A stretch of DNA of 64,000 nucleotides from an uncultured Planctomycetia bacterium. GTDB taxonomy: Bacteria > Omnitrophota > Gorgyraeia > Duberdicusellales > 4484-171. Positions within the stretch are counted from its first letter, which is position 1; the number at the start of each line of letters is the position of its first letter. Under the pieces are notes generated by a model. The model was not told the origin of the DNA. It was given only the letters and a program-made list of their open reading frames with translations, and ran no database searches. Positions 1 through 64,000 of the stretch are shown one piece after another. The position numbers were made by a program, and so were the translations under genes. The stretch spans positions 31,544 to 95,543 of the forward strand of contig CAYQUQ010000001.1 in assembly GCA_964420965.1 (NCBI GenBank), given 5' to 3'.

Positions 1-2
1 CT

Positions 3-581
3 ACCTGGTGGATACGTCAGGCCATAACCCGGGCTATCGCCGACCAGGCCCGGACAATAAGGATACCGGTGCATATGACCGAGACGATTAACAAAATAAT
101 CAGAATTTCCCGGCTTTTTATCCAGGAGAAGGGAAGAGAGCCTACCCCCGAAGAATTATCCAAGGAACTCAAGCTCCCGGTTTTTAAAATAAAAGATATT
201 ATTAAAGTGTCCCAGCAACCGATATCGATACATACGCCGATCGGTGATGACGGCGACACTTCTTTTGGCGATTTCATCGAGGACAAAAAGGCCGTTTCTC
301 CGGCTAACGCTACCGTATTTTCGATGCTTAAAGAAGAGCTGGAACAGGTGATGGAAAGCTTAACCGACCGGGAACGAAACATACTTACTTTAAGATTCGG
401 GCTCGAGGACGGCAGTCCCAAAACCTTAGAAGAAGTCGGGACTATTTTTAGGGTCACGCGTGAACGGATCCGGCAGATTGAGGCCAAAGCTTTAAAGAAG
501 CTGCGGCATCCCAGCCGTTCGCGCCGTCTGCAGACTTTTTTAGAGCTTACCCTTTTCCGCGGTAAATTCCGCCCTTCATGA
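3..581 (+). CDS. rpoD: RNA polymerase sigma-70 factor, 3' part only (5' end lies outside the window)
   Basis: Region 3 motif [18 protein letters not shown]; region 4 motif [11 protein letters not shown]...[32 protein letters not shown]; frame open to the window start. Confidence 0.9.
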
Positions 582-582
582 A

Positions 583-612
583 CCCCGTTAGAAAAGCTTT
601 TTTCTAACGGGG
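583..612. repeat. CCCCGTTAGA...TCTAACGGGG hairpin repeat, copy 1 (rpoD terminator position, followed by GGTAAAGGAG RBS)
   Basis: ccccgttagaaaagcttttttctaacgggg. Confidence 0.85.
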
Positions 613-624
613 TAAAGGAGCACT

Positions 625-906
625 ATGGTCGATAAAAAAACCGTTGAACATGTAGCCCAATTAGCCCGGGTAGCCATAAGCGAAGAGGAAAAAGAATCTT
701 TAGGCGATCAGCTTTCCAAGATTATTGACTACATCGATAAGCTTAAAGAGCTAAAAGTCGAAGGAGTAGCGCCCCTGAGAGGATTGCATATTGCCGGAAA
801 CATTTTCCGCGAGGATAAAGCCGTACTTAAGCCCGCAGAGGATATCTTAAACAACGTCCCTTTGCGCCAGGATAATTTCATTAAGATTCCTAAAGTGATC
901 GAATGA
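625..906 (+). CDS. gatC: Glu-tRNA(Gln) amidotransferase subunit C
   Basis: 93 aa; VEHVAQLARVAISEEEKE...; sits directly upstream of gatA/gatB; RBS GGTAAAGGAG. Confidence 0.9.
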   Translation: MVDKKTVEHVAQLARVAISEEEKESLGDQLSKIIDYIDKLKELKVEGVAPLRGLHIAGNIFREDKAVLKPAEDILNNVPLRQDNFIKIPKVIE

Positions 907-919
907 AGAAGCAATACCG

Positions 920-2347
920 ATGGATAAGTTAATTAGTCTTACCGGGCTAGAGATTGCGCAGGGAATTAAGGACCAGAGCCTTTCTAAAGAGGATGTTCAC
1001 ACTTTTTTTAAAAGCCGGATCGAAAAGCTGGACCGTTCTTTACGCAGTTTCGTAGAAGTTTATGCGCAGCCGATACCCGGGCCGGGAAGTTCTTCCTTAG
1101 AGGGTCTGCCCATAGCCATAAAGGACAATATTTGTATCCAGGGTAAAAAGATTACTTGTGCTTCTAAGATTTTATCTTCACACCGGGCGGCCTATGACGC
1201 TGCCGTGATCCGGAAATTAAAGGATGCCGGGTTAAGCATTATCGGGACTACCAATATGGATGAGTTCGCTTTCGGGTCTTCTACGGAAAATTCCTGTTAC
1301 GGGCCTACGAAAAACCCCTGGGATCCATCCCGGGTGGTTGGGGGTTCCAGCGGCGGTTCGGCCGCAGCCGTAGCCGCGCGGCTTGTTCCCTTTGCCCTGG
1401 GGTCAGACACCGGAGGTTCCATCCGCCAACCGGCCGCTCTTTGCGGCGTGGTCGGGTTTAAGCCGACCTACGGGCGGGTTTCCCGCTACGGGCTGGTTGC
1501 TTTTGGTTCGAGCCTGGATCAGATCGGCCCTCTGACTACAAATTTTGGGGATTGCGCTCATCTGCTCAATATAATTTGCGGGGCCGACGCTAAAGATTCT
1601 ACCGCGGTTTCTTTAGCCGTTCCTGATTTTAGAGAGAGTTTGGGCTGTTCCTGTGCCGGGGTAAAAGTGGGTTTGCCGAAACAGTATTTTGGGCCGGGAC
1701 TAGACCCGGCGGTAAAAACGGCGGTGGACGAAGCCATAGCTACCTTTAAGAAAAAGAAAGTAAAGTTTGTTCCCATAGACTTGCCCCATACCGAATACGC
1801 TGTAGCCACCTATTATATTATCGCTTCTTCTGAGGCCAGCTCCAACTTGCAGAGGTTCGACGGGATCAAATACGGCTTAAGGAGTAAAAGCGGTAATTTA
1901 AAAGAGCTTTATGCGAAAACCCGGGCTGAAGGTTTCGGCGACGAGGTGAAACGGCGAGTATTTTTAGGGACCTACAGCCTTTCCAGCGGCTACTACGACG
2001 CTTACTACCTCAAAGCTCTGAAAGCAAGGAGGCTGATTAAGGACGATTTCGACCAGGCTTTTAAAGCCGTCGATTTGATTCTCACCCCCACCTCGCCTAC
2101 GGCAGCCTTTAAAATCGGTGAGAAAGTAAGCGACCCCTTAAGTATGTATTTATCCGATATTTATACCATATCGGTTAATTTAGCCGGGATTCCGGCGGTT
2201 TCTTTCCCCTGCGGCTTTACTCCCGGCAATTTGCCGATCGGAGTCCAGTTGATCGGCAAAGAGTTTGACGAAGCCACGCTTATTAAGTTGGGCTCGCTTT
2301 TCCAGGACTGCACTGATTTTCATAAAAAAATACCCGCAATAAAATGA
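920..2347 (+). CDS. gatA: Glu-tRNA(Gln) amidotransferase subunit A (amidase family)
   Basis: Amidase signature GGSSGGSAAAVAA; KDNI..QG..TCASKIL; 475 aa. Confidence 0.95.
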   Translation: MDKLISLTGLEIAQGIKDQSLSKEDVHTFFKSRIEKLDRSLRSFVEVYAQPIPGPGSSSLEGLPIAIKDNICIQGKKITCASKILSSHRAAYDAAVIRKLKDAGLSIIGTTNMDEFAFGSSTENSCYGPTKNPWDPSRVVGGSSGGSAAAVAARLVPFALGSDTGGSIRQPAALCGVVGFKPTYGRVSRYGLVAFGSSLDQIGPLTTNFGDCAHLLNIICGADAKDSTAVSLAVPDFRESLGCSCAGVKVGLPKQYFGPGLDPAVKTAVDEAIATFKKKKVKFVPIDLPHTEYAVATYYIIASSEASSNLQRFDGIKYGLRSKSGNLKELYAKTRAEGFGDEVKRRVFLGTYSLSSGYYDAYYLKALKARRLIKDDFDQAFKAVDLILTPTSPTAAFKIGEKVSDPLSMYLSDIYTISVNLAGIPAVSFPCGFTPGNLPIGVQLIGKEFDEATLIKLGSLFQDCTDFHKKIPAIK

Positions 2348-3765
2348 GTAATTTCGAAACAGTGATCGGCTTAGAGGTGCATGTGCAGCTTAAGACAGAT
2401 TCCAAGATATTCTGCTCCTGCGCCACTAAATTTGAAAGCCCTCCCAACACCAATATCTGTCCGGTCTGCTGCGGCTATCCCGGGGTACTCCCGGTTTTTA
2501 ATAAAAAAGTTCTGGAATTAGCCCTGCGGGTTTCCCTGGCTTTAAACTGTAAAGTTAATAAGGATATATACTTTGAAAGGAAGAATTACTTTTATCCCGA
2601 TTTACCCAAGAATTATCAGATTTCTCAGTATAAGATGCCCCTGGGAGAAGAGGGTTCTCTTTTGCTGGCGTCGGGTAAAACCATAAAGATCAACAGAGTG
2701 CACATGGAGGAAGACGCCGGGAAATTAGTGCATAAAGAAGATTGTTCACTGGTAGATTTCAATCGTACCGGAATCCCTTTACTGGAAATTGTTTCCTCCC
2801 CGGATATCCGCAGTCCCGAGGAGGCTTACGATTACCTAAATCATCTTAAATTAACCCTTCAGTCTATCGGCGCCTCCGATTGCGATATGGAGAAGGGATA
2901 CTTACGCTGTGACGCTAATATTTCTCTCCGCGAGAAGGGTCAGGAAGAGTTAGGCACAAAAGTGGAATTGAAGAATATGAATTCCTTTAAAGGGGTAAGG
3001 TCGGCTTTACAGTTTGAAGCCGAAAGGCAGGCCAAAGCACTGGTTGAAGGCGAGAGAATCGTGCAGGAGACCCGGCTCTGGGATGTAGAGAAGCAAAAGA
3101 CTTTTGTTATGCGCACTAAAGAAGAGGCTCACGATTACCGCTATTTTCCCGAACCGGACCTCCTTAACTTTTCGGTTTCCGCAGAGCTCATCGAGCAGGA
3201 GAGAGGGTTGATTGGAGAATTACCGCTTAAAAAGAAAGCAAGATTAATGCAGGATTACGGAATCGGAGCTAAAGAGGCCGATATATTTGTGGGTAATTCT
3301 AAACTGGCCCGATTCTTCGAAGAGATACTTAAGGTTTATCCGCAACCCAAAGAGGTGTCTAACTGGCTCCTCGGACCCTTCTTAGAGCAGGTAAACAACT
3401 TAGCGGGTAATTTCGATTCCGTAAAAATATCTGCACAAAACTTCGCGAAGATAGTAAAATACTTCAGTGAAGGCAAAATGAATAATTTAGCCGGAAAGCT
3501 TGCCCTTTCCTTAAGTATAAGCACCAACGAAGATGTGGACAGCATTATCGACAGGGAGGAGCTTTTCCAGGTATCGGATCAGGATTCTTTAACTAACTTT
3601 GTCGAGGAGGTTATTAAGGAAAACCCCAAGCCGGTCAGCGAGTACAAAGAAGGCAAGCTCCCGGCGGTTCAGTTCTTAGTGGGTCAGGTAATGAGGAAGA
3701 GTAAGGGTAAGGCGAATCCTAAGGTCGCCAGAGAAATGCTAGAAAGGAGGCTAAGTGAGGCTTAG
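2344..3765 (+). CDS. gatB: Glu-tRNA(Gln) amidotransferase subunit B
   Basis: N-terminus MSNFETVIGLEVHVQLKTDSKIFC; 473 aa; 4-bp overlap with gatA. Confidence 0.95.
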   Translation: MSNFETVIGLEVHVQLKTDSKIFCSCATKFESPPNTNICPVCCGYPGVLPVFNKKVLELALRVSLALNCKVNKDIYFERKNYFYPDLPKNYQISQYKMPLGEEGSLLLASGKTIKINRVHMEEDAGKLVHKEDCSLVDFNRTGIPLLEIVSSPDIRSPEEAYDYLNHLKLTLQSIGASDCDMEKGYLRCDANISLREKGQEELGTKVELKNMNSFKGVRSALQFEAERQAKALVEGERIVQETRLWDVEKQKTFVMRTKEEAHDYRYFPEPDLLNFSVSAELIEQERGLIGELPLKKKARLMQDYGIGAKEADIFVGNSKLARFFEEILKVYPQPKEVSNWLLGPFLEQVNNLAGNFDSVKISAQNFAKIVKYFSEGKMNNLAGKLALSLSISTNEDVDSIIDREELFQVSDQDSLTNFVEEVIKENPKPVSEYKEGKLPAVQFLVGQVMRKSKGKANPKVAREMLERRLSEA

Positions 3766-3825
3766 ATTTTTGAAGCGTACAAAGGAAAGCTAACAAAAAT
3801 CTGTAGCCGAACTTACCCCCACACC

Positions 3826-3923
3826 AATTTGTACACTTTGTTTAAGGAGCGAAATTGGTGTGGGGGTTAATTCGCCCATACGACTTACGTTCATTCGCTT
3901 CGCTCACTCCGTAAGTCGTGGGC
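3826..3923 (+). other. Two consecutive strong hairpins in the 180-nt gatB-ctpA intergenic region
   Basis: cccccacaccaattt-N28-aaattggtgtggggg (3826-3866); gcccatacgacttacg-N20-cgtaagtcgtgggc (3874-3923). Confidence 0.5.
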
Positions 3924-3945
3924 TCATTAAAAGGAGGCTTAAGAA

Positions 3946-5208
3946 ATGAGAAGGAGAAGTGTTGTTTTTATAGTGATTCTGGCCGTAATCGCACTTTCTT
4001 ACCGGGCCGGTATTTCTTTCGGCCAGGAAGGCGAAAAGAAAAAGGCAGTTAAAAAGGCAGTTAAAAAAGTAATTAAAAAGGATGATTTATATAAAGAGCT
4101 GGAGATCTTCGCCGAAGGATTAGCCGTCATTGAAAAGAAATACGTCGAAGACAAGTCCGCGCAAGACTTAATCTACGGAGCCATGGAAGGGCTGCTGATG
4201 TCCCTGGATTCTTACAGCCAGTTTTTAAGCCCCGATGACTATAAAAACCTTTTAGTGGAAACGGAAGGAAAGTTCGGCGGGTTAGGTATTGAGATTACCA
4301 TCAAGGACGGTTTGCTTACCATCGTCTCGCCTTTAGAAGATACACCGGCATGGAAGGCGGGAGTTAAGGCCAGCGATATAATCGTTAAGATCGAGGGCGA
4401 GTTGACCAAGGGTATTACTTTGAATGAAGCCGTTAAAAAGTTACGGGGCAAACCCGGCACCAAGGTTACCATAACCGTTTTGCGGGAAAAGGGCCGCAAG
4501 CTCGAAGACATAACCATCACCAGAGGAATTATTAAAATAAAAGACATAAAAAGAGCCCTGGTCTTAGAAGACAATATTGGTTACGTGAAAATAGCCGAAT
4601 TTAGAGAGAATACGGCCCGGGATCTGGACAAGGCTTTAGAGAAATTGAATAAAAAAAAGCTCAAAGGTATAATCATTGATTTACGCAATAATCCCGGCGG
4701 GCTGTTGAGCTCAGCCATAGAAGTCAGCAGCCGGTTTATAAAAGACGGGGCCGTGGTCGTATCCACCAAATCCCGCAGTGAAGCGGAGCGGGTGTATAAG
4801 TCCTTGCGGGTCAATAAGAAGTATTTGGATATCCCTTTGGTGGTATTGATAAATAAGGGCAGCGCTTCCGGGAGCGAGATCCTGGCGGCGGCCTTGCGGG
4901 ATAATAAGCAGGCTATTCTGCTGGGGGAGGCAACGTTCGGTAAGGGCTCAGTGCAGACCATAGTACCTTTATCCGACTCTTCGGCGATGCGTCTGACTAC
5001 TTCGAAGTATTATACCCCCACCGGTAAGAGTATTCACGAAAAGGGCATTGAGCCGGATATTCTGGTGACTAAGACCGAAGCCGAAGGCGAGGAAGATGTT
5101 TTTAAAGATCTGGACAAGAAAAAGAAATTCGATTATAAAAAAGATTATCAGATAATCAGAGCCCTGGATTTAATCCGAGGCCTGCTCGTTTTAAAAAACA
5201 GCGAGTAG
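3946..5208 (+). CDS. Carboxyl-terminal processing protease (S41 family) with PDZ domain, signal-anchored
   Basis: N-terminal hydrophobic segment; PDZ-like segment GLGIEITIKDGLLTIVSPLEDTPAWKAGVKASDII; S41 core IIDLRNNPGGLL...GSASGSEILAAAL; RBS AAAGGAGG. Confidence 0.85.
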   Translation: MRRRSVVFIVILAVIALSYRAGISFGQEGEKKKAVKKAVKKVIKKDDLYKELEIFAEGLAVIEKKYVEDKSAQDLIYGAMEGLLMSLDSYSQFLSPDDYKNLLVETEGKFGGLGIEITIKDGLLTIVSPLEDTPAWKAGVKASDIIVKIEGELTKGITLNEAVKKLRGKPGTKVTITVLREKGRKLEDITITRGIIKIKDIKRALVLEDNIGYVKIAEFRENTARDLDKALEKLNKKKLKGIIIDLRNNPGGLLSSAIEVSSRFIKDGAVVVSTKSRSEAERVYKSLRVNKKYLDIPLVVLINKGSASGSEILAAALRDNKQAILLGEATFGKGSVQTIVPLSDSSAMRLTTSKYYTPTGKSIHEKGIEPDILVTKTEAEGEEDVFKDLDKKKKFDYKKDYQIIRALDLIRGLLVLKNSE

Positions 5209-5210
5209 GC

Positions 5211-6203
5211 ATGTACACCCTGGGTATAGAAACTTCTTGCGATGAAACTTCCTGCGCGATTTTAAATAATTTTGAAGTCCTTTCCAACGTTACCCTGTCT
5301 TCTTTAAGAGAGCACAAAAAGTACGGCGGGGTGATTCCCGAAATAGCCACCCGCGCCCACCTTAAGGCTATGGATAGAGTTTTAAAAGAAGCTTCTATTC
5401 AGGCCGATGTGCCCCTAAAGAAAATAGGCCTGATCGGCGCGACCTGCAAACCGGGTTTGATCGGAAGCCTGGTGGTCGGCCTTAACTTTGCCAAAGCCCT
5501 GTCGGTAGCGCTTAAAGTGCCTTTTATAGGAATAAACCATCTCCACGCGCATCTTTTTGCCCCTTTTTTAAATTGTGCGCATAAGTTAAGATTTCCCTTC
5601 TTAGGTTTAGTAATTTCCGGCGGGCATACTGAGATTTACCGCGTCGACGATTTCAATAAGATAAAAACTCTGGGCGAAACTCTCGATGATGCCTGCGGGG
5701 AAGTTTTTGATAAAGTGGCTATGGGCTACGGCTTGGGGTATCCCGGAGGTCCGGTTATTGACCGGCTTTACGACCAGAGATACAGAAAGGATTTTGATTT
5801 TAAATGCGGCCGATCCGGATTTGATTTAAGCTTCAGCGGAATAAAAACCGCCCTTATTTATAAGAGAAACGAACTTAAGGCCAAGGGCCTTTTTGATGCC
5901 AAAACGAAGATAAGGCTTATCTCTTCTTTTCAGTATGCAGTTTGCGAAACGATTATCCGCGCGGCCCGGGAAGCGGCCGCGAAGTTTAAAATAGACCGGA
6001 TAGTCTGCGGCGGCGGAGTCGCCGCCAACAGCTATTTACGCCGCCGCCTGAAAAGTGAAGAAAAAAAGGCCAGATTAGAGATTTTGGTTTCGCCCCGCAA
6101 GTACGCCGGGGATAACGGAGCAATGGTTGCAGGATTAGGGTTTTATCTGTATAATAAAAGGAGAACAAAGAGCCCTCTAAATTTAAGGGCCGAGCCGAAC
6201 TGA
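5211..6203 (+). CDS. tsaD: tRNA N6-adenosine threonylcarbamoyltransferase (Kae1/TsaD family)
   Basis: MYTLGIETSCDETSCAIL; GINHLHAH; VISGGHTEIY; CGGGVAANSYLR. Confidence 0.92.
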   Translation: MYTLGIETSCDETSCAILNNFEVLSNVTLSSLREHKKYGGVIPEIATRAHLKAMDRVLKEASIQADVPLKKIGLIGATCKPGLIGSLVVGLNFAKALSVALKVPFIGINHLHAHLFAPFLNCAHKLRFPFLGLVISGGHTEIYRVDDFNKIKTLGETLDDACGEVFDKVAMGYGLGYPGGPVIDRLYDQRYRKDFDFKCGRSGFDLSFSGIKTALIYKRNELKAKGLFDAKTKIRLISSFQYAVCETIIRAAREAAAKFKIDRIVCGGGVAANSYLRRRLKSEEKKARLEILVSPRKYAGDNGAMVAGLGFYLYNKRRTKSPLNLRAEPN

Positions 6204-6210
6204 CCGCATA

Positions 6211-6651
6211 ATGATTAGCTTTTTTCAAACCATAATCAGGCTGATTTTAGCTTTTATTTTAGGGAGCGTTATTGGTTTAGAACGGGAGAAAAAGGGGGGT
6301 AGCGCGGGACTACGGACCCATATCTTGGTTTGTGTGGGGTCGGCATTAATAATGTTGACTTCCCTTTATATTTATGATATTTATCAGGATAAGGCCGCAA
6401 TTGATCCTTCCCGAATCGCCGCCGGGGTAGTTACCGGTATCGGATTTCTGGGGGCGGGGACGATAATCCGCAGCCGGGAAGGAGTCAAAGGCCTGACTAC
6501 GGCCGCAAGTATCTGGGTGAGCGCAGCCATCGGTCTGGCCGTGGGTTGCGGATATATCAGCGCCGCGCTGGTAGTTACCGGCCTTTCCTACTTATCGCTT
6601 TCTTTTTTGAAAAAAATAGAAAAAAGGAGCTCAGCTAATAAGGCAATTTAA
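6211..6651 (+). CDS. MgtC/SapB family membrane protein
   Basis: RLILAFILGSVIGLEREKKGGSAGLRTHILVCVGSALIM matches the MgtC N-terminal domain; 4 predicted TM helices. Confidence 0.8.
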   Translation: MISFFQTIIRLILAFILGSVIGLEREKKGGSAGLRTHILVCVGSALIMLTSLYIYDIYQDKAAIDPSRIAAGVVTGIGFLGAGTIIRSREGVKGLTTAASIWVSAAIGLAVGCGYISAALVVTGLSYLSLSFLKKIEKRSSANKAI

Positions 6652-6661
6652 TAAGATTTCT

Positions 6662-6730
6662 CGTCCCGACTCATCGTCGGGACTCGAGATCAATTTTCCT
6701 GAGTGAAACGCTATAAAATTGAGGGGGTGA
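6662..6730 (+). terminator. Terminator-like hairpin with conserved tail GGGACTCGAGATCAATTTTCCTGA and downstream AAAATTGAGGGGG RBS module, copy 1
   Basis: cgtcccgactcatcgtcgggactcgagatcaattttcctga...aaaattgagggggtgaaaaaATG. Confidence 0.6.
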
Positions 6731-6734
6731 AAAA

Positions 6735-7223
6735 ATGGCGAGACGTAGAGAAGAAGAGAAAATTTTAGACGTAAGTGCGGCCATGCAGGGAAGCTTAGTT
6801 TTTTCGGACCCCGTAAACTTACGGATTAACGGAAAGTTTGAGGGCACTTTAACCACCAAAGGTAATTTGATTATCGGAGAAAGCGCTGAGGTTAAAGCGG
6901 ACATCATCGGTGAGAGCATAACTATTGCCGGTTATGTCCGGGGAAAGATTAAAGCCAGCGGGATGGTCCGGCTCGTAAGCACGGGGCGGATTGTTGCCGA
7001 CATGGAAGTTCCCCGGCTGTCTATCGAAGAAGGAGCGGTCTTTAACGGTAAATGCGCCATGCTCGAGGGAAGAATTTCCCTGGAAGAGCTATCCGATTAT
7101 CTTTCGATCGAAGAGGATAAGATCATGGAATGGGTCGACGGCGGTAAAATTCCCGTAGAGAAAGAAGGGAGCAGATTATTATTCGACCGCGAAGAGGTAG
7201 AAAGCTTTATAGCCCATAAATAA
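6735..7223 (+). CDS. Bactofilin-domain protein with a C-terminal excisionase-type helix-turn-helix
   Basis: Beta-helical xGxVxGxI repeats (NGKFEGTLTTKGNLIIGESAEVKADIIGESITIAGYVRGKIKASGMVRLVSTGRIVADMEV...GAVFNGKC); C-terminal LSIEEDKIMEWVDGGKIPVEKEGSRLLFDREEVESFI resembles the HTH of the next gene. Confidence 0.7.
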   Translation: MARRREEEKILDVSAAMQGSLVFSDPVNLRINGKFEGTLTTKGNLIIGESAEVKADIIGESITIAGYVRGKIKASGMVRLVSTGRIVADMEVPRLSIEEGAVFNGKCAMLEGRISLEELSDYLSIEEDKIMEWVDGGKIPVEKEGSRLLFDREEVESFIAHK

Positions 7224-7262
7224 ACCTTAGATAGAATAATCCCTGTAATCTAATTAATAATT

Positions 7263-7577
7263 ATGAAAGAAAAACTTCTGGCCACCAGAGAGGTTTCACA
7301 AATCTTAGGCATCCCCGAAAAAGAGATTATCGACCTGGCTAATACCAATATTATCCCCCATTTCAAGGTAGCCGGGGAGTTCTTCCGTTTTAAAAGAGAG
7401 GATGTATTGCGAATTAAACCTGCCATTAAAAAGAAATATAATCTTCCCGAAAAAAAACGCCACCGCTCAGAAAGCATTAGGGAATTTTTTTACTTTAATG
7501 ATTTTTATATTGTGGCGACAGCCTTAATAATTTTTTTGCTCTGGATAATCATTAAGGATATCGCCTTTAGCGCCTGA
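7263..7577 (+). CDS. Small excisionase-family HTH DNA-binding protein with a C-terminal transmembrane helix
   Basis: REVSQILGIPEKEIIDLANTNIIPHFKVAGEFFRFKREDVLRI; C-terminal FYIVATALIIFLLWIII hydrophobic helix. Confidence 0.55.
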   Translation: MKEKLLATREVSQILGIPEKEIIDLANTNIIPHFKVAGEFFRFKREDVLRIKPAIKKKYNLPEKKRHRSESIREFFYFNDFYIVATALIIFLLWIIIKDIAFSA

Positions 7578-7625
7578 TTGCACCGCCCCCCTTAATTTAA
7601 TCTCTATAACCCCGGGAGGAAGAGA

Positions 7626-7946
7626 ATGATAACTTACGATGAGTTTTCTAAGCTGGATTTAAGAATCGGCAGAGTTTTGGAGGTAAATCCTCACCCTGAC
7701 GCCGAAAAGCTCTATTTGTTAAAGGTGAACATCGGCGCAAGCACGATTTCTCTGGTTGCGGGAATAAGAGCTTTTTACGCCGCGCCGGATTTAGTCGGTA
7801 AATTAATAGTCGTTCTGGTTAATCTGGAGCCGAGAAGCTTAAGAGGCATTGTTTCGGAAGGAATGCTCCTTGCGGCTCAATCCGACGGCGACGTCAGCGT
7901 GATAGTTTCTGATCGCGAGGCAACTCCGGGGAGCAAGGTTAAATGA
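7626..7946 (+). CDS. tRNA-binding domain protein (CsaA/Trbp111-like, MetRS C-terminal-like OB fold)
   Basis: FSKLDLRIGRVLEVNPHPDAEKLYLLKVNIGAS....VAGI; 106 aa. Confidence 0.8.
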   Translation: MITYDEFSKLDLRIGRVLEVNPHPDAEKLYLLKVNIGASTISLVAGIRAFYAAPDLVGKLIVVLVNLEPRSLRGIVSEGMLLAAQSDGDVSVIVSDREATPGSKVK

Positions 7947-8356
7947 TGAAAACAGAATATTTAAGGGTCAATACAAAAGGAAACTGCGATATTATCGATA
8001 TTACCCCCGGCATAAGGGAAATAGCCGGGAAAGAAAAGCTTAAGGATGGGATTATCTTTCTCTCGGTCATCGGCTCAACGGCAGCTTTAACCACCATGGA
8101 GTACGAGTCGGGACTTAAGCAGGATTTAAAGAAGATGTTCGAGAAACTTATCCCCTACCGCAGGGATTATTCCCATAACTTTACCTGGGCCGACGACAAT
8201 GGCCACTCTCATCTGCGGAGTTCATTTATTAAAACCTCATTCTTTGTCTCGGTTACCGGCGGCAAACTTGATTTAGGAACCTGGCAGCAAGTGGTCTTAA
8301 TCGATTTTGACACTCGCCCCCGGGAGCGAAAAATCGTAGCCAAAATATGGATTTAA
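7943..8356 (+). CDS. YjbQ/UPF0047 family protein (secondary thiamine-phosphate synthase-like)
   Basis: ITPGIREIAGKEKLKDGIIFLSVIGSTAALTTMEYESGLKQDL...HLRSSFI..S...V..GKLDLGTWQQV; 137 aa. Confidence 0.8.
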   Translation: MMKTEYLRVNTKGNCDIIDITPGIREIAGKEKLKDGIIFLSVIGSTAALTTMEYESGLKQDLKKMFEKLIPYRRDYSHNFTWADDNGHSHLRSSFIKTSFFVSVTGGKLDLGTWQQVVLIDFDTRPRERKIVAKIWI

Positions 8357-9180
8357 GCCGGGATATCGAAGAATATGATTTGATTTTTCTTGACCTGGAA
8401 ACAACCGGTCTGGATGTCGTAACCGGGGATTCTATCTGCGAAATCGGAGCTTTAAAAGTAAGAAAAAGAGAGGTCATCGATGAATTCCACACTCTGGTTA
8501 ATCCGCAAAAAAGTATGCCCCCGGAAGCTTTCCGGATCCATAAAATATCGGATCAGGATTTAAAGGATGCCCCGGCTTTTGAAAAGATAGCGGATAAGCT
8601 TATTTCGTTTCTTAAGGGCAGCGTAATTTTCGCCTACAATGTTGAGTTTGATATGGGATTTGTGGATCAACATTTAAAAAAAATTAATTATCCGCCTTTG
8701 GATACCCCGGCAGTAGATATCCTTTCTATGGCCCGGGACGCTCTTTATTTGCCGAAATACGATCTGGCGACTACATCCCGGTTTTTTAATATTGAAAGCA
8801 GGGGTAATTTCCACCGGGCTTTAGACGATGCTTATGTCGCTTACCGGATATTTTTCCGGCTGCTGGAGATTTTCAAAGAAAAAAGGCTGAACAGGCTTGC
8901 CGAATTCATTTCCCTTTACGGTTTTAACAACGATATTTTCCGCTCCCAGGAAAACAGTAAAGTAGATTTTTTTAAGGCGGCGATCGATGCGAAAATGAAT
9001 ATAAAAATCAAGTGTTTTTTGCCCAAGGGTGGTGCGGAAGAGAAACAGATCCGGCCCCTCAGGATATTTCAGGAAAACCGGCATTTTTATCTTTTATATC
9101 AGGGTGCGGACAATAATCCTTCCCGGGCGAGGCTAAATCGGATTTTTGATATCGCCGGAACCGGGGAGTTTAGCGATTGA
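8347..9180 (+). CDS. DEDDh 3'-5' exonuclease (DnaQ/epsilon-like) with an uncharacterised approximately 100-aa C-terminal domain
   Basis: Exo I FLDLETTGLD; Exo III HRALDDAYVAYRIF; the C-terminal approximately 100 aa have no motif I recognise. Confidence 0.8.
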   Translation: MDLSRDIEEYDLIFLDLETTGLDVVTGDSICEIGALKVRKREVIDEFHTLVNPQKSMPPEAFRIHKISDQDLKDAPAFEKIADKLISFLKGSVIFAYNVEFDMGFVDQHLKKINYPPLDTPAVDILSMARDALYLPKYDLATTSRFFNIESRGNFHRALDDAYVAYRIFFRLLEIFKEKRLNRLAEFISLYGFNNDIFRSQENSKVDFFKAAIDAKMNIKIKCFLPKGGAEEKQIRPLRIFQENRHFYLLYQGADNNPSRARLNRIFDIAGTGEFSD

Positions 9181-9231
9181 ACAGCCCGGACATGTATGGT
9201 ATTATATTTAACATAATAAAGGGGGTATGAG

Positions 9232-9714
9232 ATGGATGATATATTGGAAATTTTAGAGAGTAATGCCCGGATTTCTTTAGATGAGCTTAAGAAGCTGACC
9301 GGCAAAGATAAAAAAACCATCGAAAAGACCATAAAAGGTTATGAGAAAAAAGGGGTAATCGTAAAATACAAGACTGTGATCAACCGGCAGAAGATTAAGG
9401 GCGAAGCCGGGGTGGTGGCCTTAATCGAGGTCCAGGTTACGCCCCAGAAAGATGTCGGCTTTGATCTGGTCGCCGAGAGGATTTACCGTTTTCCGGAAGT
9501 GAAAAGCTGTTACCTTATTTCCGGAACTTATGATTTACTCTTGATCGTTGAAGGAAAGGATATCCATACGGTAGCCAGCTTTGTTTCCGAGAAGCTGGCT
9601 CCTTTGAGTTCGGTTAAGGGGACTGTCAGCCATTTTATGCTTAAGAAGTATAAGGAAGACGGAGTGGTTTTGGTAAAAAAAGAAGAAGGCCAGAGATTGG
9701 CCATAACCTACTGA
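9232..9714 (+). CDS. Lrp/AsnC family transcriptional regulator
   Basis: N-terminal HTH ILEILESNARISLDELKKLTG plus C-terminal RAM domain; extended -10 TGGTATTAT upstream. Confidence 0.85.
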   Translation: MDDILEILESNARISLDELKKLTGKDKKTIEKTIKGYEKKGVIVKYKTVINRQKIKGEAGVVALIEVQVTPQKDVGFDLVAERIYRFPEVKSCYLISGTYDLLLIVEGKDIHTVASFVSEKLAPLSSVKGTVSHFMLKKYKEDGVVLVKKEEGQRLAITY

Positions 9715-9720
9715 AAAAGA

Positions 9721-10869
9721 ATGATTGCTAAACACGTAAAAAAAGTGCCTCCCTCGGGAATCCGGGAGTTTTTTGATCTGGTCTTGGGCATGCCGGAAGT
9801 AATCTCTTTAGGCGTGGGCGAGCCCGACTTTATTGCTCCCTGGCGGATTAGAGAAAAGGCCATTACCGCCTTGGAGAAGGGTTTGACTTCCTACACCTCC
9901 AATAAAGGGCTTTTTGTGCTGCGTTCCGACATCGCCCGGCACTTTAAAAAGAAATACGCTCTGAGCTATAATCCCGATAGCGAGATACTCATAACAGTGG
10001 GGGTAAGCGAAGCTCTGGATTTATCTCTGCGGGCTATCGTTGACCCCGGCGATAAAGTAATCGTGGTCAGCCCTCACTATGTTGCTTATCCGGCACTGGT
10101 AGAGATTTGCGGGGGCCAGGTACTCTATTTAGCCACCAAAGAGAGGGAAAATTTTAAAATCGACTTAAAGCGGCTGAAAGAACTTTTAAAGAAAAACCCC
10201 AAGGCAATAATTTTTAATAACCCGGTTAACCCCACCGGCGTCCATTATTCGGCGCCGGAACTAAAAGAAATCTGGGAAGCTTTAGCGGCGAAAAAAACTA
10301 TCGTGATCAGCGATGAGGTTTACGATGAGTTGACTTACGCAGAGAAGCATACCCCCTTTTCCGCTTTATCCGGACCGGCCCGCAAGAGGACCATAGTCCT
10401 TAACGGATTCTCCAAAGGCTATGCTATGACCGGCTTTAGAATCGGTTTTGCCTGTGCAGATAAGGAGATAATTTCGGCTATGGCTAAAATTCATTCTTTT
10501 TCCATAATGTGCGCGCCGATTATTGCTCAGGTCGCCGGATCCGAGGCCCTTTTAGCCCAAAGGGAAGTCAATTCCATGCGTGCGCAATATCACCGGAGAA
10601 GAGACTTTGTGGTCAAGGAATTAAATCGACTGGGGTTGGTTACGATAAATCCCAAAGGGGCTTTCTATTGCTTTCCCTCTTTGAAAAATTACAAGATAAG
10701 CTCTTTAGATTTTGCTAAAGGGCTTTTGCTCAAGGAGAAAGTGGCTGTGGTTCCCGGGCGCGCTTTCGGAAAAGAATACGATTCCTACGTAAGAATGTCT
10801 TACGCTAATTCTTTAGACAACTTGAGAGAGGCGGTAGTACGGATCGAGAGATTTTTAAGCCGGTTGTAG
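9721..10869 (+). CDS. PLP-dependent aminotransferase, class I/II (aspartate/aromatic type)
   Basis: 382 aa; LNGFSKGYAMTGFRIGF (PLP-lysine region); VPGRAFG near the C-terminus. Confidence 0.85.
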   Translation: MIAKHVKKVPPSGIREFFDLVLGMPEVISLGVGEPDFIAPWRIREKAITALEKGLTSYTSNKGLFVLRSDIARHFKKKYALSYNPDSEILITVGVSEALDLSLRAIVDPGDKVIVVSPHYVAYPALVEICGGQVLYLATKERENFKIDLKRLKELLKKNPKAIIFNNPVNPTGVHYSAPELKEIWEALAAKKTIVISDEVYDELTYAEKHTPFSALSGPARKRTIVLNGFSKGYAMTGFRIGFACADKEIISAMAKIHSFSIMCAPIIAQVAGSEALLAQREVNSMRAQYHRRRDFVVKELNRLGLVTINPKGAFYCFPSLKNYKISSLDFAKGLLLKEKVAVVPGRAFGKEYDSYVRMSYANSLDNLREAVVRIERFLSRL

Positions 10870-10882
10870 CCACGGTAATTTT

Positions 10883-11173
10883 ATGGCCAGGCTGTCCAAA
10901 ATAAAAACGGATAAAAAGAATATCCGGACTCTGGTGATGAAGCTGGGGAATAAAAACCTGATTGTGCTGCGCGGCCAGAAAGGTTATGTTATGTGCGGGT
11001 ATTTAAGCTTAAAGGCGGCCGGTAAATTCAAGGATGCGGCGGCAGTCATTACCGGGGTTTCTACCCTTAAAGAAGCCCTTAAAGCCAAAGTTTATTCAGC
11101 TACGCTTAAGGCGAAAAGGCTGGGAATACATAAGGGTCAGTGCATAAAAGATGTCCTCAAAATTATCGCTTAA
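10883..11173 (+). CDS. DUF1805 (YunC-like) small protein
   Basis: LIVLRGQKGYVMCGYLSLKAA...ITGVSTLKEAL resembles YunC/DUF1805. Confidence 0.55.
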   Translation: MARLSKIKTDKKNIRTLVMKLGNKNLIVLRGQKGYVMCGYLSLKAAGKFKDAAAVITGVSTLKEALKAKVYSATLKAKRLGIHKGQCIKDVLKIIA

Positions 11174-13514
11174 GTTAATAGCCGGACTGGTTGTTTTGTT
11201 TTCTTTTGGCGTGACAGAAGCCTCCGGCAGCAACCCTTCCGCAGAATCTCTAAGTTCATTCACTGCGCGTTACCACGATTTGACCCTCCGGCTTGAAGAA
11301 GCCGTCGCGGCCGATCCCGATAACCTCGATTTAAGAATAAAGCTGTCCGGATTTTACTGTGATTTCCGGGATTATGAAAAGGCGATCGCCATCCTTAAAA
11401 ATATTGACTCCCGGGAAGCCAAAGTGGTACTGGCTAAGGCTTATGCTAAGCTTAAAGAGCATGATTATGCCATCGAAATCTTTGAGCAGCTTAAACCCCT
11501 TCCCGAGGATCCCGAATATCTTTATCTTTACGGCACGGTTTTAGAGGAGAAGAATTTATTCCCTAAGGCCATCAAAATTTACGCCCGGGTCGGCCCTCCG
11601 TTCGAGCTTAAAGCTAAAGAAAGAGTAAAAAGTATCCGGTTTAAGGTGGAGAAGGAAATTCCCGAAGCGATAGCAAAGATTTCCCGGAAAGCAAAAAGTT
11701 TTCTCAAAAGTATTAAAGATGACGCCGCGGTCTACCTGCTCGTTGACGAAGATATGGAAGTCCGGACCGACAACACCTCTTTGTCTACAGTGCATATTAT
11801 CGAGAAAGTTTTGAAGGAAAGGGGAAAAGAGCTGGCGGAGGTGGAGATTGGCTATGACTCTACTTATCAGCGGATAGAGCTGGAATTCGCCCGTACCATT
11901 ACCAAAGACGGTAAAGTAATTTATGCCGGGAAAGAAAACATTCGGGATATCGGCCGTTATCTTAATTATCCCCTCTACAGTAACTCCCGGGCCTTTATAG
12001 TTTCCATGCCTTCCGTGGATGTCGGTTCTTTCATCGAGTATAAAATAAAAATTTATTCCTCAAAACTGATCAATGAGGACGATTTCACTTTTATTTACCG
12101 CTTGCGGGAAAAATACCCGATATTCCGGGCTGCTTTTCGCCTGATCGTTCCCAAGAAAAGAAAGGTTAATTTTAAATTCTTCAATCCCGATTACGCTAAG
12201 GGTATAAAGCTTAAGCCTTCGGCGAAGATAAAGGGGGATAAACGGATATATTCCTGGAGTTTTAAGAAAATAGACCCGATAGTTCCTGAGTACGCCATGC
12301 CGCCCGTCTCCTTCGTTAACCCGGCAGTGTTGGTTTCCAGTTTTTCGACCTGGGAAGAGATTTATAAGTGGTGGCATTCTCTGTACCGGGATAAAATCGA
12401 GGCTACCGCAGAAATAAAAAGCTTTACCCAAAAACTTATCGCCGGTAAATCCAGCGAACGGGATAAAGCCAAAGCCATCCATGAATTCGTCGCCAAGAAT
12501 ATCCGCTATGTGGCCATCGAATACGGGGACAGCGGCTACGAGCCCCATCGGGCCGAAGAGGTATTCATCAACCGCTACGGCGATTGCAAGGACCAGGCGA
12601 TCTTACTGGTAAGCATGCTGCGGGCGGCCGGATTAAAAGCCTATCCGGTGCTCATCCCGACCCGTAAAGCCTATCCGATCGCCGAAGATTTTCCTTCTTC
12701 TAATTTTAACCACGCTATCTGCGCCGTGGAACTGGGAAAAGAGCTGATTTTCATGGATCCGACTGCCGAAGCCACTCCTTTTGCCCAGATTCCCCTTTCC
12801 GATCAGAAAAGGAAGGTGTTGGTATTTTTTGACGAAACCTACAAAATACTTACCGTCCCTCAGATAAAGGAAAATACAGTGCGCTACGTCATGGATATCG
12901 ACATCAACAGGGACGAGAATGCTACGGTTACAAGAAAGGTATATACACAAGGATTCTTTGCTTCCTCTTACCGCTGGTATTTAAAATATACCCATCCGGC
13001 TATAATCGAAGAGGACATCCGTAAAAAAATGGTCGCGCTTTCCTCGCTTTCCCGCCTTTTAGATTACGTAATAAAGGATGTCGATGATTTTGATTCTCCG
13101 CCTTCACTGGTTTATAAATTCAAGGCCGATAAATTTCTTAATCCGGCCGGTGAATTAAGAATTATCCCGGCTTTAGACGAGGTCTCTTTAAATCATGAGA
13201 TAATCAGTAAGGAGAAAAGAGATTTCCCCGTCGATTTTGAAGGGTTTTACACCAAGCAGGCGGTCATAAAGATCAATCTTCCCGGAAACTTAAAAGTTAA
13301 ATATTTACCGGACGACTTAGGTTTAGAAAATCCCTGGTTTAAGCTTTCTGCATCCTACCAGAAGCTGCCCGGGGCCATTGATTTCCGCCAGGAGCTGACG
13401 GTTAAGAAGAAATTGGTAGCCCAAAAAAATTATCCGGAATTTAAGCGTTATTTCGAGGATGCGCTTTACCGCTTAAAAGAGCAGATTATTTTAAAGAGAA
13501 ACAAACCCCGTTAG
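11151..13514 (+). CDS. Secreted TPR plus DUF3857-like plus transglutaminase-like cysteine-protease-fold protein
   Basis: Signal peptide; N-terminal TPR helices; transglutaminase core YGDCKDQAILLVSMLRAAGLKAYPVLI ... NHAICAVELGKELIFMDPT; 787 aa. Confidence 0.8.
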   Translation: MSSKLSLKLIAGLVVLFSFGVTEASGSNPSAESLSSFTARYHDLTLRLEEAVAADPDNLDLRIKLSGFYCDFRDYEKAIAILKNIDSREAKVVLAKAYAKLKEHDYAIEIFEQLKPLPEDPEYLYLYGTVLEEKNLFPKAIKIYARVGPPFELKAKERVKSIRFKVEKEIPEAIAKISRKAKSFLKSIKDDAAVYLLVDEDMEVRTDNTSLSTVHIIEKVLKERGKELAEVEIGYDSTYQRIELEFARTITKDGKVIYAGKENIRDIGRYLNYPLYSNSRAFIVSMPSVDVGSFIEYKIKIYSSKLINEDDFTFIYRLREKYPIFRAAFRLIVPKKRKVNFKFFNPDYAKGIKLKPSAKIKGDKRIYSWSFKKIDPIVPEYAMPPVSFVNPAVLVSSFSTWEEIYKWWHSLYRDKIEATAEIKSFTQKLIAGKSSERDKAKAIHEFVAKNIRYVAIEYGDSGYEPHRAEEVFINRYGDCKDQAILLVSMLRAAGLKAYPVLIPTRKAYPIAEDFPSSNFNHAICAVELGKELIFMDPTAEATPFAQIPLSDQKRKVLVFFDETYKILTVPQIKENTVRYVMDIDINRDENATVTRKVYTQGFFASSYRWYLKYTHPAIIEEDIRKKMVALSSLSRLLDYVIKDVDDFDSPPSLVYKFKADKFLNPAGELRIIPALDEVSLNHEIISKEKRDFPVDFEGFYTKQAVIKINLPGNLKVKYLPDDLGLENPWFKLSASYQKLPGAIDFRQELTVKKKLVAQKNYPEFKRYFEDALYRLKEQIILKRNKPR

Positions 13515-13536
13515 AGAACGAAGTTCTCTAACGGGG
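13506..13536. repeat. CCCCGTTAGA...TCTAACGGGG hairpin repeat, copy 2 (overlaps the stop codon of the transglutaminase-like gene)
   Basis: ccccgttagagaacgaagttctctaacgggg. Confidence 0.85.
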
Positions 13537-13545
13537 TAAATAGCC

Positions 13546-13905
13546 ATGGTTCGGAAAGATTTCGAGATTAAATTTTACGAGGATATTTTAAAAAAACACC
13601 CCGATTTTGTTAATGTGCTTATATCTCTCGGCGATACTTATACCCGTAAAGGGCTCCATCAGGAAGGTCTAGCCGTAGACAAAAAATTAGTCAGTTTAAA
13701 GCCGGATGACCCGATCGTACACTATAATCTGGCCTGTAGCCTTTCTTTAACCGGCCAGGTTAAAGAAGCTTTGTCAGAGCTGAAAAGGGCGGTTTTGCTC
13801 GGCTATGACGACTCCTCGCATATCTTAAGAGACCCCGATTTAGAAAACCTGCGTAAGAGCCCTGAGTTTAAGTCTTTTTACCAAAAGTTAAAAAGGCTTA
13901 AATGA
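13546..13905 (+). CDS. Small TPR-repeat protein
   Basis: TPR-like helices (DTYTRKGLHQEGLAVDKKLVSLKPDDPIVHYNLACSL..GQVKEALSELKRAVLLGYDD). Confidence 0.6.
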   Translation: MVRKDFEIKFYEDILKKHPDFVNVLISLGDTYTRKGLHQEGLAVDKKLVSLKPDDPIVHYNLACSLSLTGQVKEALSELKRAVLLGYDDSSHILRDPDLENLRKSPEFKSFYQKLKRLK

Positions 13906-14810
13906 GCGGCAGGACGAAATTTAAATCCGGTTTTGTAGCCCTTTTAGGCCGGCCCAACGCCGGAAAGTCAACTCTGCTTAACGCCCTGGTGGGGAATAAG
14001 GTCAGTATTATCTCCCCGATTCCTCAGACCACCCGCCATCAAATAAAGGGGATCCTCAACTTAAAACAGGCGCAATTAGTCTTCGTGGATACTCCCGGAA
14101 TGCACTCCTTTAAGGATAAGCTGGCCGAGCACTTAAATACCATTGCTAAGAAATCGCTAAAGGGATGTGATCTGATCATCTATGTCGTGGATGTTTCCCG
14201 GCGGATCGGAAAGGAGGAGGAAAGGCTGCTTTCGCTCCTGGCCGGGCAGAATATTAAGACGATAATGGTTTTAAATAAGATTGACTTAGGTCTAAACTTT
14301 TTCAATGATTACGTTGCTTTCTGGCGAAAAAAGGCTAAAGAAAAAGATCCGCTTTTATGTTATATGCCCCTTTCGGCTAAAACCGGTAAAAATGTTGATC
14401 GGTTAAGGGAGGTTCTAACCGATAATTTACCCCCGGGGGAACCCTATTACGATAAGGGTACGCTTACCGATTTCCCCCTTAAGTTTCGGGTCGCCGACAT
14501 CATCCGGGAAAAGCTGTTTTTAGAGTTAAAAAAGGAATTGCCCCATTCTCTGGCCGTCGAAGTTGAAGAGATCGCGGATAAGGGAAAAAAGATTTACATC
14601 AAAGCCAATATTTATGTAAAGAGCAACTCCCAGAAGAGAATTGTGGTGGGCAAAGGCGGCGGGCTGCTTAAAAGAACCGGCAGTACTTCCCGTCCCGAAA
14701 TCGAGCGGATTTATCGGAAGAAAGTTTTTTTAGATATCTGGGTTAAAGTGCTAAAGGACTGGCAAAGCCGCCCCCGGATCCTTAAAGAATTAGGGTACTG
14801 GTGGGAATAG
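13902..14810 (+). CDS. era: GTPase Era
   Basis: G1 GRPNAGKST; G3 DTPG; G4 NKID; C-terminal KH domain; 302 aa. Confidence 0.93.
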   Translation: MSGRTKFKSGFVALLGRPNAGKSTLLNALVGNKVSIISPIPQTTRHQIKGILNLKQAQLVFVDTPGMHSFKDKLAEHLNTIAKKSLKGCDLIIYVVDVSRRIGKEEERLLSLLAGQNIKTIMVLNKIDLGLNFFNDYVAFWRKKAKEKDPLLCYMPLSAKTGKNVDRLREVLTDNLPPGEPYYDKGTLTDFPLKFRVADIIREKLFLELKKELPHSLAVEVEEIADKGKKIYIKANIYVKSNSQKRIVVGKGGGLLKRTGSTSRPEIERIYRKKVFLDIWVKVLKDWQSRPRILKELGYWWE

Positions 14811-14830
14811 GTTTGTTAAAGGCTATAATT

Positions 14831-15073
14831 TTATGTTGCAATGCGTAATGCAAAATAGGGAACAACATTAAAAACGAATACAACTATTTTAAAGAAAGCT
14901 ATGCCCGCATAATGAATTGCATCGAACGTTTCTACCGGAATTTTGAACCACTTGCTATGCATACGATAAACCCAGTCATGGGCAAACAGGATAATAAAAA
15001 ACCACCACAGTAATAAGCCCATATTAATTACAGCGCACCATCCCAGTACTCCCCGCAATATGTCAACTGTCAT
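14831..15073 (-). CDS. Small hypothetical membrane protein (2-3 TM helices)
   Basis: 80-aa ORF with hydrophobic helices; RBS AAAAGGAGG 7 nt upstream; preceded by a conserved leader (see findings). Confidence 0.45.
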   Translation of the reverse strand: MTVDILRGVLGWCAVINMGLLLWWFFIILFAHDWVYRMHSKWFKIPVETFDAIHYAGIAFFKIVVFVFNVVPYFALRIAT

Positions 15074-15099
15074 TTGCCACCTCCTTTTTTTGTAAATAT

Positions 15100-15240
15100 C
15101 TCACCTAACACAAAAATCAGCCCCGTTGTAGCTTACAGTTGCCTTCGGTAACTTATCTCTAACGGGGTAAACGGCCTGAGCCCAAGTAATGGAAGGGTCA
15201 GGTGCTTGCCCCGTTAGACCGAAGGTCTAATGGGGGATTG
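15100..15240 (-). promoter_or_regulatory. Structured leader / composite repeat region upstream of the small membrane ORF: degenerate CCCCGTTAGA-family hairpins with UUCG/GAAG tetraloops plus boxes shared with the P2 leader
   Basis: Coding-strand ccccattagacc-ttcg-ggtctaacgggg; gttacc-gaag-gcaac; boxes CACCTGACCCTTCC and GATTTTTGTGTTAGGTGA. Confidence 0.55.
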
Positions 15241-15291
15241 ATTTGTTATAGGTTTATTAGATTATCAATATCTTTTCCAAATTCATTCTGT

Positions 15292-16911
15292 CTACTCATT
15301 TTTCTTAACAAAAACTGCAATAGTACCTGCTACGAAAATTACAAGACCGGCAACAATCCATAGATTTGATACAAGTACTCCATAGTAAGTTACTACGATC
15401 CCAACTATCATAAAGACTATTCCTACGATCCCCTTTGCTATATGCCAAATTTTCTTATTCGAATTTAAATAAAGCTTCTTTCTTTTTATCAAACACCTAA
15501 TTGCAAACCCGACAGTAATCAGTGAAGAAATCAGTAAAAATAATAGTACACCCCCCCATTTTTTTATGAGAAAGAGTTCCCTTAAATCAGAATCGATAAA
15601 TGAAACTGCCATATGATTTCCTATACTGAGATAAAATCTTTTTAATTGCCAATAAAGCCCTTTCGCTTCGCGGTATCTTCCAGTGTCACCATAAAGGTCT
15701 GCTAAATCTTCGTACCGCCAAACGTCATCTGCATTGGCAACGTTAGGCTCTATTTGAATGGATTTCTCGTAATAAGATATTGATTTGTCAGGATCTCGCC
15801 AGCGGTAAATTGCACCAATTCTTGCGTATGGTACATGGTGTTCCGGGTTTATCTCGATTGCTTTTTGGTATAGTTCAACTGACTTTTGATAATCCCTTAT
15901 ACCTCCATACGCCTTAGCAAGCAGCATATAGAGATCAAAAGAATCAGGTTTTAACTCTAAGGCTTTCTCGAAATAAGTAATCGCTTCACGGTATTGATCT
16001 TCCGAGGGCACATAATCTCCCTGAAGCGCTTTCTCCCCCTGCATCCGATAATAATCTGCTTTTGTCGATTCATCAATACCCCCAAAAGCTAATTTACGAT
16101 ATTTTTCTAAAACTGGCTTGATATGATTGATTGCTAAGGCAAAATTAATGTTTTGACCTTCTCTATATTGCCAGGTGACTAAGCCGATAACCTCTCCTTT
16201 GGAATTGATGAGAGGGCCGCCGCTATTCCCTGGAGATACGGGAGCGGTCAATTGAAGCCAACGTAAATCCTGATCATGCCGAACACCCGATAATACTCCA
16301 TCACTAAAGGAATATTCCAATCCTAATGATGCTCCTATGCAATAAACAGCTTCTCCGGTTTCTACTGTATCAGAATTACCCAGATTAACGACGGGGAGAC
16401 GATCGGCAGTAATTTTTAGAATCGTCATGTCATATTTAGGGTCTGTATATACTACGCTTTCTATAGGAAATGTTGATTCGTCCTTCAGCACAACCACGAG
16501 TCTCTCCCGATCAAATTGATGGCCAACTACATGATGATTAGTAATAATCAAACCTTTACTATCTACAATAAATCCACTTCCGATATTTTCTCTTCTTTCA
16601 CTCCCATACTCTTTTTTAGAGAAATATACAACAGCCGGGCTTACATCTGCAAAGATGTCTCGAGATGATTTTATTGAAGATGTTCTAGATGAAAATTTAT
16701 TTTGTTCCTCGTTGACTGCCTCACCAATAATCTTCTCGATATCTTCCCGATAATAGGTCATCGGCACACCGTAAACATCTATTTTTATATAATCCTCAGC
16801 TCTTTCGATTATTTCTGCCTCTATGGTTCTGCCGGATTTGAGAATAATTATTTCGGCAAATAGAGGCGATGTTAACACTAGAGATAGCAAGGCAATAATT
16901 AATTTTTTCAT
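15292..16911 (-). CDS. Secreted trypsin-like serine protease (S1C/DegP-type core) plus TPR repeats plus C-terminal transmembrane segment; paralogue P1 of the N-module family
   Basis: Signal peptide then ETIILKSG-type N-module; protease motifs TNHHVV, DMTILK, GNSGGPLIN; TPR block; 2 C-terminal TM helices; RBS AAGGAG. Confidence 0.85.
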   Translation of the reverse strand: MKKLIIALLSLVLTSPLFAEIIILKSGRTIEAEIIERAEDYIKIDVYGVPMTYYREDIEKIIGEAVNEEQNKFSSRTSSIKSSRDIFADVSPAVVYFSKKEYGSERRENIGSGFIVDSKGLIITNHHVVGHQFDRERLVVVLKDESTFPIESVVYTDPKYDMTILKITADRLPVVNLGNSDTVETGEAVYCIGASLGLEYSFSDGVLSGVRHDQDLRWLQLTAPVSPGNSGGPLINSKGEVIGLVTWQYREGQNINFALAINHIKPVLEKYRKLAFGGIDESTKADYYRMQGEKALQGDYVPSEDQYREAITYFEKALELKPDSFDLYMLLAKAYGGIRDYQKSVELYQKAIEINPEHHVPYARIGAIYRWRDPDKSISYYEKSIQIEPNVANADDVWRYEDLADLYGDTGRYREAKGLYWQLKRFYLSIGNHMAVSFIDSDLRELFLIKKWGGVLLFLLISSLITVGFAIRCLIKRKKLYLNSNKKIWHIAKGIVGIVFMIVGIVVTYYGVLVSNLWIVAGLVIFVAGTIAVFVKKNE

Positions 16912-17033
16912 GGCGCTCCTTTTATGTTTTATTTTTTCCTATAGTAATTAACATGCGGATTCCCTGTTTTTTAGCTAAGCACGGGATACCGAAGATAGTA
17001 TAGCATTTTCTTGCCAATTTTTGAAAGAATTTT

Positions 17034-17090
17034 AGCTTAAGATTAACCGATAAAGTATTGTTTGAAATCAGGGTGAATATCGAATAGAAT
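17034..17090 (+). promoter_or_regulatory. Conserved promoter module GCTTAAGATTAACCGATAAAGTATTGTTTGAAA-N17-TAGAAT upstream of the nitroreductase gene
   Basis: TTGAAA (17062-17067), 17-nt spacer, TAGAAT (17085-17090); the upstream 28 nt are near-identical to 48257-48289. Confidence 0.6.
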
Positions 17091-17098
17091 TATACGGT

Positions 17099-17608
17099 AT
17101 GAGTATTTTAGAGGTAATAAAGGCGCGCAGGTCAGTACGGAAGTTTAAGCAGAAGGCCGTTCCTTTGAAGGTTATCGAGGGCATTTTAGAGGCCGGCCGG
17201 TGGGCCCCTTCCGGGCTGAATAACCAGCCCTGGCGGTTTATGGTGTTGGGGAAAGAAAAGAAAGATTCCTTAGCCCAATTTACCCATTATGGCCGTATCG
17301 TAAAGGGAGCAGATAAAGTTATTCTGGTATTTTTGGACAAGAAGGCTTCCTATAATTATGAAAAAGATTTAATGGCAATAGGAGCGTGCATTCAAAACAT
17401 GCTCCTTTATATCCACTCTATAAAATTAGGTGCCTGCTGGCTGGGCGAGATCCTAAACCAACGGGAGAAGGTGCAGGGCTTTTTAAAGATATCGAAAATC
17501 CTGGAGTTAGAGGCTGTCATCGCTTTAGGCTATCCCGCAGCCGGCATTAAGAAGGGACGGCGAAAACAGCCAAAAGATTTATCGATGGCAAAATATGAAA
17601 GTATGTAA
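17099..17608 (+). CDS. Nitroreductase family protein
   Basis: IKARRSVRKF....P......ILEAGRWAPSGLNNQPWRFMV. Confidence 0.85.
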   Translation: MSILEVIKARRSVRKFKQKAVPLKVIEGILEAGRWAPSGLNNQPWRFMVLGKEKKDSLAQFTHYGRIVKGADKVILVFLDKKASYNYEKDLMAIGACIQNMLLYIHSIKLGACWLGEILNQREKVQGFLKISKILELEAVIALGYPAAGIKKGRRKQPKDLSMAKYESM

Positions 17609-18740
17609 ACATTTCTCTGAGTGCGGTGGTTGCCGCCTCCAGGATACTCCCTACCCGGAACAACTGGCCGGCAAAGAAGATAAAATAAGAACTCTCCTTG
17701 GTTCTTTAGGTCTTTGCGCAGAGTTAAAACCCATCAATTATTCCGACCAGTGGTATTACCGCAATAAGATGGAGTTTAGCTTCGGCCGGGATGAAAGGGT
17801 TATTTGCGGTTTGTACAGTAAAAACCGGAAAGGGGAGCTTGTCGATTTAGAGGAGTGCCTGATTTTCTCACCCGTCGCGGCCCCGATTCTAAGAGCAGTT
17901 AAAGATTTCGCCCGGCGCAATGAATACCCGGTTTATAATCGCTACTCTCACCAGGGCTTTTTACGCAATGTAATTGTCCGGGAGGCTAAATTTACCCAGC
18001 AGCTCATGGTGGGAATGGTAACTACCAGCAGCCGGGAGTTTAAAGCTGAAGAGTTTGTGGAGGAATTAAGAAGTTTAAAACTAAATTCAGAAGTTAAATC
18101 TATTTACCGGATTATCAATGACTCCTGGTCAGACGCCGTGGTTTTTCAGAGAAAGGAGTTACTTTGGGGAGAGCCGCTGATAGAGGAACAGCTGGGTGAT
18201 TTTAAATTTAAAATCGGTATGGATACTTTTTTTCAGGTTAACCCCGGCATGATCGCTGGCTTCTATGATAAGCTTGCCGGCTATGCTAACCTGTCCGGCC
18301 AGGAAAGGGTTTTAGACCTTTTTTGCGGAGCCGGGTCCATCGGAATCTGGTTGGCCCGAAAAGCTAAGTTTGTCTGGGGGGTGGAAGCCAGCAAAGAGGT
18401 TGTGGATTTAGCCTGGCAAAACGCCAAGATTAATCATATCGAAAATATTTCCTTTTTTAGCGCGGATGCCCGGCGGTTTCTTAATACCCAGGGGGCCTTT
18501 TATCGCGATATCGACCTTTTGGTTATCAATCCTCCCCGCTCGGGGCTCTCCAAGCGGATAATCCGGTCCATCTTAAGGCTTTCTCCCCGGACGATTATTT
18601 ACTCTTCCTGTAACCCCACCGCCTTAGCTCAGGATTTAGGCCAGCTCATTACCGGCTATAACCTCGATTCTATTGAACCCTTTGACTTCTTCCCCCACAC
18701 TCCGCACTTAGAGGTTCTTTGCCTTTTGCGCCGCAAGTAA
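17595..18740 (+). CDS. 23S rRNA (uracil-C5)-methyltransferase, RlmD/RumA family (Fe-S plus class I SAM methyltransferase)
   Basis: N-terminal Cys cluster CKHFSECGGCRLQ; SAM fold LDLFCGAGSIG; C-terminal SSCNP motif. Confidence 0.85.
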   Translation: MKVCKHFSECGGCRLQDTPYPEQLAGKEDKIRTLLGSLGLCAELKPINYSDQWYYRNKMEFSFGRDERVICGLYSKNRKGELVDLEECLIFSPVAAPILRAVKDFARRNEYPVYNRYSHQGFLRNVIVREAKFTQQLMVGMVTTSSREFKAEEFVEELRSLKLNSEVKSIYRIINDSWSDAVVFQRKELLWGEPLIEEQLGDFKFKIGMDTFFQVNPGMIAGFYDKLAGYANLSGQERVLDLFCGAGSIGIWLARKAKFVWGVEASKEVVDLAWQNAKINHIENISFFSADARRFLNTQGAFYRDIDLLVINPPRSGLSKRIIRSILRLSPRTIIYSSCNPTALAQDLGQLITGYNLDSIEPFDFFPHTPHLEVLCLLRRK

Positions 18741-18830
18741 GCGGTTACAAAAAAGCGGTGATTTTGGCCTCAAAGAGAAGATTTTTAGGTATATAAAATG
18801 GTATATTAGAACGGTTACCTGAATTAAGAT
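18741..18830 (+). promoter_or_regulatory. Promoter-region segment A, copy 1 (extended -10 TGGTATATT at 18799-18807)
   Basis: gcggttacaaaaaagcggtgatttt...aaaatggtatattagaacggttacct is duplicated at 19078-19172. Confidence 0.6.
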
Positions 18831-18904
18831 TACCTTGTTTTCTTAAGAGCTTTTCGGGAGAGGCGATAAAAATATTCCTGTTTTTCCAGAATCAGTGATA
18901 GTAA

Positions 18905-19070
18905 ATACTTAGTCTTCATCACAGCCGACACGGAAGAGCGCCGCCGGGGAGGGTGTCGGCAGACCATTCCCTACAGGTAACCAAAACACCGGCGGCATTG
19001 ACTTTATCCCCGGTAGCCTCAGTTTACAGGTTACCGGGGATCTTCAAAATCGAACCCCGGAACGAACTCT
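18905..19070 (+). pseudogene. Decayed fragment homologous to the 3' end of the giant ORF (25990-26160), lying between two copies of a duplicated promoter segment
   Basis: cagccgacacggaagagcgccgccggggagggtgtcggcagaccattccctacaggtaaccaaaacaccggcggcattgactttatcc versus cagccgacacggaggggcaacaacgccgccggggagggtgtcggcagaccattcctcaaaggtaaccaaacacccggcggcattgattttaacc. Confidence 0.7.
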
Positions 19071-19077
19071 GCTTGTA

Positions 19078-19172
19078 AGCGCTTACAAAAAACCCTTGAT
19101 TTTAAAGGGAAATACGAGATTTTCCCTTATCCAAAATGTTATACTCAAGAGGTTACCTCTTTTTTTGAGCGC
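19078..19172 (+). promoter_or_regulatory. Promoter-region segment A, copy 2 (extended -10 TGTTATACT at 19137-19145), about 50 bp upstream of the giant ORF
   Basis: gcgcttacaaaaaacccttgatttt...aaaatgttatactcaagaggttacct. Confidence 0.6.
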
Positions 19173-19219
19173 TTTTTGGTTACCTATAGTTTGTAAAACT
19201 TAATTTCGGGAGACGAAGA

Positions 19220-22200
19220 ATGCTGTCATTTTTTCAGAGGCAGAAGGCCACTGTCTCTCTCCGCTTATTAGGTGCATTACTCATTTTCTTTCTGTTTATC
19301 TCTCTAGCCGCTACCTACTTACCTAAGAGATCACCGAAGTATGCTGATTTTCTTCCTCCCCCCGGCAAACTAGTAGCTTTAACCCCCGCCTTTATCCCGC
19401 CGCTTTTACGCGGCCTGACCATCTATCCCCAGGATCCTTTTCGCTTCGACTTCTATATCGAAAACGGCGACAAACACCTTAAAGATGAACAGTTTAAACA
19501 AGAATCCCGGCAGCTGATCAAGTACTTTTTAGCGGCCTTAACCATACCCGAGGAAGACTTCTGGGTCAACCTCTCCCCTTACGAACAAGAAAGAATCGCT
19601 CCTGAGGACTTAGGCGTAACCGAGCTGGGAAAAGCCCTCTTAGGCCAGGACTATATCTTAAAACAACTCCTGGCTTCCCTGATGCACCCGGACAGTGAGA
19701 CCGGAAAAGAGTTCTGGAAGCGGGTCTATAGACGCGCCCATGAGCTCTACGGCACGACCAAAATACCCATTAACACCTTCAACAAGATTTGGATTATGCC
19801 GGAGAAGGCCTTAGTTTACGCCCGGGACAATACCGCTTATGTGGTGGAAAGCCGCCTCAAAGTTTTACTGGAAGAAGACTACCTGGCCTTAAAGCAAAAT
19901 CTTAACCACCCGGCTCCCGGTTCGGAAAAGCTCTCGCCGGATAAGACCAAGGTTTTATGCCGGATATCTTCTAATCTGATCAAGGAAGTCATCCTGCCGG
20001 AAATCGAAACAGAAATCAACCAGGGAGAAAACTTCGCCTCTTTGAGGCAGGCCTTTAACGCCATGGTCTTAGCCGCCTGGTTTAAACGCCGCCTTAAAAC
20101 TCACCTCCTCAATCAGGTCTATACCGATAAAGCCAAACTCAAAGGTGTCGATCTTAAAGATAAAGCCACCAAACAAAAAATCTACCAGCAATACTTAGAG
20201 GCCTACCGGCAAGGCGTATACAACTACATCAAGACTGAATATGACCCCAATATGCAGAAAAACATTTCCCGCCAGTACTACAGCGGCGGCTTTGCCTGGG
20301 GAAAGCCCGGGGAATGGTTGGGTGAGACCGGCCAGGCCCCCTTATCCCGCCGGGAAGGAGCCAATGTCCAGGTGGCTTTGCGGGCGGAAATGGGGCAGAC
20401 AAGGAGAGTTTCCTCGCCCAGTGAGAGTAGTGGAGATGAGCTTAAGGTTCTCTATAACGCGGCTTTAGCCGGTGATAGTTCCGCGGTAAACCAGTTAAAG
20501 GCATTTGCTCTCTCTTCCGACCACGCCCTAGCCCAAAGCGCCTACGAATACCTGGATCACCTGGCCTACAAAGAAAGCAACTTAGAGAGCATCCAGGCCG
20601 TAAAGGAGCTGGCCCTTTCTGCGGATATACCCCGGGAAGCCAAACTTAATTCCAATAGCCAGGGTATCATCGATGACTTAGCTTATATCGTCCGGGAAGC
20701 CCAGCACCATATCAGCAGCGAAGCCCGCAAGGCGGCTTTAGACGCTTTAGAGGAAATCATGTTTGCTTATGCTAAGAGCGATACCAAGATAGCCGATTAT
20801 ATCTTAAACCGCATATTCACCCCCTTAAGGAATGGCTACATAAACACTATCCCCGACGGAGCCGAGCTGGCCACCCAGGCCTTAAAAAGAATGGTGGAGT
20901 CTGACCAGATCGGTTCAGGCTTAACTGCCCAGGCTTTAACGGCTAAACCGGAACAACCCTTAGCCGTATTTAATACCGTAACTGACCCGGCGGCCCAAGG
21001 ATATACCCCTGGGCATAAAAAGACAGCCTTGGAAAACTTAAACCTGGCCCAGGCCGCCCAGGTAATCCCCCGGATAAAGGAGCTGGTCTTCTCCCAGGAC
21101 CACGCCCTAGCCCAAAGCGCCTACGAATACCTGGATCACCTGGCCTACAAAGAAAGCAACTTAGACAGCATCCAGGCCGTGAAGGAGCTGGCCCTGTCTG
21201 CGGATATACCCCGGAAGGCTAAACTTGACTCCAATAACCAGGGCATTATCGATGACTTAGCTTATATCGTCCGGGAAATACAACTGAACGTCAGCAGAGA
21301 AGCCCGCAAGGCGGCCCTGGCGGCTTTAGAAGAGATCCTGTTTGCCTACGCTAACGATACCAACATAGCCGATTACATCTTGAACCGCGTATTCATCGCC
21401 CTAAGGGAACAGGTGATAAGCGCTATCCCCGACGGAGCCGAGCTGGCCACCCAGGCTTTAAAAAGAATGGTGGAGTCTGACCAGATCGGCCCAGGTTTAA
21501 CGGCCCGGGCCTTAACGGCTAAACCGGAACAACCCTTAGCCGTATTTAATACCGTAACTGACCCGGCGGCCCAAGGATATACCCCTGGGCATAAAAAGAC
21601 AGCCTTGGAAAACTTAAACCTGGCCCAGGCCGCCCAGGTAATCCCCCGGATAAAGGAGCTGGTCTTCTCCCAGGACCACGCCCTAGCCCAAAGCGCCTAC
21701 GAATACCTGGATCACCTGGCCTACAAAGAAAGCAACTTAGACAGCATCCAGGCCGTGAAGGAGCTGGCCCTGTCTGCGGATATACCCCGGAAGGCTAAAC
21801 TTGACTCCAATAACCAGGGCATCATCGATGACTTAGCTTATATCGTCCGGGAAACCCAGCACCATATCAGCAGCGAAGCCCGCAAAGCGGCCCTGGCGGC
21901 TTTAGGAGAGATTGCTGCCGCTGATTTTGCCGACGATGCTATCATCAGATACTTACAGAATGATAACGGCGTTAAAGCAATAATCCGCAGTACCTCACTA
22001 CCAGCTATCCCCCAAGATTTATGGGAGTTGCTACAAACAGCTAATCAGGATGCTCCTTCCAACAAGCAGATAAATTTAGAATCATTTATGGCTGACTACT
22101 GGCTTACCGTGGCCCGGCTTTACCACCTGGATCCACGCTATTGCCGCCAGATATTTGACGCTATCCTTTCCGGCCTGGGGCCAAAGCGGCTAGCGGCATT

Positions 22201-25200
22201 CTTAAAGGATATACAACCGGCCCTTTGGGATGAAACCATTTACCCAGCATTAAAGTCAATATTTAAACAGGCCCAAGAGCGGGATCATGCTTATGCCCAG
22301 AGAATTATCGAGTTAGCTGCCGCCTATAAGGATTTAGGGATCAGCCAGTTATTTGTGCAGCTGGCCGCGCAGGAAGCCCAAAAACGCCGGGTTACGGTCC
22401 GGCAGGTATATTTAGCTCTAGCCCAGGAGTTAATCAAAGCCTTTGCCCAGAAACTGGGAGTTACCCTGGACCGGGTGACTGCCGAGACCATTGAAAATTG
22501 GTATTTGCCTTATTTATCCAAGCTGTTTGTGGGCCGGCGCATTGTCTATGCTCACGGCAGCAGCCACCGGCCCCTGCAGCAGCTATTCGATTCAGTGATC
22601 AAGGCCACCCTGGAAGGTAAATTCGCTGAGATGATCACTGATACCAGTGATGCCAACGCTTATCCCATGGGTAAAAGAATTGCTGAGCAGAATCAGAAGG
22701 TGAGAAAAGCCTTAGAGTTATTAGGCATTGACTTAGAAGAGTGGTTAGGCTATCAAGAGGAAGCCCGGTTTAGCTTAGAGCAGGCCCAGGGCAGCCGGAT
22801 TGATGTGGCCGCAGAATTACAGGGCTTGGCCGAGCAGTTTTTCGCTCTTCTCGATAAGCTGCAGGAAAAGCACGGGAATATGGTCAGGGGTAGTTTAGGT
22901 AAGATGGGCTTAGAATTAGTGGAAGATGCTCAAGGCAGGCGTCTGGTTCAGAATAATGGTCGGCAGGAAACCAATCAGAAAGTGGCCCTTAAAGCCTTGA
23001 TGGGTTTATTATTTAAAAACCAGGGTAACTTCAGCAAACTCCAGAAAAGCTTGAATTTCCTGGATAGAAATTATCAGGGCCAGGAAGCGGCTACCTTAAT
23101 CTTCCACATCCGGGAAAAACTAGAGATGCTTAACCGCCTGGTCAATAATCCCGCAGAATTTAAAAAAGCCCTGGAAGGCCCGCAGGCATTTTTAATCCGC
23201 AGGTGGGCCCGAAATCCCGGCCGGGATATCTTCCAGGGTAACTTTACCGGATGCTGTGTGGCTATCGATAACGACTTACACCCGGAGGCCATTATCGAAT
23301 ACCTCATTGACCAGGGGATTCAGATTGTGGAGGTTGTTGATGAGGCTACCGGCTTAGCCGTAGCCCAGACATGGGTTTTTGTAGCCGTTAATCAAAACGG
23401 CAAGCCGGTTTTAGTTTTAGACAATATTGAAGTCGAGGAAACTTACCCTAAAACTTCCGGTCAGAATAAAATAATCCGTGATCACCTGGTAGCCTACATG
23501 CAGAAATATGCGCAGGCTATCGACGTCGAGGAGCTTTATTTAGGGGTAACCCAGTACAACGATGTGAACACCAGTGATTACCCCACTGTTTCTGATCAGT
23601 TGGTCAAGCCCGGGGGTTACCTCTGGGATTTTGAAGGCGCAAACTATACCTACTATTTAGAGTCCATGTACGGCGAAACCGTTCAGCAGAGTTCGCACCG
23701 CGCCGACGGAAGTATCCCTTCTACGGCCCGGCAGTTCCACCGCCTTCCTTTGCCTAAGCTTCCGCCTAAACCGGTGGATAATAGCCGGATCGGCGTCGAC
23801 CGCGTTCTACCCGATCAGGCCGAGGGGATTTTAGATCAACTGGTCCAGGTAGAGGCCGGGGCTTATTCTAATCCGGAATTAAGGCTGGGAAGAGAATTTT
23901 TACGCCACTCCGTAAATAATCCCCAGGGGGTCAATATGGTATTGCGCTACAAGGGAAGAATAATCGGCTACGCCCTCTCTGTTCCGGCTGAGGACGAGGA
24001 GGCTGCTCCCCAGATTCCCCACAGCCTTTACCTTGAGGATTTTGCTATTCTGCCCGAGTTCCGCAATAATCCGGCGGCCAATCTTAAGTTTATCCGGGGA
24101 TTTCTCCGGGAGGTAACCAACGGTACCTATCAGACCGTAACCCTGCATACTCATGGTGGGATTGTCAAATTTCTGGTGGATGATTTTGGCTTTGCCATAG
24201 TCGGTAAAGAAGATAATTGGCTTGATTCGGGAGAGACCTTTTATTTATTGCGCTGGGATAAGGCTTCTTCTTCGGTCTCCTCACCATCGTCTTCTCCCCG
24301 CAGAGAGGAGCTAGAGAGGTTACGCGATGCCCTGATGAATGCCGCGGAGAGATTAAAATCGAATCTCGTCCTACACCATAAGGAAGTAGAAGATTTTCAT
24401 AGCACAGTCAGTATATATAATGGACAAGAAATGACCACCGGAGAAATGCTGGATGAACTCAGAAGAGGTATGTATAGGATTAAAACCCGCGAAGAATTAA
24501 TGGATGAGTTGCACCTCTGGATGGATTGGCATATTGAGCATGCATTACATGTAGATAGTGTTGTTTCCCACGCTGCTTCCCGCAGCTCCAAACAAGTGGT
24601 AAGAGAATTGCTGATCAGAGAGTTCGATCTTAAGACTTTAATGTTGATCGATATAGAATATTTAGAGGGGGAAGGAAAAGGCTTTGCCCGGGGCGGATAC
24701 GGAATAGGTAAACACGAGAAATTAGACGAACCGAGACAAAAACAAGTAGCCCAGTGGTATAATCGCCATTTATATGAAGGATTCGAAGTCTTACAGACGG
24801 TTTTAGAAGAGCGGGAACTTCCCTGGGAAGTTGATTTTCAGGAGTATGAACAGTCATTTAAATTTTGGTTTCCTGACAATATTTCTCGGCCTATTGCCCG
24901 CGAGCGGCAGAGAGGGCAGACTTACGAAGATAGCGTGAATGCCAGTCTTGCGGAGGTTAATGCAGCCATTAAGGAGGTTAATGAGGAGTTACGCCAGTAT
25001 GCTGATCCCGATGAAAGTTCATCGTCCCCCAACGCCTCGTCCTCATCCCAGCCGGACGGTACAGGAAAAGATATTACCAGAAGAAGATTTTTGAAGCGTC
25101 TGACCGCGACTGCAACTGTAGCGACGGTAGCGCCTAATGATATCATTCTACCGGGATCCACGTTACCGTCTCCGGCATCTCCAGTCAGAATAAGTTATGC

Positions 25201-26281
25201 TCTTCTGCGCGATATGCTATCAGGAATAGGTGCTGTTCAAATGCCTACTACAGGGAGTCGGGGTAATTTAATTGTATTTGATGATTTTCCTTTTTGGTGG
25301 CATCTGCGGAGAGTATTGCCAGAGGGGCAGAAAGATGAAGCAGAAAAAATTGCAGAAAAATTACTGAGAGCGGCTGTGTTAGAGGCCAGACAGAGGCTGA
25401 GGACAGCAGGGATTATAGAGACAGGAGAGGCCGCAGAACAAGTTATTGGAGATATCGAGAGGGCATTCGATGATTCAGCCCATGAGGTTCGTAGAACGAT
25501 AGAGAAAGGAGGTTATTCAGAAGACCTGGTATACGATGCTATTAAAAAAGCACAAAAAGCAATAGCGCAACAGCAGGATAAAAAAGAGGATGGCCTTGAG
25601 CAACCAGAACCGGAGATCATGTACACCGACTCCGGCTTTCCGGACTTTGATATTACCCAGATGCAGGATATAGAGCTTATTGGACGAATTGAGGTAATCG
25701 AAGCTGACCTGTTCAGGCAGCTGCAGCTAAGGAGTGCTTCTGACCGGGATATCCGCACACTCGCCGGCCGTATCTATCTGGCCCAGCGGGCAGCAGAGGG
25801 AAGGGCTATGGCTGAAGTAACTGATCTTAGTCCGATTGGTAATATCACCCAAGATGATCTAGAGTCAATCGGCGGCCGCGTGTTAGGTCTGATGGGGATG
25901 AGCGGGGTAGGCGAAAGTCCGCCTGAAGGTCAACCCAAGCAGGCAGGACTTACCGTCTTATCAACGACAGATTCGTCTTCTCCCAACGCTTCGTCCTCAT
26001 CCCAGCCGACACGGAGGGGCAACAACGCCGCCGGGGAGGGTGTCGGCAGACCATTCCTCAAAGGTAACCAAACACCCGGCGGCATTGATTTTAACCCTGA
26101 TAACCTGGATTTACAGGTTATCGGGGATAATAGCAGGGAGCGGTCTCGACCGTTCCCTGCTGAATCTCAGCTTCCTTTCGATACCCATAATTTCCAAGGC
26201 TTTACCTTCCAGATTCTCAAAATCGAGCCGGTTACAGACCCAGTCCATATTACCAAAGGACCCCAGCTTTCTCGCCGCTAA
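19220..26281 (+). CDS. Giant modular membrane-anchored protein (2,353 aa) with internal 192-aa tandem repeats and Ser/Pro-rich linkers; function unknown
   Basis: Uninterrupted 7,062-bp ORF; N-terminal TM helix LLGALLIFFLFISLAA; repeat array 20515-21915; possible GNAT-like segment at about 23900-24260; internal Tat-like motif TRRRFLKRL; duplicated linker SSSPNASSSSQP. Confidence 0.8.
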   Translation: MLSFFQRQKATVSLRLLGALLIFFLFISLAATYLPKRSPKYADFLPPPGKLVALTPAFIPPLLRGLTIYPQDPFRFDFYIENGDKHLKDEQFKQESRQLIKYFLAALTIPEEDFWVNLSPYEQERIAPEDLGVTELGKALLGQDYILKQLLASLMHPDSETGKEFWKRVYRRAHELYGTTKIPINTFNKIWIMPEKALVYARDNTAYVVESRLKVLLEEDYLALKQNLNHPAPGSEKLSPDKTKVLCRISSNLIKEVILPEIETEINQGENFASLRQAFNAMVLAAWFKRRLKTHLLNQVYTDKAKLKGVDLKDKATKQKIYQQYLEAYRQGVYNYIKTEYDPNMQKNISRQYYSGGFAWGKPGEWLGETGQAPLSRREGANVQVALRAEMGQTRRVSSPSESSGDELKVLYNAALAGDSSAVNQLKAFALSSDHALAQSAYEYLDHLAYKESNLESIQAVKELALSADIPREAKLNSNSQGIIDDLAYIVREAQHHISSEARKAALDALEEIMFAYAKSDTKIADYILNRIFTPLRNGYINTIPDGAELATQALKRMVESDQIGSGLTAQALTAKPEQPLAVFNTVTDPAAQGYTPGHKKTALENLNLAQAAQVIPRIKELVFSQDHALAQSAYEYLDHLAYKESNLDSIQAVKELALSADIPRKAKLDSNNQGIIDDLAYIVREIQLNVSREARKAALAALEEILFAYANDTNIADYILNRVFIALREQVISAIPDGAELATQALKRMVESDQIGPGLTARALTAKPEQPLAVFNTVTDPAAQGYTPGHKKTALENLNLAQAAQVIPRIKELVFSQDHALAQSAYEYLDHLAYKESNLDSIQAVKELALSADIPRKAKLDSNNQGIIDDLAYIVRETQHHISSEARKAALAALGEIAAADFADDAIIRYLQNDNGVKAIIRSTSLPAIPQDLWELLQTANQDAPSNKQINLESFMADYWLTVARLYHLDPRYCRQIFDAILSGLGPKRLAAFLKDIQPALWDETIYPALKSIFKQAQERDHAYAQRIIELAAAYKDLGISQLFVQLAAQEAQKRRVTVRQVYLALAQELIKAFAQKLGVTLDRVTAETIENWYLPYLSKLFVGRRIVYAHGSSHRPLQQLFDSVIKATLEGKFAEMITDTSDANAYPMGKRIAEQNQKVRKALELLGIDLEEWLGYQEEARFSLEQAQGSRIDVAAELQGLAEQFFALLDKLQEKHGNMVRGSLGKMGLELVEDAQGRRLVQNNGRQETNQKVALKALMGLLFKNQGNFSKLQKSLNFLDRNYQGQEAATLIFHIREKLEMLNRLVNNPAEFKKALEGPQAFLIRRWARNPGRDIFQGNFTGCCVAIDNDLHPEAIIEYLIDQGIQIVEVVDEATGLAVAQTWVFVAVNQNGKPVLVLDNIEVEETYPKTSGQNKIIRDHLVAYMQKYAQAIDVEELYLGVTQYNDVNTSDYPTVSDQLVKPGGYLWDFEGANYTYYLESMYGETVQQSSHRADGSIPSTARQFHRLPLPKLPPKPVDNSRIGVDRVLPDQAEGILDQLVQVEAGAYSNPELRLGREFLRHSVNNPQGVNMVLRYKGRIIGYALSVPAEDEEAAPQIPHSLYLEDFAILPEFRNNPAANLKFIRGFLREVTNGTYQTVTLHTHGGIVKFLVDDFGFAIVGKEDNWLDSGETFYLLRWDKASSSVSSPSSSPRREELERLRDALMNAAERLKSNLVLHHKEVEDFHSTVSIYNGQEMTTGEMLDELRRGMYRIKTREELMDELHLWMDWHIEHALHVDSVVSHAASRSSKQVVRELLIREFDLKTLMLIDIEYLEGEGKGFARGGYGIGKHEKLDEPRQKQVAQWYNRHLYEGFEVLQTVLEERELPWEVDFQEYEQSFKFWFPDNISRPIARERQRGQTYEDSVNASLAEVNAAIKEVNEELRQYADPDESSSSPNASSSSQPDGTGKDITRRRFLKRLTATATVATVAPNDIILPGSTLPSPASPVRISYALLRDMLSGIGAVQMPTTGSRGNLIVFDDFPFWWHLRRVLPEGQKDEAEKIAEKLLRAAVLEARQRLRTAGIIETGEAAEQVIGDIERAFDDSAHEVRRTIEKGGYSEDLVYDAIKKAQKAIAQQQDKKEDGLEQPEPEIMYTDSGFPDFDITQMQDIELIGRIEVIEADLFRQLQLRSASDRDIRTLAGRIYLAQRAAEGRAMAEVTDLSPIGNITQDDLESIGGRVLGLMGMSGVGESPPEGQPKQAGLTVLSTTDSSSPNASSSSQPTRRGNNAAGEGVGRPFLKGNQTPGGIDFNPDNLDLQVIGDNSRERSRPFPAESQLPFDTHNFQGFTFQILKIEPVTDPVHITKGPQLSRR
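20515..21915 (+). repeat. About 2.4 tandem copies of a 576-579-bp coding repeat inside the giant ORF (copy 1 20515-21093, copy 2 21094-21669, partial copy 3 21670-about 21915)
   Basis: Identical string ccacgccctagcccaaagcgcctacgaatacctggatcacctggcctacaaagaaagcaacttag at 20521, 21100 and 21676; the copy ends share more than 150 bp of exact identity. Confidence 0.9.
26132..26161. repeat. Near-palindromic 30-mer related to the korA palindrome, inside the giant ORF 3' region
   Basis: agcagggagcggtctcgaccgttccctgct (2 mismatches from a perfect palindrome). Confidence 0.8.
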
Positions 26282-26285
26282 AGTT

Positions 26286-26445
26286 CCATAAAGCAGCATT
26301 TTCTCACTAAGACACGATTTTGCCTTGCCTACGGCAGGCACACAAAAAATGGCTAAAAATCGGCTCCCAGCCTCCGGGCTCGCCGATTTTCTTAACGCCA
26401 TTTTTTGCTAAAATCGTGAAATGTTCGAAAATACTGCTTTATTCC
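26286..26445. repeat. About 160-bp nested imperfect palindrome downstream of the giant ORF (inner hairpin 26343-26407); terminator or MITE-like
   Basis: Outer arms ccataaagcagcattttc...cacgattttgcc pair with gctaaaatcgtg...gaaaatactgctttattcc; inner arms caaaaaatggctaaaaatcggc pair with gccgattttcttaacgccattttttg. Confidence 0.7.
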
Positions 26446-26483
26446 ACGACTTATCAGGGCAGTAGGCCGTCTTAAAAAAAGGC

Positions 26484-26511
26484 TTGACTAAAACTTGAAA
26501 GATAGTAAAAT
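26484..26511 (+). promoter_or_regulatory. Sigma-70-type promoter candidate for the acyl-CoA ligase gene (TTGACT-N16-TAAAAT)
   Basis: ttgactaaaacttgaaagatagtaaaat lies about 30 bp upstream of the ATG at 26541. Confidence 0.5.
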
Positions 26512-26540
26512 TTTACTAATCAAATTTTACTAGTTTTCCG

Positions 26541-28037
26541 ATGCATATCCAAAATCTGCTTACAAAACATACCCAAATTTGTCCCGGCAAAGCGGCCATA
26601 ATCTTTGAAGGCCGGGCTATTTCTTTCTCCGAGCTCAAAGAGAAGGCCTTGAGAGTCGGTAATTATTTATACCGTAGAGGTATCGGCAAAGAAGAAAAGG
26701 TCGCCCTTTTTCTGGCCAATACCCCCGAGGCCGTATTCAGTTTTCTGGGGGTATATGCGGTGGGGGCCTGTGTAGTCCCTCTGGATTTTATGCTCACCGA
26801 AGAGGAGGTTATAAATCTCCTTAACCACAGCCAGGCCAAAATTTTAATTACGTATCCCCGGAAAGGAGTAGATTTAGCCCAGGTCAAAAGCCGCTGTCCC
26901 CATTTACAGGAAATAGTCGTTTGCGCCGAAGCTGCGGCTGGTTTTACATCCTGGGATACTATGCTTAAGGAGAGCAAAGCCGATGAGATTCCGGTAACCA
27001 TTGATCAGAATGACCTTTCTTCTATATTTTATACTTCGGGGTCAACCGGCCATCCTAAAGGGGTAATGCTTAACTATGCGCATCTGGATAACCCCCCTTA
27101 CGCGGTAGATTATTTTTTAAAACTGTCCGCAGAGGATATATTCCTGTGCGGGGGGGTCCCTTTTTCTCACGTCGGCGGTTTAGTTTATATTCTGTTGACC
27201 CTGCGTTTTAGCACCACCCTGGTCCTGATGCGGCGTTTCCATCCTTTTGAGTTTTTGAAAAATATCCAGGAACACCGGGCTACTATTTTCTGTATTGTGC
27301 CGGCCATGTTTATGGCTATTTTATCCTTAAAAGATTATGAAGGCTTTGATTTTTCCTGCCTGCGCTATGCTGTTGTTTTTGGCGCTCCCTCTTCACCCGA
27401 ACTGCTTAAGCGTTTCCACCAGGCTTATCCTAAGGCTCAGTTAGGAAACGGCTGGGGTATGACTGAAACCGCTGCCCCCAACACTTTGTCCGTAGGCGAT
27501 GCCAACATAAGAAGTATCGGCAAATTCACGCCCAATATAGAGGTAAAGGTAATCAACGATAAAGGTGATAGCTTAGGGCCCAATCAGCGCGGCGAACTCA
27601 TGCTCAAGGGCCAGCCGGTAATGACCGGTTATTTTAAGGAGCCGGAATTGACCAGCCAGGCTTTAACCGGCGACGGCTGGCTTAAGACCGGGGACGTGGC
27701 CTATTTTGATGAGGCGGGTTTTTATTATATTGTGGGCCGTAAAAAAGACATGATTAAGGTCGCCGGAGAGATTGTATTCTCTGCCGAGGTCGAAGAAAAA
27801 ATTCTTAAGAATCCTAAAGTCCAAGAAGCAGCCGTTATCGGCGTCGCCGATAAATTGCGGGGAGAAGTACCCAAAGCCTTTATTGCGGCCAAAGCCGAGC
27901 AGACTTTAGACGAACAGGAGCTAAAAGAATTCTTAAAAGAACACCTGGCCCATTTTAAGATGCCCCATTATTTTGTGTTTGTGGATGAACTGCCTAAAAA
28001 CCGAACCGGGAAGATAGATAAGACCAGGTTAAGTTAA
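26541..28037 (+). CDS. AMP-dependent synthetase/ligase (acyl- or aryl-CoA ligase)
   Basis: AMP-binding motif YTSGSTGHPKGV; GWGMTET; C-terminal GEIVFSAEVEE...KMPHYF..VDELPKNRTGKI. Confidence 0.9.
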   Translation: MHIQNLLTKHTQICPGKAAIIFEGRAISFSELKEKALRVGNYLYRRGIGKEEKVALFLANTPEAVFSFLGVYAVGACVVPLDFMLTEEEVINLLNHSQAKILITYPRKGVDLAQVKSRCPHLQEIVVCAEAAAGFTSWDTMLKESKADEIPVTIDQNDLSSIFYTSGSTGHPKGVMLNYAHLDNPPYAVDYFLKLSAEDIFLCGGVPFSHVGGLVYILLTLRFSTTLVLMRRFHPFEFLKNIQEHRATIFCIVPAMFMAILSLKDYEGFDFSCLRYAVVFGAPSSPELLKRFHQAYPKAQLGNGWGMTETAAPNTLSVGDANIRSIGKFTPNIEVKVINDKGDSLGPNQRGELMLKGQPVMTGYFKEPELTSQALTGDGWLKTGDVAYFDEAGFYYIVGRKKDMIKVAGEIVFSAEVEEKILKNPKVQEAAVIGVADKLRGEVPKAFIAAKAEQTLDEQELKEFLKEHLAHFKMPHYFVFVDELPKNRTGKIDKTRLS

Positions 28038-28045
28038 GATCTCTC

Positions 28046-28127
28046 ATCCCGTCCGCCAATGGCGGACGTCGGGATTCGAGATCAATTTTCCTGACTTAAG
28101 GTCAGGGGAAAATTGAGGAGAATAACC
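28046..28127 (+). terminator. Terminator-like hairpin with conserved tail GGGATTCGAGATCAATTTTCCTGA and AAAATTGAGGAG RBS module, copy 2
   Basis: cgtccgccaatggcggacgtcgggattcgagatcaattttcctgacttaaggtcaggggaaaattgaggagaataaccATG. Confidence 0.6.
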
Positions 28128-28883
28128 ATGATGCAACGCGATATTCATATGACTGCCCAAGAGCTTCTCTATTCACTGCAATTTAAAGACGGCGATTTCG
28201 GGGAAATTGCTTTGGTCAGCGGTCAGCAGCACCGGGCCCAAATGTGCCTTAAGCACCTTGAAAACCACGTTAAGAATTTTACCTTTTTAGGTTATACCTT
28301 CTGGACCGGATTTTATAAGGGCAAAAAGGTAACTGTGGGTAACGGCGGCTTTTACGCCCCGGATTCGGCTTTGGCCACCGAACTTTTATGTGCCGGCGGA
28401 ATCAATACTTTTATCCGCCTGGGTTCCTGCGGGGCCTTGCGCCAAGATATCAATATCGGCGATTATGTCTTGGTTACCGATGTTCTCAGAGGCGACGGGA
28501 CAACCCGCTATTATGTTGCCGACGATTTTGTTCCCCGCATAAGCAGTGACTTAAGCGACAGCTTAGAGGCGGCTTTTAAGGAAGCCGGGCCGGTGCATCG
28601 GGGCGGAATCTGGACCACCGATGCCATATTCCGCGAGACCAAAGAAATAGTCAATCCCTATATCGAGAAGGGGGTCATTGCCGTGGACATGGTAACCTCG
28701 CCTTTTGTTACCGTAGCTAATTTAAACCACAAGAAAGTCGCCGCCATATGCGCAGTTTCCGATAATCTGATTACCGGCCAGATGGGCTTTACCGACTTCC
28801 GCTTTTTTGAAGCCGAAATGAAAATGACCGGTTTAGCCTTTAAGGCCATCGAAAATCTTATCGCGGCCCCGGCCCCGGATTAA
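28128..28883 (+). CDS. Nucleoside phosphorylase, PNP/UDP family 1 (purine, MTA or uridine phosphorylase-like)
   Basis: GSCGAL motif; VDMVTSPF; start chosen at ATG 28128 (RBS GAGGAG 7 nt upstream) rather than the TTG at 28113. Confidence 0.7.
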   Translation: MMQRDIHMTAQELLYSLQFKDGDFGEIALVSGQQHRAQMCLKHLENHVKNFTFLGYTFWTGFYKGKKVTVGNGGFYAPDSALATELLCAGGINTFIRLGSCGALRQDINIGDYVLVTDVLRGDGTTRYYVADDFVPRISSDLSDSLEAAFKEAGPVHRGGIWTTDAIFRETKEIVNPYIEKGVIAVDMVTSPFVTVANLNHKKVAAICAVSDNLITGQMGFTDFRFFEAEMKMTGLAFKAIENLIAAPAPD

Positions 28884-28896
28884 CCAGGAGAAAATC

Positions 28897-29157
28897 ATGG
28901 AAATTAAATGGAACGAAGAAACCCGGAAGCATTTTGACCAGGTGATCGGAAATCTGCCCCAGTTTCACCGGACCATTGCCCAGCAACTGGTCAAGGAGAG
29001 CGCGGAAACTATCGCCCAAGAGCGGAGTTCGCCCTGCGTGGAGGAGAAAGATCTGGTGGTAGCTTTTTTTAAAGAAGTGCCGCCGGCTTTTAAGGATATG
29101 ATGAAGCGGCTGTTTAATCAGCAGGGCATAGATTATAGTAAATATGTAGATGGGTAG
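28897..29157 (+). CDS. Small hypothetical protein (86 aa)
   Basis: ORF with RBS AGGAGAAAA; tightly packed between the phosphorylase and the reductase; no motif I recognise. Confidence 0.45.
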   Translation: MEIKWNEETRKHFDQVIGNLPQFHRTIAQQLVKESAETIAQERSSPCVEEKDLVVAFFKEVPPAFKDMMKRLFNQQGIDYSKYVDG

Positions 29158-29165
29158 AAAATAAA

Positions 29166-30182
29166 ATGAAAGTAGCGGTTTTAGGTTGTGGAGCCATCGG
29201 CGGACTTGTCTTAGGGTATCTGTCCCGGGAGGGGTGCGATGTGATAGGGATTGTGCGGGACTATCAAAAGGAACTCCTGTTGAAAGCCGGTTTAAATATA
29301 GAGGGCGTTCGGGGCAACCAAGCCATTAAGGTAAAAGTCGACACAGCTTTAAGGGAAAGGGTAGACCTGGCCATTTTTGCCACTAAGATAAACAATCTCG
29401 AGGACATTATAAAAGAAAATATCGCGTTTTTAAAAGACTCGACCGCTCTTTCTACTCAAAACGGCATCCAGGCCGATTACCTGCTGAATAAGTTTTTTGT
29501 TCCAGAAAAAATTATCACCGGTATCGTTATGTTCGGGGCCACTTTTTACGCTCCCAGCAAAGTTGTGCATAATTTTGAAGGGGATTTTATATTAGGTAAT
29601 ATATATAATACTAAAGTAAATTCTTTGGATAATGTCCTAAACTTATTAAAGCCGGCTTTCAATGCCGTTAATTTAGAAAATATAAAGGGTGCTAAGTACC
29701 TGAAATTATTTATCAATTTGAATAATTGCCTCCCGGCTATTTTAGGACTCTCCATGCAGGAGACTTATTCCGATATAGATTTAGCTAAGTTAGCCATACA
29801 ACTTAATAAAGAGGCTTACGTAGTTATAAGCAAAGCCAATATTAAATTAGAGAGCCTGCCAAGTTATCCCCAAGAAAGAATACAGGGCTTAATCTCAATG
29901 CCGATTGAAGAAGCGGCCGGCCTTTTTTCCAAAATAATGACCAATTTAAGCAAAGAACCTTTATACGGCTCAATCTTGCAGAGTATAAAACGCGGCAAAA
30001 AATCAGAGATTGATTACATCAACGGAGAAATCAGGCACCAGGCCACAGCTAATAAACAGCAAGCACCTTTAAATACAAAAATAGTTGAATTGGTGCATCA
30101 GGTGGAAGAAAGGGGTAGGTTTTTTTCTAAGGAAGAATTGCTATCGCAGTTAAAAGGAGCAGTGTCCCATGAAAAATTATAA
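29166..30182 (+). CDS. 2-dehydropantoate 2-reductase (ApbA/PanE) family NAD(P)-dependent oxidoreductase
   Basis: N-terminal Rossmann MKVAVLGCGAIGGLVLGYL; ApbA-like length and C-terminal domain. Confidence 0.75.
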   Translation: MKVAVLGCGAIGGLVLGYLSREGCDVIGIVRDYQKELLLKAGLNIEGVRGNQAIKVKVDTALRERVDLAIFATKINNLEDIIKENIAFLKDSTALSTQNGIQADYLLNKFFVPEKIITGIVMFGATFYAPSKVVHNFEGDFILGNIYNTKVNSLDNVLNLLKPAFNAVNLENIKGAKYLKLFINLNNCLPAILGLSMQETYSDIDLAKLAIQLNKEAYVVISKANIKLESLPSYPQERIQGLISMPIEEAAGLFSKIMTNLSKEPLYGSILQSIKRGKKSEIDYINGEIRHQATANKQQAPLNTKIVELVHQVEERGRFFSKEELLSQLKGAVSHEKL

Positions 30183-30792
30183 AGCAGAATATTGCCAGGC
30201 TAATTGCGCGGAAATAAATACCCCTTTTCCCCGGATCAAGCTGACTTGCATCGGTGTTTACGGCGAGTGTTATCACGGGTATGAGGTCGGCGATGAATTT
30301 ATTTTAGGTGATTTTACCCATCCGCCTCAGCACTTTTGTTTAGGCTTAGCCCATGCGGTTTTTCCGGTGGCCTATGCTTTAAGCTTCGGCGCTAAATTCG
30401 GCTTTATGGAGAATCAAAAATCATTAAAGGTAACCTGTCCCGACGGGGGCAAAGCCGAATTTTTAGTGGAATTGCTGGATAAAAATGACCAGGTTAAGTT
30501 TGTGCCCAAAGATCCCCATCACAAAGGGCCTAATCCCAAAGATATGGAGATCGAGGTGGTAAAAGCCCAGGGAAAGTGTTCTTACGGTTATAAGATTGGT
30601 GATAAATGGGAGATAAAGGGTTTAAAGTGCATCGAGGGTTTTTGCGGGGCGGCCTGGCATACGGCTTTTCCGGCCCTGTTCGCCCTTAATTTCGGAGCCA
30701 AGTTTTTCTTTATGAAGGACCACAACTCCATAGACACAGTAACCTGCCCTGACGGAGGCAATATTGTGTTTAGAGTTAGACGGAAGGAATAG
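30169..30792 (+). CDS. Cys-rich protein with an internal tandem duplication of an approximately 100-aa domain (TIGR04076-like)
   Basis: Two homologous halves: CIGVYGECYHGYEVGDEF...FCLGLAHAVFPVAYALSFGAKFGFM...VTCPDGG and CSYGYKIGDKWEI...FCGAAWHTAFPALFALNFGAKFFFM...VTCPDGG; overlaps the upstream gene by 14 nt. Confidence 0.65.
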   Translation: MKNYKAEYCQANCAEINTPFPRIKLTCIGVYGECYHGYEVGDEFILGDFTHPPQHFCLGLAHAVFPVAYALSFGAKFGFMENQKSLKVTCPDGGKAEFLVELLDKNDQVKFVPKDPHHKGPNPKDMEIEVVKAQGKCSYGYKIGDKWEIKGLKCIEGFCGAAWHTAFPALFALNFGAKFFFMKDHNSIDTVTCPDGGNIVFRVRRKE

Positions 30793-30863
30793 ATGCGGAT
30801 TACTGCGGATTTAAACGCAGATAAACGCTAAACATCTATGGCGTAGATCCGCGTGAATCAGCT
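30793..30863. repeat. GCGGAT/ATCCGC iteron-containing palindromic intercistronic element, copy R1
   Basis: gcggattactgcggatttaaacgcagataaacgc...ggcgtagatccgcgtgaatcagc. Confidence 0.7.
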
Positions 30864-30883
30864 TCTAATATGGAGGATAATAA

Positions 30884-32137
30884 ATGAAGAGAGTAGTAGT
30901 CACCGGTATCGGTATTATCTGCGGAGCAGGGGAGACAAAAGAAGAATTTTATAAAAATCTCATCGACGGTAAACCCTGTGTTGAGCGGGTGGATAATTTC
31001 GACGTCAGTTTGTTTAATTCCAAAATTGCTTCCCAGGATTTAGGTTTCGACCCCTTGAAGTTTGGCATCAAAGACCATGAACGCATGGATAGGTACGTTC
31101 AATTCAGTATTGCCGCCGCCAAACAGGCAGTTGAGGACAGCAACATCGACGGCAATTCTATCGATCACTACCGGGCCGGGGTGGTTTTAGCCAACGCTAT
31201 CTGCGGCACGCGCTGGATGGAGGAAGAGTTTCTTTTGGTGACCGATTGGGGCAAAAATCCTATCGATCCCCGCAAGGGGCGCCCTTATCTTTATGATGCC
31301 TCTATGTTTAATACCCCGAGCACAGAGATAGCCGCTATTTACGGTCTTAAAGGGATTAACTGCACTATTTCCACCGGCTGTACCGCCGGGACGGATTCCG
31401 TCGGTTTTGCCTACGAGCTGATCAGAGAGGGCCGGCAGGATATGATCGTAGCCGGAGCCGGCGAAGCACCGATTACCCCGATTACTTTCGGCGCTTTCGA
31501 CGTAATCAACGCGATTTCCAAACGTAATGACGAACCGCATAAAGCATCCCGCCCCTTTGACAAGCAGAGAGACGGATTTGTTCTTTCCGAGGCCAGCGGA
31601 ATTCTAGTGTTAGAGGAATTAGAACATGCCCGAAAAAGAGGTGCGCCGATTTACTGTGAAATAATCGGTTACGGGACTTCCTGTAATGCTTATCATATGA
31701 CTGATTTACCCCAGGACGGCGTGGCTATGGTTCAGTGTTTAGAGGAGACTTTCAAAGACGCTAAGATTGCCAAAGAAAAAATCGATTACATCAACACCCA
31801 CGGTTCATCTACCCCTCAGAATGACGTTTTCGAGACCAACGCCTACAAAACTTATTTTGGCGATTTAGCCTACCAGCTTCCGATCAGTTCAATCAAGTCG
31901 ATGATCGGGCATCCCCTGGCCGCAGCCAATGCCGTAGAGTCAGTTCTTTGTGCCCTGATTTTTAAGAAAAACATTCTTCCTCCCACCATAAATCAGGAAG
32001 AGAAAGATCCCCGGTGCGATTTAGACTATATACCTAATAAGGCCAGAGAAAAAAAAGTAGATTATATTTTGAAGACCAGCAGTGGATTCTCCGGAATTCA
32101 CTCCTCAATGGTTTTTAAACGTTGGGAGGATAAATGA
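30884..32137 (+). CDS. Beta-ketoacyl synthase, KS-alpha type (type II PKS/FAS ketosynthase)
   Basis: Active-site region ISTGCTAGTDSVGFA (Cys present); His motifs INTHGSST and SMIGHPL; 417 aa. Confidence 0.9.
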   Translation: MKRVVVTGIGIICGAGETKEEFYKNLIDGKPCVERVDNFDVSLFNSKIASQDLGFDPLKFGIKDHERMDRYVQFSIAAAKQAVEDSNIDGNSIDHYRAGVVLANAICGTRWMEEEFLLVTDWGKNPIDPRKGRPYLYDASMFNTPSTEIAAIYGLKGINCTISTGCTAGTDSVGFAYELIREGRQDMIVAGAGEAPITPITFGAFDVINAISKRNDEPHKASRPFDKQRDGFVLSEASGILVLEELEHARKRGAPIYCEIIGYGTSCNAYHMTDLPQDGVAMVQCLEETFKDAKIAKEKIDYINTHGSSTPQNDVFETNAYKTYFGDLAYQLPISSIKSMIGHPLAAANAVESVLCALIFKKNILPPTINQEEKDPRCDLDYIPNKAREKKVDYILKTSSGFSGIHSSMVFKRWEDK

Positions 32138-33369
32138 AAGAGCGCGTTGCCGTTACCGGCTTAGGGGTTGTTTCACCGGCAGGATTGAAGAAGGAGACTT
32201 TCTGGGCTAATTTAAAGGCCGGCCGCTCGTTCATTGACGCCATAAAACGTTTTGATGCCGGGCTGTATCCTTCCCGAATTGCCGGACAGGTCCGGGAGTT
32301 AGATATTTATACCCATCTTTCCGGCCGGCTGCTTAAAAAAATAGATGTATTTTCTCATATGGCCCTGGTTGCCAGCGATCAAGCCTTTAAAGATGCCCAG
32401 GCTGATTTAGATAAAATTGATAAAAATAGAGTGGGAGTATTTATGGGTAACGCTTTAGGCGGCTGGCTGTTTGCCGAAACCGAGTTAAGGGATTTATATT
32501 TAGAAGGAAGAGAAGGAATTTCTCCCTATATGGCTTCGGCCTGGTTTCCGGCTGCACCCCAGGGGCAGGTCACCATTTACTACGGGATTAAAGGTTACAG
32601 TAAGACCGTAGTTGCCGATAAAGCCTCCAGCGCTTTAGCGGTCTGGTACGGCTCAAGAGTTTTAAGGGATGAAAAGAGCGATTTTATTTTAGCCGGGGGG
32701 ATGGAAGCTCCGATTACCCCTTACGCCCTTTTATGCGCTAATACCTACGGGAGCCTTTCTAAAAATAATATGATCCCTCATTGCGCCTACCGGCCTTATG
32801 ATTTGTATCGTGACGGATTTGTAATCGGAGAAGGTTCGGGCATGACGCTGCTGGAAAGGGAAAGCCAGGCTTTAAAAAGAGGCGTGCATATTTACGGATT
32901 CATAAAAGGTATTGGCTTCAGTTCCGACGGGATTCACCACATGCGCTATGCGCTGGAAACGGAAGCTTTAGAATACGCAATTGACCAATGCCTTAAGGAT
33001 TGCGGCTGGAATAAAGAAGACGTAGATTACATCTGTCTCGACGGAGAGGCTACTGCCCTGGGCGACGCCCTGGAAGCAAAAGCTCTGCATCATGTTTTTG
33101 GGGACAAACTTAAAAGCATTTCTTTAAGCGCTCCCAAAAGCATGTACGGTAATCTCCTCGGAGCTCAGACTTCCCTGGATTTAATTGCCACTCTGCTTTC
33201 CATGCAAAACAGCCTTGTGCTTCCCACTATCAATTTCACGGAAAAAGACCCTCACTGCGATATCGACTGCACGCCGAATGAACCGGTTTCCCGGGATATA
33301 AATAAGGCTTTGATTCTGGCCCGGGGTCGCGGCGGAATAAACGTAGCTTTAGGAGTAGAAAAGGAATAG
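32134..33369 (+). CDS. Beta-ketoacyl synthase-like partner subunit (KS-beta/chain-length-factor-like; active-site Cys absent)
   Basis: KS fold, but the active-site position reads VADKASSALAV (no Cys; Lys where canonical chain-length factors have Gln); translationally coupled to KS-alpha by a 4-bp overlap. Confidence 0.8.
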   Translation: MKERVAVTGLGVVSPAGLKKETFWANLKAGRSFIDAIKRFDAGLYPSRIAGQVRELDIYTHLSGRLLKKIDVFSHMALVASDQAFKDAQADLDKIDKNRVGVFMGNALGGWLFAETELRDLYLEGREGISPYMASAWFPAAPQGQVTIYYGIKGYSKTVVADKASSALAVWYGSRVLRDEKSDFILAGGMEAPITPYALLCANTYGSLSKNNMIPHCAYRPYDLYRDGFVIGEGSGMTLLERESQALKRGVHIYGFIKGIGFSSDGIHHMRYALETEALEYAIDQCLKDCGWNKEDVDYICLDGEATALGDALEAKALHHVFGDKLKSISLSAPKSMYGNLLGAQTSLDLIATLLSMQNSLVLPTINFTEKDPHCDIDCTPNEPVSRDINKALILARGRGGINVALGVEKE

Positions 33370-33379
33370 GGAGGTTAGT

Positions 33380-33613
33380 ATGACCTTAAAGGAAGAAATT
33401 ATCGATTTGATTTGCCAGGCCTTAGAGGTCAAAAAGGAAGAAATTAAAGAGGACCAGACTTTATATGATTCCGTAGGGGTTGATTCTACCGAGATGGTGG
33501 AGCTGAGGGTAGCCATTAATAAGAATTTGGGCGTTAATTTAGAACAGGGCGATATTACCAATAAACAAACCATAAACCAGATTGTAGACACAGTCCAAAA
33601 CAAAAAACAATAA
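33380..33613 (+). CDS. Acyl carrier protein
   Basis: 77 aa; phosphopantetheine attachment motif DSVGVDSTEMVEL. Confidence 0.85.
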   Translation: MTLKEEIIDLICQALEVKKEEIKEDQTLYDSVGVDSTEMVELRVAINKNLGVNLEQGDITNKQTINQIVDTVQNKKQ

Positions 33614-33620
33614 TTTGTAG

Positions 33621-33640
33621 GGGCCGGACATGTCCGGCCC
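33621..33640 (+). terminator. Perfect 20-bp palindrome gggccggacatgtccggccc directly after the ACP gene (intercistronic stem-loop)
   Basis: Direct reading; a similar TAGGGGCCG...CGGCCC hairpin follows korB at 63361-63383. Confidence 0.5.
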
Positions 33641-33652
33641 GATACTAAATCA

Positions 33653-34450
33653 ATGAAAATAATAGATATAAGTTTACCCATTGACGATACCGCTTTCGAG
33701 GTGCATCCTTTAAGGATTGAGCGCACTTTGCATCAGGAAGGCGTGGAAAAATTGAATAAAGTGCTTATGTCGCGCACCCCGGAGCAAAAAGCGCAATACG
33801 AAAAGGGTGAGCGGATTATCGAAAGAAAAGATTTGCCGGACGAAGAATTCTTATCCCTGGAGATGGTTTACTCCTCGGTTCACAGCGGGACCCACCTCGA
33901 TTATTCATACCACTACGGCAGTGAATCTGAAGGCCGGCCTTCAAAAACTGCCGATGAGATTCCTTTAGACTGGTGTTATCAAAATGGTGTGAAAATTACC
34001 CTGACTCACAAAAAGGCTGATCAGGTGATTACAGCCCAGGATATCGAAGAAGGTCTTAACAGGATTAATTACCAGATAAAGCCGTTAGACATTGTTTTGC
34101 TGCATACCGGTTGCGATAAACTCTTTGGCCGGTCCGAATATTTCAGCGATTATCCCGGCATTGACGCTTCGGCTATAGATTATTTGCTGGATAAAGGGGT
34201 TAAAATATTCGGAGTTGATACCATGGGCATTGACCGTCCTTATAAATTCATGATCAAAGAATTTTTGGAGAAGAAAAACCCTAAGCATTTATGGCCGTCC
34301 CATTTCCACGGCCGTAAGCGAGAATTTATCCATATCGAAAGATTGGCCCATTTAGATAAATTACCTGATTTGGGGTTTAAAGTAATTTGTTTTCCGGTAC
34401 GGATCAGGCAAACCGGCGCAGCCTGGGCCAGAGCGGTAGCGATTTTATAA
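33653..34450 (+). CDS. Putative cyclase family protein (PF04199-like, kynurenine-formamidase fold)
   Basis: MKIIDISLPIDDT; SVHSGTHLDYSYHYG; GVDTMGID; this family was named for its occurrence in polyketide clusters. Confidence 0.75.
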   Translation: MKIIDISLPIDDTAFEVHPLRIERTLHQEGVEKLNKVLMSRTPEQKAQYEKGERIIERKDLPDEEFLSLEMVYSSVHSGTHLDYSYHYGSESEGRPSKTADEIPLDWCYQNGVKITLTHKKADQVITAQDIEEGLNRINYQIKPLDIVLLHTGCDKLFGRSEYFSDYPGIDASAIDYLLDKGVKIFGVDTMGIDRPYKFMIKEFLEKKNPKHLWPSHFHGRKREFIHIERLAHLDKLPDLGFKVICFPVRIRQTGAAWARAVAIL

Positions 34451-34531
34451 AAGCTTTCAGCTATCAGCCATCAGCTCTCAGCATAGAGATAAAAAAGCTG
34501 ACAGCTGAAAGCAGAAAGCTGATAGCTAAAA
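34451..34531. repeat. CAGCT/AGCTG-rich imperfect palindrome between the cyclase and SRPBCC genes
   Basis: aagctttcagctatcagccatcagctctcagc...gctgacagctgaaagcagaaagctgatagct. Confidence 0.5.
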
Positions 34532-34544
34532 AAGGAGGATTAAG

Positions 34545-34988
34545 ATGGCGCACACCCGAAATGCAATCGTGATCAATGCTGCTTATGACAAGGTTTTTGA
34601 TGTCAGTAATGATATTGCCCGCTGGAAGGAATTCTTCAATGAATACACTGAGTCAGAAGTTTTGGAAAAACAAGGCAATAAACTGACTTTTAAGCTTACC
34701 CACGAAAAAGGGATGAATTGGAAATCCTACCGGCTGCTATTTAAAGAAGATAAGTTTGCTTATGCTTCCCGGGTCGAACCGATGTTTCCTTTCGAATACA
34801 TGCGGATTATCTGGCTCTATCGGGAAGTAGAGGGTGGTACGGAGATGATCTGGATTCAGGATTTTAAGATGGATAAAGGGGCTAAGTTTACCGACGAGCA
34901 GGTGGAGAAGATGATGAATGAGCACTCCCAGGAAAACTTAAAGCGGTTTAAGGAGATTATCGAAAGCGAAGCGAAAGTGAATGCCTAA
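34545..34988 (+). CDS. SRPBCC (Bet v1-like) polyketide cyclase/dehydrase family protein
   Basis: 147 aa; N-terminus IVINAAYDKVFDVSNDIARWKEFF typical of SRPBCC/aromatase-cyclase domains. Confidence 0.7.
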   Translation: MAHTRNAIVINAAYDKVFDVSNDIARWKEFFNEYTESEVLEKQGNKLTFKLTHEKGMNWKSYRLLFKEDKFAYASRVEPMFPFEYMRIIWLYREVEGGTEMIWIQDFKMDKGAKFTDEQVEKMMNEHSQENLKRFKEIIESEAKVNA

Positions 34989-36120
34989 AATAAGCTTTCT
35001 CATTTTTTGCCTGATATTCTGCACGGTTTCTTTTGGGGTGGCGGCCATGGCCGCTTTGATCCCCTCGATTGCCGCCCATTTCGGGGTTTCTCCAGACTAC
35101 GCCATCCGGCTCACCTGGCTGTATATGCTTCCTTACGGAGTAGTGGCCCTTTTCTGGGCCCCGTTAACCCGGATTATCAAGATAAAAAAAATACTCCTTT
35201 TTGCCACTGCCGGATTTTTCTTATCGGCGTTGCTGTTTAGCCTTTCGCGCAGTATACACCAGGCCTTTATTTTTCGCTTCCTGATGGGAGCCTTTGCCTG
35301 CAGCTTCGTACCCCTCTCCTTAATTACCGTAGGCAAGGTCATTGATGCCGAGAGTAAGGCAAAGTATGTGGGTACGTTTTTCGGCCTCTCTTATATATCT
35401 ACCCTGGTGAGCGTTTTTTTAAGCGGATTTATCCACTGGAGGATTATTTATCTGATCCCGGCTGTATCCAGCCTGGCTATATTCGCGCTGGTTTTAACCC
35501 ACCTGCATGATTTTGATTTTAGAAAGACCAGCTTTAAGATCAGCTATCTGGAGACACTCAAAGATAAAAATGCCAGCCGCTTTTTTCTGGTAATTATATT
35601 GGGAAGCATGCTTTATCACAGCTTACAACAGAGGCTGGGGGTATATCTCAGCCAGACCTTTTCTTTAACCCAGGTGGTTATCAGCACCATTTTTACCATC
35701 GCCACCCTCGCCGCGATTGCTTTTGAGTTTTCGGGAGGGTTTTTAAGCTCCCGTTTCGGTAACCTTAGAGTAGCCCGCATCGGTTTTATTCTGATGAGCG
35801 TTTTTACCTTAGGCCTTATTTTTACCCGCCAATATCAGCCCTTATTTTTCTTTATCGTTCTCTGGGGTTCGGGCTGGGCCTTGACTCATGTCGGGTTATC
35901 GACTCACCTCACTAATTTTCCGGATCGAATATTACGTGATGCATCGAGCTTAAACAGCTCCCTGCGTTTTAGCGCCGGGGGCCTGGGGGCTTTTTTAGGC
36001 GGAGTGCTGGTTACAATGGCCGGCTTTAAATTTTTGTTCTGGCTGGTGGCAGTAAGTATATTTTTATTGGGGTTTTATCTGGAAAAATTTTTAAACGGAG
36101 GAAAGAAAAGCCATGGCTGA
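34981..36120 (+). CDS. MFS transporter (probable exporter)
   Basis: About 12 predicted TM helices; MFS motif region RFLMGAFACSFVP. Confidence 0.8.
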   Translation: MPKISFLIFCLIFCTVSFGVAAMAALIPSIAAHFGVSPDYAIRLTWLYMLPYGVVALFWAPLTRIIKIKKILLFATAGFFLSALLFSLSRSIHQAFIFRFLMGAFACSFVPLSLITVGKVIDAESKAKYVGTFFGLSYISTLVSVFLSGFIHWRIIYLIPAVSSLAIFALVLTHLHDFDFRKTSFKISYLETLKDKNASRFFLVIILGSMLYHSLQQRLGVYLSQTFSLTQVVISTIFTIATLAAIAFEFSGGFLSSRFGNLRVARIGFILMSVFTLGLIFTRQYQPLFFFIVLWGSGWALTHVGLSTHLTNFPDRILRDASSLNSSLRFSAGGLGAFLGGVLVTMAGFKFLFWLVAVSIFLLGFYLEKFLNGGKKSHG

Positions 36121-36874
36121 TTTAAAGGATAAAGTCTGTATTATTACCGGAGCCAGCGGCGGAATCGGTAAGGTAATCGTGGCCAGATTAGCTCAGCAAG
36201 GGGCAAAACTGATTTTGGCCGCGAGGAGATTAGAAATACTCGAAGAGTTAAAACAATCCTTGCCGCATCCCGATAATATCTTATGCATCAAATGTGACGT
36301 TACCCAGCAGGCGGATTTAGAAGGCCTGGTGAATAAAGCTTTAGAAAAGTTTAAAAGAATCGATATTCTGGTTAACGCGGCCGGTGTTTCCAGCCAGCAC
36401 CCTTTCTTCAGCCAGCCCCTGGAAGATATTGAAAAGATAATGTATACTAATTATTTCAGCTATGTAATGCTTTCCCGGCTGGTGGTAAATCCGATGAAAG
36501 AACAGAGAGGGGGGCATATTATCAATATTACCAGCGGTTCGGTTATGGTTGAACCGCCCCCGCGCAATTTTATCGTTTATACATCACTGAAGGTGGGTTT
36601 ACGGGCCTTTGCCAAAGGTCTTTTCTGGGAAATGCGCGACTTCGGGATTAAAGTCACTTCGATTTTTCCGGGCGTAACCCGCACCCCTTTAACCGGAAAA
36701 TTGAAAAATATCGCTGAAGATAGATTAATCGAGCCGGAGGCTATTGCCGATACGGTTTTATTCGCCTTAGCCCAACCGGCTAATACCTGTCCGCTGGAAT
36801 TAGCCGTAATCAACCAGCAGACTCCCTGGACTAAGCCGGTGATACCGTTTAAGCAGGATCATCCCCAAAAGTGA
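36113..36874 (+). CDS. Short-chain dehydrogenase/reductase (ketoreductase)
   Basis: TGASGGIGK NAD(P)-binding; catalytic Y...K (YTSLK); NAAG motif. Confidence 0.88.
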   Translation: MADLKDKVCIITGASGGIGKVIVARLAQQGAKLILAARRLEILEELKQSLPHPDNILCIKCDVTQQADLEGLVNKALEKFKRIDILVNAAGVSSQHPFFSQPLEDIEKIMYTNYFSYVMLSRLVVNPMKEQRGGHIINITSGSVMVEPPPRNFIVYTSLKVGLRAFAKGLFWEMRDFGIKVTSIFPGVTRTPLTGKLKNIAEDRLIEPEAIADTVLFALAQPANTCPLELAVINQQTPWTKPVIPFKQDHPQK

Positions 36875-37461
36875 GGTGGAATATGGACAAGAAAAGGCGT
36901 TTTTTATGGTTAGGGTTAGTGGCTTTACTGCTCTGGGGTTGTAATATCGAATCCCCGAATCCGTTAGGCGACCCGGCCGCGGCGGTGATTGATCCGGATT
37001 TACCGGGAATATGGTATGCCGTGGAGAACGAAGGCGAGGGTGCCGAGTTTTACGCGGCTATTTTTCAGCGCGACCAAGGCCGCTTGCATATAATTTATTT
37101 TAGCGACGCGCGGGAAGAAGACCTTATTTATCTGGAAGGGTTTATTTCCGAGATTAATGGCCAGCGGTTTTTAAATTTAAAGCTTATCGACCGCTATGCC
37201 GAAGAAGATGACCAAAATTACATATTTTTTCCTTACGATATCGACAAAAAAGGGCAATTAGTAACCCGTACTCTTAAAACCGAGTTTTTTACACAGGCCA
37301 TAGAGGACGGAGCAATCAAAGGAAGCGTTTCCGACAGTGAATTCTTCACTTCGGTAACCTTAGACGACTCTACCCAAAATCTGGTTGCCTTTATCGCCAA
37401 GCACAAAAAGGAAGAGTATTCGGAGAAAGACTCCGGTATTTTCCGCAGGATGAAGAAATAA
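36871..37461 (+). CDS. Hypothetical lipoprotein
   Basis: Signal peptide with lipobox LLLWGC; 196 aa; no motif I recognise. Confidence 0.55.
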   Translation: MRWNMDKKRRFLWLGLVALLLWGCNIESPNPLGDPAAAVIDPDLPGIWYAVENEGEGAEFYAAIFQRDQGRLHIIYFSDAREEDLIYLEGFISEINGQRFLNLKLIDRYAEEDDQNYIFFPYDIDKKGQLVTRTLKTEFFTQAIEDGAIKGSVSDSEFFTSVTLDDSTQNLVAFIAKHKKEEYSEKDSGIFRRMKK

Positions 37462-37496
37462 TTGGGGACAGACCCTAATTCAAAGGGAGGAAAAAG

Positions 37497-38957
37497 ATGA
37501 AGGTTTTGTTTGTGATGCCAAAAATCGGGGCCTGGGCTACCCACGGAGAGCATGTGGCGCCCAACCAGTTGTATGCCCAGTGGGCGGCTTATATTCGCCA
37601 GAAAGGGTATACGGATTTAGAGGTTTTAGATTGCACCATTCTCAATATCCCTCTGGACCAGCTAGCCGGAAAAGTTAAAGAGAAGAATCTGGATTTGGTC
37701 CTGATGGGTGATATGATTCACTGTTCGGTGGGATTCGGTATTATCTGGCATTTTAATGAAGCCGCTTCCCGGATAAGGCAAGCTTTACCTGAGGTTAAGA
37801 TTGTTGTCGGCGGCCTCTGGTATTCAGCTACCCCTATTGAGACTTTAGAGGATAACCCGGCTATTGATCATGTGGTTATGGGCGAAGAGGAAGCTTTTTA
37901 TGATTTAGTCAAAACCATTGACAGCGGGACATCGACTAAAGATGTGGCCGGAACCGCCAGTCGCATTGACGGTAAGCCTCAAATGGGGCCGCACCGGCCG
38001 TTGATGACCGATTTAGACAACTTACCTTTACCGGCTTATGACTTGTTTCCCATGGATAAATATGTGGGTCATACTCACTGGAAGCCGTTTGTAGAGATGA
38101 TAACTTCCCGGGGGTGTCCATCAGCCTGTACCTTTTGTTATGAGTGGAACCAGTATGATCCCCGTTCACCCAATGATTTTTTAACCTGGCGGGCCAAGTC
38201 TCCGGAACGGGTGATCGAAGAGCTGGAGCTGCTGCACCATAAGTTCGGTGTTAAAGTAGTAGTGATCCAGGACGATAACTTTAACGTTGACGCTGAAAGG
38301 GTGGAGAAGTTTTGTAATTTAAAGAAAGAAAAAGGTAATCCCATTAAATGGGTTTCTTTGGGCCGGGCTATTGACTGGGTAAATTGCGAGAAGATATTGC
38401 CCCTGATGAAAGAAACCGGTTTATTTATGGGGGTATTTGGAATCGAGGTAACCACTCCCGAGGAACTCAAGAAAATCGCTAAAGGAATAACCGTTGAGCA
38501 CATTAAAAAGACCATTGATATTTTACGGGCCAATGACGTGGCCATTGTGGCTGATATTATGATCGGCTTTGACTATGATAACGAGCAGATTGTAAAACAG
38601 CGGCATGAGTTTACCGATCAGGTTGATCCGGATATTTTATGGGTCGGCTATGTTACCCCGGCGCCCAATTCGCCGATGTGGAGAATTAGCTTAAAGAAGG
38701 GGTGGTTTGACCCCCGGAAAATCGATTTTCTTAAATGGGATTTTCTGCACCCGGTAATACCTACTGACCATCTCTCCATCGAGGATTTAGGCCGGCTGGG
38801 GGCCTGGTCGATGCGGGAGTTTTTCTCCAAGCCGGGCAGAATTCAGCGGATTATGACCAGTAACTTCGATCCCCTGGCCAAACTTTGCTTCCAGGATGTT
38901 ATGCGTGGAGTGCAGAAGTGGGAGGAAGGCGCGGTCAAAGGCGAAAAACACATATAA
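37497..38957 (+). CDS. B12-binding domain radical SAM protein (class B radical SAM, probable C-methyltransferase or related)
   Basis: N-terminal cobalamin-binding-like Rossmann region; radical SAM motif SRGCPSACTFCYEW; 486 aa. Confidence 0.85.
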   Translation: MKVLFVMPKIGAWATHGEHVAPNQLYAQWAAYIRQKGYTDLEVLDCTILNIPLDQLAGKVKEKNLDLVLMGDMIHCSVGFGIIWHFNEAASRIRQALPEVKIVVGGLWYSATPIETLEDNPAIDHVVMGEEEAFYDLVKTIDSGTSTKDVAGTASRIDGKPQMGPHRPLMTDLDNLPLPAYDLFPMDKYVGHTHWKPFVEMITSRGCPSACTFCYEWNQYDPRSPNDFLTWRAKSPERVIEELELLHHKFGVKVVVIQDDNFNVDAERVEKFCNLKKEKGNPIKWVSLGRAIDWVNCEKILPLMKETGLFMGVFGIEVTTPEELKKIAKGITVEHIKKTIDILRANDVAIVADIMIGFDYDNEQIVKQRHEFTDQVDPDILWVGYVTPAPNSPMWRISLKKGWFDPRKIDFLKWDFLHPVIPTDHLSIEDLGRLGAWSMREFFSKPGRIQRIMTSNFDPLAKLCFQDVMRGVQKWEEGAVKGEKHI

Positions 38958-39844
38958 TGCTTTGCGATAGCCATATTCACTTCATTCCTAAAGAATTGTC
39001 GGCCTATACTGCCTTCTACAAGGGCATATGGACGGATAAGGATAAGCTTTACGGGTTTTTGGAGCACCATAAAATAGAAAAGGCCCTTTTGGCTTATCCT
39101 TCTACCGATGCCCATCTAAAGCTGGAAGTCTTTTCCCGGGTCTGTGAGATTTACAATTCGGCTTTGGCAGAGGTTATTAAAGAAAATCCCCAGATTATCG
39201 GGGCGGGAATTGTGGATATGGATAATCTTTCCGGGGTGGCGGCGCAAGCCGAGGAGCTAAAGCAAAAGGGCTTTGGGGCCGTCAGTATCGCTTCCAGCCA
39301 TAACGGAAAATTCTGGGTTAAAGAGCTAGAACCTCTGTTTGCGGCGGCCCAGAATCAGAATTTACCTGTTTTTGTCCACCCCCAGACCATAAACCCCATT
39401 GGCTTTGAGCGGGTAAAAGACCCGTTGCTTATGCCGGTATTAGAATACAGCCTTGACTCTTCAATGTTTATGGGGCTGTTGATGATGGAAGGGATTCTGG
39501 AAAAGTACCAGGTAAAGTTTATCTTTTCTTCTTTAGGCGGAATCACTCCTTTTCTAAAAGACCGGTTCGACCGGGTTTATACCATGCTCCGGAAACGGCA
39601 GATTGTGAAAGACTTAGGCAAGCTGCCCACGCAAATTTTAAAGAACGTCTATGTGGATACTTCCGGGGCCTCCTTGAAGAATATTCAGCTGGCTATGGAG
39701 TTATTCGGAGCGGATAAGCTTTTGTGGGGCTCGGACTATCCGGTCTGCGGTGACATCCCGGGTAATTTGAAGATGCTGGATGAATTAGGGCCTGAAACCA
39801 AAGAAAAAATTAGTTATCAAAATTTCCAGGCTATTTTCGGATGA
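38957..39844 (+). CDS. Amidohydrolase-2 family metal-dependent TIM-barrel hydrolase
   Basis: MLCDSHIHF metal-binding start; WGSDYP; start at 38957 (TAATG overlap with the upstream stop) rather than 38885. Confidence 0.75.
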   Translation: MLCDSHIHFIPKELSAYTAFYKGIWTDKDKLYGFLEHHKIEKALLAYPSTDAHLKLEVFSRVCEIYNSALAEVIKENPQIIGAGIVDMDNLSGVAAQAEELKQKGFGAVSIASSHNGKFWVKELEPLFAAAQNQNLPVFVHPQTINPIGFERVKDPLLMPVLEYSLDSSMFMGLLMMEGILEKYQVKFIFSSLGGITPFLKDRFDRVYTMLRKRQIVKDLGKLPTQILKNVYVDTSGASLKNIQLAMELFGADKLLWGSDYPVCGDIPGNLKMLDELGPETKEKISYQNFQAIFG

Positions 39845-40659
39845 AGATTTATTGTAACGGTGATTTAATCGAGAAGGAGCAGGTAACCGAACTCTTTGAG
39901 CCGGGGTTTCTCTTTGGCTGGGGGGTGTTTGAGGCTTTACGGACCTACGCCGGCAACATTCCCTTTCTGGATGCGCATATCGCCAGGTTGAATGAAAGCC
40001 TCGAACTTTTAGGGATTGGAAAAATAGAACTGGATTGGTCTAAGACTATAACAGATTTGCTGCAGGAAAATCGCTTAGAGGACGCCTACGTGCGCATCAC
40101 CGCTTACAAAAAGAGAAAAGGTACCGGCTTGTTAATTTATGCCGACACCTTCGGTTATTATACCGCCGATATCTATAAAGAAGGGTTTTCGGCCATCATT
40201 TCGCCCCATAGAAGATGCGGGAAAAACATCTGTTCTAAGAGCAAGTCTCTTAGCTACTTACAGAACAGAATTTCCTGGCTCGCGGCTCAAAAGGTAAAAA
40301 AAGACGAGGCCCTGGTTTTAAATCCGGAAGGGTTCTTAGCCGGCGGGTCGCGCAGCAATCTCTTTCTGGTTAAAAATAAGGAAATTTTTACCCCGGCTAT
40401 TGAGTGCGGGGCTTTTGCCGGTATTACCCGCAAGGCAGTTATGGAAATAGCTGCGGAATTGGGCTTAGCCGTAAAAGAAGGCAAACTTACTGTTGACGAT
40501 ATCGATGATTGCAAGGAAGCATTTATAACCAGCGCTTTGCTGGAAGTTATGCCTTTAGTCGAGTGCGCGGGTAAACTATTGAGTAAGGGTAAGCCCGGAG
40601 AAATGACTGGTAAGATTTTAGGGCATTATCGAGAGAGACTGAAAGTAAAGGCCGCTTAA
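39841..40659 (+). CDS. Class IV aminotransferase (branched-chain amino acid aminotransferase / aminodeoxychorismate lyase fold)
   Basis: LFEPGFLFGWGVFEALRTY...; fold type IV pattern with E..R..G; 272 aa. Confidence 0.8.
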   Translation: MKIYCNGDLIEKEQVTELFEPGFLFGWGVFEALRTYAGNIPFLDAHIARLNESLELLGIGKIELDWSKTITDLLQENRLEDAYVRITAYKKRKGTGLLIYADTFGYYTADIYKEGFSAIISPHRRCGKNICSKSKSLSYLQNRISWLAAQKVKKDEALVLNPEGFLAGGSRSNLFLVKNKEIFTPAIECGAFAGITRKAVMEIAAELGLAVKEGKLTVDDIDDCKEAFITSALLEVMPLVECAGKLLSKGKPGEMTGKILGHYRERLKVKAA

Positions 40660-40674
40660 CCAAAAGAGAAAATC

Positions 40675-41301
40675 TTGGCAGTTCAAAATAAGCACTATGA
40701 TAAACTGTACTATCGGGGCCGGGGATCGAATTACATCTTTGGCTACCGGAACCTGCGTTCACGCCTATTCTGGCGGCGCCGGCTGAAAGTTTTAGCCAAG
40801 ATTTCTCCTTCGGGAAGATTGTTAGATATCGGCTGTGCTTTCGGATTTTTTATAAAAATTCTGGAAAAGAAATACCAGGTTTACGGAATAGATATCTCGG
40901 AATACGCTATAAAGCAGGCTCGGAATTTAGTTTCTCATCCCGAATATTTAAAATGCTGTGATGTCACCCAGGGGATACCTTTTCGTGATAAGTTCAATGT
41001 GATTACGGCCTTCGATATCATTGAACACATCGCCGAGCCCCTGACTGTTTTTAAAATTATCAGGCCGTCTTTAGCCGAAGCAGGGTCTCTTTATTTGGAA
41101 TTACCTTTATCCAAAACCCTGATTGACTTTGACCGGGGCCATCATTACCGGCCTTTAGAAGAGTGGCTTAACCTTTTGTCTTCGGCCGGCTTTAAGCCGA
41201 ATTTTATGCAAACTTACTATACGGTCGGCTTAAGAGGCGTGATGATTCCGGCCAAACGCCGAATGAATTATGCCAGTATTGTGGTTAAAGCTATACCTTA
41301 A
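40675..41301 (+). CDS. Class I SAM-dependent methyltransferase
   Basis: Motif I LDIGCAFGFF; motif II VITAFDIIEHI. Confidence 0.8.
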   Translation: MAVQNKHYDKLYYRGRGSNYIFGYRNLRSRLFWRRRLKVLAKISPSGRLLDIGCAFGFFIKILEKKYQVYGIDISEYAIKQARNLVSHPEYLKCCDVTQGIPFRDKFNVITAFDIIEHIAEPLTVFKIIRPSLAEAGSLYLELPLSKTLIDFDRGHHYRPLEEWLNLLSSAGFKPNFMQTYYTVGLRGVMIPAKRRMNYASIVVKAIP

Positions 41302-41312
41302 GGATTAAAAAA

Positions 41313-42251
41313 ATGAAACTTTCACCTTTATTCTGGCCGATTCAGCTCAAAGGGAATACTATTTACATTCTAGACGAGACTCTTCTTCCCGGCCAGGTTA
41401 AGTATATAAAAGCTACTGATTATCAGCAAGCCTGCCGGGCCATAAGAGAGATGAAGACCCGGGCCGTGGGGCAGGTGATTTTGGTGCTATATGTTTTCCT
41501 TGAGGTGGTCCGCAAAAACAGGAAGAAGAAAAACCTGTCCTTAGCTTTAAAAAGGGTCGCCCGGGCCATAAATTCCACCCGCCCGACATTATCTTTTAAA
41601 TATTTAACCAATATGATTCTGGGCTGGCATGAGTCCGGGGTGCCTCTGGAAAGAAATATCCTCGGCTTTTTGAAGCGGCTAAAGAATAAACGCATTCAGC
41701 AGGCAGAAGAAGCCTCTAAGTTAGTTAAAAACGGGGATACAGTTCTTACTCACTGCAACGTCAGCGGGTTGATGCCGTTAATCGGCCGGTTTGCCCGCCG
41801 GCACCATAAAAAGATTAAGTTCCTGGTTACCGAAACCCGGCCCTATCTGCAGGGGGTGAGACTGACTGCCTGGGAGCTTAGCCAGGCTGGATTCGATGTT
41901 ACCGTAATCGCCGATAACATGGTAGCCCAGGTGATGAAAGAAAAAAGAGTCAATAAAGTTATTGTCGGTTCAGATAATTTAGCTCAGAACGGCGATATCG
42001 CCAATAAGATTGGCACCTATCAGATTGCCGTTTTAGCCAGGTATTTTAAAATTCCGTTTTATGTCTTATGCCCGCCGCCATCCCGGGCCAATACCGGAAG
42101 GGAGATTAAAATCGAAGTCCGGCCGGATAAAGAATTGTTTATGTTTGCCCATAAATCCATCAGGCCCCGGGGGGTAAAGGGGTATTATCCGGCATTCGAT
42201 ATAACCCCCCATAACTTGATTACTAAGCATATACCTTTAAAATTAAAGTAA
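41313..42251 (+). CDS. eIF-2B alpha/beta/delta-related sugar-phosphate isomerase (MtnA / ribose-1,5-bisphosphate isomerase family)
   Basis: VLTHCNVSGLM; VGSDNLAQNGDIANKIGTYQIAVLA (MtnA signature). Confidence 0.8.
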   Translation: MKLSPLFWPIQLKGNTIYILDETLLPGQVKYIKATDYQQACRAIREMKTRAVGQVILVLYVFLEVVRKNRKKKNLSLALKRVARAINSTRPTLSFKYLTNMILGWHESGVPLERNILGFLKRLKNKRIQQAEEASKLVKNGDTVLTHCNVSGLMPLIGRFARRHHKKIKFLVTETRPYLQGVRLTAWELSQAGFDVTVIADNMVAQVMKEKRVNKVIVGSDNLAQNGDIANKIGTYQIAVLARYFKIPFYVLCPPPSRANTGREIKIEVRPDKELFMFAHKSIRPRGVKGYYPAFDITPHNLITKHIPLKLK

Positions 42252-42253
42252 TT

Positions 42254-43252
42254 ATGTTCGGTAAAGAGAAACAACTCAAAGAAAGAATAATCATGGTGGG
42301 CCGGAAACTCTATGCGGCCCGGTTAGTAGCGGCAACTGCAGGTAATTTAAGCGCGCGTCTCGATGAAAACAATATTCTGATAACCACAACCGGAGCCGCC
42401 TTGGGCGATTTAAATAACCAGGATATTATCAAAATTAATCTTGCCCAAAAGGAGAGCGTCGATAAGCGCCTGACTACAGAATTTCCTTTGCACCGGCTCA
42501 TCTATGAAACTCTAGGCGTAAAGACCGTAATCCACTGCCATCCGCCCCTGGTGAATGGTTATTTTGCGGTCTGTTCTGGTTTAAAGAATTTGACTTTTGA
42601 GTCCGAATTCTATCTGGGCCAGGTGCCGGTTGTGCCCCAGGATACCCCGAGCATAACTAAGCCGGAATTGGTGACCGCAGCTTTAAAAACCAATAATTTG
42701 GTGGTAATTAAGAATCACGGAGTGGTGGGTGTGGGCGAGGATTTTAAGGACAGTTTTAATTTGATTGAGACTTTAGAAGAAGCGGTAAAAGTTGCCGCTA
42801 CGGCCCGATTGTTTGACCAGAAGGTTTTAGACGATTTGGATAAGGCCCTTAAACAGGATTTAACCCAAAAAACTGATATTTACCCCATGTTCTCCCCAGA
42901 ACACATTCAGGCTATTGTCGATTTGGTGAATCAAGATGAATTTATGGCCCAAAAGGGCCGGGAACTGGATTTGACCGTGGAGCTGGCCATAAAGCTTGCT
43001 GAGGATAAAAAAGCCTATAAATTTACTTTTGAGAAAGGAAAAGTCACCCAGTTAGAGTTAAATGATAATGCCCCTTTTGTAATTTCGGCTCCGGCTCCGG
43101 TTTGGGAGCTGGTTTTTTTGGGGAAGTTAGATTCGTTTGTGGCCGTTACCCAGGGGAAGATGAAGCTAAAGGGCCAGCTCGGCCAGCTTTCCCGCTGGTA
43201 CGTCCCGTTTAAGCGCCTGTTTGAATTATTTAAGCAGGTTAAGATAAAATGA
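42254..43252 (+). CDS. Class II aldolase/adducin-domain protein fused to a C-terminal SCP2-like domain
   Basis: N-terminal AATAGNLSAR...FPLHRLIYETLGVKTVIHCHPP (class II aldolase); C-terminal FEKGKVTQLELNDNAPFVISAPAPVWELVFLGKLD...MKLKGQL (SCP2-like). Confidence 0.75.
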   Translation: MFGKEKQLKERIIMVGRKLYAARLVAATAGNLSARLDENNILITTTGAALGDLNNQDIIKINLAQKESVDKRLTTEFPLHRLIYETLGVKTVIHCHPPLVNGYFAVCSGLKNLTFESEFYLGQVPVVPQDTPSITKPELVTAALKTNNLVVIKNHGVVGVGEDFKDSFNLIETLEEAVKVAATARLFDQKVLDDLDKALKQDLTQKTDIYPMFSPEHIQAIVDLVNQDEFMAQKGRELDLTVELAIKLAEDKKAYKFTFEKGKVTQLELNDNAPFVISAPAPVWELVFLGKLDSFVAVTQGKMKLKGQLGQLSRWYVPFKRLFELFKQVKIK

Positions 43253-44742
43253 AGAATTATTCCTTATTTATTAATGGCGAGTTTAAAGATTCCGGTTTAA
43301 AGCAGGAGATAATTAATCCGGCTACCGGCGCGCCCATAGCTTCCGTGGGCTTCGCCGATGCAGAGAGTGCTGAGTCCGCCATAGATGCGGCCCGTAAAGC
43401 TTATGATAACGGGCCCTGGAGGAGCCTTCCTTTAGCTGAACGTAAAGAGTATATTTTAAAGATAGCGCAGGCAATTTTAGAGCAGGCCGCAGAGTTAGCT
43501 AATTTAGAAACTTTAAATACCGGCAAGCCGATAAAAGAATCTACTTTCATGGATATTCCTTCAGCGGCGCAAACCTTTGAATATTTTGCCCGTAATCTGG
43601 AGAAATTTCTGGCTTCGGAGAATATCGATATCCAATCTCCGATTGCGGCGGTGCAGAGCCGGCTTAAGCGCGAACCGTTAGGGGTTTCGGTTTTGATTGT
43701 TCCTTTCAATTACCCCCTGCTTATAGCCTCCTGGAAGATGGCCCAGAGCTTAGCCGCCGGCAATACGGTTATTTTAAAGCCGTCGAGTTTAACCCCTTTA
43801 ACTGTTTTAAAGTTAGGAGAAATTATCCATGCGGCCGGTTTCCCCCCGGGAGTAGTCAATATTTTAGCCGGATCTGGAAGCCGAATCGGGGATATTCTAT
43901 GTTCGGATAAGCGGGTGGACCTGATTTCCTTCACCGGCTCAAACAAGGTGGGTAAAAAAATCATCACCTCTTCTTCCGCAAACGTAAAAAAATTAATCAT
44001 GGAGCTAGGGGGCAAGTCCGCCGGCATCGTTTTGGCGGACGCCGATTTAGAAGCAGCAGTGAACGGTTCTTTGTGTTCGATATTTTTAAATCAAGGCCAG
44101 ATGTGCACCGCAATGTCGCGGATTTTTGTGGCCGAGGGAATATACGACCGATTTTTATCTCAGTTCCTGGATAAAGTAAAGCGCATAAGATTGGGCGACG
44201 GGCTAAATTACGAAACTCAGATGGGACCTTTAATTTCCCAAGAACAGCGGGCTAAAGTAATTGGCTTTGTGGAGAAGGCCAAGGAACAGGGGGCCAATTT
44301 AGTTTATGGAGGCAAAATCCCCGAAAAACCGGAATTGCAAACAGGATTTTTCTTTGAGCCCGCGGTGTTTATAGACGTAAGCCCGCAAGCGGCTATTTTC
44401 CGGGAAGAAGTTTTTGGACCGGTAGTGTGTATCAATAAATTTTCGCATATCGACGAGGCAGTTAAGTTAGCTAATGCCAGTGATTTTGGTTTAGCCAGCT
44501 GTATTTGGAGTAAGGATAATACAAAAGCCGAGAACCTGGCTAAAAGAATTAACGCCGGAACAATCTGGATTAATACCTACGGCATGTTTTTTAATGAAAT
44601 TCCCTACGGAGGCTTTAAGCAAAGCGGTTTTGGCAAGGAATTGGGGAGAGAGGGTTTCTTAGAATACACCCGGCTCAAGAATGTTATCGTTGATGAAACC
44701 AAGGAATCAAAGCCTTTGGTTAATTACTGGTATGGGCTATAG
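43249..44742 (+). CDS. NAD(P)-dependent aldehyde dehydrogenase
   Basis: ELGGKS; catalytic Cys in NQGQMCTA; 497 aa. Confidence 0.9.
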   Translation: MKNYSLFINGEFKDSGLKQEIINPATGAPIASVGFADAESAESAIDAARKAYDNGPWRSLPLAERKEYILKIAQAILEQAAELANLETLNTGKPIKESTFMDIPSAAQTFEYFARNLEKFLASENIDIQSPIAAVQSRLKREPLGVSVLIVPFNYPLLIASWKMAQSLAAGNTVILKPSSLTPLTVLKLGEIIHAAGFPPGVVNILAGSGSRIGDILCSDKRVDLISFTGSNKVGKKIITSSSANVKKLIMELGGKSAGIVLADADLEAAVNGSLCSIFLNQGQMCTAMSRIFVAEGIYDRFLSQFLDKVKRIRLGDGLNYETQMGPLISQEQRAKVIGFVEKAKEQGANLVYGGKIPEKPELQTGFFFEPAVFIDVSPQAAIFREEVFGPVVCINKFSHIDEAVKLANASDFGLASCIWSKDNTKAENLAKRINAGTIWINTYGMFFNEIPYGGFKQSGFGKELGREGFLEYTRLKNVIVDETKESKPLVNYWYGL

Positions 44743-44749
44743 AGATAGA

Positions 44750-44832
44750 AGCAGATTCACGCGGATATTTACGCGGATTCACGCCATGCATGTTTGGCGT
44801 CTATCCGCGTTTAGATCCGCGTATATCCGCCT
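44750..44832. repeat. GCGGAT/ATCCGC iteron-containing palindromic intercistronic element, copy R2
   Basis: agcagattcacgcggatatttacgcggattcacgcc...ggcgtctatccgcgtttagatccgcgtatatccgcc. Confidence 0.75.
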
Positions 44833-44852
44833 CTAAAAAGGGAGGTTTGAAA

Positions 44853-45641
44853 ATGGATTGGGGGATGAGGAATCGATTGAGTAAAGTAATTCCTGATGGA
44901 CGTTGTTTCTTTTTACCCATAGACCACGGCTATTTCCAGGGTCCGACCCGGTGCCTGGAGCAGCCCGGCGAAACCATTAAGCCGCTTCTAGCTTACTGTG
45001 ACGCCCTTTTTGTAACCAGAGGAGTGCTGCGTTCAGCGGTGGATCCCGAAAACAGTAAGCCGGTTATTTTAAGGGTCTCCGGCGGAACGAGCATGGTGGG
45101 TAAAGATCTGGCCAACGAAGTAATTACTACCTCGATTGAAGAAATTATCCGCCTCAATGTCGATGCGGTGGGAGTTTCGGTTTTTATCGGCAGCGATTAC
45201 GAAAAGCAGACTCTGACTAATCTGGCCCAGCTGGTTAATCAGTGTGAAGGCTACGGCATTCCGGTTATGGCTGTTACCGCGGTGGGTAAAGAGCTGGAAA
45301 AACGCGATGCCCGCTATCTGGGTTTGTGTTGCCGTATTTGTGCCGAGCTGGGAGCGCGAATAGTAAAGACCTACTGGTGTGAAGATTTTGATAAGGTCGT
45401 AGGAGGCTGTCCGGTCCCCGTGGTTATGGCCGGAGGGCCGAAATGCAACACCGAACGGGAAGTTTTTGAATTTGTTTACGACGGCATGCAGAAAGGCGCT
45501 ATTGGCGTTAATTTAGGCCGAAATGTCTGGCAGAATCCTCAACCGGTAGCCATGGCCAGGGCTCTGCGGGCCATTATTCACGAAAGCGCTGATGTTAAGC
45601 AAGCCGAAGCGATATTCAACGAGACCAAAAAATGCGCGTAG
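44853..45641 (+). CDS. DhnA-type class I aldolase (DeoC/LacD family; FBP aldolase or 2-amino-3,7-dideoxy-D-threo-hept-6-ulosonate synthase-like)
   Basis: FFLPIDHGYFQGP; Schiff-base region IVKTYW; start moved to 44853 (RBS GGGAGG) because a repeat element occupies 44750-44832. Confidence 0.75.
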   Translation: MDWGMRNRLSKVIPDGRCFFLPIDHGYFQGPTRCLEQPGETIKPLLAYCDALFVTRGVLRSAVDPENSKPVILRVSGGTSMVGKDLANEVITTSIEEIIRLNVDAVGVSVFIGSDYEKQTLTNLAQLVNQCEGYGIPVMAVTAVGKELEKRDARYLGLCCRICAELGARIVKTYWCEDFDKVVGGCPVPVVMAGGPKCNTEREVFEFVYDGMQKGAIGVNLGRNVWQNPQPVAMARALRAIIHESADVKQAEAIFNETKKCA

Positions 45642-46648
45642 CAGTATACTACAGCAATAATGATGTCCGGTTAGAGGAGAGACCTAAGCCGCAAATCGGC
45701 CCCGGAGAAATACTGGTGAAGATGCGGGCTTGCGGTATCTGCGGCAGCGATGTGATGGAGTGGTACCGCTTAAAGAAAGCTCCGCTGGTTTTAGGCCACG
45801 AAGCTGCCGGTGAGGTTATTAACACAGGTGAAGGAGTTAAAAATTTTAAGGAGGGGGATAGAGTTTTTGTTTCCCATCACGTTCCCTGCAACCAGTGCCG
45901 GTATTGCCGGGCTGGCCATCACACCGTTTGTCCCACTCTGCAGACCACCAACTTTGACCCCGGCGGGTTTGCCGAATATATCCGGGTACCGGCGATTAAC
46001 GTAGAGCGGGGAACGTTTCTTCTGCCGCCGGAGATTTCTTTTGAGGAGGCGACCTTCATTGAACCCCTGGCCTGTGTAGTTCGGGGTCAAAGAATGGCTA
46101 ATTTAGAGTTCGGCCAACACCTGCTGATTCTGGGGGGAGGGGTATCCGGTTTACTTCATCTTTTACTGGCCCGCTCCCGGGGCGCGGAGCGGATTGTAGT
46201 TACCGACATCAATGAATACCGTCTGAAGGCGGCTAAGGAGCTCGGCGCCGATTTAGTAATACCGGCAAAAGAAGATGTCCCCGGTTATCTAAAGGACCGG
46301 CCGGCCGATTTGGTAATTATCTGTACCAGTGCTACTGCGGCCTTTGAGCAGGCCCTAACATCCGTGGACCGGGCCGGGACTATCCTCTGTTTTGCCCCCA
46401 CGGAGCCGGGAGTTACTTTACCCCTTCCGGTCAATGATTTTTGGCGTAACAGCATAAAGATCATGCATTCTTACGGCGGCAGCCCTCAGGATATAACCGC
46501 GGCTATAGAATTACTGGCCCGCAAAGAAGTTGTGGTCAGCAGCATGATTACCCATCGCCTGAATTTAAGCCGGGCCGGCGAAGGGTTTGGTCTGGTTGCC
46601 GAAGGAAAAAATTCCCTCAAAGTAATTATTAAACCGGATGCCTCTTGA
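45632..46648 (+). CDS. Zn-dependent medium-chain alcohol dehydrogenase
   Basis: CGICGSD; GHEAAGEV; structural-Zn CxxCxxC (CNQCRYCRAGHHTVC); GGGVSGLL. Confidence 0.9.
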   Translation: MRVAVYYSNNDVRLEERPKPQIGPGEILVKMRACGICGSDVMEWYRLKKAPLVLGHEAAGEVINTGEGVKNFKEGDRVFVSHHVPCNQCRYCRAGHHTVCPTLQTTNFDPGGFAEYIRVPAINVERGTFLLPPEISFEEATFIEPLACVVRGQRMANLEFGQHLLILGGGVSGLLHLLLARSRGAERIVVTDINEYRLKAAKELGADLVIPAKEDVPGYLKDRPADLVIICTSATAAFEQALTSVDRAGTILCFAPTEPGVTLPLPVNDFWRNSIKIMHSYGGSPQDITAAIELLARKEVVVSSMITHRLNLSRAGEGFGLVAEGKNSLKVIIKPDAS

Positions 46649-46774
46649 TGAGTCAACGAAGCAACTTCCTATAACCCAAAAATCAACTTCCGAGCAAGCT
46701 GCCAGACCTGTTTAGTGACGAGTCAGGAGCGGTGGGATGAGTTGTTAGATGTTTCTATTTTTAACTTTTATAAT

Positions 46775-47596
46775 TCAATTCTGTTGTTCCTTTCCATTTG
46801 TTATTCGTTTTATTTCCTGATAAATTTCAGAACGATATTGGTCACCACCTATTTTGGAAAGAATATAATCTATTCTCAGTCGAGGAAATTGCCATTCGGG
46901 AGCAAGGCGAATTGCTTCTAAATGTGCGTCGATCGCCTCCTTATAATTACCAAGATATTCATAAGCCCAGCCCATGCTACAGTATGCTCTTGCAAAATCA
47001 GGAAAAAGAGAAATAGTTATTTTGCAGGCATCTATCGAGTCTTGAAAACGGCCCATAAGTCTGTAAGTAACGGCTTTATTTTGATAAGCGTCATACAGCA
47101 TGGGATTATGTATGATTGCCTTGTTGAATTCAACAAGAGCCTTATCATATTCTTTTAACGTCATATAGCAGGAGCCAATGCCGTAACGAGCCATACCAGC
47201 TTCTTTCCTGGCTATTCCTAAGGCACCCTGAAATTCTTTCAGGGCTTCCTTGGGTTTGCCTGATTTTTGCAAAGAGACACCCCTCTCATTGTATAAAGCG
47301 AATTCGGCTATATTAACGAGTTGGCCATAGTATTTTTCTGGCGACGAAATGGCGAGGGGCTCACGAGAATAACTGTTTTTTTCTACAGGGAGGCTGATTT
47401 TTTCATTCCCGATACATTCAATCTCATCAAAATAACAAGTGAACGGTATTCCCTGAAAATTAATTCTTATGTAATTTTCGGTACGTTCAATTATTTTTGC
47501 ATCGATTATCTCTCCCGATTTCAATTTAATGGTTTCAGCAAAGACAAAACTTAAAAAGGTTAAACTTATCAGAACTAATCCGATTACCTTCTTCAT
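46775..47596 (-). CDS. Secreted TPR-repeat protein; paralogue P2 of the N-module family
   Basis: Signal peptide plus ETIKLKSGEIIDAKIIERTENYIRINFQGIPFTCYFDEIECI; TPR block; start at the ATG rc at 47594-47596 with RBS GGGGAG. Confidence 0.8.
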   Translation of the reverse strand: MKKVIGLVLISLTFLSFVFAETIKLKSGEIIDAKIIERTENYIRINFQGIPFTCYFDEIECIGNEKISLPVEKNSYSREPLAISSPEKYYGQLVNIAEFALYNERGVSLQKSGKPKEALKEFQGALGIARKEAGMARYGIGSCYMTLKEYDKALVEFNKAIIHNPMLYDAYQNKAVTYRLMGRFQDSIDACKITISLFPDFARAYCSMGWAYEYLGNYKEAIDAHLEAIRLAPEWQFPRLRIDYILSKIGGDQYRSEIYQEIKRITNGKEQQN

Positions 47597-47705
47597 TTCA
47601 CTCCCCTTTTTTATTTTCATCCAACACAAAAATCACCTGCCTGACGAGCCCGCGACTCTAGGGAGCGGCGAGGAAGGTCAGGTGGATTGACTTGTATCAG
47701 TTATT
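47597..47705 (-). promoter_or_regulatory. 5' leader of P2 sharing boxes CACCTGACCTTCC and GATTTTTGTGTTGGATGA with the 15100-15240 leader
   Basis: rc reads caatcCACCTGACCTTCCtcgccgctccctagagtcgcgggctcgtcaggcaGGTGATTTTTGTGTTGGATGAaaataAAAAAAGGGGAGtgaaATG. Confidence 0.5.
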
Positions 47706-47712
47706 CATTTGA

Positions 47713-48102
47713 TTACTTTTCAAAATAGTTTTTAAGGCAAATGACATAACCGAGAATAATTAAACAAATGAAAAAAATAATGGATATGGCAATTTTTATC
47801 GAGATATCTGCAGAGTCGATTCGAGAAAAATTATTTAATAAAAAAATTACGATACGTACAATCGGGATAGAGTATAAGATGATACCTATTTTCCATGCAC
47901 TTTTTTGTAGAGATAGAAACGCATATCCCCACCATATCTGGAATACACAAAATAAGAAAGGAAAGGCCTGCGATATAAAATCCTTTTTCTGAATAAGGTG
48001 GTATGGGTCCCAAATAATAATAGATATGCCGATAATTCCGCTAAAGATAGAAAGCCCACTAATTAGTTTTAATCCAAACGGTTTGGCATCTTCGTACTTC
48101 AT
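47713..48102 (-). CDS. Hypothetical membrane protein (AT-rich gene)
   Basis: 129-aa ORF with 4 hydrophobic helices; directly upstream of P2 in the direction of transcription. Confidence 0.5.
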   Translation of the reverse strand: MKYEDAKPFGLKLISGLSIFSGIIGISIIIWDPYHLIQKKDFISQAFPFLFCVFQIWWGYAFLSLQKSAWKIGIILYSIPIVRIVIFLLNNFSRIDSADISIKIAISIIFFICLIILGYVICLKNYFEK

Positions 48103-48256
48103 GTTCCTCCTTTCTTATGTCCTGACAATTAATATCCGGCTGTTTTAATTTATAGTTTTTGGTTACTAGATGCCACCCCTTAAATACTAGTATAGTCTTA
48201 AATATATACGAATTCAAGCTCGGCAAACTTTTTTTAAAAAAAGTAAAAGGATTTTG

Positions 48257-48312
48257 GCTTAAGATTAGCCGATAAAGTATTATTTGAAAAGCCCTTAATT
48301 ATAGAATAGAAT
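48257..48312 (+). promoter_or_regulatory. Same promoter module GCTTAAGATTAGCCGATAAAGTATTATTTGAAA-N17-TAGAAT upstream of rlmN
   Basis: TTGAAA (48284-48289), 17-nt spacer, TAGAAT (48307-48312). Confidence 0.6.
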
Positions 48313-48322
48313 ATTAAGGCTT

Positions 48323-49351
48323 ATGAAGAATATAAAAAATTACCTCCTTGGAGAATTGGAAGGATTCTTATCTAAAAAAGGTCACCCTAAGTTCTGCGGC
48401 CGCCAGATTTTTAACTGGCTGTACCAGAAAAGGATAGAGGACTTTACGGCCATGACCGATATTTCCCGAGAGGGCCGGGACTTTTTAAAGAAGAATTTTT
48501 ACTTTTCGCGGTTAGATTTGCGGAAACGGGAAATTTCTTCCGACGACACGCAGAAACTATTATTCGGCTTGGGGGATAAAAATTCTATCGAAACGGTGTT
48601 TATACCGGAAAAGAAAAGAAACACCTTATGCGTCTCTACCCAGGTAGGATGTAAATTCAAGTGCGCCTTTTGCTTAAGCGGACAAAACGGGTTTAGGCGC
48701 AACTTAGAAACCGCTGAAATTATCAATCAGTACCTGGCGGTGGCCGACTTGATCGCTCCTTTGAAAATAACCAATATTGTCTTTATGGGCATCGGAGAGC
48801 CACTGGATAATTTTTTAAATACCGTAAAAACAATAAGGATATTGATGGATTCGGCAGGAATTGGTCTGGGAAGAAGACGGATTTGTATTTCTACCTGCGG
48901 GCTCATTCCTTCGCTTAAGAAACTGGCGGATTTAAGAATGGGGGTCAAGCTTTCCCTGTCCCTGAACACCCCGGATAATGCCCGGCGCAGTGAAATAATG
49001 CCGGTCAATAAAAAGCACCCTTTGCCGGAAGTGATAAAAGCGGCCCGGTTTCTTTCCCGGCAGGAGCGGTATCCGATTACCTTTGAATATGCCTTGCTTC
49101 GAGGGTATAATACCCGTGAGAAGGACGCAGAGGGTTTAGCCCGGCTGTTAAGGGGTATGCGCTATAAGCTGAACCTTATTCCGCTTAATTGCGCCTTTGG
49201 CCGTTTCCGGCCCCCCCAGCCGGAGGAAATCGCCGCTTTTACCCGGGCCCTCCGAGAGAAAGGGGTATTTTTCACCATACGTAAACCTCGGGGCAGCGAT
49301 ATCAGCGCTGCCTGCGGGCAGTTAAGAGCTGATTTCGGCAATGAGCATTAA
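48323..49351 (+). CDS. rlmN: Dual-specificity RNA methyltransferase RlmN (radical SAM)
   Basis: FCGRQIFNWLYQK; radical SAM CxxxCxxC (CKFKCAFC); C-terminal CGQL. Confidence 0.92.
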   Translation: MKNIKNYLLGELEGFLSKKGHPKFCGRQIFNWLYQKRIEDFTAMTDISREGRDFLKKNFYFSRLDLRKREISSDDTQKLLFGLGDKNSIETVFIPEKKRNTLCVSTQVGCKFKCAFCLSGQNGFRRNLETAEIINQYLAVADLIAPLKITNIVFMGIGEPLDNFLNTVKTIRILMDSAGIGLGRRRICISTCGLIPSLKKLADLRMGVKLSLSLNTPDNARRSEIMPVNKKHPLPEVIKAARFLSRQERYPITFEYALLRGYNTREKDAEGLARLLRGMRYKLNLIPLNCAFGRFRPPQPEEIAAFTRALREKGVFFTIRKPRGSDISAACGQLRADFGNEH

Positions 49352-50006
49352 AGTTAATATCCGCTTTTTAATTTTTATCGGCCTGATCCTACTGTTTATT
49401 TTCGGCGGAAAGCTCTTTGCCGTTGATGCCGAAAAAATCGATACTTTTCTTAAAAAAATACCCCTTCTTTACTCCGCGTTAGCCTTTGTGCTTCTGTATG
49501 TAATCGGCACCTTTTTCATCTGGTATTTAAAAGACCCCTTAAAGATTGTGGGCGCGGTAATCTTCGGCGCTTATATCAGCACCCTGCTCATTTATATTGC
49601 CGAGATAATCAATGCTTATATCTTTTTTAATATCAGCAGTATTTTAGGCCGCGATTTTGTGGATAAGCATCTGCGCGGAAAATTTAAGAATTTTTATGAA
49701 AAAGTGGGGCAGATGAGCATGGGCTGGGTGTTCTTGATGCGCCTGGTCCCGCTGATCCCTTACCGGATCCTGGACTTAAGTTTCGGTTTAAGTAAATTTT
49801 CTTTTAGAAAGTATTTGTTGATTATACTCTTAGCCTCCCCGCCGCGAATATTCTGGATTCAATTTATCCTGGCTGCGGTGAGGGAATTCTCAGTGCAGAA
49901 GATGATGGTCTATTTTCTGGAAAACCGGATAATCTATTTCTGGTCGCTTCTCTATTGTATCTTCGCCATCGTAATCGCCTTCCGGCTTAAAAAGAAGCTA
50001 AAGTAG
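49341..50006 (+). CDS. TVP38/TMEM64 (DedA-like, SNARE-associated) family membrane protein
   Basis: MRLVPLIPYRILDLSFGLS motif; multiple TM helices. Confidence 0.7.
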   Translation: MSIKVNIRFLIFIGLILLFIFGGKLFAVDAEKIDTFLKKIPLLYSALAFVLLYVIGTFFIWYLKDPLKIVGAVIFGAYISTLLIYIAEIINAYIFFNISSILGRDFVDKHLRGKFKNFYEKVGQMSMGWVFLMRLVPLIPYRILDLSFGLSKFSFRKYLLIILLASPPRIFWIQFILAAVREFSVQKMMVYFLENRIIYFWSLLYCIFAIVIAFRLKKKLK

Positions 50007-51161
50007 TTAATTTACCCTCTTCGTTTTTAAGAGGGTAATCTCTATCTGGGCGCTTTTGCCTATCGGGGTAGAGGCTATTTTTTCCCTGGCCGTAACCTCG
50101 ATACTGGCCCCGCGAAACAGAGTCCCGAAATCTTTAGAATTGGTCTGCCCGTAATACTCCCGGATGTGGTGTTCATACCGGAAACAATAATAATTTTTTC
50201 CTTTAGAGATGCCGAAAGTGGGGTCGACCGGGACCCAGCCGTATCGCGGTAGATAAATTTCCACCCAGGCATGGCCGACATCGGTTACGCATTTATTCCG
50301 GGAGACGTTAGGCATAAACACGATACCGTCTACTTCCCGCGCCGGAATGCCGCTGGTCCGGGCCAGGGCAATGAACAGCCTGGACAGATCAGCGCAATTT
50401 CCCTTTTTTATCCGGAGGGTTTGATCCGGGTTTTGAAATCCCGAAATTTCCGGCCGGTGTTCATAGGTAAAATTGCGGGTTATAAAGTTATACAGGGCTC
50501 TGCCTTTGCGATAAGGATTTTTTATATTTTTAGTTATGGATCGCGCCGTATTCTTAAGCAGCTTATTATTGATTTTTGCGTCTTTATAGCTTTTTAAATA
50601 AGCGCGGACTTTGGAATTCAGCTTGCCGTAACGGTCGGGAATAGCTTCCGGTTTCAGGCGTAAATCCGTCTGTTGTACCTGGATGGAATAGGAAATATTT
50701 ATATTAATATTTTTCCCGGTTCGGGGCCGGGGAAAGTCGAAAACAGCCACCTTATTATTATTCGGATCGTCGATAAGGGCATCGTGTTTAGGAAGAGTGC
50801 GAATAGTGGATATGGCCTGGTAGGATAAATTCCTGAGTCCTACCGGATAGCGGAAGCGCAAAGTATGCAAGTCCATAAGAGGTCTAATCGTAAAAGTTTT
50901 TTTCACCTTATAGGAAATGAGGTTTTTTATTACCGGCCTTTTGCGTTTTGAGGGGTAGTCTTTGATTTTGGCGATATCATCCCGGGGGTATTTTAAGGTA
51001 AGGTCGTCAATTTCAATTACGATATACCGGTCAGTTTTTTTTACGATTTCACCCCTTATTTTCCGGCCGGACTTAAAAGTAATCGTGTCGGCAAAAAGCA
51101 ATTGGCCAAAACAGCAGATTACTAGGGGGAGAAGTAATATTGTTTTATCGAGTTTCATCAA
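50007..51161 (-). CDS. Secreted transglutaminase-like cysteine-protease-fold protein; paralogue P3 of the N-module family
   Basis: Signal peptide plus DTITFKSGRKIRGEIVKKTDRYIVIEIDDLTLKYPRDDIAKI; core GNCADLSRLFIALARTSGIPAREV...GHAWVEIYLPRYGWVPVDPT. Confidence 0.8.
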   Translation of the reverse strand: MMKLDKTILLLPLVICCFGQLLFADTITFKSGRKIRGEIVKKTDRYIVIEIDDLTLKYPRDDIAKIKDYPSKRKRPVIKNLISYKVKKTFTIRPLMDLHTLRFRYPVGLRNLSYQAISTIRTLPKHDALIDDPNNNKVAVFDFPRPRTGKNININISYSIQVQQTDLRLKPEAIPDRYGKLNSKVRAYLKSYKDAKINNKLLKNTARSITKNIKNPYRKGRALYNFITRNFTYEHRPEISGFQNPDQTLRIKKGNCADLSRLFIALARTSGIPAREVDGIVFMPNVSRNKCVTDVGHAWVEIYLPRYGWVPVDPTFGISKGKNYYCFRYEHHIREYYGQTNSKDFGTLFRGASIEVTAREKIASTPIGKSAQIEITLLKTKRVN

Positions 51162-51710
51162 TCAAAAAAATACTGTTTTGAGCGTTAGTACAATGTAGCC
51201 GGCGGGAAAGCAAAAGGCAGCTATTCCTAATGGGTATAAAGCCGGCATGCGCTTATTGGTTTTTACATCCCGGGCTACCAGAAAGACAACGCCTAGGAAT
51301 ACGGCCCCGATGGAGCCGATTAAACCGGCCAGGCCGATAAATATATTTTGGCCGACACCTCTGGCAATAACCAGCGAGAGGATGGTCCCGATAATAAAGT
51401 TAAGGGCACAAAATATAAATCCACTCAGGATAATCTTTTCTCTCCCCACCCGGTAGGTTAATTCTTCCGGGGTGAGTTTAAGCTTCGGGTATCGGGGGTT
51501 ATATTTCCGGGCCATAATTTTTTCAATCGTCAATAAGCAGAAGATACTGTAGGCCCCGATCAGGATATCGAAGATAAAAGGCTTGGTTCCGGAAGCAGCC
51601 AGAGTGCCGCGGGCGGCATTAAAAAAATGGTAATCAGAAGCATAGCAGGCCAGCCGCAGGGTCCAGACCATAGACTCCGACCAGAAATAATCCCATTTAT
51701 TGACGGTCAT
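51162..51710 (-). CDS. Hypothetical polytopic membrane protein, co-operonic with P4 and P3
   Basis: 182 aa, about 5 TM helices; overlaps P4 by 14 nt and abuts P3. Confidence 0.55.
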   Translation of the reverse strand: MTVNKWDYFWSESMVWTLRLACYASDYHFFNAARGTLAASGTKPFIFDILIGAYSIFCLLTIEKIMARKYNPRYPKLKLTPEELTYRVGREKIILSGFIFCALNFIIGTILSLVIARGVGQNIFIGLAGLIGSIGAVFLGVVFLVARDVKTNKRMPALYPLGIAAFCFPAGYIVLTLKTVFF

Positions 51711-52461
51711 ATTGTTCTTCCATTTGCTGCCGGATGTTCTCCATCACCTGCTTGGCATAGGAAATGGCCAGATCTACTTGGCCCAGGAATTCCGGGGGCG
51801 CGCCCTGTTCGATATATACCCGCCGGAGTTCTTCCATTTCCTCGATAGTGATAGTTTGCATTTTTTGCATCGCTTCCTTAGGCCGGCCGGCCGGATTATT
51901 TCTAATTTCTTTATGCAGGGTTAAAGAGAGCCCTAAAAGCTGGAGCCGCTTTTGGTGGTAGCGGGATAACTCTACCGGCGGGGATATGCTTTCGGTCTGT
52001 TTTATGAGTGTTTCGATTCCCTGAATAGCTTCAGCGAATATGCGCAGTTTTGTTTCCTGGTCCTGGCCCTGCATTTGCTTTCGGGCTATGGCGCCGATTT
52101 GTCCGGCTTTGTGGCCGATAATCCCCATTTGATTTAAGTAGCCCGAGACCCCGGCATGCCAATTCTGCCATTTTTTTAATTCAGCGCTGTCTTTTTCTAA
52201 CAGTTTTATATAATCCGAGGTATTTTTATCCGGACCGGCATATTCCGGGCCTAAAAAAGCGGAAGCGCTCTGGCCGTTAATGCTGTCAATATCTTCGGTA
52301 TAATAAGTTATGGGGATACCGCCGATATCCACCTTTATTTTTCCCTTGGCCTTCTCGATTATTTTACCTTCTACGGTTTTACCCGATTTCAAAATAATGG
52401 TTTCGGCAAAAAGGGAGAAGGAAATTGAGGCCCAGACGAGAAATAAAATTAACTTTTTCAT
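51697..52461 (-). CDS. Secreted alpha-helical protein; paralogue P4 of the N-module family
   Basis: Signal peptide plus ETIILKSGKTVEGKIIEKAKGKIKVDIGGIPITYYTEDIDSI; RBS GAGGAAAGG. Confidence 0.75.
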   Translation of the reverse strand: MKKLILFLVWASISFSLFAETIILKSGKTVEGKIIEKAKGKIKVDIGGIPITYYTEDIDSINGQSASAFLGPEYAGPDKNTSDYIKLLEKDSAELKKWQNWHAGVSGYLNQMGIIGHKAGQIGAIARKQMQGQDQETKLRIFAEAIQGIETLIKQTESISPPVELSRYHQKRLQLLGLSLTLHKEIRNNPAGRPKEAMQKMQTITIEEMEELRRVYIEQGAPPEFLGQVDLAISYAKQVMENIRQQMEEQYDRQ

Positions 52462-52594
52462 TTTTTATCCTTTCCTCACGGCCAGTATAGCATATTTAAG
52501 GCCATTTTTAAAGCTGCGGCCGGTATTGGTTTTGCCTCTATCCAGTTTTTGTTTTTCGAGTATAATAAGTTTAAAACAAAAGGGGTTTTAAAAA

Positions 52595-53485
52595 ATGTCG
52601 TATCTGCTGCTTCACCGGGAGGGGAAACTCAAAGGCTTAAGCGCTGAATTGCTTAAGCGGCTGGCTTGCTGCACTCTTTGCCCGCGCAATTGCCGGGTTA
52701 ACCGGCTTGAAGCTCAGAAGGGGTTCTGTCAGACTCTGGATAAGGCAATAGTTTCCAGTGCTTTTCTGCATTTCGGAGAAGAACCGGAGCTGGTCGGCCG
52801 GGGCGGTTCGGGAACGATTTTTTTTGCCTACTGCAACCTGGGTTGTCTTTATTGCCAGAATCACAGTATTTCTCATTCCGGCGAAGGCCGGACGGTGAGC
52901 GCCGAGGAGCTGGCCACCTTAATGGTGCATTTACAGGAGCAGGGAGCCGAGAACATCAATTTGGTCACCCCCAGCCACGTAGTGGCCCAAATCGTGGCCG
53001 CTTTAGTCATCGCGGCAGATATGGGGCTTAAACTCCCTTTAGTGTATAATTGCGGGGGGTATGAGAGCTTAGAGACCTTAAGATTGATCGAAGGGGTTTT
53101 CGATATTTATATGCCCGACTTTAAGTATTCCCAGAGCGCTCCGGCCCAGCGCTTTTCTTCCGCTCCCGATTATTGGGAAATTGCCCAGGCGGCAGTACAA
53201 GAAATGCACCGCCAGGTAGGAGATTTAGTAGTCGAGGAAGGCCGGGCCCGGAAAGGCTTGCTGATCCGGCACCTGGTTTTACCCCATAAACTGGCCGGCT
53301 CATTTAAAATCCTGGATTTCATAAAGGACGAACTTTCTTTAAATACCTACGTTAATATCATGCGGCAATATTACCCTTGTTACCGGGCTTCCGAGTTTAA
53401 GGAGCTGGGGCGAAGAATTAATACCGCCGAATACCGGGAAGTGGTAGAATATGCTCAGCATATTGGGTTGAATAGAGAATTTTAG
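52595..53485 (+). CDS. Radical SAM protein (PflA/PflX-like activase family)
   Basis: CNLGCLYCQN CxxxCxxC; 296 aa. Confidence 0.8.
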   Translation: MSYLLLHREGKLKGLSAELLKRLACCTLCPRNCRVNRLEAQKGFCQTLDKAIVSSAFLHFGEEPELVGRGGSGTIFFAYCNLGCLYCQNHSISHSGEGRTVSAEELATLMVHLQEQGAENINLVTPSHVVAQIVAALVIAADMGLKLPLVYNCGGYESLETLRLIEGVFDIYMPDFKYSQSAPAQRFSSAPDYWEIAQAAVQEMHRQVGDLVVEEGRARKGLLIRHLVLPHKLAGSFKILDFIKDELSLNTYVNIMRQYYPCYRASEFKELGRRINTAEYREVVEYAQHIGLNREF

Positions 53486-53493
53486 GAGGAGCG

Positions 53494-54045
53494 ATGAAGA
53501 AAGAGATAGCCGTAAGTCAGGCCAGCCGGCTGATTAATTGCGGAATGGTGATCTTGGTTACCGCCGGCCATAAAGACCAGGCTACCATCACACCCTGTGC
53601 CTGGCACCTGCCGCTTTCTAAAAACCCCCCTTTGCTGGGGGTAGCTTTAGCTAAAGGACACTTTTCTGCGCAATTAATAAAGGAAAGCCGGGAGTTTATC
53701 GTGAATATTCCTCCGTGGCCTTTACGCAAGAAAGTGATTGCCTGCGGCAAATGCAGCGGCAGAGACGTAGATAAATTTGCGCAGGCCGAACTTACCCGGC
53801 TAAAGGCACATACCTTACAGGCTGTCCCGGCAATTGCCCAATGCCTGGGCCATATCGAATGCCGGCTCCGGGAAGCTAAAGAAACCGGCGACCATTTTCT
53901 GTTTATCGGCGATATAGTCTATGCCCAGGCCGAGGCCGACTGCTTTAAACAAGGGTTTTGGGATACAAAAACAACGGAGGTAATTTTTCATCTCGGCGCA
54001 AAATGCTTCTTTAAATCTGCGCCGCACATTGAGGTTCAGCCATGA
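53494..54045 (+). CDS. Flavin reductase-like (FMN-binding split-barrel) protein
   Basis: MVILVTAGHKDQATITPCAWHLPLS...LGVAL typical of flavin reductase domain proteins. Confidence 0.75.
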   Translation: MKKEIAVSQASRLINCGMVILVTAGHKDQATITPCAWHLPLSKNPPLLGVALAKGHFSAQLIKESREFIVNIPPWPLRKKVIACGKCSGRDVDKFAQAELTRLKAHTLQAVPAIAQCLGHIECRLREAKETGDHFLFIGDIVYAQAEADCFKQGFWDTKTTEVIFHLGAKCFFKSAPHIEVQP

Positions 54046-54989
54046 AGGAGAGTATCCATAAGTTGCCTCAGCATTTTTTGCATAAGTTGAAAAAAATATA
54101 CCCTAACCGCCATGTGCAGATAGCCAATACCTTCCTGCACAAAAAAACCCCGGCCTTCAGGATAAATTACCTTAAGACCGACCTGGTTAACTTGCGCCGG
54201 GCCCTTATCCACCAGCGGGTTAAGTCTAAAGAGTTGAGCTATCCGGCAGGTTCATTCCGGCTCAAATCGCCGTTAAGAGTCCTGCAGAACGCCCCGGTCT
54301 ATCAGGAAGGACGTGTTTTCGTCCAGAATATTTCCAGTATGGTCCCGGTAATCAACCTTAAACCCCAGAATGGGGATAAGATTCTGGATTTATGTGCGGC
54401 CCCGGGAGCAAAAACCACCCAGATTGCTTCTCTGGCGCCTCAGGCCGAGGTGGTAGCGGTGGAAAAAATCCGCACCCGCTACTATAAACTTATGGCGAAT
54501 TTAAAACTTCAGGGGGCGGATAAGGTTGAGGTTCTTCTTTTAGACGGAATCTGGGTGCGCAAGAAATTCCCGGAACATTTCGATAAGGTCCTGGCGGATG
54601 TACCCTGTTCGGCCGAGGGCCGGTTTCTGGTTTCGAACCCTAAGACTTTTAAGTACTGGGGAGAGAGAAAGATCAATGAAATGGCCCATAAACAAAGGAA
54701 ACTCCTTCAGGCCGCGTTCTACGCCTTAAAAGAAGAAGGAGTATTAGTCTATTCTACCTGTACCTTCGCGCCGGAAGAGAACGAAGCGGTTGTGGATTGG
54801 TTTTTAAATAAGTTTAGGGAAAAAGTAGAGATTATGCCTTTGGATATAACGCTCGGCAATGCGGCGGAAGGCTTAACCCGCTGGCAGGATAAAAGATTCA
54901 GCCCTTCTTTGCGTTTTACCCGCAGAATCATTCCCACCGATACCTGGGAAGGTTTTTTTGTGGCTAAGTTTAAAAAGGTCGCTTTTTAA
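54042..54989 (+). CDS. RsmB/NOP2/Sun family RNA (cytosine-C5)-methyltransferase
   Basis: SAM motif KILDLCAAPGAKT; catalytic DVPCSAEG and STCTF motifs. Confidence 0.88.
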   Translation: MKESIHKLPQHFLHKLKKIYPNRHVQIANTFLHKKTPAFRINYLKTDLVNLRRALIHQRVKSKELSYPAGSFRLKSPLRVLQNAPVYQEGRVFVQNISSMVPVINLKPQNGDKILDLCAAPGAKTTQIASLAPQAEVVAVEKIRTRYYKLMANLKLQGADKVEVLLLDGIWVRKKFPEHFDKVLADVPCSAEGRFLVSNPKTFKYWGERKINEMAHKQRKLLQAAFYALKEEGVLVYSTCTFAPEENEAVVDWFLNKFREKVEIMPLDITLGNAAEGLTRWQDKRFSPSLRFTRRIIPTDTWEGFFVAKFKKVAF

Positions 54990-55051
54990 GCGAGATTAGG
55001 AATAAAAAAGGCATACTTGTTATTCAGTATGCCTTTTTTTATGGCTAATCC

Positions 55052-55321
55052 TTAATTAAGAATTGATTTCAATTCTTTGGATGCTCTAAAAGCAATCTTT
55101 TTCTTGGCCGGAACGTTGACCGGTTCGCCAGTCTTAGGATTGCGGGCCACTCTTGCTTTTGTCTGTTTTACTTTGAAAGTTCCAAAACCAGAAATAGCTA
55201 CCGGCTCCTTTTTCTTAAGACTACTCTTGATTGAGTCCCAGAGCATCTCCACGATTTCCTGAGCTTGTTTTTTCGTAGCTGTCTTAGCCGCGATTACTTC
55301 AACCAGTTGCGCTTTGTTCAT
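55052..55321 (-). CDS. hup: DNA-binding protein HU
   Basis: MNKAQLVEVIA.KT...K.A...V........SL..GE.V.I.GFGTF.V....AR.ARNP.TGE; 89 aa. Confidence 0.93.
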   Translation of the reverse strand: MNKAQLVEVIAAKTATKKQAQEIVEMLWDSIKSSLKKKEPVAISGFGTFKVKQTKARVARNPKTGEPVNVPAKKKIAFRASKELKSILN

Positions 55322-55454
55322 GTAAACACCCCCTTCGTTTATTTAGCTCCCACACCGCACAGGTGTGAGGCGAAAAACCTTCAATGTTTTCAACCACTTT
55401 TACTATTGTATAGCTGTAGCTTTTCTTGTCAAGAAATTTAAATACAATTTTTTA

Positions 55455-55503
55455 CCCCGTTAGAAAAGGTTTCTTCTTGAAAAATTAGGCTTTTCTAACG
55501 GGG
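55455..55503. repeat. CCCCGTTAGAAAAG...CTTTTCTAACGGGG hairpin repeat (14-bp stems) in the hup/5-FCL divergent region
   Basis: ccccgttagaaaag gtttcttcttgaaaaattaggc ttttctaacgggg. Confidence 0.85.
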
Positions 55504-55809
55504 CTTATTGTAAAATCTACGTTTTTTCCTATAATTGCTCTGGTGATTATCGTCTCCAAAGAAGGCCCGAAGGATTAATCTTGCTATCTCATTGACAATA
55601 AAGAGGTTAAGTAAATAAGTCTTTTCTCCGGGAGGATATGGCTTTGGGGATGAGCCCGCGGGAAAGTGAGGCCTTGATTAAATTGTCCCCGATTCGGCCG
55701 GAAGTTTAGTCTGTGGCAAAAAGCATTTATTTTTCAAGGCTTTTTAGAGCTAAAACCGGCCCGGGACCGGGATGCCGGGGAAAATTTTCATAGCTTTTTT
55801 CATTTAAAG

Positions 55810-55879
55810 TGGTATAATTTTCTCACTTCCCCCAGAACCCCGGATTTAGTCTTGGGGGCGAGCAGAAGTATGGTATAAT
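55810..55879 (+). promoter_or_regulatory. Two identical extended -10 elements TGGTATAAT (55810-55818 and 55871-55879); the second overlaps the first ATG, which would make the mRNA leaderless
   Basis: aaagtggtataattttc and agtatggtataatgagtgtcatggaaatgg. Confidence 0.5.
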
Positions 55880-55886
55880 GAGTGTC

Positions 55887-56468
55887 ATGGAAATGGTTGC
55901 CAGTAGAGAAAAAAAGGAAATACGCACAGAGTTGTTAAAACGCCTTTTATCTTTGACCCAAGAAGAGTTAAAAAGGAGGAGCAGGAATGTTGAGCATAGA
56001 TTATCGGATTTACCTATATACAGTCAAGCAAAAACAGTTATGGCCTACTACCCCTTAAAGGGGGAAGTGGATATTTTGACGCTGATCAGGAAGGATGTCG
56101 AAAGTAAACAATTTTGTTTTCCGGTGATGGATTTAAAGGCAAAAAGCTTGCGGGCTTTTGCGGTTAGAGATTTAGACCGCGATTTTGTTCCCGGCCCCTT
56201 TGGGGTTATGGAACCGGATACCCGCAAGGCCAAAGAAGTAGATCTTCGAGAAATAGATCTGGTGTTAGTTCCCGGCCTGGGTTTTGATCGACAAAGAAAT
56301 CGGCTGGGAAGAGGCGGCGGATTCTACGACCGCTTCCTTAAGGTAATACCATCTTCGGTAAAGAAAGCCGGAGTAGCCTTTGAATTTCAAGTCCGGGAAG
56401 ACCTTCCGATTCATCCTCCCCTAGATCAAAAAGTCGACGTTGTCGTTAGCGAGAATTTCATAATCTAA
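55887..56468 (+). CDS. 5-formyltetrahydrofolate cyclo-ligase
   Basis: YYPLKGEVDI; DLVLVPGLGFDRQRNRLGRGGGFYDRFL; the start may be 55878, 55887 or 55893. Confidence 0.85.
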   Translation: MEMVASREKKEIRTELLKRLLSLTQEELKRRSRNVEHRLSDLPIYSQAKTVMAYYPLKGEVDILTLIRKDVESKQFCFPVMDLKAKSLRAFAVRDLDRDFVPGPFGVMEPDTRKAKEVDLREIDLVLVPGLGFDRQRNRLGRGGGFYDRFLKVIPSSVKKAGVAFEFQVREDLPIHPPLDQKVDVVVSENFII

Positions 56469-56549
56469 AACCACAAACCACCGCAGATTAAGAGCAGACA
56501 GGGGTATATTCTGCCTGTGATTACCTGCGTTTAAATAAAAGGAGGAGAA

Positions 56550-58100
56550 ATGGCTACTCTTTACATAGCAATAGGAGTGCTCGGCGGCGCAGCTTTGGGA
56601 TGGTGGCTCGGTGAAATTTTTAAAAAGAATAAACTGAAAAAATCAAAAGAAGATGCGGAGAAGATAGTAAAAGAGGCCCAGTTTAAGGCCGAGGAAATTA
56701 TCCGCAAGGCGGATTTAGACGGTAAAGAGCTGCTTTATAAGTTAAGGGTGGATTTTGAAAAGCAGAATTCGTCTAAAAGGAATGAGCTGTCGCAATTAGA
56801 AAAGCGGCTCATGCAACGGGAGGAAAATTTAGAGAAGCGGCTTGGTTTTATCGAGAACAAAGAGGGCGAGTTTAATAAGCGTGAGGCAATTTTGAATCGG
56901 AGCCGGGAGGAAGTGGAGGCCAAAAAGCAAACTCTCGAGAGGTTGATTGAAGACGAGAAGGAAAAGCTGAAAAGGATATCTTCCCTGACCCCTCAAGAAG
57001 CAAGGGAGCTTTTGCTTAGAAGGTATGAAGAAGAGCTGCGCGGCGAAAAAGCCAGAATGATCCGGGAAATGGAGGAAGGTGTGCGGGAGGAAGCGGACGA
57101 GAAGGCAAAAGAGATAATCTCCCAGGCTATCCAGCGCTGCGCCGTAGAGCACACTACCGAAACTACGGTAAGCGTGGTGGCCCTGCCCAATGATGAGATA
57201 AAGGGAAGAATTATCGGTAGAGAGGGCCGCAATATCCGGATGTTCGAAATGGCTACGGGCGTGGATTTGATAATCGATGACACTCCGGAGGCAGTAAGCT
57301 TATCGGGATTCGATCCGGTACGCCGAGAGATAGCCCGTATTTCTTTAGGAAAACTGGTTCAAGACGGACGAATTCATCCGGCGCGGATAGAAGAAATCGT
57401 CGATAAAACTAAACAAGAGTTCGATAAGAAATTGATTGAGGAAGGAAAATCAGCCGCCTTTGAGGTGGGCATTCATAATCTCCACCCGGAATTAATTAAG
57501 TTACTGGGCAAATTAAGATATCGCACCAGTTTTGGCCAGAATGCCCTTCAACACTCAAAGGAAGTAGCCATTATTATGGGCATATTAGCTTCCGAACTGG
57601 ATTTGGATGCGCGGATGGCCAAAAGGGCAGGCTTGCTTCACGATATCGGCAAGGCCATCGATCATCAGGTAGAAGGAACACACGCTCAGATCGGGGCGGA
57701 TCTATTGAGAAGATACGGAGAACACGACCTGGTTATAAATGCCGCTGAAGCACACCATGAGGAAGCAGAATTTAGCTCCATTTATTCTCTGCTGGCTTTA
57801 GTTTCCGATGCTATTTCCGCATCCCGACCCGGTGCCCGGCGCGAAACCTTGGAAACATATATAAAACGCCTGCGCCAGATCGAGACCATAGCCAGCTCAT
57901 TTGAGGGGGTCGATAAGAGTTTTGCCATCCAGGCCGGACGCGAAATTAGGGTAATTGTCCAGCCGAACAGAGTGAAGGACAACGAAATCAGCATGCTGGC
58001 TCACGAGATAAAGAAGAAATTGGAACAGGAAATGGACTATCCCGGTAATATTAAGATTACGGTGATCAGAGAAACCCGGGCTGTAGATTACGCTAAATAA
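56550..58100 (+). CDS. rny: Ribonuclease Y
   Basis: N-terminal TM helix, coiled coil, KH domain ([10 protein letters not shown]), HD domain (HSKEVA...LLHDIGKA). Confidence 0.93.
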
Positions 58101-58141
58101 CTAAAATAGACAATAGGTTGAGAAGGAGTTAGAATAGGACA

Positions 58142-58924
58142 ATGAGGATATTATTTATCGGCGACATTGTGGGGAAACCGGCCCGGTTATATCTTAAGGA
58201 AAAGCTACCTTCTTTAAGAGAAGATTTAAACTTAGGGTTTGTTATCGCCAACGGCGAAAATTGTGCCGGAGGTTCCAGTGTCACCCCGGATACCGCTGAC
58301 GACCTTTTTAACTGCGGTATAGACGTAGTTACCTCCGGCGATCACATTTTTAAAAAGAAAGAATCTAAAGATGTGCTCGGCGTAAGGGACATTATCCGCC
58401 CTTTGAATTACGGAGAGCTAGCCGCCGGGGTCGGGTATCTGATAAAGGAAGTCGAGGGAGTAAGAGTGGGGGTGGTAAATCTTTTAGGCCGGGTTTTTAT
58501 GCAGCCGGTGGATTGCCCCTTTAAAGCCATGAAGGAAGTTTTAGAGGATATCCGTAAAGAAGCGAAGGTAATCGTCGTGGATATGCATGCCGAGGCCACC
58601 AGCGAGAAGCTGGCTTTAGCTTATTTTCTGGCCGGAAAAGTAAGCGCGGTGATCGGTACCCACACCCATATCCCTACGGCCGATGAGCGGATAATCGATA
58701 ACTTTACCGCTTATATTACCGATGCCGGCATGACCGGAAGCTTTGATTCTATTTTAGGAAGGGAGAAACATCAAATTATCGAGCGTTTTATTACTAATAT
58801 GCCGGTCCGGTTTAATTTAGCCCAGAAGGATGTTCGGATTCAGGGGGTAGTCATTGACGTTAATGCCGAAACCGGAGCCGCTGTCTCGATCGAGAGGGTG
58901 GAATACAGAAGAAATAGTGAATAG
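58142..58924 (+). CDS. ymdB: YmdB-family metallophosphoesterase (2',3'-cyclic-nucleotide phosphodiesterase, TIGR00282-like)
   Basis: MRILFIGDIVGKPAR; GENCAGG; conserved rny-ymdB pairing. Confidence 0.88.
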   Translation: MRILFIGDIVGKPARLYLKEKLPSLREDLNLGFVIANGENCAGGSSVTPDTADDLFNCGIDVVTSGDHIFKKKESKDVLGVRDIIRPLNYGELAAGVGYLIKEVEGVRVGVVNLLGRVFMQPVDCPFKAMKEVLEDIRKEAKVIVVDMHAEATSEKLALAYFLAGKVSAVIGTHTHIPTADERIIDNFTAYITDAGMTGSFDSILGREKHQIIERFITNMPVRFNLAQKDVRIQGVVIDVNAETGAAVSIERVEYRRNSE

Positions 58925-58950
58925 AATGTCGCTAGTCAACGGGAGATATT

Positions 58951-59304
58951 ATGGATTGGGGCGGTAGAGAAAAAAGACGTTTTGTAAGAGCTCATTTTCC
59001 CTGCAGGGTAACGGTGCATACCCCCGAAGAGCACGTAATCAATACGCATACCGAAAATATCGGCGCCGGAGGGCTCAAGCTGGTTATTGCCGAAAAACTG
59101 GAAGTCGGAGTGCTGGTCGGCCTGGAGATTTATTTAGATAGTGAAACTATAACCTGTCAGGGGAGAATAGTCTGGGTGGTAGAAGGTAAGCCCATTCCGG
59201 ATAAACCCGTTTTTTATGATTCCGGCATCGAATTTTATCAAATCGACGAGAATGACCAGAAAGTGATTGCTGCTTTCGTCGGATCTATCGTCGAATCTTC
59301 CTAA
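58951..59304 (+). CDS. PilZ-domain protein
   Basis: RRFVRAHF.CRV....P........TENIGAGGLKL. Confidence 0.7.
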   Translation: MDWGGREKRRFVRAHFPCRVTVHTPEEHVINTHTENIGAGGLKLVIAEKLEVGVLVGLEIYLDSETITCQGRIVWVVEGKPIPDKPVFYDSGIEFYQIDENDQKVIAAFVGSIVESS

Positions 59305-59307
59305 AAA

Positions 59308-61182
59308 ATGATTTTAGAAAGAGTTAACTCCCCCCAGGATTTAAAGAACCTTAGTCACGAAGAACTAAAAGCGCTCAGTAGCGAAATAAGAGATTTAATC
59401 ATCGCGGTTATCTCTAAAAAGGGCGGCCATCTGGCTTCTTCCCTGGGTTCGGTGGAGCTCTGTTTAAGCTTACATCACTGCCTTAATACCCCCTGGGATT
59501 CTCTTATTTTCGACGTCGGGCACCAGACTTATGCCCACAAGATTATTACCGGAAGAAGGGAAGCTTTTAATACGGTGCGGGAATATCGAGGAATCAGCGG
59601 ATTTCCCAATTCTAAAGAGTCTGTTTATGATATCTACATTTCCGGCCACGCCTCTACGGCTATCTCCTGGGCCCAGGGTATATCCGAGGCGAAAAAGTTA
59701 AAGAAAGCCGAAACAAAAACAGTGGCGGTAGTCGGAGACGGCTCTTTAACCGGAGGGATGTGCTTTGAGGCTTTGAATTCCTGCGGGCATTCCCAAAATG
59801 ATATTTTAATCGTAGTCAACCATAACGAGATGAGTATTTCGCCCTCGGTAGGGGCTTTAAGTAGTTATCTGACCAAAATAATCTCCGCGCCGATATACAA
59901 CAGAATAAGAAACGAGCTGGAAAGCTTTCTTAAACATTTTTCTTTGATGAAACGGCTGGTTCAGAGAGCCAGAAAGTTCGAAGAAACCATAAAGGGCCTG
60001 GTCGTGCCGGGAATATTCTTTGAAGAGTTGGGTTTTCGTTATTTCGGGCCGATTGACGGGCATGATTTTTCTACCCTGATTCCGACTTTAAAAAACGTTA
60101 TTTCTTTAAAGGGCCCGCGAGTTTTGCACGTCATTACCAAGAAGGGCAAGGGTTATAAGTTTTCCGAGGAGAATCCCGAAGATTTCCACAGTGCTTCCTT
60201 GTTTGATGTCGCCAACGGCGGCTCCTTAAAGGAAAGCCGGGAGAGCTTCAGCGAAGTTTTTGCCCGCAAGCTCATTTCTCTGGCTGAGGATGACCAAAGA
60301 ATTGCGGCCATAACCGCCGCTATGCCCAAGGGTACCGGACTTTATTTATTCGCCCGGAAATTTCCGGATAAGTTTTTTGATGTAGGTATTGCCGAGGCCC
60401 ATGCCGTCGGTTTTGCCAGCGGACTGTCCCGAGGGGGCTTTAAGCCGGTGGTGGCTATATATTCTACATTTTTGCAGCGCTCATTCGACCAGATAATTCA
60501 CGATGTTGCCCTGCAGAATCTGGGAGTTGTGTTCGCCGTTGACCGGGCCGGAGTAGTGGGCGAAGACGGCCCGACTCACCAGGGAGTTTTTGATATCGGC
60601 TACTTGCGGATGATTCCGAACATGGTCTGTATGGCCCCTAAAGATAAAGAGGAGCTTCAGGATATGCTGGAGTTTGCCTGCCGGCTGGATTTACCGGCCA
60701 GTATCCGCTACCCTAGAGGCCAGGCCTATTCTCTGGGCCAGAAGCAGCCTATTGAGCTGGGAAAGGCCCAGGTTATTAAGGAAGGCGATTGTCTCTGCCT
60801 GATTGCCCTGGGTTCAATGGTAAAGACAGGTTTAGAATGCATTTCTTTGCTGGGTCAAGAGGGAATAGACGCCGCATTGATAAACGCCCGTTTCATCAAA
60901 CCTCTGGATGAAGAGCTATTCAGGGGCTTAGCTGAAAAGTTTAAGTTTATCGTCACCCTTGAGGAAGGAAGTTTAGCCGCCGGATTCGGAGGAGCGGTTC
61001 TAGAGTTTTATGAAAGAGAGGGGCTGCTGGAAAAAACAAATTTAGTGCGCGCCGGCCTTCCCGATGAATTTATCCCGGCAGCGACCCGAGAAAAATTACT
61101 GAGCATTTACGGTTTAGATCCTTCCGCTCTCGCCGAGAGGATAAAAAGGTTATTGTCGAATAGAATTGCATGGCAGAAGTAA
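59308..61182 (+). CDS. dxs: 1-deoxy-D-xylulose-5-phosphate synthase
   Basis: 624 aa; TPP motif GDGSLTGGMCFEALN; transketolase-like domains; DVGIAEAHAV. Confidence 0.95.
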   Translation: MILERVNSPQDLKNLSHEELKALSSEIRDLIIAVISKKGGHLASSLGSVELCLSLHHCLNTPWDSLIFDVGHQTYAHKIITGRREAFNTVREYRGISGFPNSKESVYDIYISGHASTAISWAQGISEAKKLKKAETKTVAVVGDGSLTGGMCFEALNSCGHSQNDILIVVNHNEMSISPSVGALSSYLTKIISAPIYNRIRNELESFLKHFSLMKRLVQRARKFEETIKGLVVPGIFFEELGFRYFGPIDGHDFSTLIPTLKNVISLKGPRVLHVITKKGKGYKFSEENPEDFHSASLFDVANGGSLKESRESFSEVFARKLISLAEDDQRIAAITAAMPKGTGLYLFARKFPDKFFDVGIAEAHAVGFASGLSRGGFKPVVAIYSTFLQRSFDQIIHDVALQNLGVVFAVDRAGVVGEDGPTHQGVFDIGYLRMIPNMVCMAPKDKEELQDMLEFACRLDLPASIRYPRGQAYSLGQKQPIELGKAQVIKEGDCLCLIALGSMVKTGLECISLLGQEGIDAALINARFIKPLDEELFRGLAEKFKFIVTLEEGSLAAGFGGAVLEFYEREGLLEKTNLVRAGLPDEFIPAATREKLLSIYGLDPSALAERIKRLLSNRIAWQK

Positions 61183-61409
61183 GGATAAAAAATAAATTAG
61201 GCTGCGCAGTAGCAATCGATAAAGATAGATGCAAGGGGTGCCAGCTTTGCATTTTTTACTGTCCCACCAAACATTTAAAACTTTCCTCAAAGTTAAACAA
61301 AAGGGGAGTTAAGTTTGCTCAGATTAAAAGCGAAGATTCCTGCACCGGCTGTGGATTTTGTTTCCTCATCTGCCCCGAAAGCTGCATAGAAGTTTATGAA
61401 AATAAATAG
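61170..61409 (+). CDS. 2x[4Fe-4S] ferredoxin, delta subunit of a 2-oxoacid:ferredoxin oxidoreductase
   Basis: CKGCQLCIFYCP and CTGCGFCFLICP. Confidence 0.88.
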   Translation: MAEVRIKNKLGCAVAIDKDRCKGCQLCIFYCPTKHLKLSSKLNKRGVKFAQIKSEDSCTGCGFCFLICPESCIEVYENK

Positions 61410-61410
61410 A

Positions 61411-61496
61411 AGCGGAACAAAGCGGAACAAAACGCGGATAAACGCCCAGAACGCTTCGGGCGTTAATCCGCGTAAATATCCGCATATATCCGCTTC
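61411..61496. repeat. GCGGAT/ATCCGC iteron-containing palindromic intercistronic element, copy R3 (between the ferredoxin and korA genes)
   Basis: agcggaacaaagcggaacaaaacgcggataaacgcccagaacgcttcgggcgttaatccgcgtaaatatccgcatatatccgc. Confidence 0.75.
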
Positions 61497-61512
61497 TACT
61501 AATAAAGTATTG

Positions 61513-62625
61513 ATGGTGGGTAATGAAGCCATAGCCGAGGCGGCGATCAGGGCGGGCTGCCAGTTTTATGCCGGTTATCCGATAACCCCCCAGAACGAAT
61601 TAATAGCTTATATGGCCCGGAGGATGAGAGAGGAGAAACGGGTATTCATCCAGGCAGAGAGCGAAATAGCCGCGATCAATATGGTTCTTGGGGCGGCCGC
61701 TACCGGAGCAAGGGCCATGACTACTTCTTCTTCCCCGGGAATTTCTTTAAAGCAAGAAGGTATTTCCTATCTAGCCGGGGCCCAGCTTCCGGCCGTAATA
61801 GTCAACGTGATGCGGGGCGGCCCGGGCCTGGGCAATATCGCTTCCAGCCAATCCGATTACTTTCAAGCTACCCGCGGCGGCGGCCACGGAGATTACTTCA
61901 CTTTAACCCTTTCTCCCTGGAGCGTAGAGGAGGCCGTTCGGCTTACCTCTCTGGCTTTTGATTTAGCTGATCGCTATAGAAACCCGGTGTTGGTTCTGGC
62001 TGATGCCATAATCGGGCAGATGATGGAACCGGTTTCCTTCCGCCTATGCAGGGAACGGTCGCGACCGTTCCCTGCAAAAACAAAGAAACCCTGGGCCTTG
62101 ACCGGAGCAGAAAAAAGGCCGCCCAATGTCGTAAAGTCTTTTTTCTTAAGAGAAGGCGGCCTCGAAGTTCACAATGCGCGCTTGAAAAACAAGTGGGCCC
62201 GGATTAAGGTCCGGGAGCAGAGATTTTCGGTTTACCCCGTTAGAAAAGAATTTTCTAACGGGGCACGTAAAGCCAGCAAAGTCCGATTCCTAGCGGTTGC
62301 CTACGGTTCCCAGGCCCGAATAGTCAAAGAAGCAGTAGACAGTTTAAGAAATGAGGGGGTAAATATCGGGTTGTTTAGACCCGTAACTCTCTGGCCTTAT
62401 CCCAAGAAAGGCTTAGTCAGAGCGGCGAAAGAAGTAGAGAAGATTCTTGTCATCGAGCAATCATTGGGGCAGATGCTGGAAGATGTACAGCTGACTTTGC
62501 CGGGGAAAGAAATCCTTTTTTTAGGCAAAGCCGGCGGAGGGGTCCCCTCCGTTACCGAAATTGTCAAATTTGTAAAAAAGAATGTAGGGGCCGCAGATCT
62601 GCGGCCCGTACAAAATAAATTATGA
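61513..62625 (+). CDS. 2-oxoacid:ferredoxin oxidoreductase alpha subunit (KorA/PorA family) carrying two in-frame palindromic repeat elements
   Basis: MVGNEAIAEAAIRAGCQFYAGYPITPQNEL; start moved to 61513 because 61411-61496 is a repeat element; in-frame elements at 62047-62076 and 62235-62263. Confidence 0.85.
   Translation: MVGNEAIAEAAIRAGCQFYAGYPITPQNELIAYMARRMREEKRVFIQAESEIAAINMVLGAAATGARAMTTSSSPGISLKQEGISYLAGAQLPAVIVNVMRGGPGLGNIASSQSDYFQATRGGGHGDYFTLTLSPWSVEEAVRLTSLAFDLADRYRNPVLVLADAIIGQMMEPVSFRLCRERSRPFPAKTKKPWALTGAEKRPPNVVKSFFLREGGLEVHNARLKNKWARIKVREQRFSVYPVRKEFSNGARKASKVRFLAVAYGSQARIVKEAVDSLRNEGVNIGLFRPVTLWPYPKKGLVRAAKEVEKILVIEQSLGQMLEDVQLTLPGKEILFLGKAGGGVPSVTEIVKFVKKNVGAADLRPVQNKL
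62047..62076. repeat. Perfect 30-bp palindrome tgcagggaacggtcgcgaccgttccctgca inside korA (encodes RERSRPFPA)
   Basis: Direct reading; near-copy agcagggagcggtctcgaccgttccctgct at 26132-26161 in the giant ORF also encodes ERSRPFPA. Confidence 0.9.
62235..62263. repeat. CCCCGTTAGA...TCTAACGGGG hairpin repeat, copy inside the korA coding sequence (in frame, encodes YPVRKEFSNGA)
   Basis: ccccgttagaaaagaattttctaacgggg. Confidence 0.85.
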
Positions 62626-63356
62626 AAAAGAAGTTCAGCCGTCCCCAATCCTTAAAAGACGTAAGCACCCACTATTGTGCCGGCTGCGGCCACGGTATTC
62701 TGCACCGCTTGGTGGCCCGGGCCGTTGATGAGTTAGGGGTGCGCGAAAAAACAATCGGAGTCGCTCCTGTGGGCTGCGCGGTTGTGGCCTATGATTACTG
62801 GAATTTTGATCTGGCCGAGGCTGCTCACGGAAGAGCTTTAGCCGTAGCCACGGGGATAAAGCGCTGCCGGCCGCAAAATATGGTATTCACTTATCAAGGT
62901 GACGGCGATTTAGCCTCTATCGGAACGGCCGAAACCCTGCATGCGGCTAATCGCGGCGAGAATTTAACCTGCATTTTTGTCAATAACGCCTGTTATGGTA
63001 TGACCGGCGGGCAAATGGCTCCTACTACGCTTATCGGACAGAAAACTACCACTACCCCCTGGGGTAGAGACCCTTCTGCCGGCGATGGCTGGCCGTTGAA
63101 ACTAAGCGAGATCTTGTCGGTCCTTCAAGGGGTTAACTTTATTGTCCGGACGGCAATAAGTAATCCTGCCGGGGTTAAAAAAACTTACCAGTATATCCAG
63201 AAGGCATTCCGTAACCAGATCGAGAAAAAAGGATTTTCTCTGGTCGAGGTTTTAAGCCCCTGTCCGACCATCTGGCGGATGAATCCGGTTGAATCAGTTC
63301 AATGGATAGAAAAAGAAATGACCAAAGAGTTCCCCTTAGGTGTCATTAAGGAATAA
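62622..63356 (+). CDS. 2-oxoacid:ferredoxin oxidoreductase beta subunit (TPP-binding)
   Basis: YCAGCGHGILHR; GDGD TPP motif; 244 aa. Confidence 0.9.
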   Translation: MKKKFSRPQSLKDVSTHYCAGCGHGILHRLVARAVDELGVREKTIGVAPVGCAVVAYDYWNFDLAEAAHGRALAVATGIKRCRPQNMVFTYQGDGDLASIGTAETLHAANRGENLTCIFVNNACYGMTGGQMAPTTLIGQKTTTTPWGRDPSAGDGWPLKLSEILSVLQGVNFIVRTAISNPAGVKKTYQYIQKAFRNQIEKKGFSLVEVLSPCPTIWRMNPVESVQWIEKEMTKEFPLGVIKE

Positions 63357-63360
63357 TGTA

Positions 63361-63383
63361 GGGGCCGATCCCTGTATCGGCCC
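63361..63383 (+). terminator. Intercistronic stem-loop ggggccgatccctgtatcggccc between korB and korC
   Basis: Inverted repeat gggccgat / atcggccc read directly; same TAAT-GTAGGGGCCG context as 33621-33640. Confidence 0.45.
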
Positions 63384-63389
63384 AAGAAG

Positions 63390-63941
63390 ATGGCAATGAA
63401 AACCGAAATCTTAATTTCCGGGTTTGGCGGCCAGGGTTTGATGCGCTTGGGGAAGATTATGGCTCAGGTTGCTCTGGATGAAAACAAACATACCAGCTGG
63501 TTTCCCTCTTACGGCGCAGAGATGCGGGGAGGAACCGCCCATTGTTTTGTCAAGATTTCTTCGGCGCCGATAGCCTCACCCCTGGTGGAATTTCCCGATA
63601 TATCCCTCATTTTTAATCAACCCTCTCTGGATAAGTTCGCCCCCAGGCTAAAAAATAAAAGTTTGCTAATCATAAATACGGATTTAGTCAACGGTTTCTT
63701 GAGCCGCGGGGATGTTCAAGAAATCGGCTTACCCTTAAACAAATTAGCTTTAGAGTGCGCCAGTTTACGGGTAGCTAATATTGTCGCGTTAGGATTTTTA
63801 ACCGCCTTTAAAAACAATCTGTTCAAGGAAGAAACCGTAGTTAAGGTTCTTAAGAAGGTTTTTGATAAAAAGGAGAATTCAGAAGTTAATCTTAAAGGAT
63901 TCTATAAAGGCAGGGATTTTTTTCGCCAGTTTAGCAAGTAG
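63390..63941 (+). CDS. 2-oxoacid:ferredoxin oxidoreductase gamma subunit
   Basis: ILISGFGGQGLMRLGKI; 183 aa. Confidence 0.88.
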   Translation: MAMKTEILISGFGGQGLMRLGKIMAQVALDENKHTSWFPSYGAEMRGGTAHCFVKISSAPIASPLVEFPDISLIFNQPSLDKFAPRLKNKSLLIINTDLVNGFLSRGDVQEIGLPLNKLALECASLRVANIVALGFLTAFKNNLFKEETVVKVLKKVFDKKENSEVNLKGFYKGRDFFRQFSK

Positions 63942-64000
63942 GTGTTATGCGGGCTAAGGCTATCGATAAAATTATTAAGTTGTTAAAAATTCCGGCTTTT

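Follow-up and report, generated by a model that had tools for sequence, protein, structure and literature searches.

The window analysed here, a stretch of 64,000 nucleotides of Omnitrophota DNA, carries five consecutive open reading frames, all on the + strand. The block described in the initial annotation is real: every frame was found again at the same position, and the quoted motif, VGSDNLAQNGDIANKIGTY, is present in the first of them, the isomerase frame. The frames are closely packed: the first two lie 2 nt apart, the second and third overlap by 4 nt, a gap of 47 nt follows, and the last two overlap by 10 nt. A nucleoside phosphorylase gene, which had been placed about 13 kb upstream in the same gene string, was found 12.4 kb upstream of the isomerase gene, and the + strand string is unbroken from 26541 to 46648. 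The features are listed in Table 1. Paired scores (x/y) are bits over the cut-off of the Pfam or NCBIfam model.

Table 1. Features of the window considered in this study
Feature	Position	Strand	Remark
FadD/MenE-type AMP-forming acyl ligase	26541-28037	+	Pfam AMP-binding
PNP_UDP_1-family nucleoside phosphorylase (DeoD / hexameric-MTAP-like)	28113-28883	+	predicted first module enzyme
type II PKS-like core	30884-36874	+	context of module
B12-binding radical-SAM enzyme	37497-38957	+	Pfam Radical_SAM plus B12-binding
MtnA-branch (eIF-2B family) sugar-1-phosphate isomerase	41313-42251	+	312 aa, N-terminal domain shortened
class II (metal-dependent) aldolase-family domain with C-terminal SCP2 lipid-binding domain	42254-43252	+	332 aa
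NAD(P)-dependent non-acylating aldehyde dehydrogenase (ALDH)	43249-44742	+	497 aa
LsrF-type class I aldolase-fold enzyme (3-hydroxy-5-phosphonooxypentane-2,4-dione thiolase family)	44790-45641	+	283 aa
Zn-dependent medium-chain dehydrogenase (Zn-ADH), polyol/threonine-dehydrogenase type	45632-46648	+	338 aa

The PKS-like core comprises KS-alpha, KS-beta (with Lys at the Cys position) and an ACP at 33380-33613, together with a PF04199 cyclase, an SRPBCC cyclase, an MFS transporter and an SDR. The B12 radical-SAM enzyme is BchE/HpnJ-like, under the family cut-offs, and is a predicted source of 5'-deoxyadenosine within the cluster. Other radical-SAM genes of the window are RlmN at 48323 and another at 52595, and housekeeping genes surround the PKS/radical-SAM cluster.

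Enzymes of the block and its upstream partners

Family assignments and catalytic residues were read directly from the predicted proteins. The isomerase matched Pfam IF-2B with 196 bits and passed the TIGR00524 subfamily model (197/186). On the two NCBIfam MtnA models it scored 241/271 and 220/279, that is, short of both cut-offs, as compared with 118/314 on the ribose-1,5-bisphosphate (R15P) isomerase model. Its best solved relatives are MtnA 1t9k (167 bits) and 2yvk (155 bits), with R15P isomerases at 85-88 bits, and it shares 38% identity with DrdI of B. thuringiensis. Its catalytic residues, the Cys of THCN and the Asp of GSDN, line up with those of MtnA. Judged from these comparisons, the isomerase is a member of the MtnA branch and not of the R15P isomerase branch, as had been proposed. 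The initial annotation had set against its own reading an isomerase clustering with R15P isomerases and a RuBisCO-like gene nearby. Neither was found; no RuBisCO-like gene occurs among the Pfam/NCBIfam-scanned frames of 26541-46648 and 50007-63356, and none was recognised on inspecting the translated frames of 1-26281.

The second gene product matched Pfam Aldolase_II with 119 bits and SCP2 with 21.7 bits against a cut-off of 21.3, and its family profile matched the solved SCP2 structures 2cx7 and 1wfr (E about 9e-5). Its AF2 model (pLDDT 90.4) shows a two-domain protein whose linker, at 195-204, is disordered, and the closest fold is that of the T. thermophilus FucA-like protein 2fk5 (TM 0.85). 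There is a second aldolase-SCP2 family, 31-38% identical, and the SCP2 fusion is invariable in both. The residues G30/N31/S33, E76, H94, H96 and H155 are invariant among 53 sequences of the two families. The metal and phosphate sites are kept, and with them the complete FucA-type set of phosphate loop, catalytic Glu and three His. The class II part of the earlier description, an MtnB/Ald2-like class II aldolase, therefore stands, but the likeness to MtnB (61.6 bits against a cut-off of 137) or DrdA (21% identity) was rejected. The aldolase passed none of the NCBIfam equivalog cut-offs, the best model being PRK08660 (112/203), and it falls in no characterised clade. The class II aldolase superfamily also includes decarboxylases, epimerases, dehydratases and a dioxygenase.

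The ALDH matched Pfam Aldedh with 558 bits. The nearest curated families, all under cut-off, are BADH (534/669), aminobutyraldehyde DH and phenylacetaldehyde DH, and among solved structures BADH of S. aureus (421 bits) comes first, before phenylacetaldehyde DH (404 bits). The acyl ligase scored 274 bits on Pfam AMP-binding, 431/476 on the long-chain-fatty-acid-CoA ligase model PRK06187 and only 266/729 on the acetate-CoA ligase model. A simple shunt forming acetaldehyde or methylthioacetaldehyde leaves the conserved SCP2 domain unexplained, and acetaldehyde and acetate are not easily accepted as the products when the SCP2 domain is invariant and the ligase is of the FadD type, not of the acetate type.

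The phosphorylase matched Pfam PNP_UDP_1 with 124 bits. Among solved proteins it comes closest to the MTA phosphorylase 1jds of S. solfataricus (89 bits) and next to DeoD PNPs, and it is as similar to DeoD and uridine phosphorylases as to MTAP. The phosphate-binding residues Arg and Ser and the Asp of VSDN are kept. In place of the ribose-binding VEME of the aligned S. solfataricus enzyme it has VDMV, so that the second Glu, which binds the ribose hydroxyls in E. coli PNP, is absent.

The fourth gene product had been called a DhnA-type class I aldolase. Its membership of the DeoC/DhnA family was borne out (99 bits with Pfam), and its specific type proved to be LsrF, the thiolase of AI-2 breakdown that forms DHAP plus acetyl-CoA. 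It passed the LsrF model NF006081 with 359.5 bits against a cut-off of 297, as compared with 199-201 bits for ADH synthase and 131/430 for class I FBA. Among solved proteins E. coli LsrF scored highest of all (250 bits; MJ0400, 156 bits), and the protein is about 52% identical to the LsrF of a Bacillus lsr operon. D57, H58, K203, G226, G227, G253 and R254 are conserved, and D251-M252 is replaced by N-L; Asp251, for which a catalytic role has been suggested in E. coli LsrF, is thus Asn in the Omnitrophota LsrF-like proteins.

The Zn-ADH has the Pfam domains ADH_N and ADH_zinc_N. Its best NCBIfam models are Tdh (177/380) and IolM, and the solved proteins closest to it are sorbitol dehydrogenase 1pl6 (169 bits), ketose reductase and Tdh. 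Sorbitol and threonine dehydrogenases oxidise secondary alcohols. The LsrF-like gene and the Zn-ADH gene occur together in 24 of 24 Omnitrophota loci, never apart, and as an adjacent pair in 5 of 5 Coriobacteriia/Actinobacteria loci without lsr genes, one of which has a PRK08660-like class II aldolase gene directly upstream. The Coriobacteriia proteins are 51% (LsrF-like) and 50% (Zn-ADH) identical to those of the window. Their genes adjoin central-carbon genes with no isomerase nearby, and the pair may therefore use another substrate, such as DXP. We regard the two genes as a separable accessory module. Because of its obligate LsrF-like partner and its sorbitol/threonine-dehydrogenase type, the Zn-ADH is unlikely to reduce the shunt aldehyde.

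Conservation of the gene order

We compared 80 related Omnitrophota genome loci, each count being limited to the loci with enough flank. In 70 of 72 loci the aldolase-SCP2 gene is immediately preceded by the isomerase gene, and in 63 of 64 it is followed by the ALDH gene. The phosphorylase gene is adjacent to the isomerase gene in 55 of 66 loci, and in most genomes the orthologue is directly upstream. The acyl ligase gene follows the ALDH gene in 34 of 50. Thus a tightly packed order of PNP, IF-2B, aldolase-SCP2, ALDH and AMP-ligase is found in most of the 80 genomes, and the gene set recurs in three rearranged cluster types and with the second aldolase-SCP2 family. In 46 of 47 loci PKS genes precede the module, and 35 of 40 loci carry the B12 radical-SAM gene; in two cluster variants (L107 and L123) the latter gene is present with no PKS genes in view. 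The grouping of the isomerase, ALDH, phosphorylase and PKS genes with the aldolase-SCP2 gene is far beyond chance. At least 15 metagenome contigs keep the order AMP-ligase, PNP, ApbA, TIGR04076 and KS. Genes for MMPL/RND, LolA-like/DUF1329 and DUF1302 proteins, predicted to serve lipid export, lie directly downstream in some genomes.

The DHAP-shunt logic of the initial annotation therefore holds in part. As far as sequence can tell, the chemistry is well supported, since a PNP-type enzyme is co-inherited with an isomerase of the MtnA branch and a metal-dependent class II aldolase, and the three genes are adjacent in most relatives. A free-standing salvage or detoxification operon found no support: the block occurs only inside a phylum-wide type II PKS-like/B12-radical-SAM cluster, with the ALDH and usually the FadD-type ligase.

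A predicted nucleoside-to-aldehyde module and its alternatives

The explanation that we tentatively favour, with a little less than even confidence, is that the block supplies the downstream half of a DHAP-shunt/fluoroacetate-type module leading from nucleoside to aldehyde, which is built into the Omnitrophota cluster and extended by a thiolytic branch. We infer its substrates and its direction of flux as follows. The phosphorylase would cleave a 5'-substituted adenosine to a pentose-1-phosphate, the substrate being most likely 5'-deoxyadenosine from the cluster's own B12 radical-SAM enzyme, or alternatively methylthioadenosine. The isomerase would give the ketopentose-1-phosphate, which the aldolase would cut between C3 and C4 to DHAP and a C2 aldehyde. 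The ALDH would oxidise the aldehyde to the acid, and the FadD-type ligase could convert this to a thioester. In the side branch, the Zn-ADH may oxidise the C4 hydroxyl of the same ketopentose-1-phosphate with NAD. With 5-deoxyribulose-1-P this putative step would yield exactly P-HPD, the substrate of LsrF, and CoA-dependent thiolysis by the LsrF-like enzyme would then give DHAP and acetyl-CoA by an ATP-free route. No paper in the literature that we searched ties LsrF to MtnA or 5-deoxyribulose. Counting against this explanation are the isomerase scores below the MtnA equivalog cut-offs, the change of Asp251 to Asn, the second Glu missing from the VEME motif, and an aldolase outside any characterised clade in a chemically diverse superfamily, as well as the SCP2 domain with the FadD-type ligase and the occurrence of the LsrF-like/Zn-ADH pair away from any isomerase gene in Coriobacteriia.

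Unlikely, in our opinion, is a trimming of adenosylated intermediates, in which the substrate is a cluster-specific 5'-C- or 5'-S-linked adenosine bearing a hydrophobic polyketide or lipid group. The phosphorylase would remove adenine, the isomerase and aldolase-SCP2 would remove C1-C3 as DHAP to leave R-CH2-CHO, and the ALDH and the ligase would give activated R-CH2-COOH, the net gain being a two-carbon carboxymethyl unit from SAM. HpnH/HpnG follow this logic in hopanoids, as do MqnE/MqnB in the futalosine pathway. Such trimming would suit the invariable lipid-binding fusion of two such divergent aldolase families, the long/medium-chain FadD/MenE type of the ligase, the putative lipid-export genes, the accompanying radical-SAM gene, and the weak matches of the phosphorylase to its PNP_UDP_1 relatives HpnG and MTAN. 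However, the phosphorylase is nearer to DeoD and S. solfataricus MTAP, and family scans of the cluster genes found no HpnH-like, MqnE-like or SAM halogenase/DUF62 gene. The sole radical-SAM enzyme of the cluster is of the B12-binding class B type, a class with no member known to add an adenosyl group. Moreover, the Coriobacteriia pair beside central-carbon genes favours a small sugar-phosphate substrate.

It is still less probable that the genes are a cell-wide housekeeping DHAP shunt, which detoxifies 5'-deoxyadenosine or MTA, with the Zn-ADH reducing the aldehyde, an ordinary class I sugar-phosphate aldolase, and a purely positional link to the PKS. The phosphorylase, isomerase and aldolase trio, the radical-SAM genes at 37497, 48323 (RlmN) and 52595, and the housekeeping surroundings agree with it. 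However, the aldolase-SCP2 gene keeps to the PKS/radical-SAM cluster across rearrangements, the polyol-type Zn-ADH is tied to the LsrF-like gene instead of the aldolase, the class I enzyme fails FBP-aldolase models and passes the LsrF model, and the SCP2 fusion and FadD-type ligase are left unexplained.

Ordinary nucleoside or pentose catabolism, that is, ribose-1-P to ribulose-1-P to DHAP and glycolaldehyde, with the ALDH forming glycolate, has a parallel in the haloarchaeal nucleoside route, which includes a ribulose-1-phosphate aldolase step. We consider it very improbable: the DeoD-/uridine-phosphorylase-like character of the phosphorylase and a weak match to the haloarchaeal aldolase model (51/300; 62/300 for an actinobacterial relative) speak for it, but characterised members of the MtnA branch use 5-modified ribose-1-P, there is no reason for locking a catabolic route into such a cluster, and the SCP2 domain is unaccounted for. 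Hardly to be expected either is that the aldolase-family protein decarboxylates, epimerises or dehydrates a polyketide or sugar-acid phosphate, with the LsrF-like enzyme working in synthesis, joining DHAP and an acyl thioester to a phosphorylated head group that the Zn-ADH then reduces. The decarboxylase OtnC is indeed the second-best curated match (88/250), YgbL/OtnC and pyridine-dicarboxylate decarboxylase are among the structural neighbours, D251N suggests altered chemistry, and thioester cleavage should in principle favour condensation on energetic grounds; yet the FucA-type set is fully invariant, the constant next gene, ALDH, fits an aldehyde product, and the phosphorylase and isomerase are left without a role.

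Returning to the module that we favour, the five adjacent genes look able, by prediction, to break down the sugar of a nucleoside derived from SAM, giving a central metabolite and a two-carbon acid or thioester. Their fixed place in a phylum-conserved polyketide-type cluster suggests that the cluster contains its own, previously undescribed route for recycling or for supplying building blocks. Its thiolytic side branch would be analogous to threonine dehydrogenase with 2-amino-3-ketobutyrate CoA ligase. In the 5'-fluorodeoxyadenosine route, fluoroacetaldehyde is further oxidised to fluoroacetate. Precedents for the main route are DrdK/DrdI/DrdA and its phosphorylase-started variants, and the route from 5'-fluorodeoxyadenosine to fluoroacetaldehyde (PMC6079011). 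Homologues of MTA-salvage enzymes have likewise been found within a biosynthetic cluster (PMC9486936).

The gene block and its cluster

The five ORFs that the initial annotation had placed in the block are all present on the + strand, and each of them was assigned to a Pfam family. Along the block, the first two ORFs are 2 nt apart, the second and third overlap by 4 nt, 47 nt separate the third from the fourth, and the last two overlap by 10 nt. The block forms the end of an unbroken + strand gene string that begins at 26541, and the phosphorylase gene lies 12.4 kb upstream of the isomerase gene in the same string. Promoter and terminator scans of window 26000-48500 gave sites no commoner than in shuffled sequence; a promoter-like match (10/12) is located at 26484-26511, ahead of the first cluster gene.

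Positions of the genes and loci discussed in the text (L086 to L127 are comparison loci from other genomes, with their own coordinates)
Feature	Source	Position	Strand	Remark
Isomerase	window	41313-42251	+	Pfam IF-2B
Class II aldolase-SCP2	window	42254-43252	+	Pfam Aldolase_II plus SCP2
ALDH	window	43249-44742	+	Pfam Aldedh
LsrF-like enzyme	window	44790-45641	+	Pfam DeoC/DhnA-family
Zn-ADH	window	45632-46648	+	Pfam Zn-ADH
Phosphorylase	window	28113-28883	+	Pfam PNP_UDP_1; upstream of block
B12-binding radical SAM	window	37497-38957	+	Pfam
Type II PKS-like cluster	window	26541-46648	+	beside RlmN
Ligase	window	26541-28037		
TIGR04076 protein	window	30169-30792		207 aa
ACP	window	33380-33613		
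Amidohydro_2	window	38954-39844		
Repeat-rich ORF	window	19220-26281		2353 aa
Small radical-SAM gene	window	52595-53485		
RNase Y to pyruvate:ferredoxin oxidoreductase	window	56550-63356		
Dxs	window	59308-61182		canonical
RNase Y to pyruvate:ferredoxin oxidoreductase	L124	13183-19795		distant Omnitrophota
LsrF-like then Zn-ADH pair	L086	8001-9886		Coriobacteriia/Actinobacteria MAG
LsrF-like then Zn-ADH pair	L087	150-2052		Coriobacteriia/Actinobacteria MAG
LsrF-like then Zn-ADH pair	L088	7352-9879		Coriobacteriia/Actinobacteria MAG
LsrF-like then Zn-ADH pair	L089	8001-9872		Coriobacteriia/Actinobacteria MAG
LsrF-like then Zn-ADH pair	L090	8001-9891		Coriobacteriia/Actinobacteria MAG
Faint IF-2B ORF, ~157 aa	L107	10517-10990		
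Faint IF-2B ORF, ~157 aa	L123	9543-10019		
Faint IF-2B ORF, ~157 aa	L124	9528-10004		
Faint IF-2B ORF, ~157 aa	L125	9534-10004		
MMPL/RND transporter and LolA-like/DUF1329 protein	L107	13891-18775		after module
MMPL/RND transporter and LolA-like/DUF1329 protein	L123	14912-19667		after module
LsrF-annotated gene after DhaK, DhaL	L127	7140-9810		Aureibacter plasmid

The gene string is a type II PKS-like cluster that occurs across Candidatus Omnitrophota. To judge by the names of near-identical proteins and of the related genome records, the source organism belongs to this phylum as well. In the window it contains KS-alpha, KS-beta, ACP, a PF04199 cyclase, an SRPBCC cyclase, MFS, SDR, B12 radical SAM and Amidohydro_2 genes, and its KS-beta has Lys in place of Cys and Asp in place of the second His. 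A ladderane-type assignment of the B12 radical-SAM enzyme was rejected (TIGR04072, 65 bits against a cut-off of 360).

At least 161 species-level genomes encode the aldolase-SCP2 fusion, with identities of 60-76%. We retrieved 80 loci for comparison, all of them from Omnitrophota (some under Planctomycetes labels), and mapped the window proteins onto them. The conserved order is (TIGR04076 protein) KS-alpha, KS-beta, B12 radical-SAM, ACP, cyclase, SRPBCC cyclase, (MFS) and SDR, followed by Amidohydro_2, phosphorylase, isomerase, aldolase-SCP2, ALDH, FadD-type ligase and RlmN. Among the loci with enough flank, the isomerase gene adjoins the aldolase-SCP2 gene in 70 of 72, the ALDH gene lies downstream in 63 of 64, the phosphorylase gene adjoins the isomerase gene in 55 of 66, and PKS genes lie upstream in 46 of 47. 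The phosphorylase and the ligase belong to the cluster wherever the relevant part is in view.

The window shows a rearranged form of this cluster, which we call type B, the commoner arrangement being type A. In the window, the ligase and phosphorylase genes are at the cluster head, and aminotransferase-IV and methyltransferase genes are inserted before the isomerase gene. The head order of ligase, phosphorylase, ApbA-like reductase, TIGR04076 protein and KS is kept in at least 15 metagenome contigs. The distant phosphorylase is therefore a stable member of the cluster. A second, divergent aldolase-SCP2 family (224 proteins) is found in the same kind of cluster, and two loci with no PKS genes in view carry B12 radical-SAM, (phosphorylase), isomerase, aldolase-SCP2 and ALDH genes, one of them also with the ligase gene. 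Because the radical-SAM, isomerase, aldolase-SCP2 and ALDH genes are present in every arrangement in view, we regard them as the constant core.

The initial annotation had read the block as a DHAP-shunt-type route for salvage or detoxification. This reading is supported in part. The predicted chemistry is DHAP-shunt-like, and the analysis gave neither of the results that the initial annotation named as speaking against it, a grouping of the isomerase with archaeal-type R15P isomerases beside a RuBisCO-like gene or a grouping of the aldolase with fuculose or rhamnulose aldolases. But the enzymes do not form a separate detoxification operon; they are hard-wired into, and integral to, a cluster of polyketide and radical-SAM genes that is conserved throughout an uncultured phylum. 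In the literature searched we found nothing on this combination, on Omnitrophota with such a cluster, or on the type II PKS-like Omnitrophota cluster and its product.

The phosphorylase, ligase and Amidohydro_2 proteins of the window are 42-48% identical to those of type A loci (e.g. the comparison locus L003), and the remaining cluster genes are 59-81% identical. Either divergence in specificity or gene replacement may lie behind the lower values of these three. The second aldolase-SCP2 family has an ORF of about 157 aa, faintly similar to IF-2B, that overlaps the isomerase gene on one side and the aldolase-SCP2 gene on the other; it is without counterpart in the window. In L107 and L123, the two loci with no PKS genes in view, an MMPL/RND transporter that has a sterol-sensing-like domain and a LolA-like/DUF1329 protein come after the module, and the third gene is a DUF1302 protein in L123 and a 476-aa ORF in L107. 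This MMPL/RND and LolA-like/DUF1329 set looks like one for outer-membrane lipid export.

Directly upstream of KS-alpha in the window, and kept in related clusters, is a protein with two TIGR04076 domains (102 bits, cut-off 33). Directly upstream of the whole cluster, a 2353-aa ORF encodes a protein that has a membrane anchor at its N-terminus, a region resembling acetyltransferases, Ser-rich linkers and long internal repeats, with three copies of the block FSQDHALAQSAYEYLDHLAYKESNL. After the cluster, RNase Y, YmdB, Dxs and the pyruvate:ferredoxin oxidoreductase subunits follow in the same order in the window and in L124. The window has about 10 kb extra between the cluster and RNase Y, which holds a TPR protein, membrane proteins, RlmN, a transglutaminase-like protein and a small radical-SAM gene.

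Isomerase, aldolase-SCP2, ALDH and phosphorylase

The isomerase missed the cut-offs of both MtnA models (TIGR00512, 219.8 bits against 279; PRK05720, 241.1 against 271) and passed only the broad TIGR00524 subfamily model (197.1 against 185.85). Among solved structures, it scored 155-167 bits with MtnA and 85-88 bits with R15P isomerases. Its THCN and GSDN motifs align with the Cys and Asp motifs of B. subtilis MtnA, T. maritima MtnA and DrdI; the catalytic residues of the B. subtilis enzyme are Cys160 and Asp240. The N-terminal domain is shortened. As judged from its sequence, the isomerase is a member of the MtnA branch of the eIF-2B family. Since its identity is 38% to B. thuringiensis DrdI and 33-35% to canonical MtnA proteins, it seems to form a lineage of its own, and the pairwise scores (171-178 bits for DrdI, 155-157 bits for canonical MtnA), as values from pairwise comparison, express no clear preference.

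A ribose-1,5-bisphosphate isomerase/RuBisCO reading, an alternative named in the initial annotation, was rejected on the model scores (118.2 against 314.1 for TIGR00511, that is, 118 compared with 220-241 for the MtnA models), the structure scores and the absent RuBisCO-like gene. No such gene was found by Pfam/NCBIfam scans of the window ORFs at 26541-46648 and 50007-63356, and none was recognised among the translated ORFs of window 1-26281, which were inspected by eye.

The aldolase domain keeps the FucA-type set, which consists of three His residues as metal ligands, the Glu for catalysis, and the GN(L)S and TG loops for phosphate binding. In 53 sequences, drawn from two families with 31-38% identity to each other, the residues H94, H96, H155, E76, G30, N31 and S33 do not vary, and the fold matches 2fk5 with a TM of 0.85. 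The domain passes none of the curated families PRK08660 'aldolase' (112/203), decarboxylase OtnC (88/250) and MtnB (62/137). The former description of this protein as MtnB/Ald2-like was abandoned. An MtnB dehydratase identity was rejected on TIGR03328 (61.6 against 137.05), and the DrdA lineage, through which alone Ald2 was judged, was rejected because the identity to B. thuringiensis DrdA is 21% (47 bits) and the DrdA structure 6btd (37 bits) is outscored by a T. thermophilus FucA-like protein (68 bits).

The C-terminal 120 residues matched Pfam PF02036 (SCP2) marginally (21.7 against 21.3), and the aldolase-SCP2 family profile matched the SCP2 structures 2cx7 and 1wfr (E about 9e-5). The AlphaFold (AF2) model (pLDDT 90.4) has two domains and a disordered linker, with a confident alpha/beta domain at 215-326. 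In a fold search with the full-length model, the best 50 matches were all to the aldolase domain and none to SCP2. By sequence and predicted fold, we assign the C-terminus as an SCP2 domain with putative ligand binding. The literature searched gave no match for a class II aldolase-SCP2 fusion or for SCP2 with class II aldolases, and we think that this fusion offers a handle for learning the product of the Omnitrophota cluster.

The models and structures nearest to the ALDH are betaine-aldehyde, aminobutyraldehyde and phenylacetaldehyde dehydrogenases, and the protein is predicted to be a generic non-acylating enzyme. Among solved proteins, the phosphorylase is closest to the hexameric methylthioadenosine (MTA) phosphorylase of S. 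solfataricus, and DeoD purine nucleoside phosphorylases come next. Its Arg and Ser for phosphate binding and its SDH/SDN-motif Asp are retained, the second Glu of its ribose-binding motif is missing, and it matches none of the MtnP/MTAP models.

The LsrF-like enzyme and Zn-ADH pair

The fourth gene of the block had been labelled a DhnA-type class I aldolase. Its protein passes the NCBI curated LsrF model NF006081 (359.5 against 297) but fails the class I FBP aldolase models (NF040816, 131.5 against 430; NF006704, 58 against 277), and we rejected that label. An ADH synthase/GriI-type reading was also rejected in favour of the LsrF type; the structure scores are 250 bits for E. coli LsrF and 156 bits for the ADH synthase MJ0400. 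The protein is 52% identical to LsrF of a genuine Bacillus lsr operon and, by tblastn, 45% identical to Enterobacter LsrF.

The crystal-structure paper on LsrF highlights Lys203, Asp57, His58, Asp251, Gly253 and Arg254 (Diaz et al. 2009; PMC2728841). The window protein keeps Asp57, His58, Lys203, Gly226/227, Gly253 and Arg254. The three Omnitrophota sequences examined all have Asn-Leu in place of Asp251-Met252, which the Coriobacteriia, Bacillus and Enterobacter proteins retain. Comparison with true lsr operons revealed no LsrK, LsrG, LsrR or LsrACDB in the window or in related loci, and a canonical lsr (AI-2) system was rejected because these partners are absent.

The Zn-ADH is nearest, in models and structures, to sorbitol dehydrogenase, ketose reductase and threonine dehydrogenase, which oxidise secondary alcohols. 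Inspection of its sequence revealed a GxGxxG...D pattern, which usually accompanies NAD use. In Omnitrophota, the LsrF-like and Zn-ADH genes are an optional part of the cluster (20 of the 64 loci with enough flank; 24 loci overall), never occur one without the other, and are inserted either between the aldolase and ALDH genes or 3' of the ALDH gene. Of all the cluster proteins, the LsrF-like one is the best conserved (median identity 81%).

A 50%-representative search with the LsrF-like protein gave mostly fragments and yielded the Coriobacteriia seed P0122 only. The two genes are adjacent in all five Coriobacteriia/Actinobacteria MAG loci, which are free of lsr genes, and their products are 51% and 50% identical to the window proteins. 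The neighbours are PPi-phosphofructokinase, DhnA-type aldolase and acetyl-CoA carboxylase (ACC carboxyltransferase) genes, or folate/pantothenate/NAD (fol/pan/nad) genes. In L088, the gene immediately before the pair encodes a 186-aa class II aldolase, whose best model is PRK08660, as for the window aldolase domain. This recurrence in Coriobacteriia marks the pair as an autonomous module shared between phyla, which does not serve as the aldehyde-reducing end of a DHAP shunt. Two of the five genes of the block are thus a distinct LsrF-type/Zn-ADH module, which is conserved in Omnitrophota and Coriobacteriia, unstudied, and outside any quorum-sensing operon.

The Coriobacteriia proteins are named LsrF in databases, and their setting is not that of quorum sensing. 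In L127, from an Aureibacter plasmid, an LsrF-annotated gene follows the dihydroxyacetone kinase subunits DhaK and DhaL, and lsr genes are absent; this locus is another non-quorum-sensing setting of the LsrF family. A role of the pair as a DXS-independent DXP synthase is unlikely in this host, which has a canonical Dxs. The literature searches on LsrF returned no paper that links it with MtnA, 5-deoxyribulose or DXP.

Proposed route and comparison with known systems

The gene order, collinear with the steps in most relatives, and the family assignments fit the following route. A 5'-substituted adenosine would be phosphorolysed by the phosphorylase, the isomerase would form a ketopentose-1-phosphate, and the aldolase-SCP2 would cleave it by a retro-aldol reaction to DHAP and a C2 aldehyde. 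The ALDH would then oxidise the aldehyde to an acid, which the ligase could optionally activate. The obvious source of 5'-deoxyadenosine is the B12 radical-SAM enzyme of the cluster itself. The exact substrate assignments are less certain because the LsrF-like protein carries the D251N change, the phosphorylase is without the second Glu, and the lineage of the aldolase is unplaced. MTA-salvage enzyme homologues within a biosynthetic cluster have a precedent (PMC9486936). We consider that the module either keeps the radical-SAM enzyme free of an inhibitory by-product or supplies a SAM-derived two-carbon unit to the product.

The pair would provide a side branch. We infer that oxidation of the C4 hydroxyl of 5-deoxyribulose-1-phosphate may give 3-hydroxy-2,4-pentanedione 5-phosphate (P-HPD), the known LsrF substrate, and chemical reasoning suggests that thiolysis of P-HPD with CoA would give DHAP and acetyl-CoA. 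Oxidation of DXP at C4 would lead to the same compound, which could explain why the Coriobacteriia have the pair without the isomerase. If true, the predicted thiolytic route would represent a variant of 5'-deoxyadenosine salvage that conserves energy, and the LsrF family would gain a new physiological role.

A different reading, which we consider improbable, is that the module trims an adenosylated hydrophobic intermediate and that SAM serves as a two-carbon carboxymethyl donor in lipid or polyketide biosynthesis. The intermediate would be adenosylated by a radical or nucleophilic reaction, the adenine phosphorolysed, and the remainder isomerised in the MtnA manner, followed by SCP2-guided retro-aldol release of DHAP. 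The aldehyde would be oxidised and the acid activated, or the Zn-ADH/LsrF-like pair would give the acyl-CoA directly. Three features suggest a hydrophobic ligand somewhere in the module and so leave room for this reading: the SCP2 domain of the aldolase is invariant, the ligase is of the FadD type and not of the acetate type, and the neighbours of export type (MMPL/RND, LolA-like/DUF1329 and DUF1302) are taken as lipid-handling. However, the sole radical-SAM enzyme is of the B12 class B type, and the pair also occurs in organisms that place it among central-carbon genes. To our knowledge, SAM has no known role as a carboxymethyl donor of this kind.

The DHAP-shunt-like route is preferred, and it resembles the DHAP shunt and 5-deoxyribose salvage (MtnP or MtnK, MtnA, Ald2; DrdK, DrdI, DrdA) in that one set of genes encodes a phosphorylase-type first enzyme, a metal-dependent class II aldolase and an MtnA-family isomerase that has the catalytic Cys and Asp, with DHAP and a C2 aldehyde as the predicted products. 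In contrast, the window aldolase is of another clade and has an SCP2 domain, the phosphorylase is DeoD/hexameric-MTAP-like, and the isomerase falls under the MtnA equivalog cut-offs. The window set is also followed by ALDH and a FadD-type ligase, and all its occurrences are within a type II PKS-like/B12-radical-SAM cluster.

In the fluoroacetate pathway of S. cattleya (5'-FDA phosphorylase FlB, isomerase, fuculose-type aldolase and fluoroacetaldehyde dehydrogenase), fluoroacetaldehyde is further oxidised to fluoroacetate. The four-step order, the setting in secondary metabolism and the conversion of the C4-C5 part of SAM-derived adenosine to an acid are the same, but the SCP2 fusion and the acyl ligase are particular to the window cluster. 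Since no fluorinase/chlorinase (SAM halogenase) gene is found in the window cluster, the 5' substituent is probably not a halogen introduced there.

The adenosylhopane (HpnH/HpnG) and futalosine (MqnE/MqnB) routes also combine a radical-SAM enzyme with a PNP_UDP_1-family enzyme in one lipid or quinone pathway, and the SAM ribose carbons stay in the product. They differ in that the radical-SAM enzyme of the window is of B12 class B, and the isomerase, aldolase and ALDH steps are without counterpart there.

LsrF of the lsr operon converts P-HPD and CoA to DHAP and acetyl-CoA. The window protein, which passes the LsrF model, shares its Schiff-base Lys203, Asp57, His58 and phosphate-binding Gly/Arg, but its partner is a polyol-type Zn-ADH and Asn-Leu replaces Asp251-Met252. 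The likeness to Tdh/Kbl (threonine dehydrogenase plus 2-amino-3-ketobutyrate CoA ligase) is an analogy of logic only. The cleaving enzyme of the window has a class I aldolase fold and is not a PLP enzyme, and its predicted substrate is a sugar phosphate. In both cases, a Zn-dependent dehydrogenase would convert a CH3-CHOH- terminus to a beta-dicarbonyl, from which a second enzyme with CoA would release acetyl-CoA.

Follow-up and report, generated by a model that had tools for sequence, protein, structure and literature searches.

A putative ultra-short MITE-like hairpin family in several bacterial phyla, with a copy in frame in an Omnitrophota korA gene

Rickettsia palindromic elements (RPEs) are selfish palindromic repeats, which often lie in frame in unrelated genes, so that the encoded proteins gain additional loops (PMC10969869). 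The RPEs are about 100-150 bp long, occur only in Rickettsia, and have a conserved peptide in each family. In yeast mitochondria, the GC-cluster palindromes are short and mobile, and they can sit in frame in a protein gene (var1). In the IS1380/piggyBac superfamily, the ends of the elements start with CC(C) and a 4-5-bp duplication is formed; piggyBac is the eukaryotic relative of the IS1380 family and its target is TTAA. Among the hairpin repeats of bacteria, REPs are described as carrying a GTAG/CGTC tag (PMC3733652).

We analyzed a stretch of DNA of 64 kb (the window), in which one hairpin of a repeat family lies within the gene for the alpha subunit of a 2-oxoacid:ferredoxin oxidoreductase (korA/vorB). 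The family is called F1 below. Rickettsia is the best-known case of selfish palindromes that colonize genes in frame. In the window, the same behavior would occur in a free-living candidate phylum and with an element that is about five times smaller. We consider it probable that F1 is a very small, non-coding, MITE-like mobile element, and that its copy in korA is an in-frame insertion that is tolerated as a loop.

Copies and structure of the F1 family

The window was searched for the pattern CCCCGTTAGA-N(4-30)-TCTAACGGGG. Exact matches were found at positions 583-612, 13506-13536, 55455-55503, and 62235-62263, whereas the expectation from 100 dinucleotide-preserving shuffles of the window was zero. 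In a search with one F1 arm and one mismatch, the sole additional site was the compound site near 15150-15235. An earlier note had counted this site as a single degenerate, compound copy. The site is indeed degenerate, but it resolves into two copies, at 15121-15167 and 15209-15235. The window contains six F1 copies in all (four exact and two degenerate), in agreement with the previous count of at least five. When the six copies were folded as RNA, stems of 12-15 bp were obtained, with energies from -19 to -26 kcal/mol and z values from -4 to -8.5. Perfect hairpins with a stem of at least 10 bp numbered 11 in the window versus about 0.65 in the shuffles. Comparison of the window with Rfam (gathering thresholds) and a tRNA scan gave no matches.

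The copy in korA/vorB (62235-62263, 29 nt) has a perfect stem of 13 bp and a loop of 3 nt (-19.1 kcal/mol, z -5.5). The 49-nt copy at 55455-55503 possesses the same 14-nt arms and an interior of 21 nt, and is placed where an HU-like gene (- strand) and a 5-FTHF cyclo-ligase gene diverge. The 30-nt copy at 583-612 lies between the stop codon (TGA) of a sigma-70-type gene and the ribosome-binding site of the next gene, and its flanks, TGAA and TAAA, match at three of four positions. The 31-nt copy at 13506-13536, with the flanks CAAA and TAAA, reaches into the end of the transglutaminase-like gene that precedes it. The last two codons (P, R) and the TAG stop of this gene come from the element, and deletion of the element with 4 nt (35 nt) gives back the end ...LKRNK-TAG. 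Of the two degenerate copies, the one at 15121-15167 (47 nt, left arm CCCCGTTGTA) is situated between the convergent era and protease genes, and the one at 15209-15235 is 27 nt long with the right arm TCTAATGGGG. The copies outside korA would likewise derive from F1 insertions, into tetranucleotides that are rich in A/T and lie at or close to the boundaries of genes.

The hairpins had been regarded as terminator-like structures at gene ends. Their location at or near gene boundaries was confirmed; their likeness to terminators was not. No T-tract was detected after the window copies in the direction of the flanking genes (tails TAAAGGAG, TAAATAGC, CTTATTGT, and CACGTAAA). A terminator consensus scan flagged just the 13506 copy, on the - strand, which is the wrong strand, and weakly the 15209 copy, and the total number of sites in the window equaled the shuffle expectation. 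Since there is no T-tract on the transcribed strand, we rejected the interpretation of the F1 copies as intrinsic terminators. The observation that a sequence with ribosome-binding context directly follows two of the copies was reproduced: GGGGTAAA comes after the copies at 583, 13506, and 15158.

The terminal inverted repeat of F1 is 10 bp long and invariant (CCCCGTTAGA/TCTAACGGGG). The first base is sometimes T (TCCCGTTAGA...TCTAACGGGA), and the ends with either first base can be written as [CT]CCCGTTAGA ... TCTAACGGG[GA]. The interior is short, variable, and largely self-complementary. The length ranges from 24 to 146 nt and is most commonly 29 nt, and the element has no ORF of its own. To describe the target site, the 4 nt before CCCC were compared with the 4 nt after GGGG in 137 copies. 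The flanks were identical in 72 of the 137 and matched at three of four positions in 21 more, while about 4% is expected from the flank composition. The commonest tetranucleotides are TAAA/TTTA (the most frequent duplication), TGAA, TCAA, and CGAG, and the target consensus, R-YNNR-Y, is symmetric across the tetranucleotide and its neighboring bases. The preference for TTTA is not a by-product of prepilin genes with the GFTLIEL motif, because only 3 of 158 copies adjoin this motif. Across the family, the insertion of F1 goes with a duplication of 4 bp, and the target is symmetric.

Perfect duplications are also found around members of 55-146 nt. At one locus (L119), a larger copy contains a nested 29-nt copy with a TTAA duplication, and CTCA is shared by tandem copies; nesting was likewise found at L053 and L060. 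The 29-mer CCCCGTTAGATAGTAAACATCTAACGGGG, which has an asymmetric loop, recurs unchanged at three unrelated sites, where the duplications are TTCA, TGAA, and TAAA. In addition, a nearly identical 40-mer (one base apart) is present twice in one MAG. The occurrence of identical short units at separate sites indicates that the short units themselves were inserted, and, as each has its own duplication, suggests that the 29-nt unit is the mobile unit. The terminal inverted repeats, the duplication of fixed length, the series of sizes, and the nesting are the marks of a MITE.

In species-representative genomes, the F1 pattern was detected at 120 or more loci (at least 133 copies), as against approximately 17 expected by chance. 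The chance value was estimated from 20 specified bases, 31 gap lengths, and 596 Gb, with one genome per species. When the loci (at least 120) were assigned to phyla by record title, 30 of those listed belonged to Patescibacteria, 27 to Omnitrophota, 20 to Planctomycetota, 10 to Desulfobacterota / 'delta proteobacteria', 9 to Nitrospirota, and 24 to others (Elusimicrobia, Bacteroidota, Bacillota, and more). For many of the loci, the contig is between 30 kb and 2 Mb long, and viral contigs contained 21 more. F1 is also present in the complete genome of Candidatus Velamenicoccus archaeovorus LiM (NZ_CP019384.1). Six or more bacterial phyla, as well as viral contigs, share identical 10-bp ends. 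A spread to archaea was considered and rejected: the two archaeal-labelled contigs are short and probably mis-binned, as they encode a TonB-like protein and a chemotaxis operon of bacterial type. In the literature searchable without subscription journals, the F1 arm sequences gave primers and chance matches only, and reports of MITEs in the F1 host phyla gave nothing relevant. F1 appears to be an ultra-short, MITE-like hairpin family of several phyla, which is compatible with coding; no description of it was found in the searchable literature.

About a fifth of the non-redundant F1 copies (28 of 134, 21%) lie inside long ORFs. The length was 2 mod 3 in 27 of these 28 copies versus 51 of the 106 elsewhere (Fisher p = 8e-7), and this class exceeds one third even outside ORFs (p = 0.002). 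With such a length, the element and the 4-bp duplication together make a multiple of three. Two of the three frames of F1 are open (PVR...SNG or PLE...LTG), and the third has TAG. In NadE from Thermodesulfovibrionales, the peptide PLENISLTG is placed in the interdomain linker, with gaps in PDB 5kha at the same place. Other examples within genes are HolB, ComEC, and radical-SAM proteins. The F1 hairpins make lineage-specific loops in conserved enzymes (KorA/VorB, NadE, HolB, and prepilin leaders). They can also provide stop codons, and in MAGs they are a source of error when genes are called, sequences aligned, and structures predicted.

The korA/vorB gene and its 11-residue insertion

The gene at 61513-62625 (+ strand) encodes a protein of 370 amino acids from MVGNEA with the Pfam domains POR_N and PFOR_II. 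The neighboring genes encode a ferredoxin-like delta subunit (61170-61409, Fer4), a TPP-binding beta subunit (62622-63356, TPP_enzyme_C), and a gamma subunit (63390-63941, POR). The domains and the operon with delta, beta, and gamma subunits identify the product as a 2-oxoacid:ferredoxin oxidoreductase alpha subunit, as had been proposed for the gene around the 62235 copy; the enzyme has four subunits and is of the VorB/KorA type. A database protein (P0001; 370 amino acids, MVGNEA start) is 100% identical to the alpha subunit of the window. Its relatives are Omnitrophota proteins with the source names VorB or KorA. Among the PDB entries, the alpha subunit matched 1yd7 (E 1e-55) and 8ys5 (E 3e-52).

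The insertion in this gene comprises 33 nt (62236-62268, + strand), which are 11 codons for PVRKEFSNGAR at residues 242-252 of the 370-residue protein. It consists of the 29-nt F1 element and 4 nt (CACG), and CACG occupies the place of the second copy of the target duplication in other F1 members. The DNA reads GTT TAC [CCC GTT AGA AAA GAA TTT TCT AAC GGG GCA CGT] AAA, and a peptide that would be diagnostic of the loop is FSVYPVRKEFSNGAR.

When 20 Omnitrophota orthologues (65-74% identity) were aligned with P0001, all of them showed an 11-column gap exactly opposite PVRKEFSNGAR. The gap is bordered by a near-invariant Tyr on one side and Lys on the other, and the sequence is read as Y-PVRKEFSNGAR-K. 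The in-frame translation given earlier, YPVRKEFSNGA, agrees with this reading. Equivalent residues in orthologues had been named as the sign of a native sequence, and none of the 20 has them, in favor of an insertion. In two orthologues (L121 and L122), the empty site is TAT-AAA, within GAA TAT AAA and TGT TAT AAA. The linker had been thought to be 20-25 residues too long. This value was not borne out, as the alignment of the 20 orthologues gives a surplus of 11 residues at the F1 element and 3 residues approximately 40 residues upstream.

The solved structures of the homologues (1yd7 and 8ys5) differ in length at the insertion point. Thus, the insertion point is a variable interdomain linker. 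The AlphaFold model of the alpha subunit is poor (mean pLDDT 63, 21 sequences) and was used only for calling a coil, which extends over residues 242-257 between the strands at 238-241 and 258-262, with pLDDT below 50 at 247-252. Three further assemblies contain an identical korA sequence, which excludes an assembly artefact; besides the source of the window, the genome is present in the samples 3300009320, SRR8062331, and SRR9166041. Since the closest orthologue has just 74% identity, the insertion is undatable and no near-identical empty allele was seen.

The flanks of the korA copy are atypical. They are TTTA and CACG, which match at none of the four positions; the copy is without target duplication, and this counts against our best explanation. 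The 13-bp stem is perfect despite the diverged flanking tetranucleotide. If TTTA had been duplicated, the expected translation would be ...VY-PVR...SNG-VY..., and this form is seen at two other loci (L102 and L072). In korA, the left side, GTT TAC (V-Y), is as expected, and the right side, GCA CGT (A-R), deviates. The insertion may be old; the duplicated tetranucleotide would then have drifted, whereas selection or self-templated repair preserved the stem. Or else the insertion may have arisen by a route without duplication. Flanks that match at none of the four positions were found in 16 of the 137 F1 copies, which is above the prediction of simple decay. Because of this excess, a second route or a later rearrangement is possible.

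The korA gene contains two further palindromes in frame. The one at 62047-62076 (30 nt, perfect, no loop) encodes CRERSRPFPA and sits in a variable stretch that is 3 residues longer than in the orthologues. Its 28-nt core is a member of a separate, widespread hairpin family, F2, and is identical in a viral contig, where it lies within an unrelated ORF in a different frame. The F2 arms are GCAGGGAACGG/CCGTTCCCTGC. In metagenomes, F2 was detected at no fewer than 120 loci versus approximately two expected by chance; the members are mostly 28-29 nt and are without target duplication. The palindrome at 62583-62612 is 30 nt long and pairs at 14 of 15 positions; it is translated as VGAADLRPVQ and lies in a C-terminal extension that is absent from the orthologues; no copy was found in the viral contigs searched. 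These two palindromes may be insertions or local inverted duplications.

Movement of F1 and rival explanations

If the korA copy was inserted like the other members of the family, F1 would have entered at G-TTTA-Y in the linker of domains I and II, where a Tyr codon is followed by a Lys codon. The element (29 nt) and the 4-bp target duplication would have added 33 nt. In the frame that is read through the element, there is no stop codon; thus, korA stays open and gains a loop of 11 residues. For integration, the target would be cut with a stagger of 4 bp, in the manner of DDE transposases, and the enzyme would act in trans. The korA copy is presumably neutral or nearly so, and non-adaptive.

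A source of the enzyme was sought in approximately 0.8 Mb around 120 F1 copies. Neither an autonomous F1 element nor a recurrent transposase was detected in this DNA, and no long inverted-repeat pairs with a duplication were found. Where two F1 arms with matching flanks were separated by 54-4000 bp, they belonged in every case either to distinct small copies or to one of the members of 55-146 nt, and every single arm had a degenerate partner nearby. The ORFs between paired copies encode ribosomal protein L5, a Clp-like ATPase, and similar proteins. When 688 ORFs from the 120 loci were clustered, housekeeping families only were obtained, and no recurrent transposase was among them.

To our knowledge, no known DDE transposase or transpososome can pair the two ends of a duplex that measures only 24-29 bp. 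Thus, it is not obvious that DDE-type enzymology applies to the smallest F1 members, which are also the commonest. A single-strand hairpin route or a novel enzyme may be at work. We tentatively entertain, as the less likely form of our reading, that F1, and perhaps F2, represents a class of oligonucleotide-sized mobile DNA. Units of 24-33 nt, hardly larger than a single hairpin, would be excised and integrated with a 4-bp staggered cut, likely as a single-stranded or snap-back hairpin, by an enzyme as yet without a link to insertion sequences; they would spread between phyla, possibly on phages, and their lengths would be biased such that the element and the duplication together preserve the reading frame. 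If this is true, no smaller transposable units would be known, and proteins of uncultivated bacteria would generally acquire new loops from them. If the 29-nt unit is mobile, its movement is not easily explained by known transposase architectures, and the responsible enzyme would be worth finding.

The short hairpins could instead be remnants of elements of 50-150 nt or longer, which were trimmed in place by replication slippage that the hairpin promotes, and korA would then have been hit first by a larger in-frame element. Palindromes are prone to deletion, some longer F1 members share these ends and duplications, and in the window the 14-nt arms of the 49-nt copy recur in the copies of 29 and 30 nt. 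However, the 29-mers with an asymmetric loop are identical at three sites, each with its own duplication, and the near-identical 40-mer stands at two sites in one MAG. Independent trimming would not yield identical units at separate sites, and we regard this explanation as unlikely. Another explanation is that the korA hairpin is kept as a functional RNA or DNA structure, for example for RNase processing, for a translational pause between the domains, or as a protein-binding site, and is more than a parasite that the gene tolerates. The perfect stem beside a tetranucleotide that diverged at all four positions would fit, as would the placement of the hairpin exactly at the domain boundary, the two additional stable palindromes in korA, and the same korA sequence in four assemblies. 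The same element, however, is found in unrelated genes, in intergenic spacers, and in many phyla, while all 20 orthologues do without the hairpin and Rfam gives no match. A retained function is thus quite improbable in our estimation.

A movement of F1 as a REP/REPIN-type repeat by a RAYT (Y1 HUH) enzyme on single-stranded hairpins would agree with the size (24-53 nt) and the hairpin form, and such a route avoids the joining of ends only 29 bp apart. We nevertheless judge it very unlikely. F1 has direct 4-bp duplications of variable sequence and no GTAG or CGTC tag, and a fifth of its copies are intragenic. REPs are lineage-specific, whereas the F1 ends are the same across phyla. Moreover, when approximately a dozen copies were inspected by eye, no relation of the flanking tetranucleotide to the interior was apparent. 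On the same observation, a guide model in the style of IS200/IS605 was rejected. An integron attC site was also rejected, because the GTTRRR and YYYAAC halves, as read from the sequence, stand in reverse order relative to attC. Finally, the korA hairpin could be a native palindromic linker or an assembly artefact, and the linker is variable in the alpha-subunit family. With the residues missing from all 20 orthologues, four copies in the window versus none expected, and identical sequences in independent assemblies, this explanation is ruled out for practical purposes. A MITE-like insertion is the explanation that we prefer for the korA copy.

Comparison with known systems

Like the RPEs, F1 is inserted in frame into unrelated ORFs (28 of 134 copies). 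Unlike them, it is 24-146 nt long, has an invariant inverted repeat of 10 bp and a 4-bp duplication, and occurs in many phyla. The earlier note had likened the korA copy to the selfish in-frame hairpins of Rickettsia. The likeness in behavior stands, given the inverted repeats, the 4-bp duplications, the nesting, and the copies within genes; the membership does not. F1 is not an RPE as described, because its size (29 nt in korA) and host (Omnitrophota, judged from homologue names) differ, as its sequence probably does. The GC clusters of yeast mitochondria differ from F1 in compartment, composition, and sequence.

F1 resembles the REP/REPIN repeats as a hairpin of 20-40 nt with many copies, often at gene ends. 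REPs are extragenic and without target duplication, whereas F1 duplicates its target, has no tag, and enters genes. With its CCCC ends, the 4-nt duplication, and 21% of the copies in ORFs, F1 falls outside the definition of REPs. F2, which is without target duplication, is closer to REPs than F1 is.

The piggyBac end, CCCTAGAAAG, resembles the F1 end, CCCCGTTAGAAAAG. In its ends and its duplication F1 agrees with the general features of the IS1380/piggyBac superfamily, an agreement that is consistent with a relationship and not specific for it. The target of F1 is YNNR, mostly TAAA, and not strictly TTAA. No usable table of IS1380 end sequences was found in the searchable literature. The resemblance may serve as a lead.

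In structure, F1 is like the bacterial MITEs. MITEs are usually 50-500 bp, whereas the commonest F1 members are 24-33 nt, with little beyond the two inverted repeats. F1 also differs from MITEs in that its ends are identical across phyla and in that no parent insertion sequence was found in the approximately 0.8 Mb around 120 copies. As in Correia, Nezha, ERIC, and RUP, the F1 copies are non-coding, have inverted repeats and a duplication, and are dispersed and nested. F1 shows the structural features of a MITE: it is short and non-coding, it has inverted repeats and a duplication of fixed length, and the same unit is found at different sites.

F1 copies that contribute coding sequence

The 31-nt copy of F1, the MITE-like hairpin family, at window 13506-13536 overlaps the end of a gene for a transglutaminase-like protein of 787 aa. 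The final two codons of this gene (P and R) and its TAG stop are supplied by positions 13506-13514 of the hairpin. Removal of the element would leave the gene ending as ...LKRNK-TAG, 10 nt upstream of the next start codon. A real terminator in the window's genome is exemplified at 55004-55039, directly after the rsmB-like gene, where AAAAAAGGCATACT-N8-AGTATGCCTTTTTT is a classic two-way intrinsic terminator.

In Planctomycetota, F1 copies were detected within the leader peptides of DUF1559/prepilin-type proteins (contigs L040, at 2511-2545 and about 4136-4216; L071, at 2236-2288; and L104). These copies duplicate the GFT of the cleavage motif GFTLIELLVV, as in GFT-PLEIRRCFLTG-FTLIELL, and in some leaders two of them stand in tandem. 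An F1 copy in the leader would leave the mature protein unaltered.

F1 and F1-like hairpins on other contigs

Two 41-nt F1 copies are located on either side of the ribosomal protein L5 gene in a Patescibacteria MAG (L106, 5363-5403 and 6035-6075); their flanks are similar, and the interior of one is the reverse complement of the other. The contigs L055 and L065 are labelled Aenigmatarchaeota and Methanosarcinales. Their gene content, a chemotaxis operon of bacterial type (CheY, CheB, CheD, CheR and MCP) and a TonB-like gene, indicates that both are probably bacterial and were mis-binned. Five viral contigs that are related to one another (L126, L128, L131, L133 and L141) share an F1-like hairpin of 29 nt at one locus, and its flanks are inverted (AAGC...GCTT), not a direct repeat.

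Other repeats in the window

The sequence GGGCCGGACATGTCCGGCCC at 33621-33640 is a perfect palindrome of 20 nt that belongs to neither F1 nor F2 (the second hairpin family, described below) and has no relation to them, against a chance expectation of about 0.06 for a palindrome of this length in 64 kb. Immediately downstream of an ORF ending at 34450, inverted and direct repeats of the type AGCTATCAGC/GCTGAAAGC are clustered at 34453-34531, with arms of 28 nt and 82% complementarity.

Two further palindromes in korA and the F2 family

The third korA palindrome (62583-62612, TGTAGGGGCCGCAGA|TCTGCGGCCCGTACA) is in frame and encodes VGAADLRPVQ, which accounts for the greater part of a C-terminal extension of KorA that is absent from the orthologues. 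No copy was found in the viral contigs searched, and the palindrome could be a local inverted duplication. Its start, TGYAGGG, is common to the second korA palindrome (62047-62076), which is 30 nt long, perfect, loopless and in frame, encoding CRERSRPFPA. An identical copy of the 28-nt core of the latter, GCAGGGAACGGTCGCGACCGTTCCCTGC, lies in the viral contig L157 (9737-9764), within an unrelated ORF. The arms of this second palindrome define the F2 family, with at least 120 loci in the metagenome scan and members mostly of 28-29 nt. F2 has no target duplication and is REP-like in this respect.

Follow-up and report, generated by a model that had tools for sequence, protein, structure and literature searches.

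The korA gene of the window (the whole 64-kb stretch of DNA analysed here) contains a perfect 30-bp palindrome, and a near-copy of this palindrome lies in an unrelated gene, where it is read in the same frame. Of what kind of element are these two sequences copies, and does their common frame carry any meaning? Copy 1, at 62047–62076 in korA, reads tgcagggaacggtcgcgaccgttccctgca; copy 2, at 26132–26161 in a giant ORF of 2353 aa, reads agcagggagcggtctcgaccgttccctgct (no strand is assigned to either). An earlier note on this DNA had recognised copy 1 as a perfect palindrome; its arms (62047–62061 and 62062–62076) are 15 nt each, 100% complementary and joined without a spacer. The same note had called copy 2 a relative with two mismatches. 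This applies to the inner 28 nt, whereas counting the outermost bases as well gives 4 differences in 30 positions. The two inner changes are an A>G in the left arm and a G>T at the centre.

Using the 22-mer core and allowing up to three mismatches, we found exactly two matches in the window, namely copies 1 and 2, against an expectation of 0.00 from 100 dinucleotide-preserving shuffles of the window. There were no further half-sites in the window beyond these two copies. As single-stranded DNA, copy 1 is predicted to form a 13-bp stem (-16.5 kcal/mol, z = -5.9). Folding is retained in copy 2 and is better on the plus strand (-14.0 kcal/mol) than on the minus strand (-12.2 kcal/mol), because the arm mismatch becomes a G.T pair there.

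Several explanations of the palindrome could be ruled out. Chance origin and convergence at the peptide level are among them, since the identity is at the DNA level (26 of 28 nt). The sequences are not MITEs: the whole element is the palindrome, without direct repeats or conserved flanks. An intrinsic terminator does not fit either, as the hairpin lies inside an intact ORF and is followed not by a run of T but by AAAAACAAAG on the plus strand and ATAGGCGGAAGG on the minus strand. For a known Rfam RNA family, a scan of 61950–62350 gave chance-level matches to miRNA hairpins (19 bits, compared with a gathering score of 88).

The core of the palindrome turned out to be widespread in other genomes. 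At least 119 stretches were found in a scan of GTDB, with one genome per species, for the pattern AGGGARCGGTC-N(0-8)-GACCGYTCCCT. Copies with a 2-nt centre were kept for the alignment (109 copies, 104 of them unique, among the matches listed). This requirement excluded scan matches from Glycomyces, Streptomyces, Myroides, Lachnospiraceae and others, whose loops are longer and whose arms read AGGGAGCGGTC; they look like unrelated hairpins. The consensus of the 28-nt core among the matches listed is GTAGGGAACGGTCGCGACCGTTCCCTAC, i.e. GTAGGGAACGGTC-GC-GACCGTTCCCTAC. Copy 1 consists of this 28-nt double-foot REP core with GCAG/CTGC feet and one extra complementary pair. More than 100 loci contain the core, with unrelated flanks, and they represent at least 15 groups at the phylum level. 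As labelled, the hosts include Omnitrophota, Patescibacteria groups, Elusimicrobiota, FCPU426, Smithellaceae, Syntrophaceae, Bacteroidales, Ignavibacteria, Planctomycetes, Anaerolineales, Clostridia, Spirochaetes, Aminicenantes, Aerophobetes, KSB1, Goldiibacteriota, Verrucomicrobiota and Binatia. The earlier note had proposed a dispersed palindromic element that sits in frame in two unrelated genes, and the occurrence of the 24–28-mer in more than 100 loci of other genomes supports this part of it. The element is present several times in some MAGs, with minimum numbers of 10 in one of FCPU426, 7 and 5 in two of Smithellaceae and 6 in one of Elusimicrobia.

Most copies in other genomes are intergenic and a substantial minority is intragenic; an ORF of at least 150 codons spans 38% of the copies, compared with 85% of control positions. 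Both window copies are intragenic (n = 2 in 64 kb). Our flank analysis of the copies revealed neither target-site duplications nor a conserved target. There was a modest excess of extra complementary flank pairs (at least 3 bp in 10% of the copies versus 3% in shuffles). A metagenome scan for the GCAG-foot variant returned 59 loci in about 40 unique contexts, none of them from the window's organism. Only three viral contigs matched, and phages are therefore no obvious vehicle for the element.

The alignment also showed how the palindrome varies. Among the 104 unique copies in the matches listed, 84 have the feet GTAG...CTAC and 8 the symmetric GCAG...CTGC; the window copies belong to this minority. 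The foot positions covary (T:A in 84, C:G in 8 and mixed in 9 of these unique copies; Fisher p = 2.6e-6). In the variant palindromes, paired changes in both arms keep the palindrome. As for the centre, 83 copies have GC and 13 have TT or AA (again among the matches listed), and the tolerance of a non-palindromic TT or AA is consistent with a hairpin loop. The perfect dyad symmetry and the nearly invariant arms across phyla could also be read as a double-stranded target, such as an operator or a site of the parS type, of a dimeric DNA-binding protein present in many phyla, with functional intragenic copies. parS and CIRCE are precedents of cross-phylum palindromic sites, some of them intragenic. 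We nevertheless consider such a site highly improbable: a hairpin loop would tolerate TT or AA at the centre just as is seen, the variants alter both arms jointly and tandem half-site expansions exist. Moreover, the copies are scattered over unrelated contexts, coding and non-coding, and have no neighbouring gene family in common except that of a Y1 transposase.

This gene family emerged when the ORFs within 2 kb of the copies were clustered. Only two ORF families recurred, one of which is a Y1 transposase-like protein of 160–190 aa with the motif IMPNHIHGI...VGNGRDRSLQ...KPLPELIGAFKTTS...WQKSF.D..IR...YI.NNP. These proteins match the NCBIfam entry NF047646 'REP-associated tyrosine transposase' with E = 1e-17 and 64 bits, which is under the 80-bit equivalog cutoff, and the Pfam family Y1_Tnp weakly, with 20–23.5 bits around a 23-bit cutoff. 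In about 9 of about 110 loci, the palindrome lies inside the transposase gene itself, at one fixed loop directly after the HuH motif. Four of these loci, L070, L028, L071 and L053, hold a full-length gene overlapping the palindrome. In another four, L022 (4442–4469), L086 (3811–3838), L036 (6692–6719) and L011 (3465–3492), a gene fragment ends at it, and L065 has a partial match. At the level of the family, a cognate RAYT that contains the REP or is flanked by it is seen in the first four, and its fragments in the next four. In L022, L086, L011 and L036, the RAYT-like fragments terminate, or have been joined again, precisely at the internal palindrome, which suggests that the gene breaks or recombines at the hairpin.

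The arrangement at locus L070 resembles a REPtron, with a perfect copy directly against the stop codon, a compensatory double change (AATGG/CCATT) in an internal copy and a half-site upstream. When the L070 protein was used as a query, 560 relatives were obtained, and we counted motifs in the best 120 of these 560. NH[IFV]H is present in 117 of them, WQ in 112 and YIxNNP in 106. A palindrome-derived peptide occupies the loop after HuH in 105 of the best 120, a share that is probably inflated because the word-indexed search was seeded with a palindrome-bearing query. Exact GNGRDRS was found in 40 of them. Other loop peptides reflect compensatory changes (VGTGRDLSL, VGAGRDLPL), other frames (RDRSRPVPT, GTVATVP) or tandem half-site expansions.

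Some copies are part of larger arrangements. Tandem half-site expansions occur in L007 (~5450–5514), L071 (2834–2909), P0172, P0214 and P0235; in one example, three repeats of GTCGCGGTAGGGAACG stand ahead of a full copy. Inside transposase genes, such expansions give rise to repetitive peptide inserts of up to ~90 residues. In certain genomes, a longer repeat is built around the REP. A Smithellaceae MAG has it within a ~100-bp module with inverted ends (L005 ~120–250, L056 ~6435–6560), and in an FCPU426 MAG it stands beside a conserved AATGGGATTCCCTTCGG...GCGACCGTTCCCTAC module with an extra half-site (L050, L095, L061, L113, L089).

These features correspond to a described class of REP-associated transposases. 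TnpA_REP subclass 2.4, defined by Quentin et al. 2018 (PMC6006769) and equivalent to group 4 of the RAYTs in Bertels et al. 2017 (PMC5581495), is characterised by the motifs NH[IFV]H, WQ and YIxNNP together with an insert between HuH and Y that varies (Table 1 of PMC6006769). It goes with 'double foot' REPs that have GT[AG]G at the 5' end and C[TC]AC at the 3' end, its genes contain REPs in frame between HuH and Y, and it is scattered across phyla (PMC6006769). RAYT group 4 occurs in 17 bacterial classes, with flanking 16-mers at ~14 per replicon (PMC6006769; PMC5581495), and the modest copy numbers that we saw fit this figure. The transposases described here have the HuH, WQ and Y motifs as well as the in-frame REP insert between HuH and Y; in these subclass 2.4 genes, the hairpin is typically in frame in the loop after HuH and sometimes also adjoins the gene. 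Copy 1 itself is a stable palindromic stem-loop within the 20–40 bp of a REP. The GT[AG]G foot and its C[TC]AC complement are absent from the window copies (GCAG...CTGC) and present in the wider family, so that the two copies represent foot variants within a qualifying family.

The two sequences thus belong to this family, and the family is associated with the transposase in other genomes. In our judgement it is likely that both represent a cross-phylum family of double-foot REPs tied to TnpA_REP subclass 2.4 (RAYT group 4), as copies with variant feet that were presumably spread by the transposase and persist as tolerated passengers. The earlier note had not made this connection to the REPs of the RAYT group 4 / subclass 2.4 type. 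The class of element is known and only the copies are new, as REPs in frame in their own tnpA_REP genes and in ordinary genes have already been published. Neither the exact 28-mer nor its peptides turned up in the searchable literature and supplements.

We examined both host genes for signs of how the element was accommodated. The first (61513–62625, plus strand) encodes a KorA/VorB-like alpha subunit of a 2-oxoacid:ferredoxin oxidoreductase (POR_N 1e-48, PFOR_II 8e-21) and lies in a ferredoxin / alpha / beta / gamma operon of this enzyme. The ORF is open from 61396, and the protein counted from the ATG at 61513, probably the true start, has 370 aa. Its nearest relatives are Omnitrophota proteins that the sources label VorB or KorA. 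Identical KorA sequences, palindrome included, were present on at least 14 contigs from several samples. We did not find an empty site in korA: all contigs with this KorA are identical, and the nearest other homologues are ~72% identical.

Copy 1 is translated as CRERSRPFPA in the linker between domains I and II of KorA. The earlier note had proposed an alignment of KorA orthologues, and we compared the 120 closest homologues. The peptide RERSRPFP is unique to this KorA, being absent from 119 of the 119 other homologues examined. Across the homologues the linker is variable in sequence and constant in length at this site. From GQMMEPV to WALTG it measures 17 aa in 98 of the 117 measurable homologues and 20 aa here, a net gain of 3 residues instead of the 10 expected, so that ~7 original codons are missing. 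The present sequence therefore does not show a simple clean insertion. An AlphaFold2 model of KorA, built from an alignment (mean pLDDT 70.9), places both inserted peptides of this protein, the linker peptide and a second one described below, in coil with pLDDT <50 (low-confidence residues 171–212, which hold the copy 1 linker, and 247–252). According to this model, the korA copy would occupy an unstructured, tolerant linker between the two domains.

The position exactly between domains I and II could also indicate that the hairpin has been kept for a role at the mRNA level, such as ribosome pausing at the KorA domain boundary or mRNA protection. The strong predicted stem of copy 1 agrees with such a role. 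So does the mismatch of copy 2, which forms a G.T pair on the sense strand and favours folding on that strand, and many REPs have been argued to act as RNA (PMC3733652). However, the same sequence stands in more than 100 unrelated contexts, and none of the 119 other KorA homologues has this hairpin or an equivalent one. Our test of G.U orientation for RNA-level selection was based on eight copies and biased by the search pattern. We regard conservation for an RNA role as improbable; at most it would be a secondary effect of a REP copy and not an alternative origin.

Another hairpin lies further downstream in korA, at 62235–62263 (CCCCGTTAGAAAA...TTTTCTAACGGGG). It begins 159 bp downstream of copy 1, in agreement with the earlier note, which had put copy 1 about 160 bp upstream of a hairpin repeat. 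In this case the insertion is clean and adds 11 residues, PVRKEFSNGAR, in frame; this part of the protein has 21 aa compared with 10 aa in 92 homologues, and the peptide is absent from all other KorA homologues examined. This hairpin belongs to a second family of the form (A)CCCCGTTAGARAA-loop-TTYTCTAACGGGG(T); the window has 9 matches to its arms, versus 0.4 expected. Its other members are at 583–612, 13506–13536 and 55455–55503, with a half-copy at 15155–15167, and two copies are located right at gene ends. There are also long imperfect inverted repeats at 61402–61503 and 44746–44835 (arms of 41–46 nt, 74–78% complementary) that are composed of short repeats of the ATCCGCG/CGCGGAT type and lie directly upstream of gene starts, korA and the ORF at 44790, respectively. 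The repeat at 61402–61503 accounts for a spurious N-terminal extension of the korA ORF by 39 codons. Further intergenic inverted repeats are found at 34453–34531 and 3808–3874; one of these consists of CAGCTATCAGC-type units and the other is a 23-nt arm pair, 91% complementary. The window region is rich in several unrelated families of hairpin repeats.

The second host gene (19220–26281, plus strand) is a member of an Omnitrophota giant-protein family, as judged from the ORF and the homology of its N-terminal domain (19220–20300), which is 30–54% identical to ORFs in L110, L047, L052 and L060. Some MAGs with this family are labelled Planctomycetales. Copy 2 is read as SRERSRPFPA, 40 codons ahead of the stop codon, in a variable loop of a conserved C-terminal motif, GGIDxNPxNLDLExxG...PFDxxxFxGFTFxIxKIEP (26060–26281). 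The loop is ~6 residues longer than in most of 15 homologues. The motif is common to giant and smaller proteins (17 matches with E <= 1e-3 in a library of 1.84 billion proteins) and has no match in Pfam. Five members of the giant-protein family carry the palindrome in frame, at four positions, with L052 and L060 sharing one. This is more than their share of genome length would lead one to expect. In L047 and L110, the REP peptide substitutes for a loop of about equal length, and the net gain is near zero.

Translation of both ORFs confirmed that the two window copies are read in the same frame, giving RERSRPFPA. The earlier note had taken this as a sign of an insertion-frame bias or of selection for a tolerated peptide, and RERSRPFPA is also the translation of two GCAG-foot copies in candidate ORFs elsewhere (L058, L066). 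The wider set of intragenic copies does not support this conclusion. A copy with GTAG feet has a TAG stop codon in one frame, which leaves two frames open, and the intragenic candidates of this type in other genomes comprise 16 with VGNGRDRSL, 10 with RERSRPFP and none in the TAG frame. In copies with GCAG feet, all three frames are open and all three are used, as further ones read QGTVATVPC (3) and AGNGRDRSL (2); the probability that two copies share a frame is therefore ~1/3. Intragenic copies use every stop-free frame, and avoidance of stop codons is the only constraint that is visible. A frame bias or peptide selection is thus hardly credible, and the shared frame of the two window copies is unremarkable and carries no meaning.

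Rickettsia palindromic elements (RPE) are ~100–150 bp long, specific to Rickettsia and inserted in frame. The identity of our element with RPE could be ruled out, as it is 28–30 bp long and its host belongs to Omnitrophota; only the in-frame habit is common to both. GTAG REPs in frame in ordinary genes were described by Di Nocera et al. 2013 (PMC3733652), who argued that they are tolerated in loops. Like RPE and these intragenic GTAG/CGTC REPs, the window element is a small palindromic repeat in frame in genes that are likely functional, and tolerance in loops or linkers is assumed for all of them. The REPs of PMC3733652, however, fall into families that are each restricted to a species or genus and are enriched in DNA repair genes, whereas the window copies reside in genes for a subunit of a ferredoxin oxidoreductase and for a giant protein, and their family occurs across phyla. 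The REPs of E. coli, with TnpA_REP (RayT; Messing et al. 2012, PMC3479197), and the Pseudomonas REPIN-RAYT system likewise have a hairpin with a GTAG foot, and a Y1 HUH enzyme recognises its single-stranded form. They differ in being imperfect and single-footed, in numbering hundreds per genome outside genes, in flanking a single-copy RAYT of subclass 2.2 or 2.5 and in being inherited vertically within a lineage.

The closest resemblance is to the double-foot REPs of subclass 2.4 / group 4. What the family has in common with them is a hairpin that is long and perfect, with GTAG as the 5' foot and the complementary CTAC at the 3' end, the patchy spread over many phyla and a low copy number, around a dozen per genome there and at least 5–10 per MAG here. 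The differences lie in the GCAG/CTGC feet of the window copies and the lack of a transposase gene in the window, and also in the near-identity of one REP over at least 15 phyla, which is not stated in PMC6006769 or PMC5581495. Some points speak against the reading proposed here: these feet, the absence of a Y1 transposase gene from the window and from the 4–6 kb past its end (L001, L185), the presence of only two copies in 64 kb and the gain of only 3 codons in korA.

If the two sequences are REP copies, their dispersal can be pictured by analogy with E. coli TnpA_REP and IS200/IS605 TnpA. The palindrome would fold as a hairpin in single-stranded DNA, for example in the lagging-strand template. 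The transposase would then recognise the stem and the GTAG foot, and cleave and rejoin the DNA, scattering copies over the genome. The cited REP/RAYT papers contain no demonstration of REP mobilisation in vivo by any RAYT. Intragenic copies would persist only with an open frame and in tolerant loops, for which the domain I/II linker of korA and the variable loop near the C-terminus of the giant ORF would be suitable sites. Having GCAG rather than GTAG feet, the window copies may no longer be a good substrate. Most likely, the copies in korA and in the giant gene are tolerated passengers without a function of their own.

As a copy of a known class of repeats, the korA palindrome should not be reported as a new in-frame element. 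What the family adds to the picture of REPs is that one of them is nearly invariant over many phyla, among them Omnitrophota, Patescibacteria, Elusimicrobiota, Bacteroidota and Bacillota, in contrast to the lineage-specific REPs of Proteobacteria, and that intragenic copies alter the length of a loop far less than their own length. The peptides VGNGRDRSL, RERSRPFP and QGTVATVP can serve in annotation as markers of the element in proteins. A more far-reaching and rather doubtful proposal is that a 28-nt hairpin carried in frame by its own subclass 2.4 Y1 gene has spread nearly unchanged through at least 15 phyla, replacing a similar length of loop in genes and recurring in the giant proteins of Omnitrophota. 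If this were true, it would imply a cut-and-replace reaction by a HUH enzyme, and the REP/RAYT unit would be horizontally mobile and not bound to a lineage.
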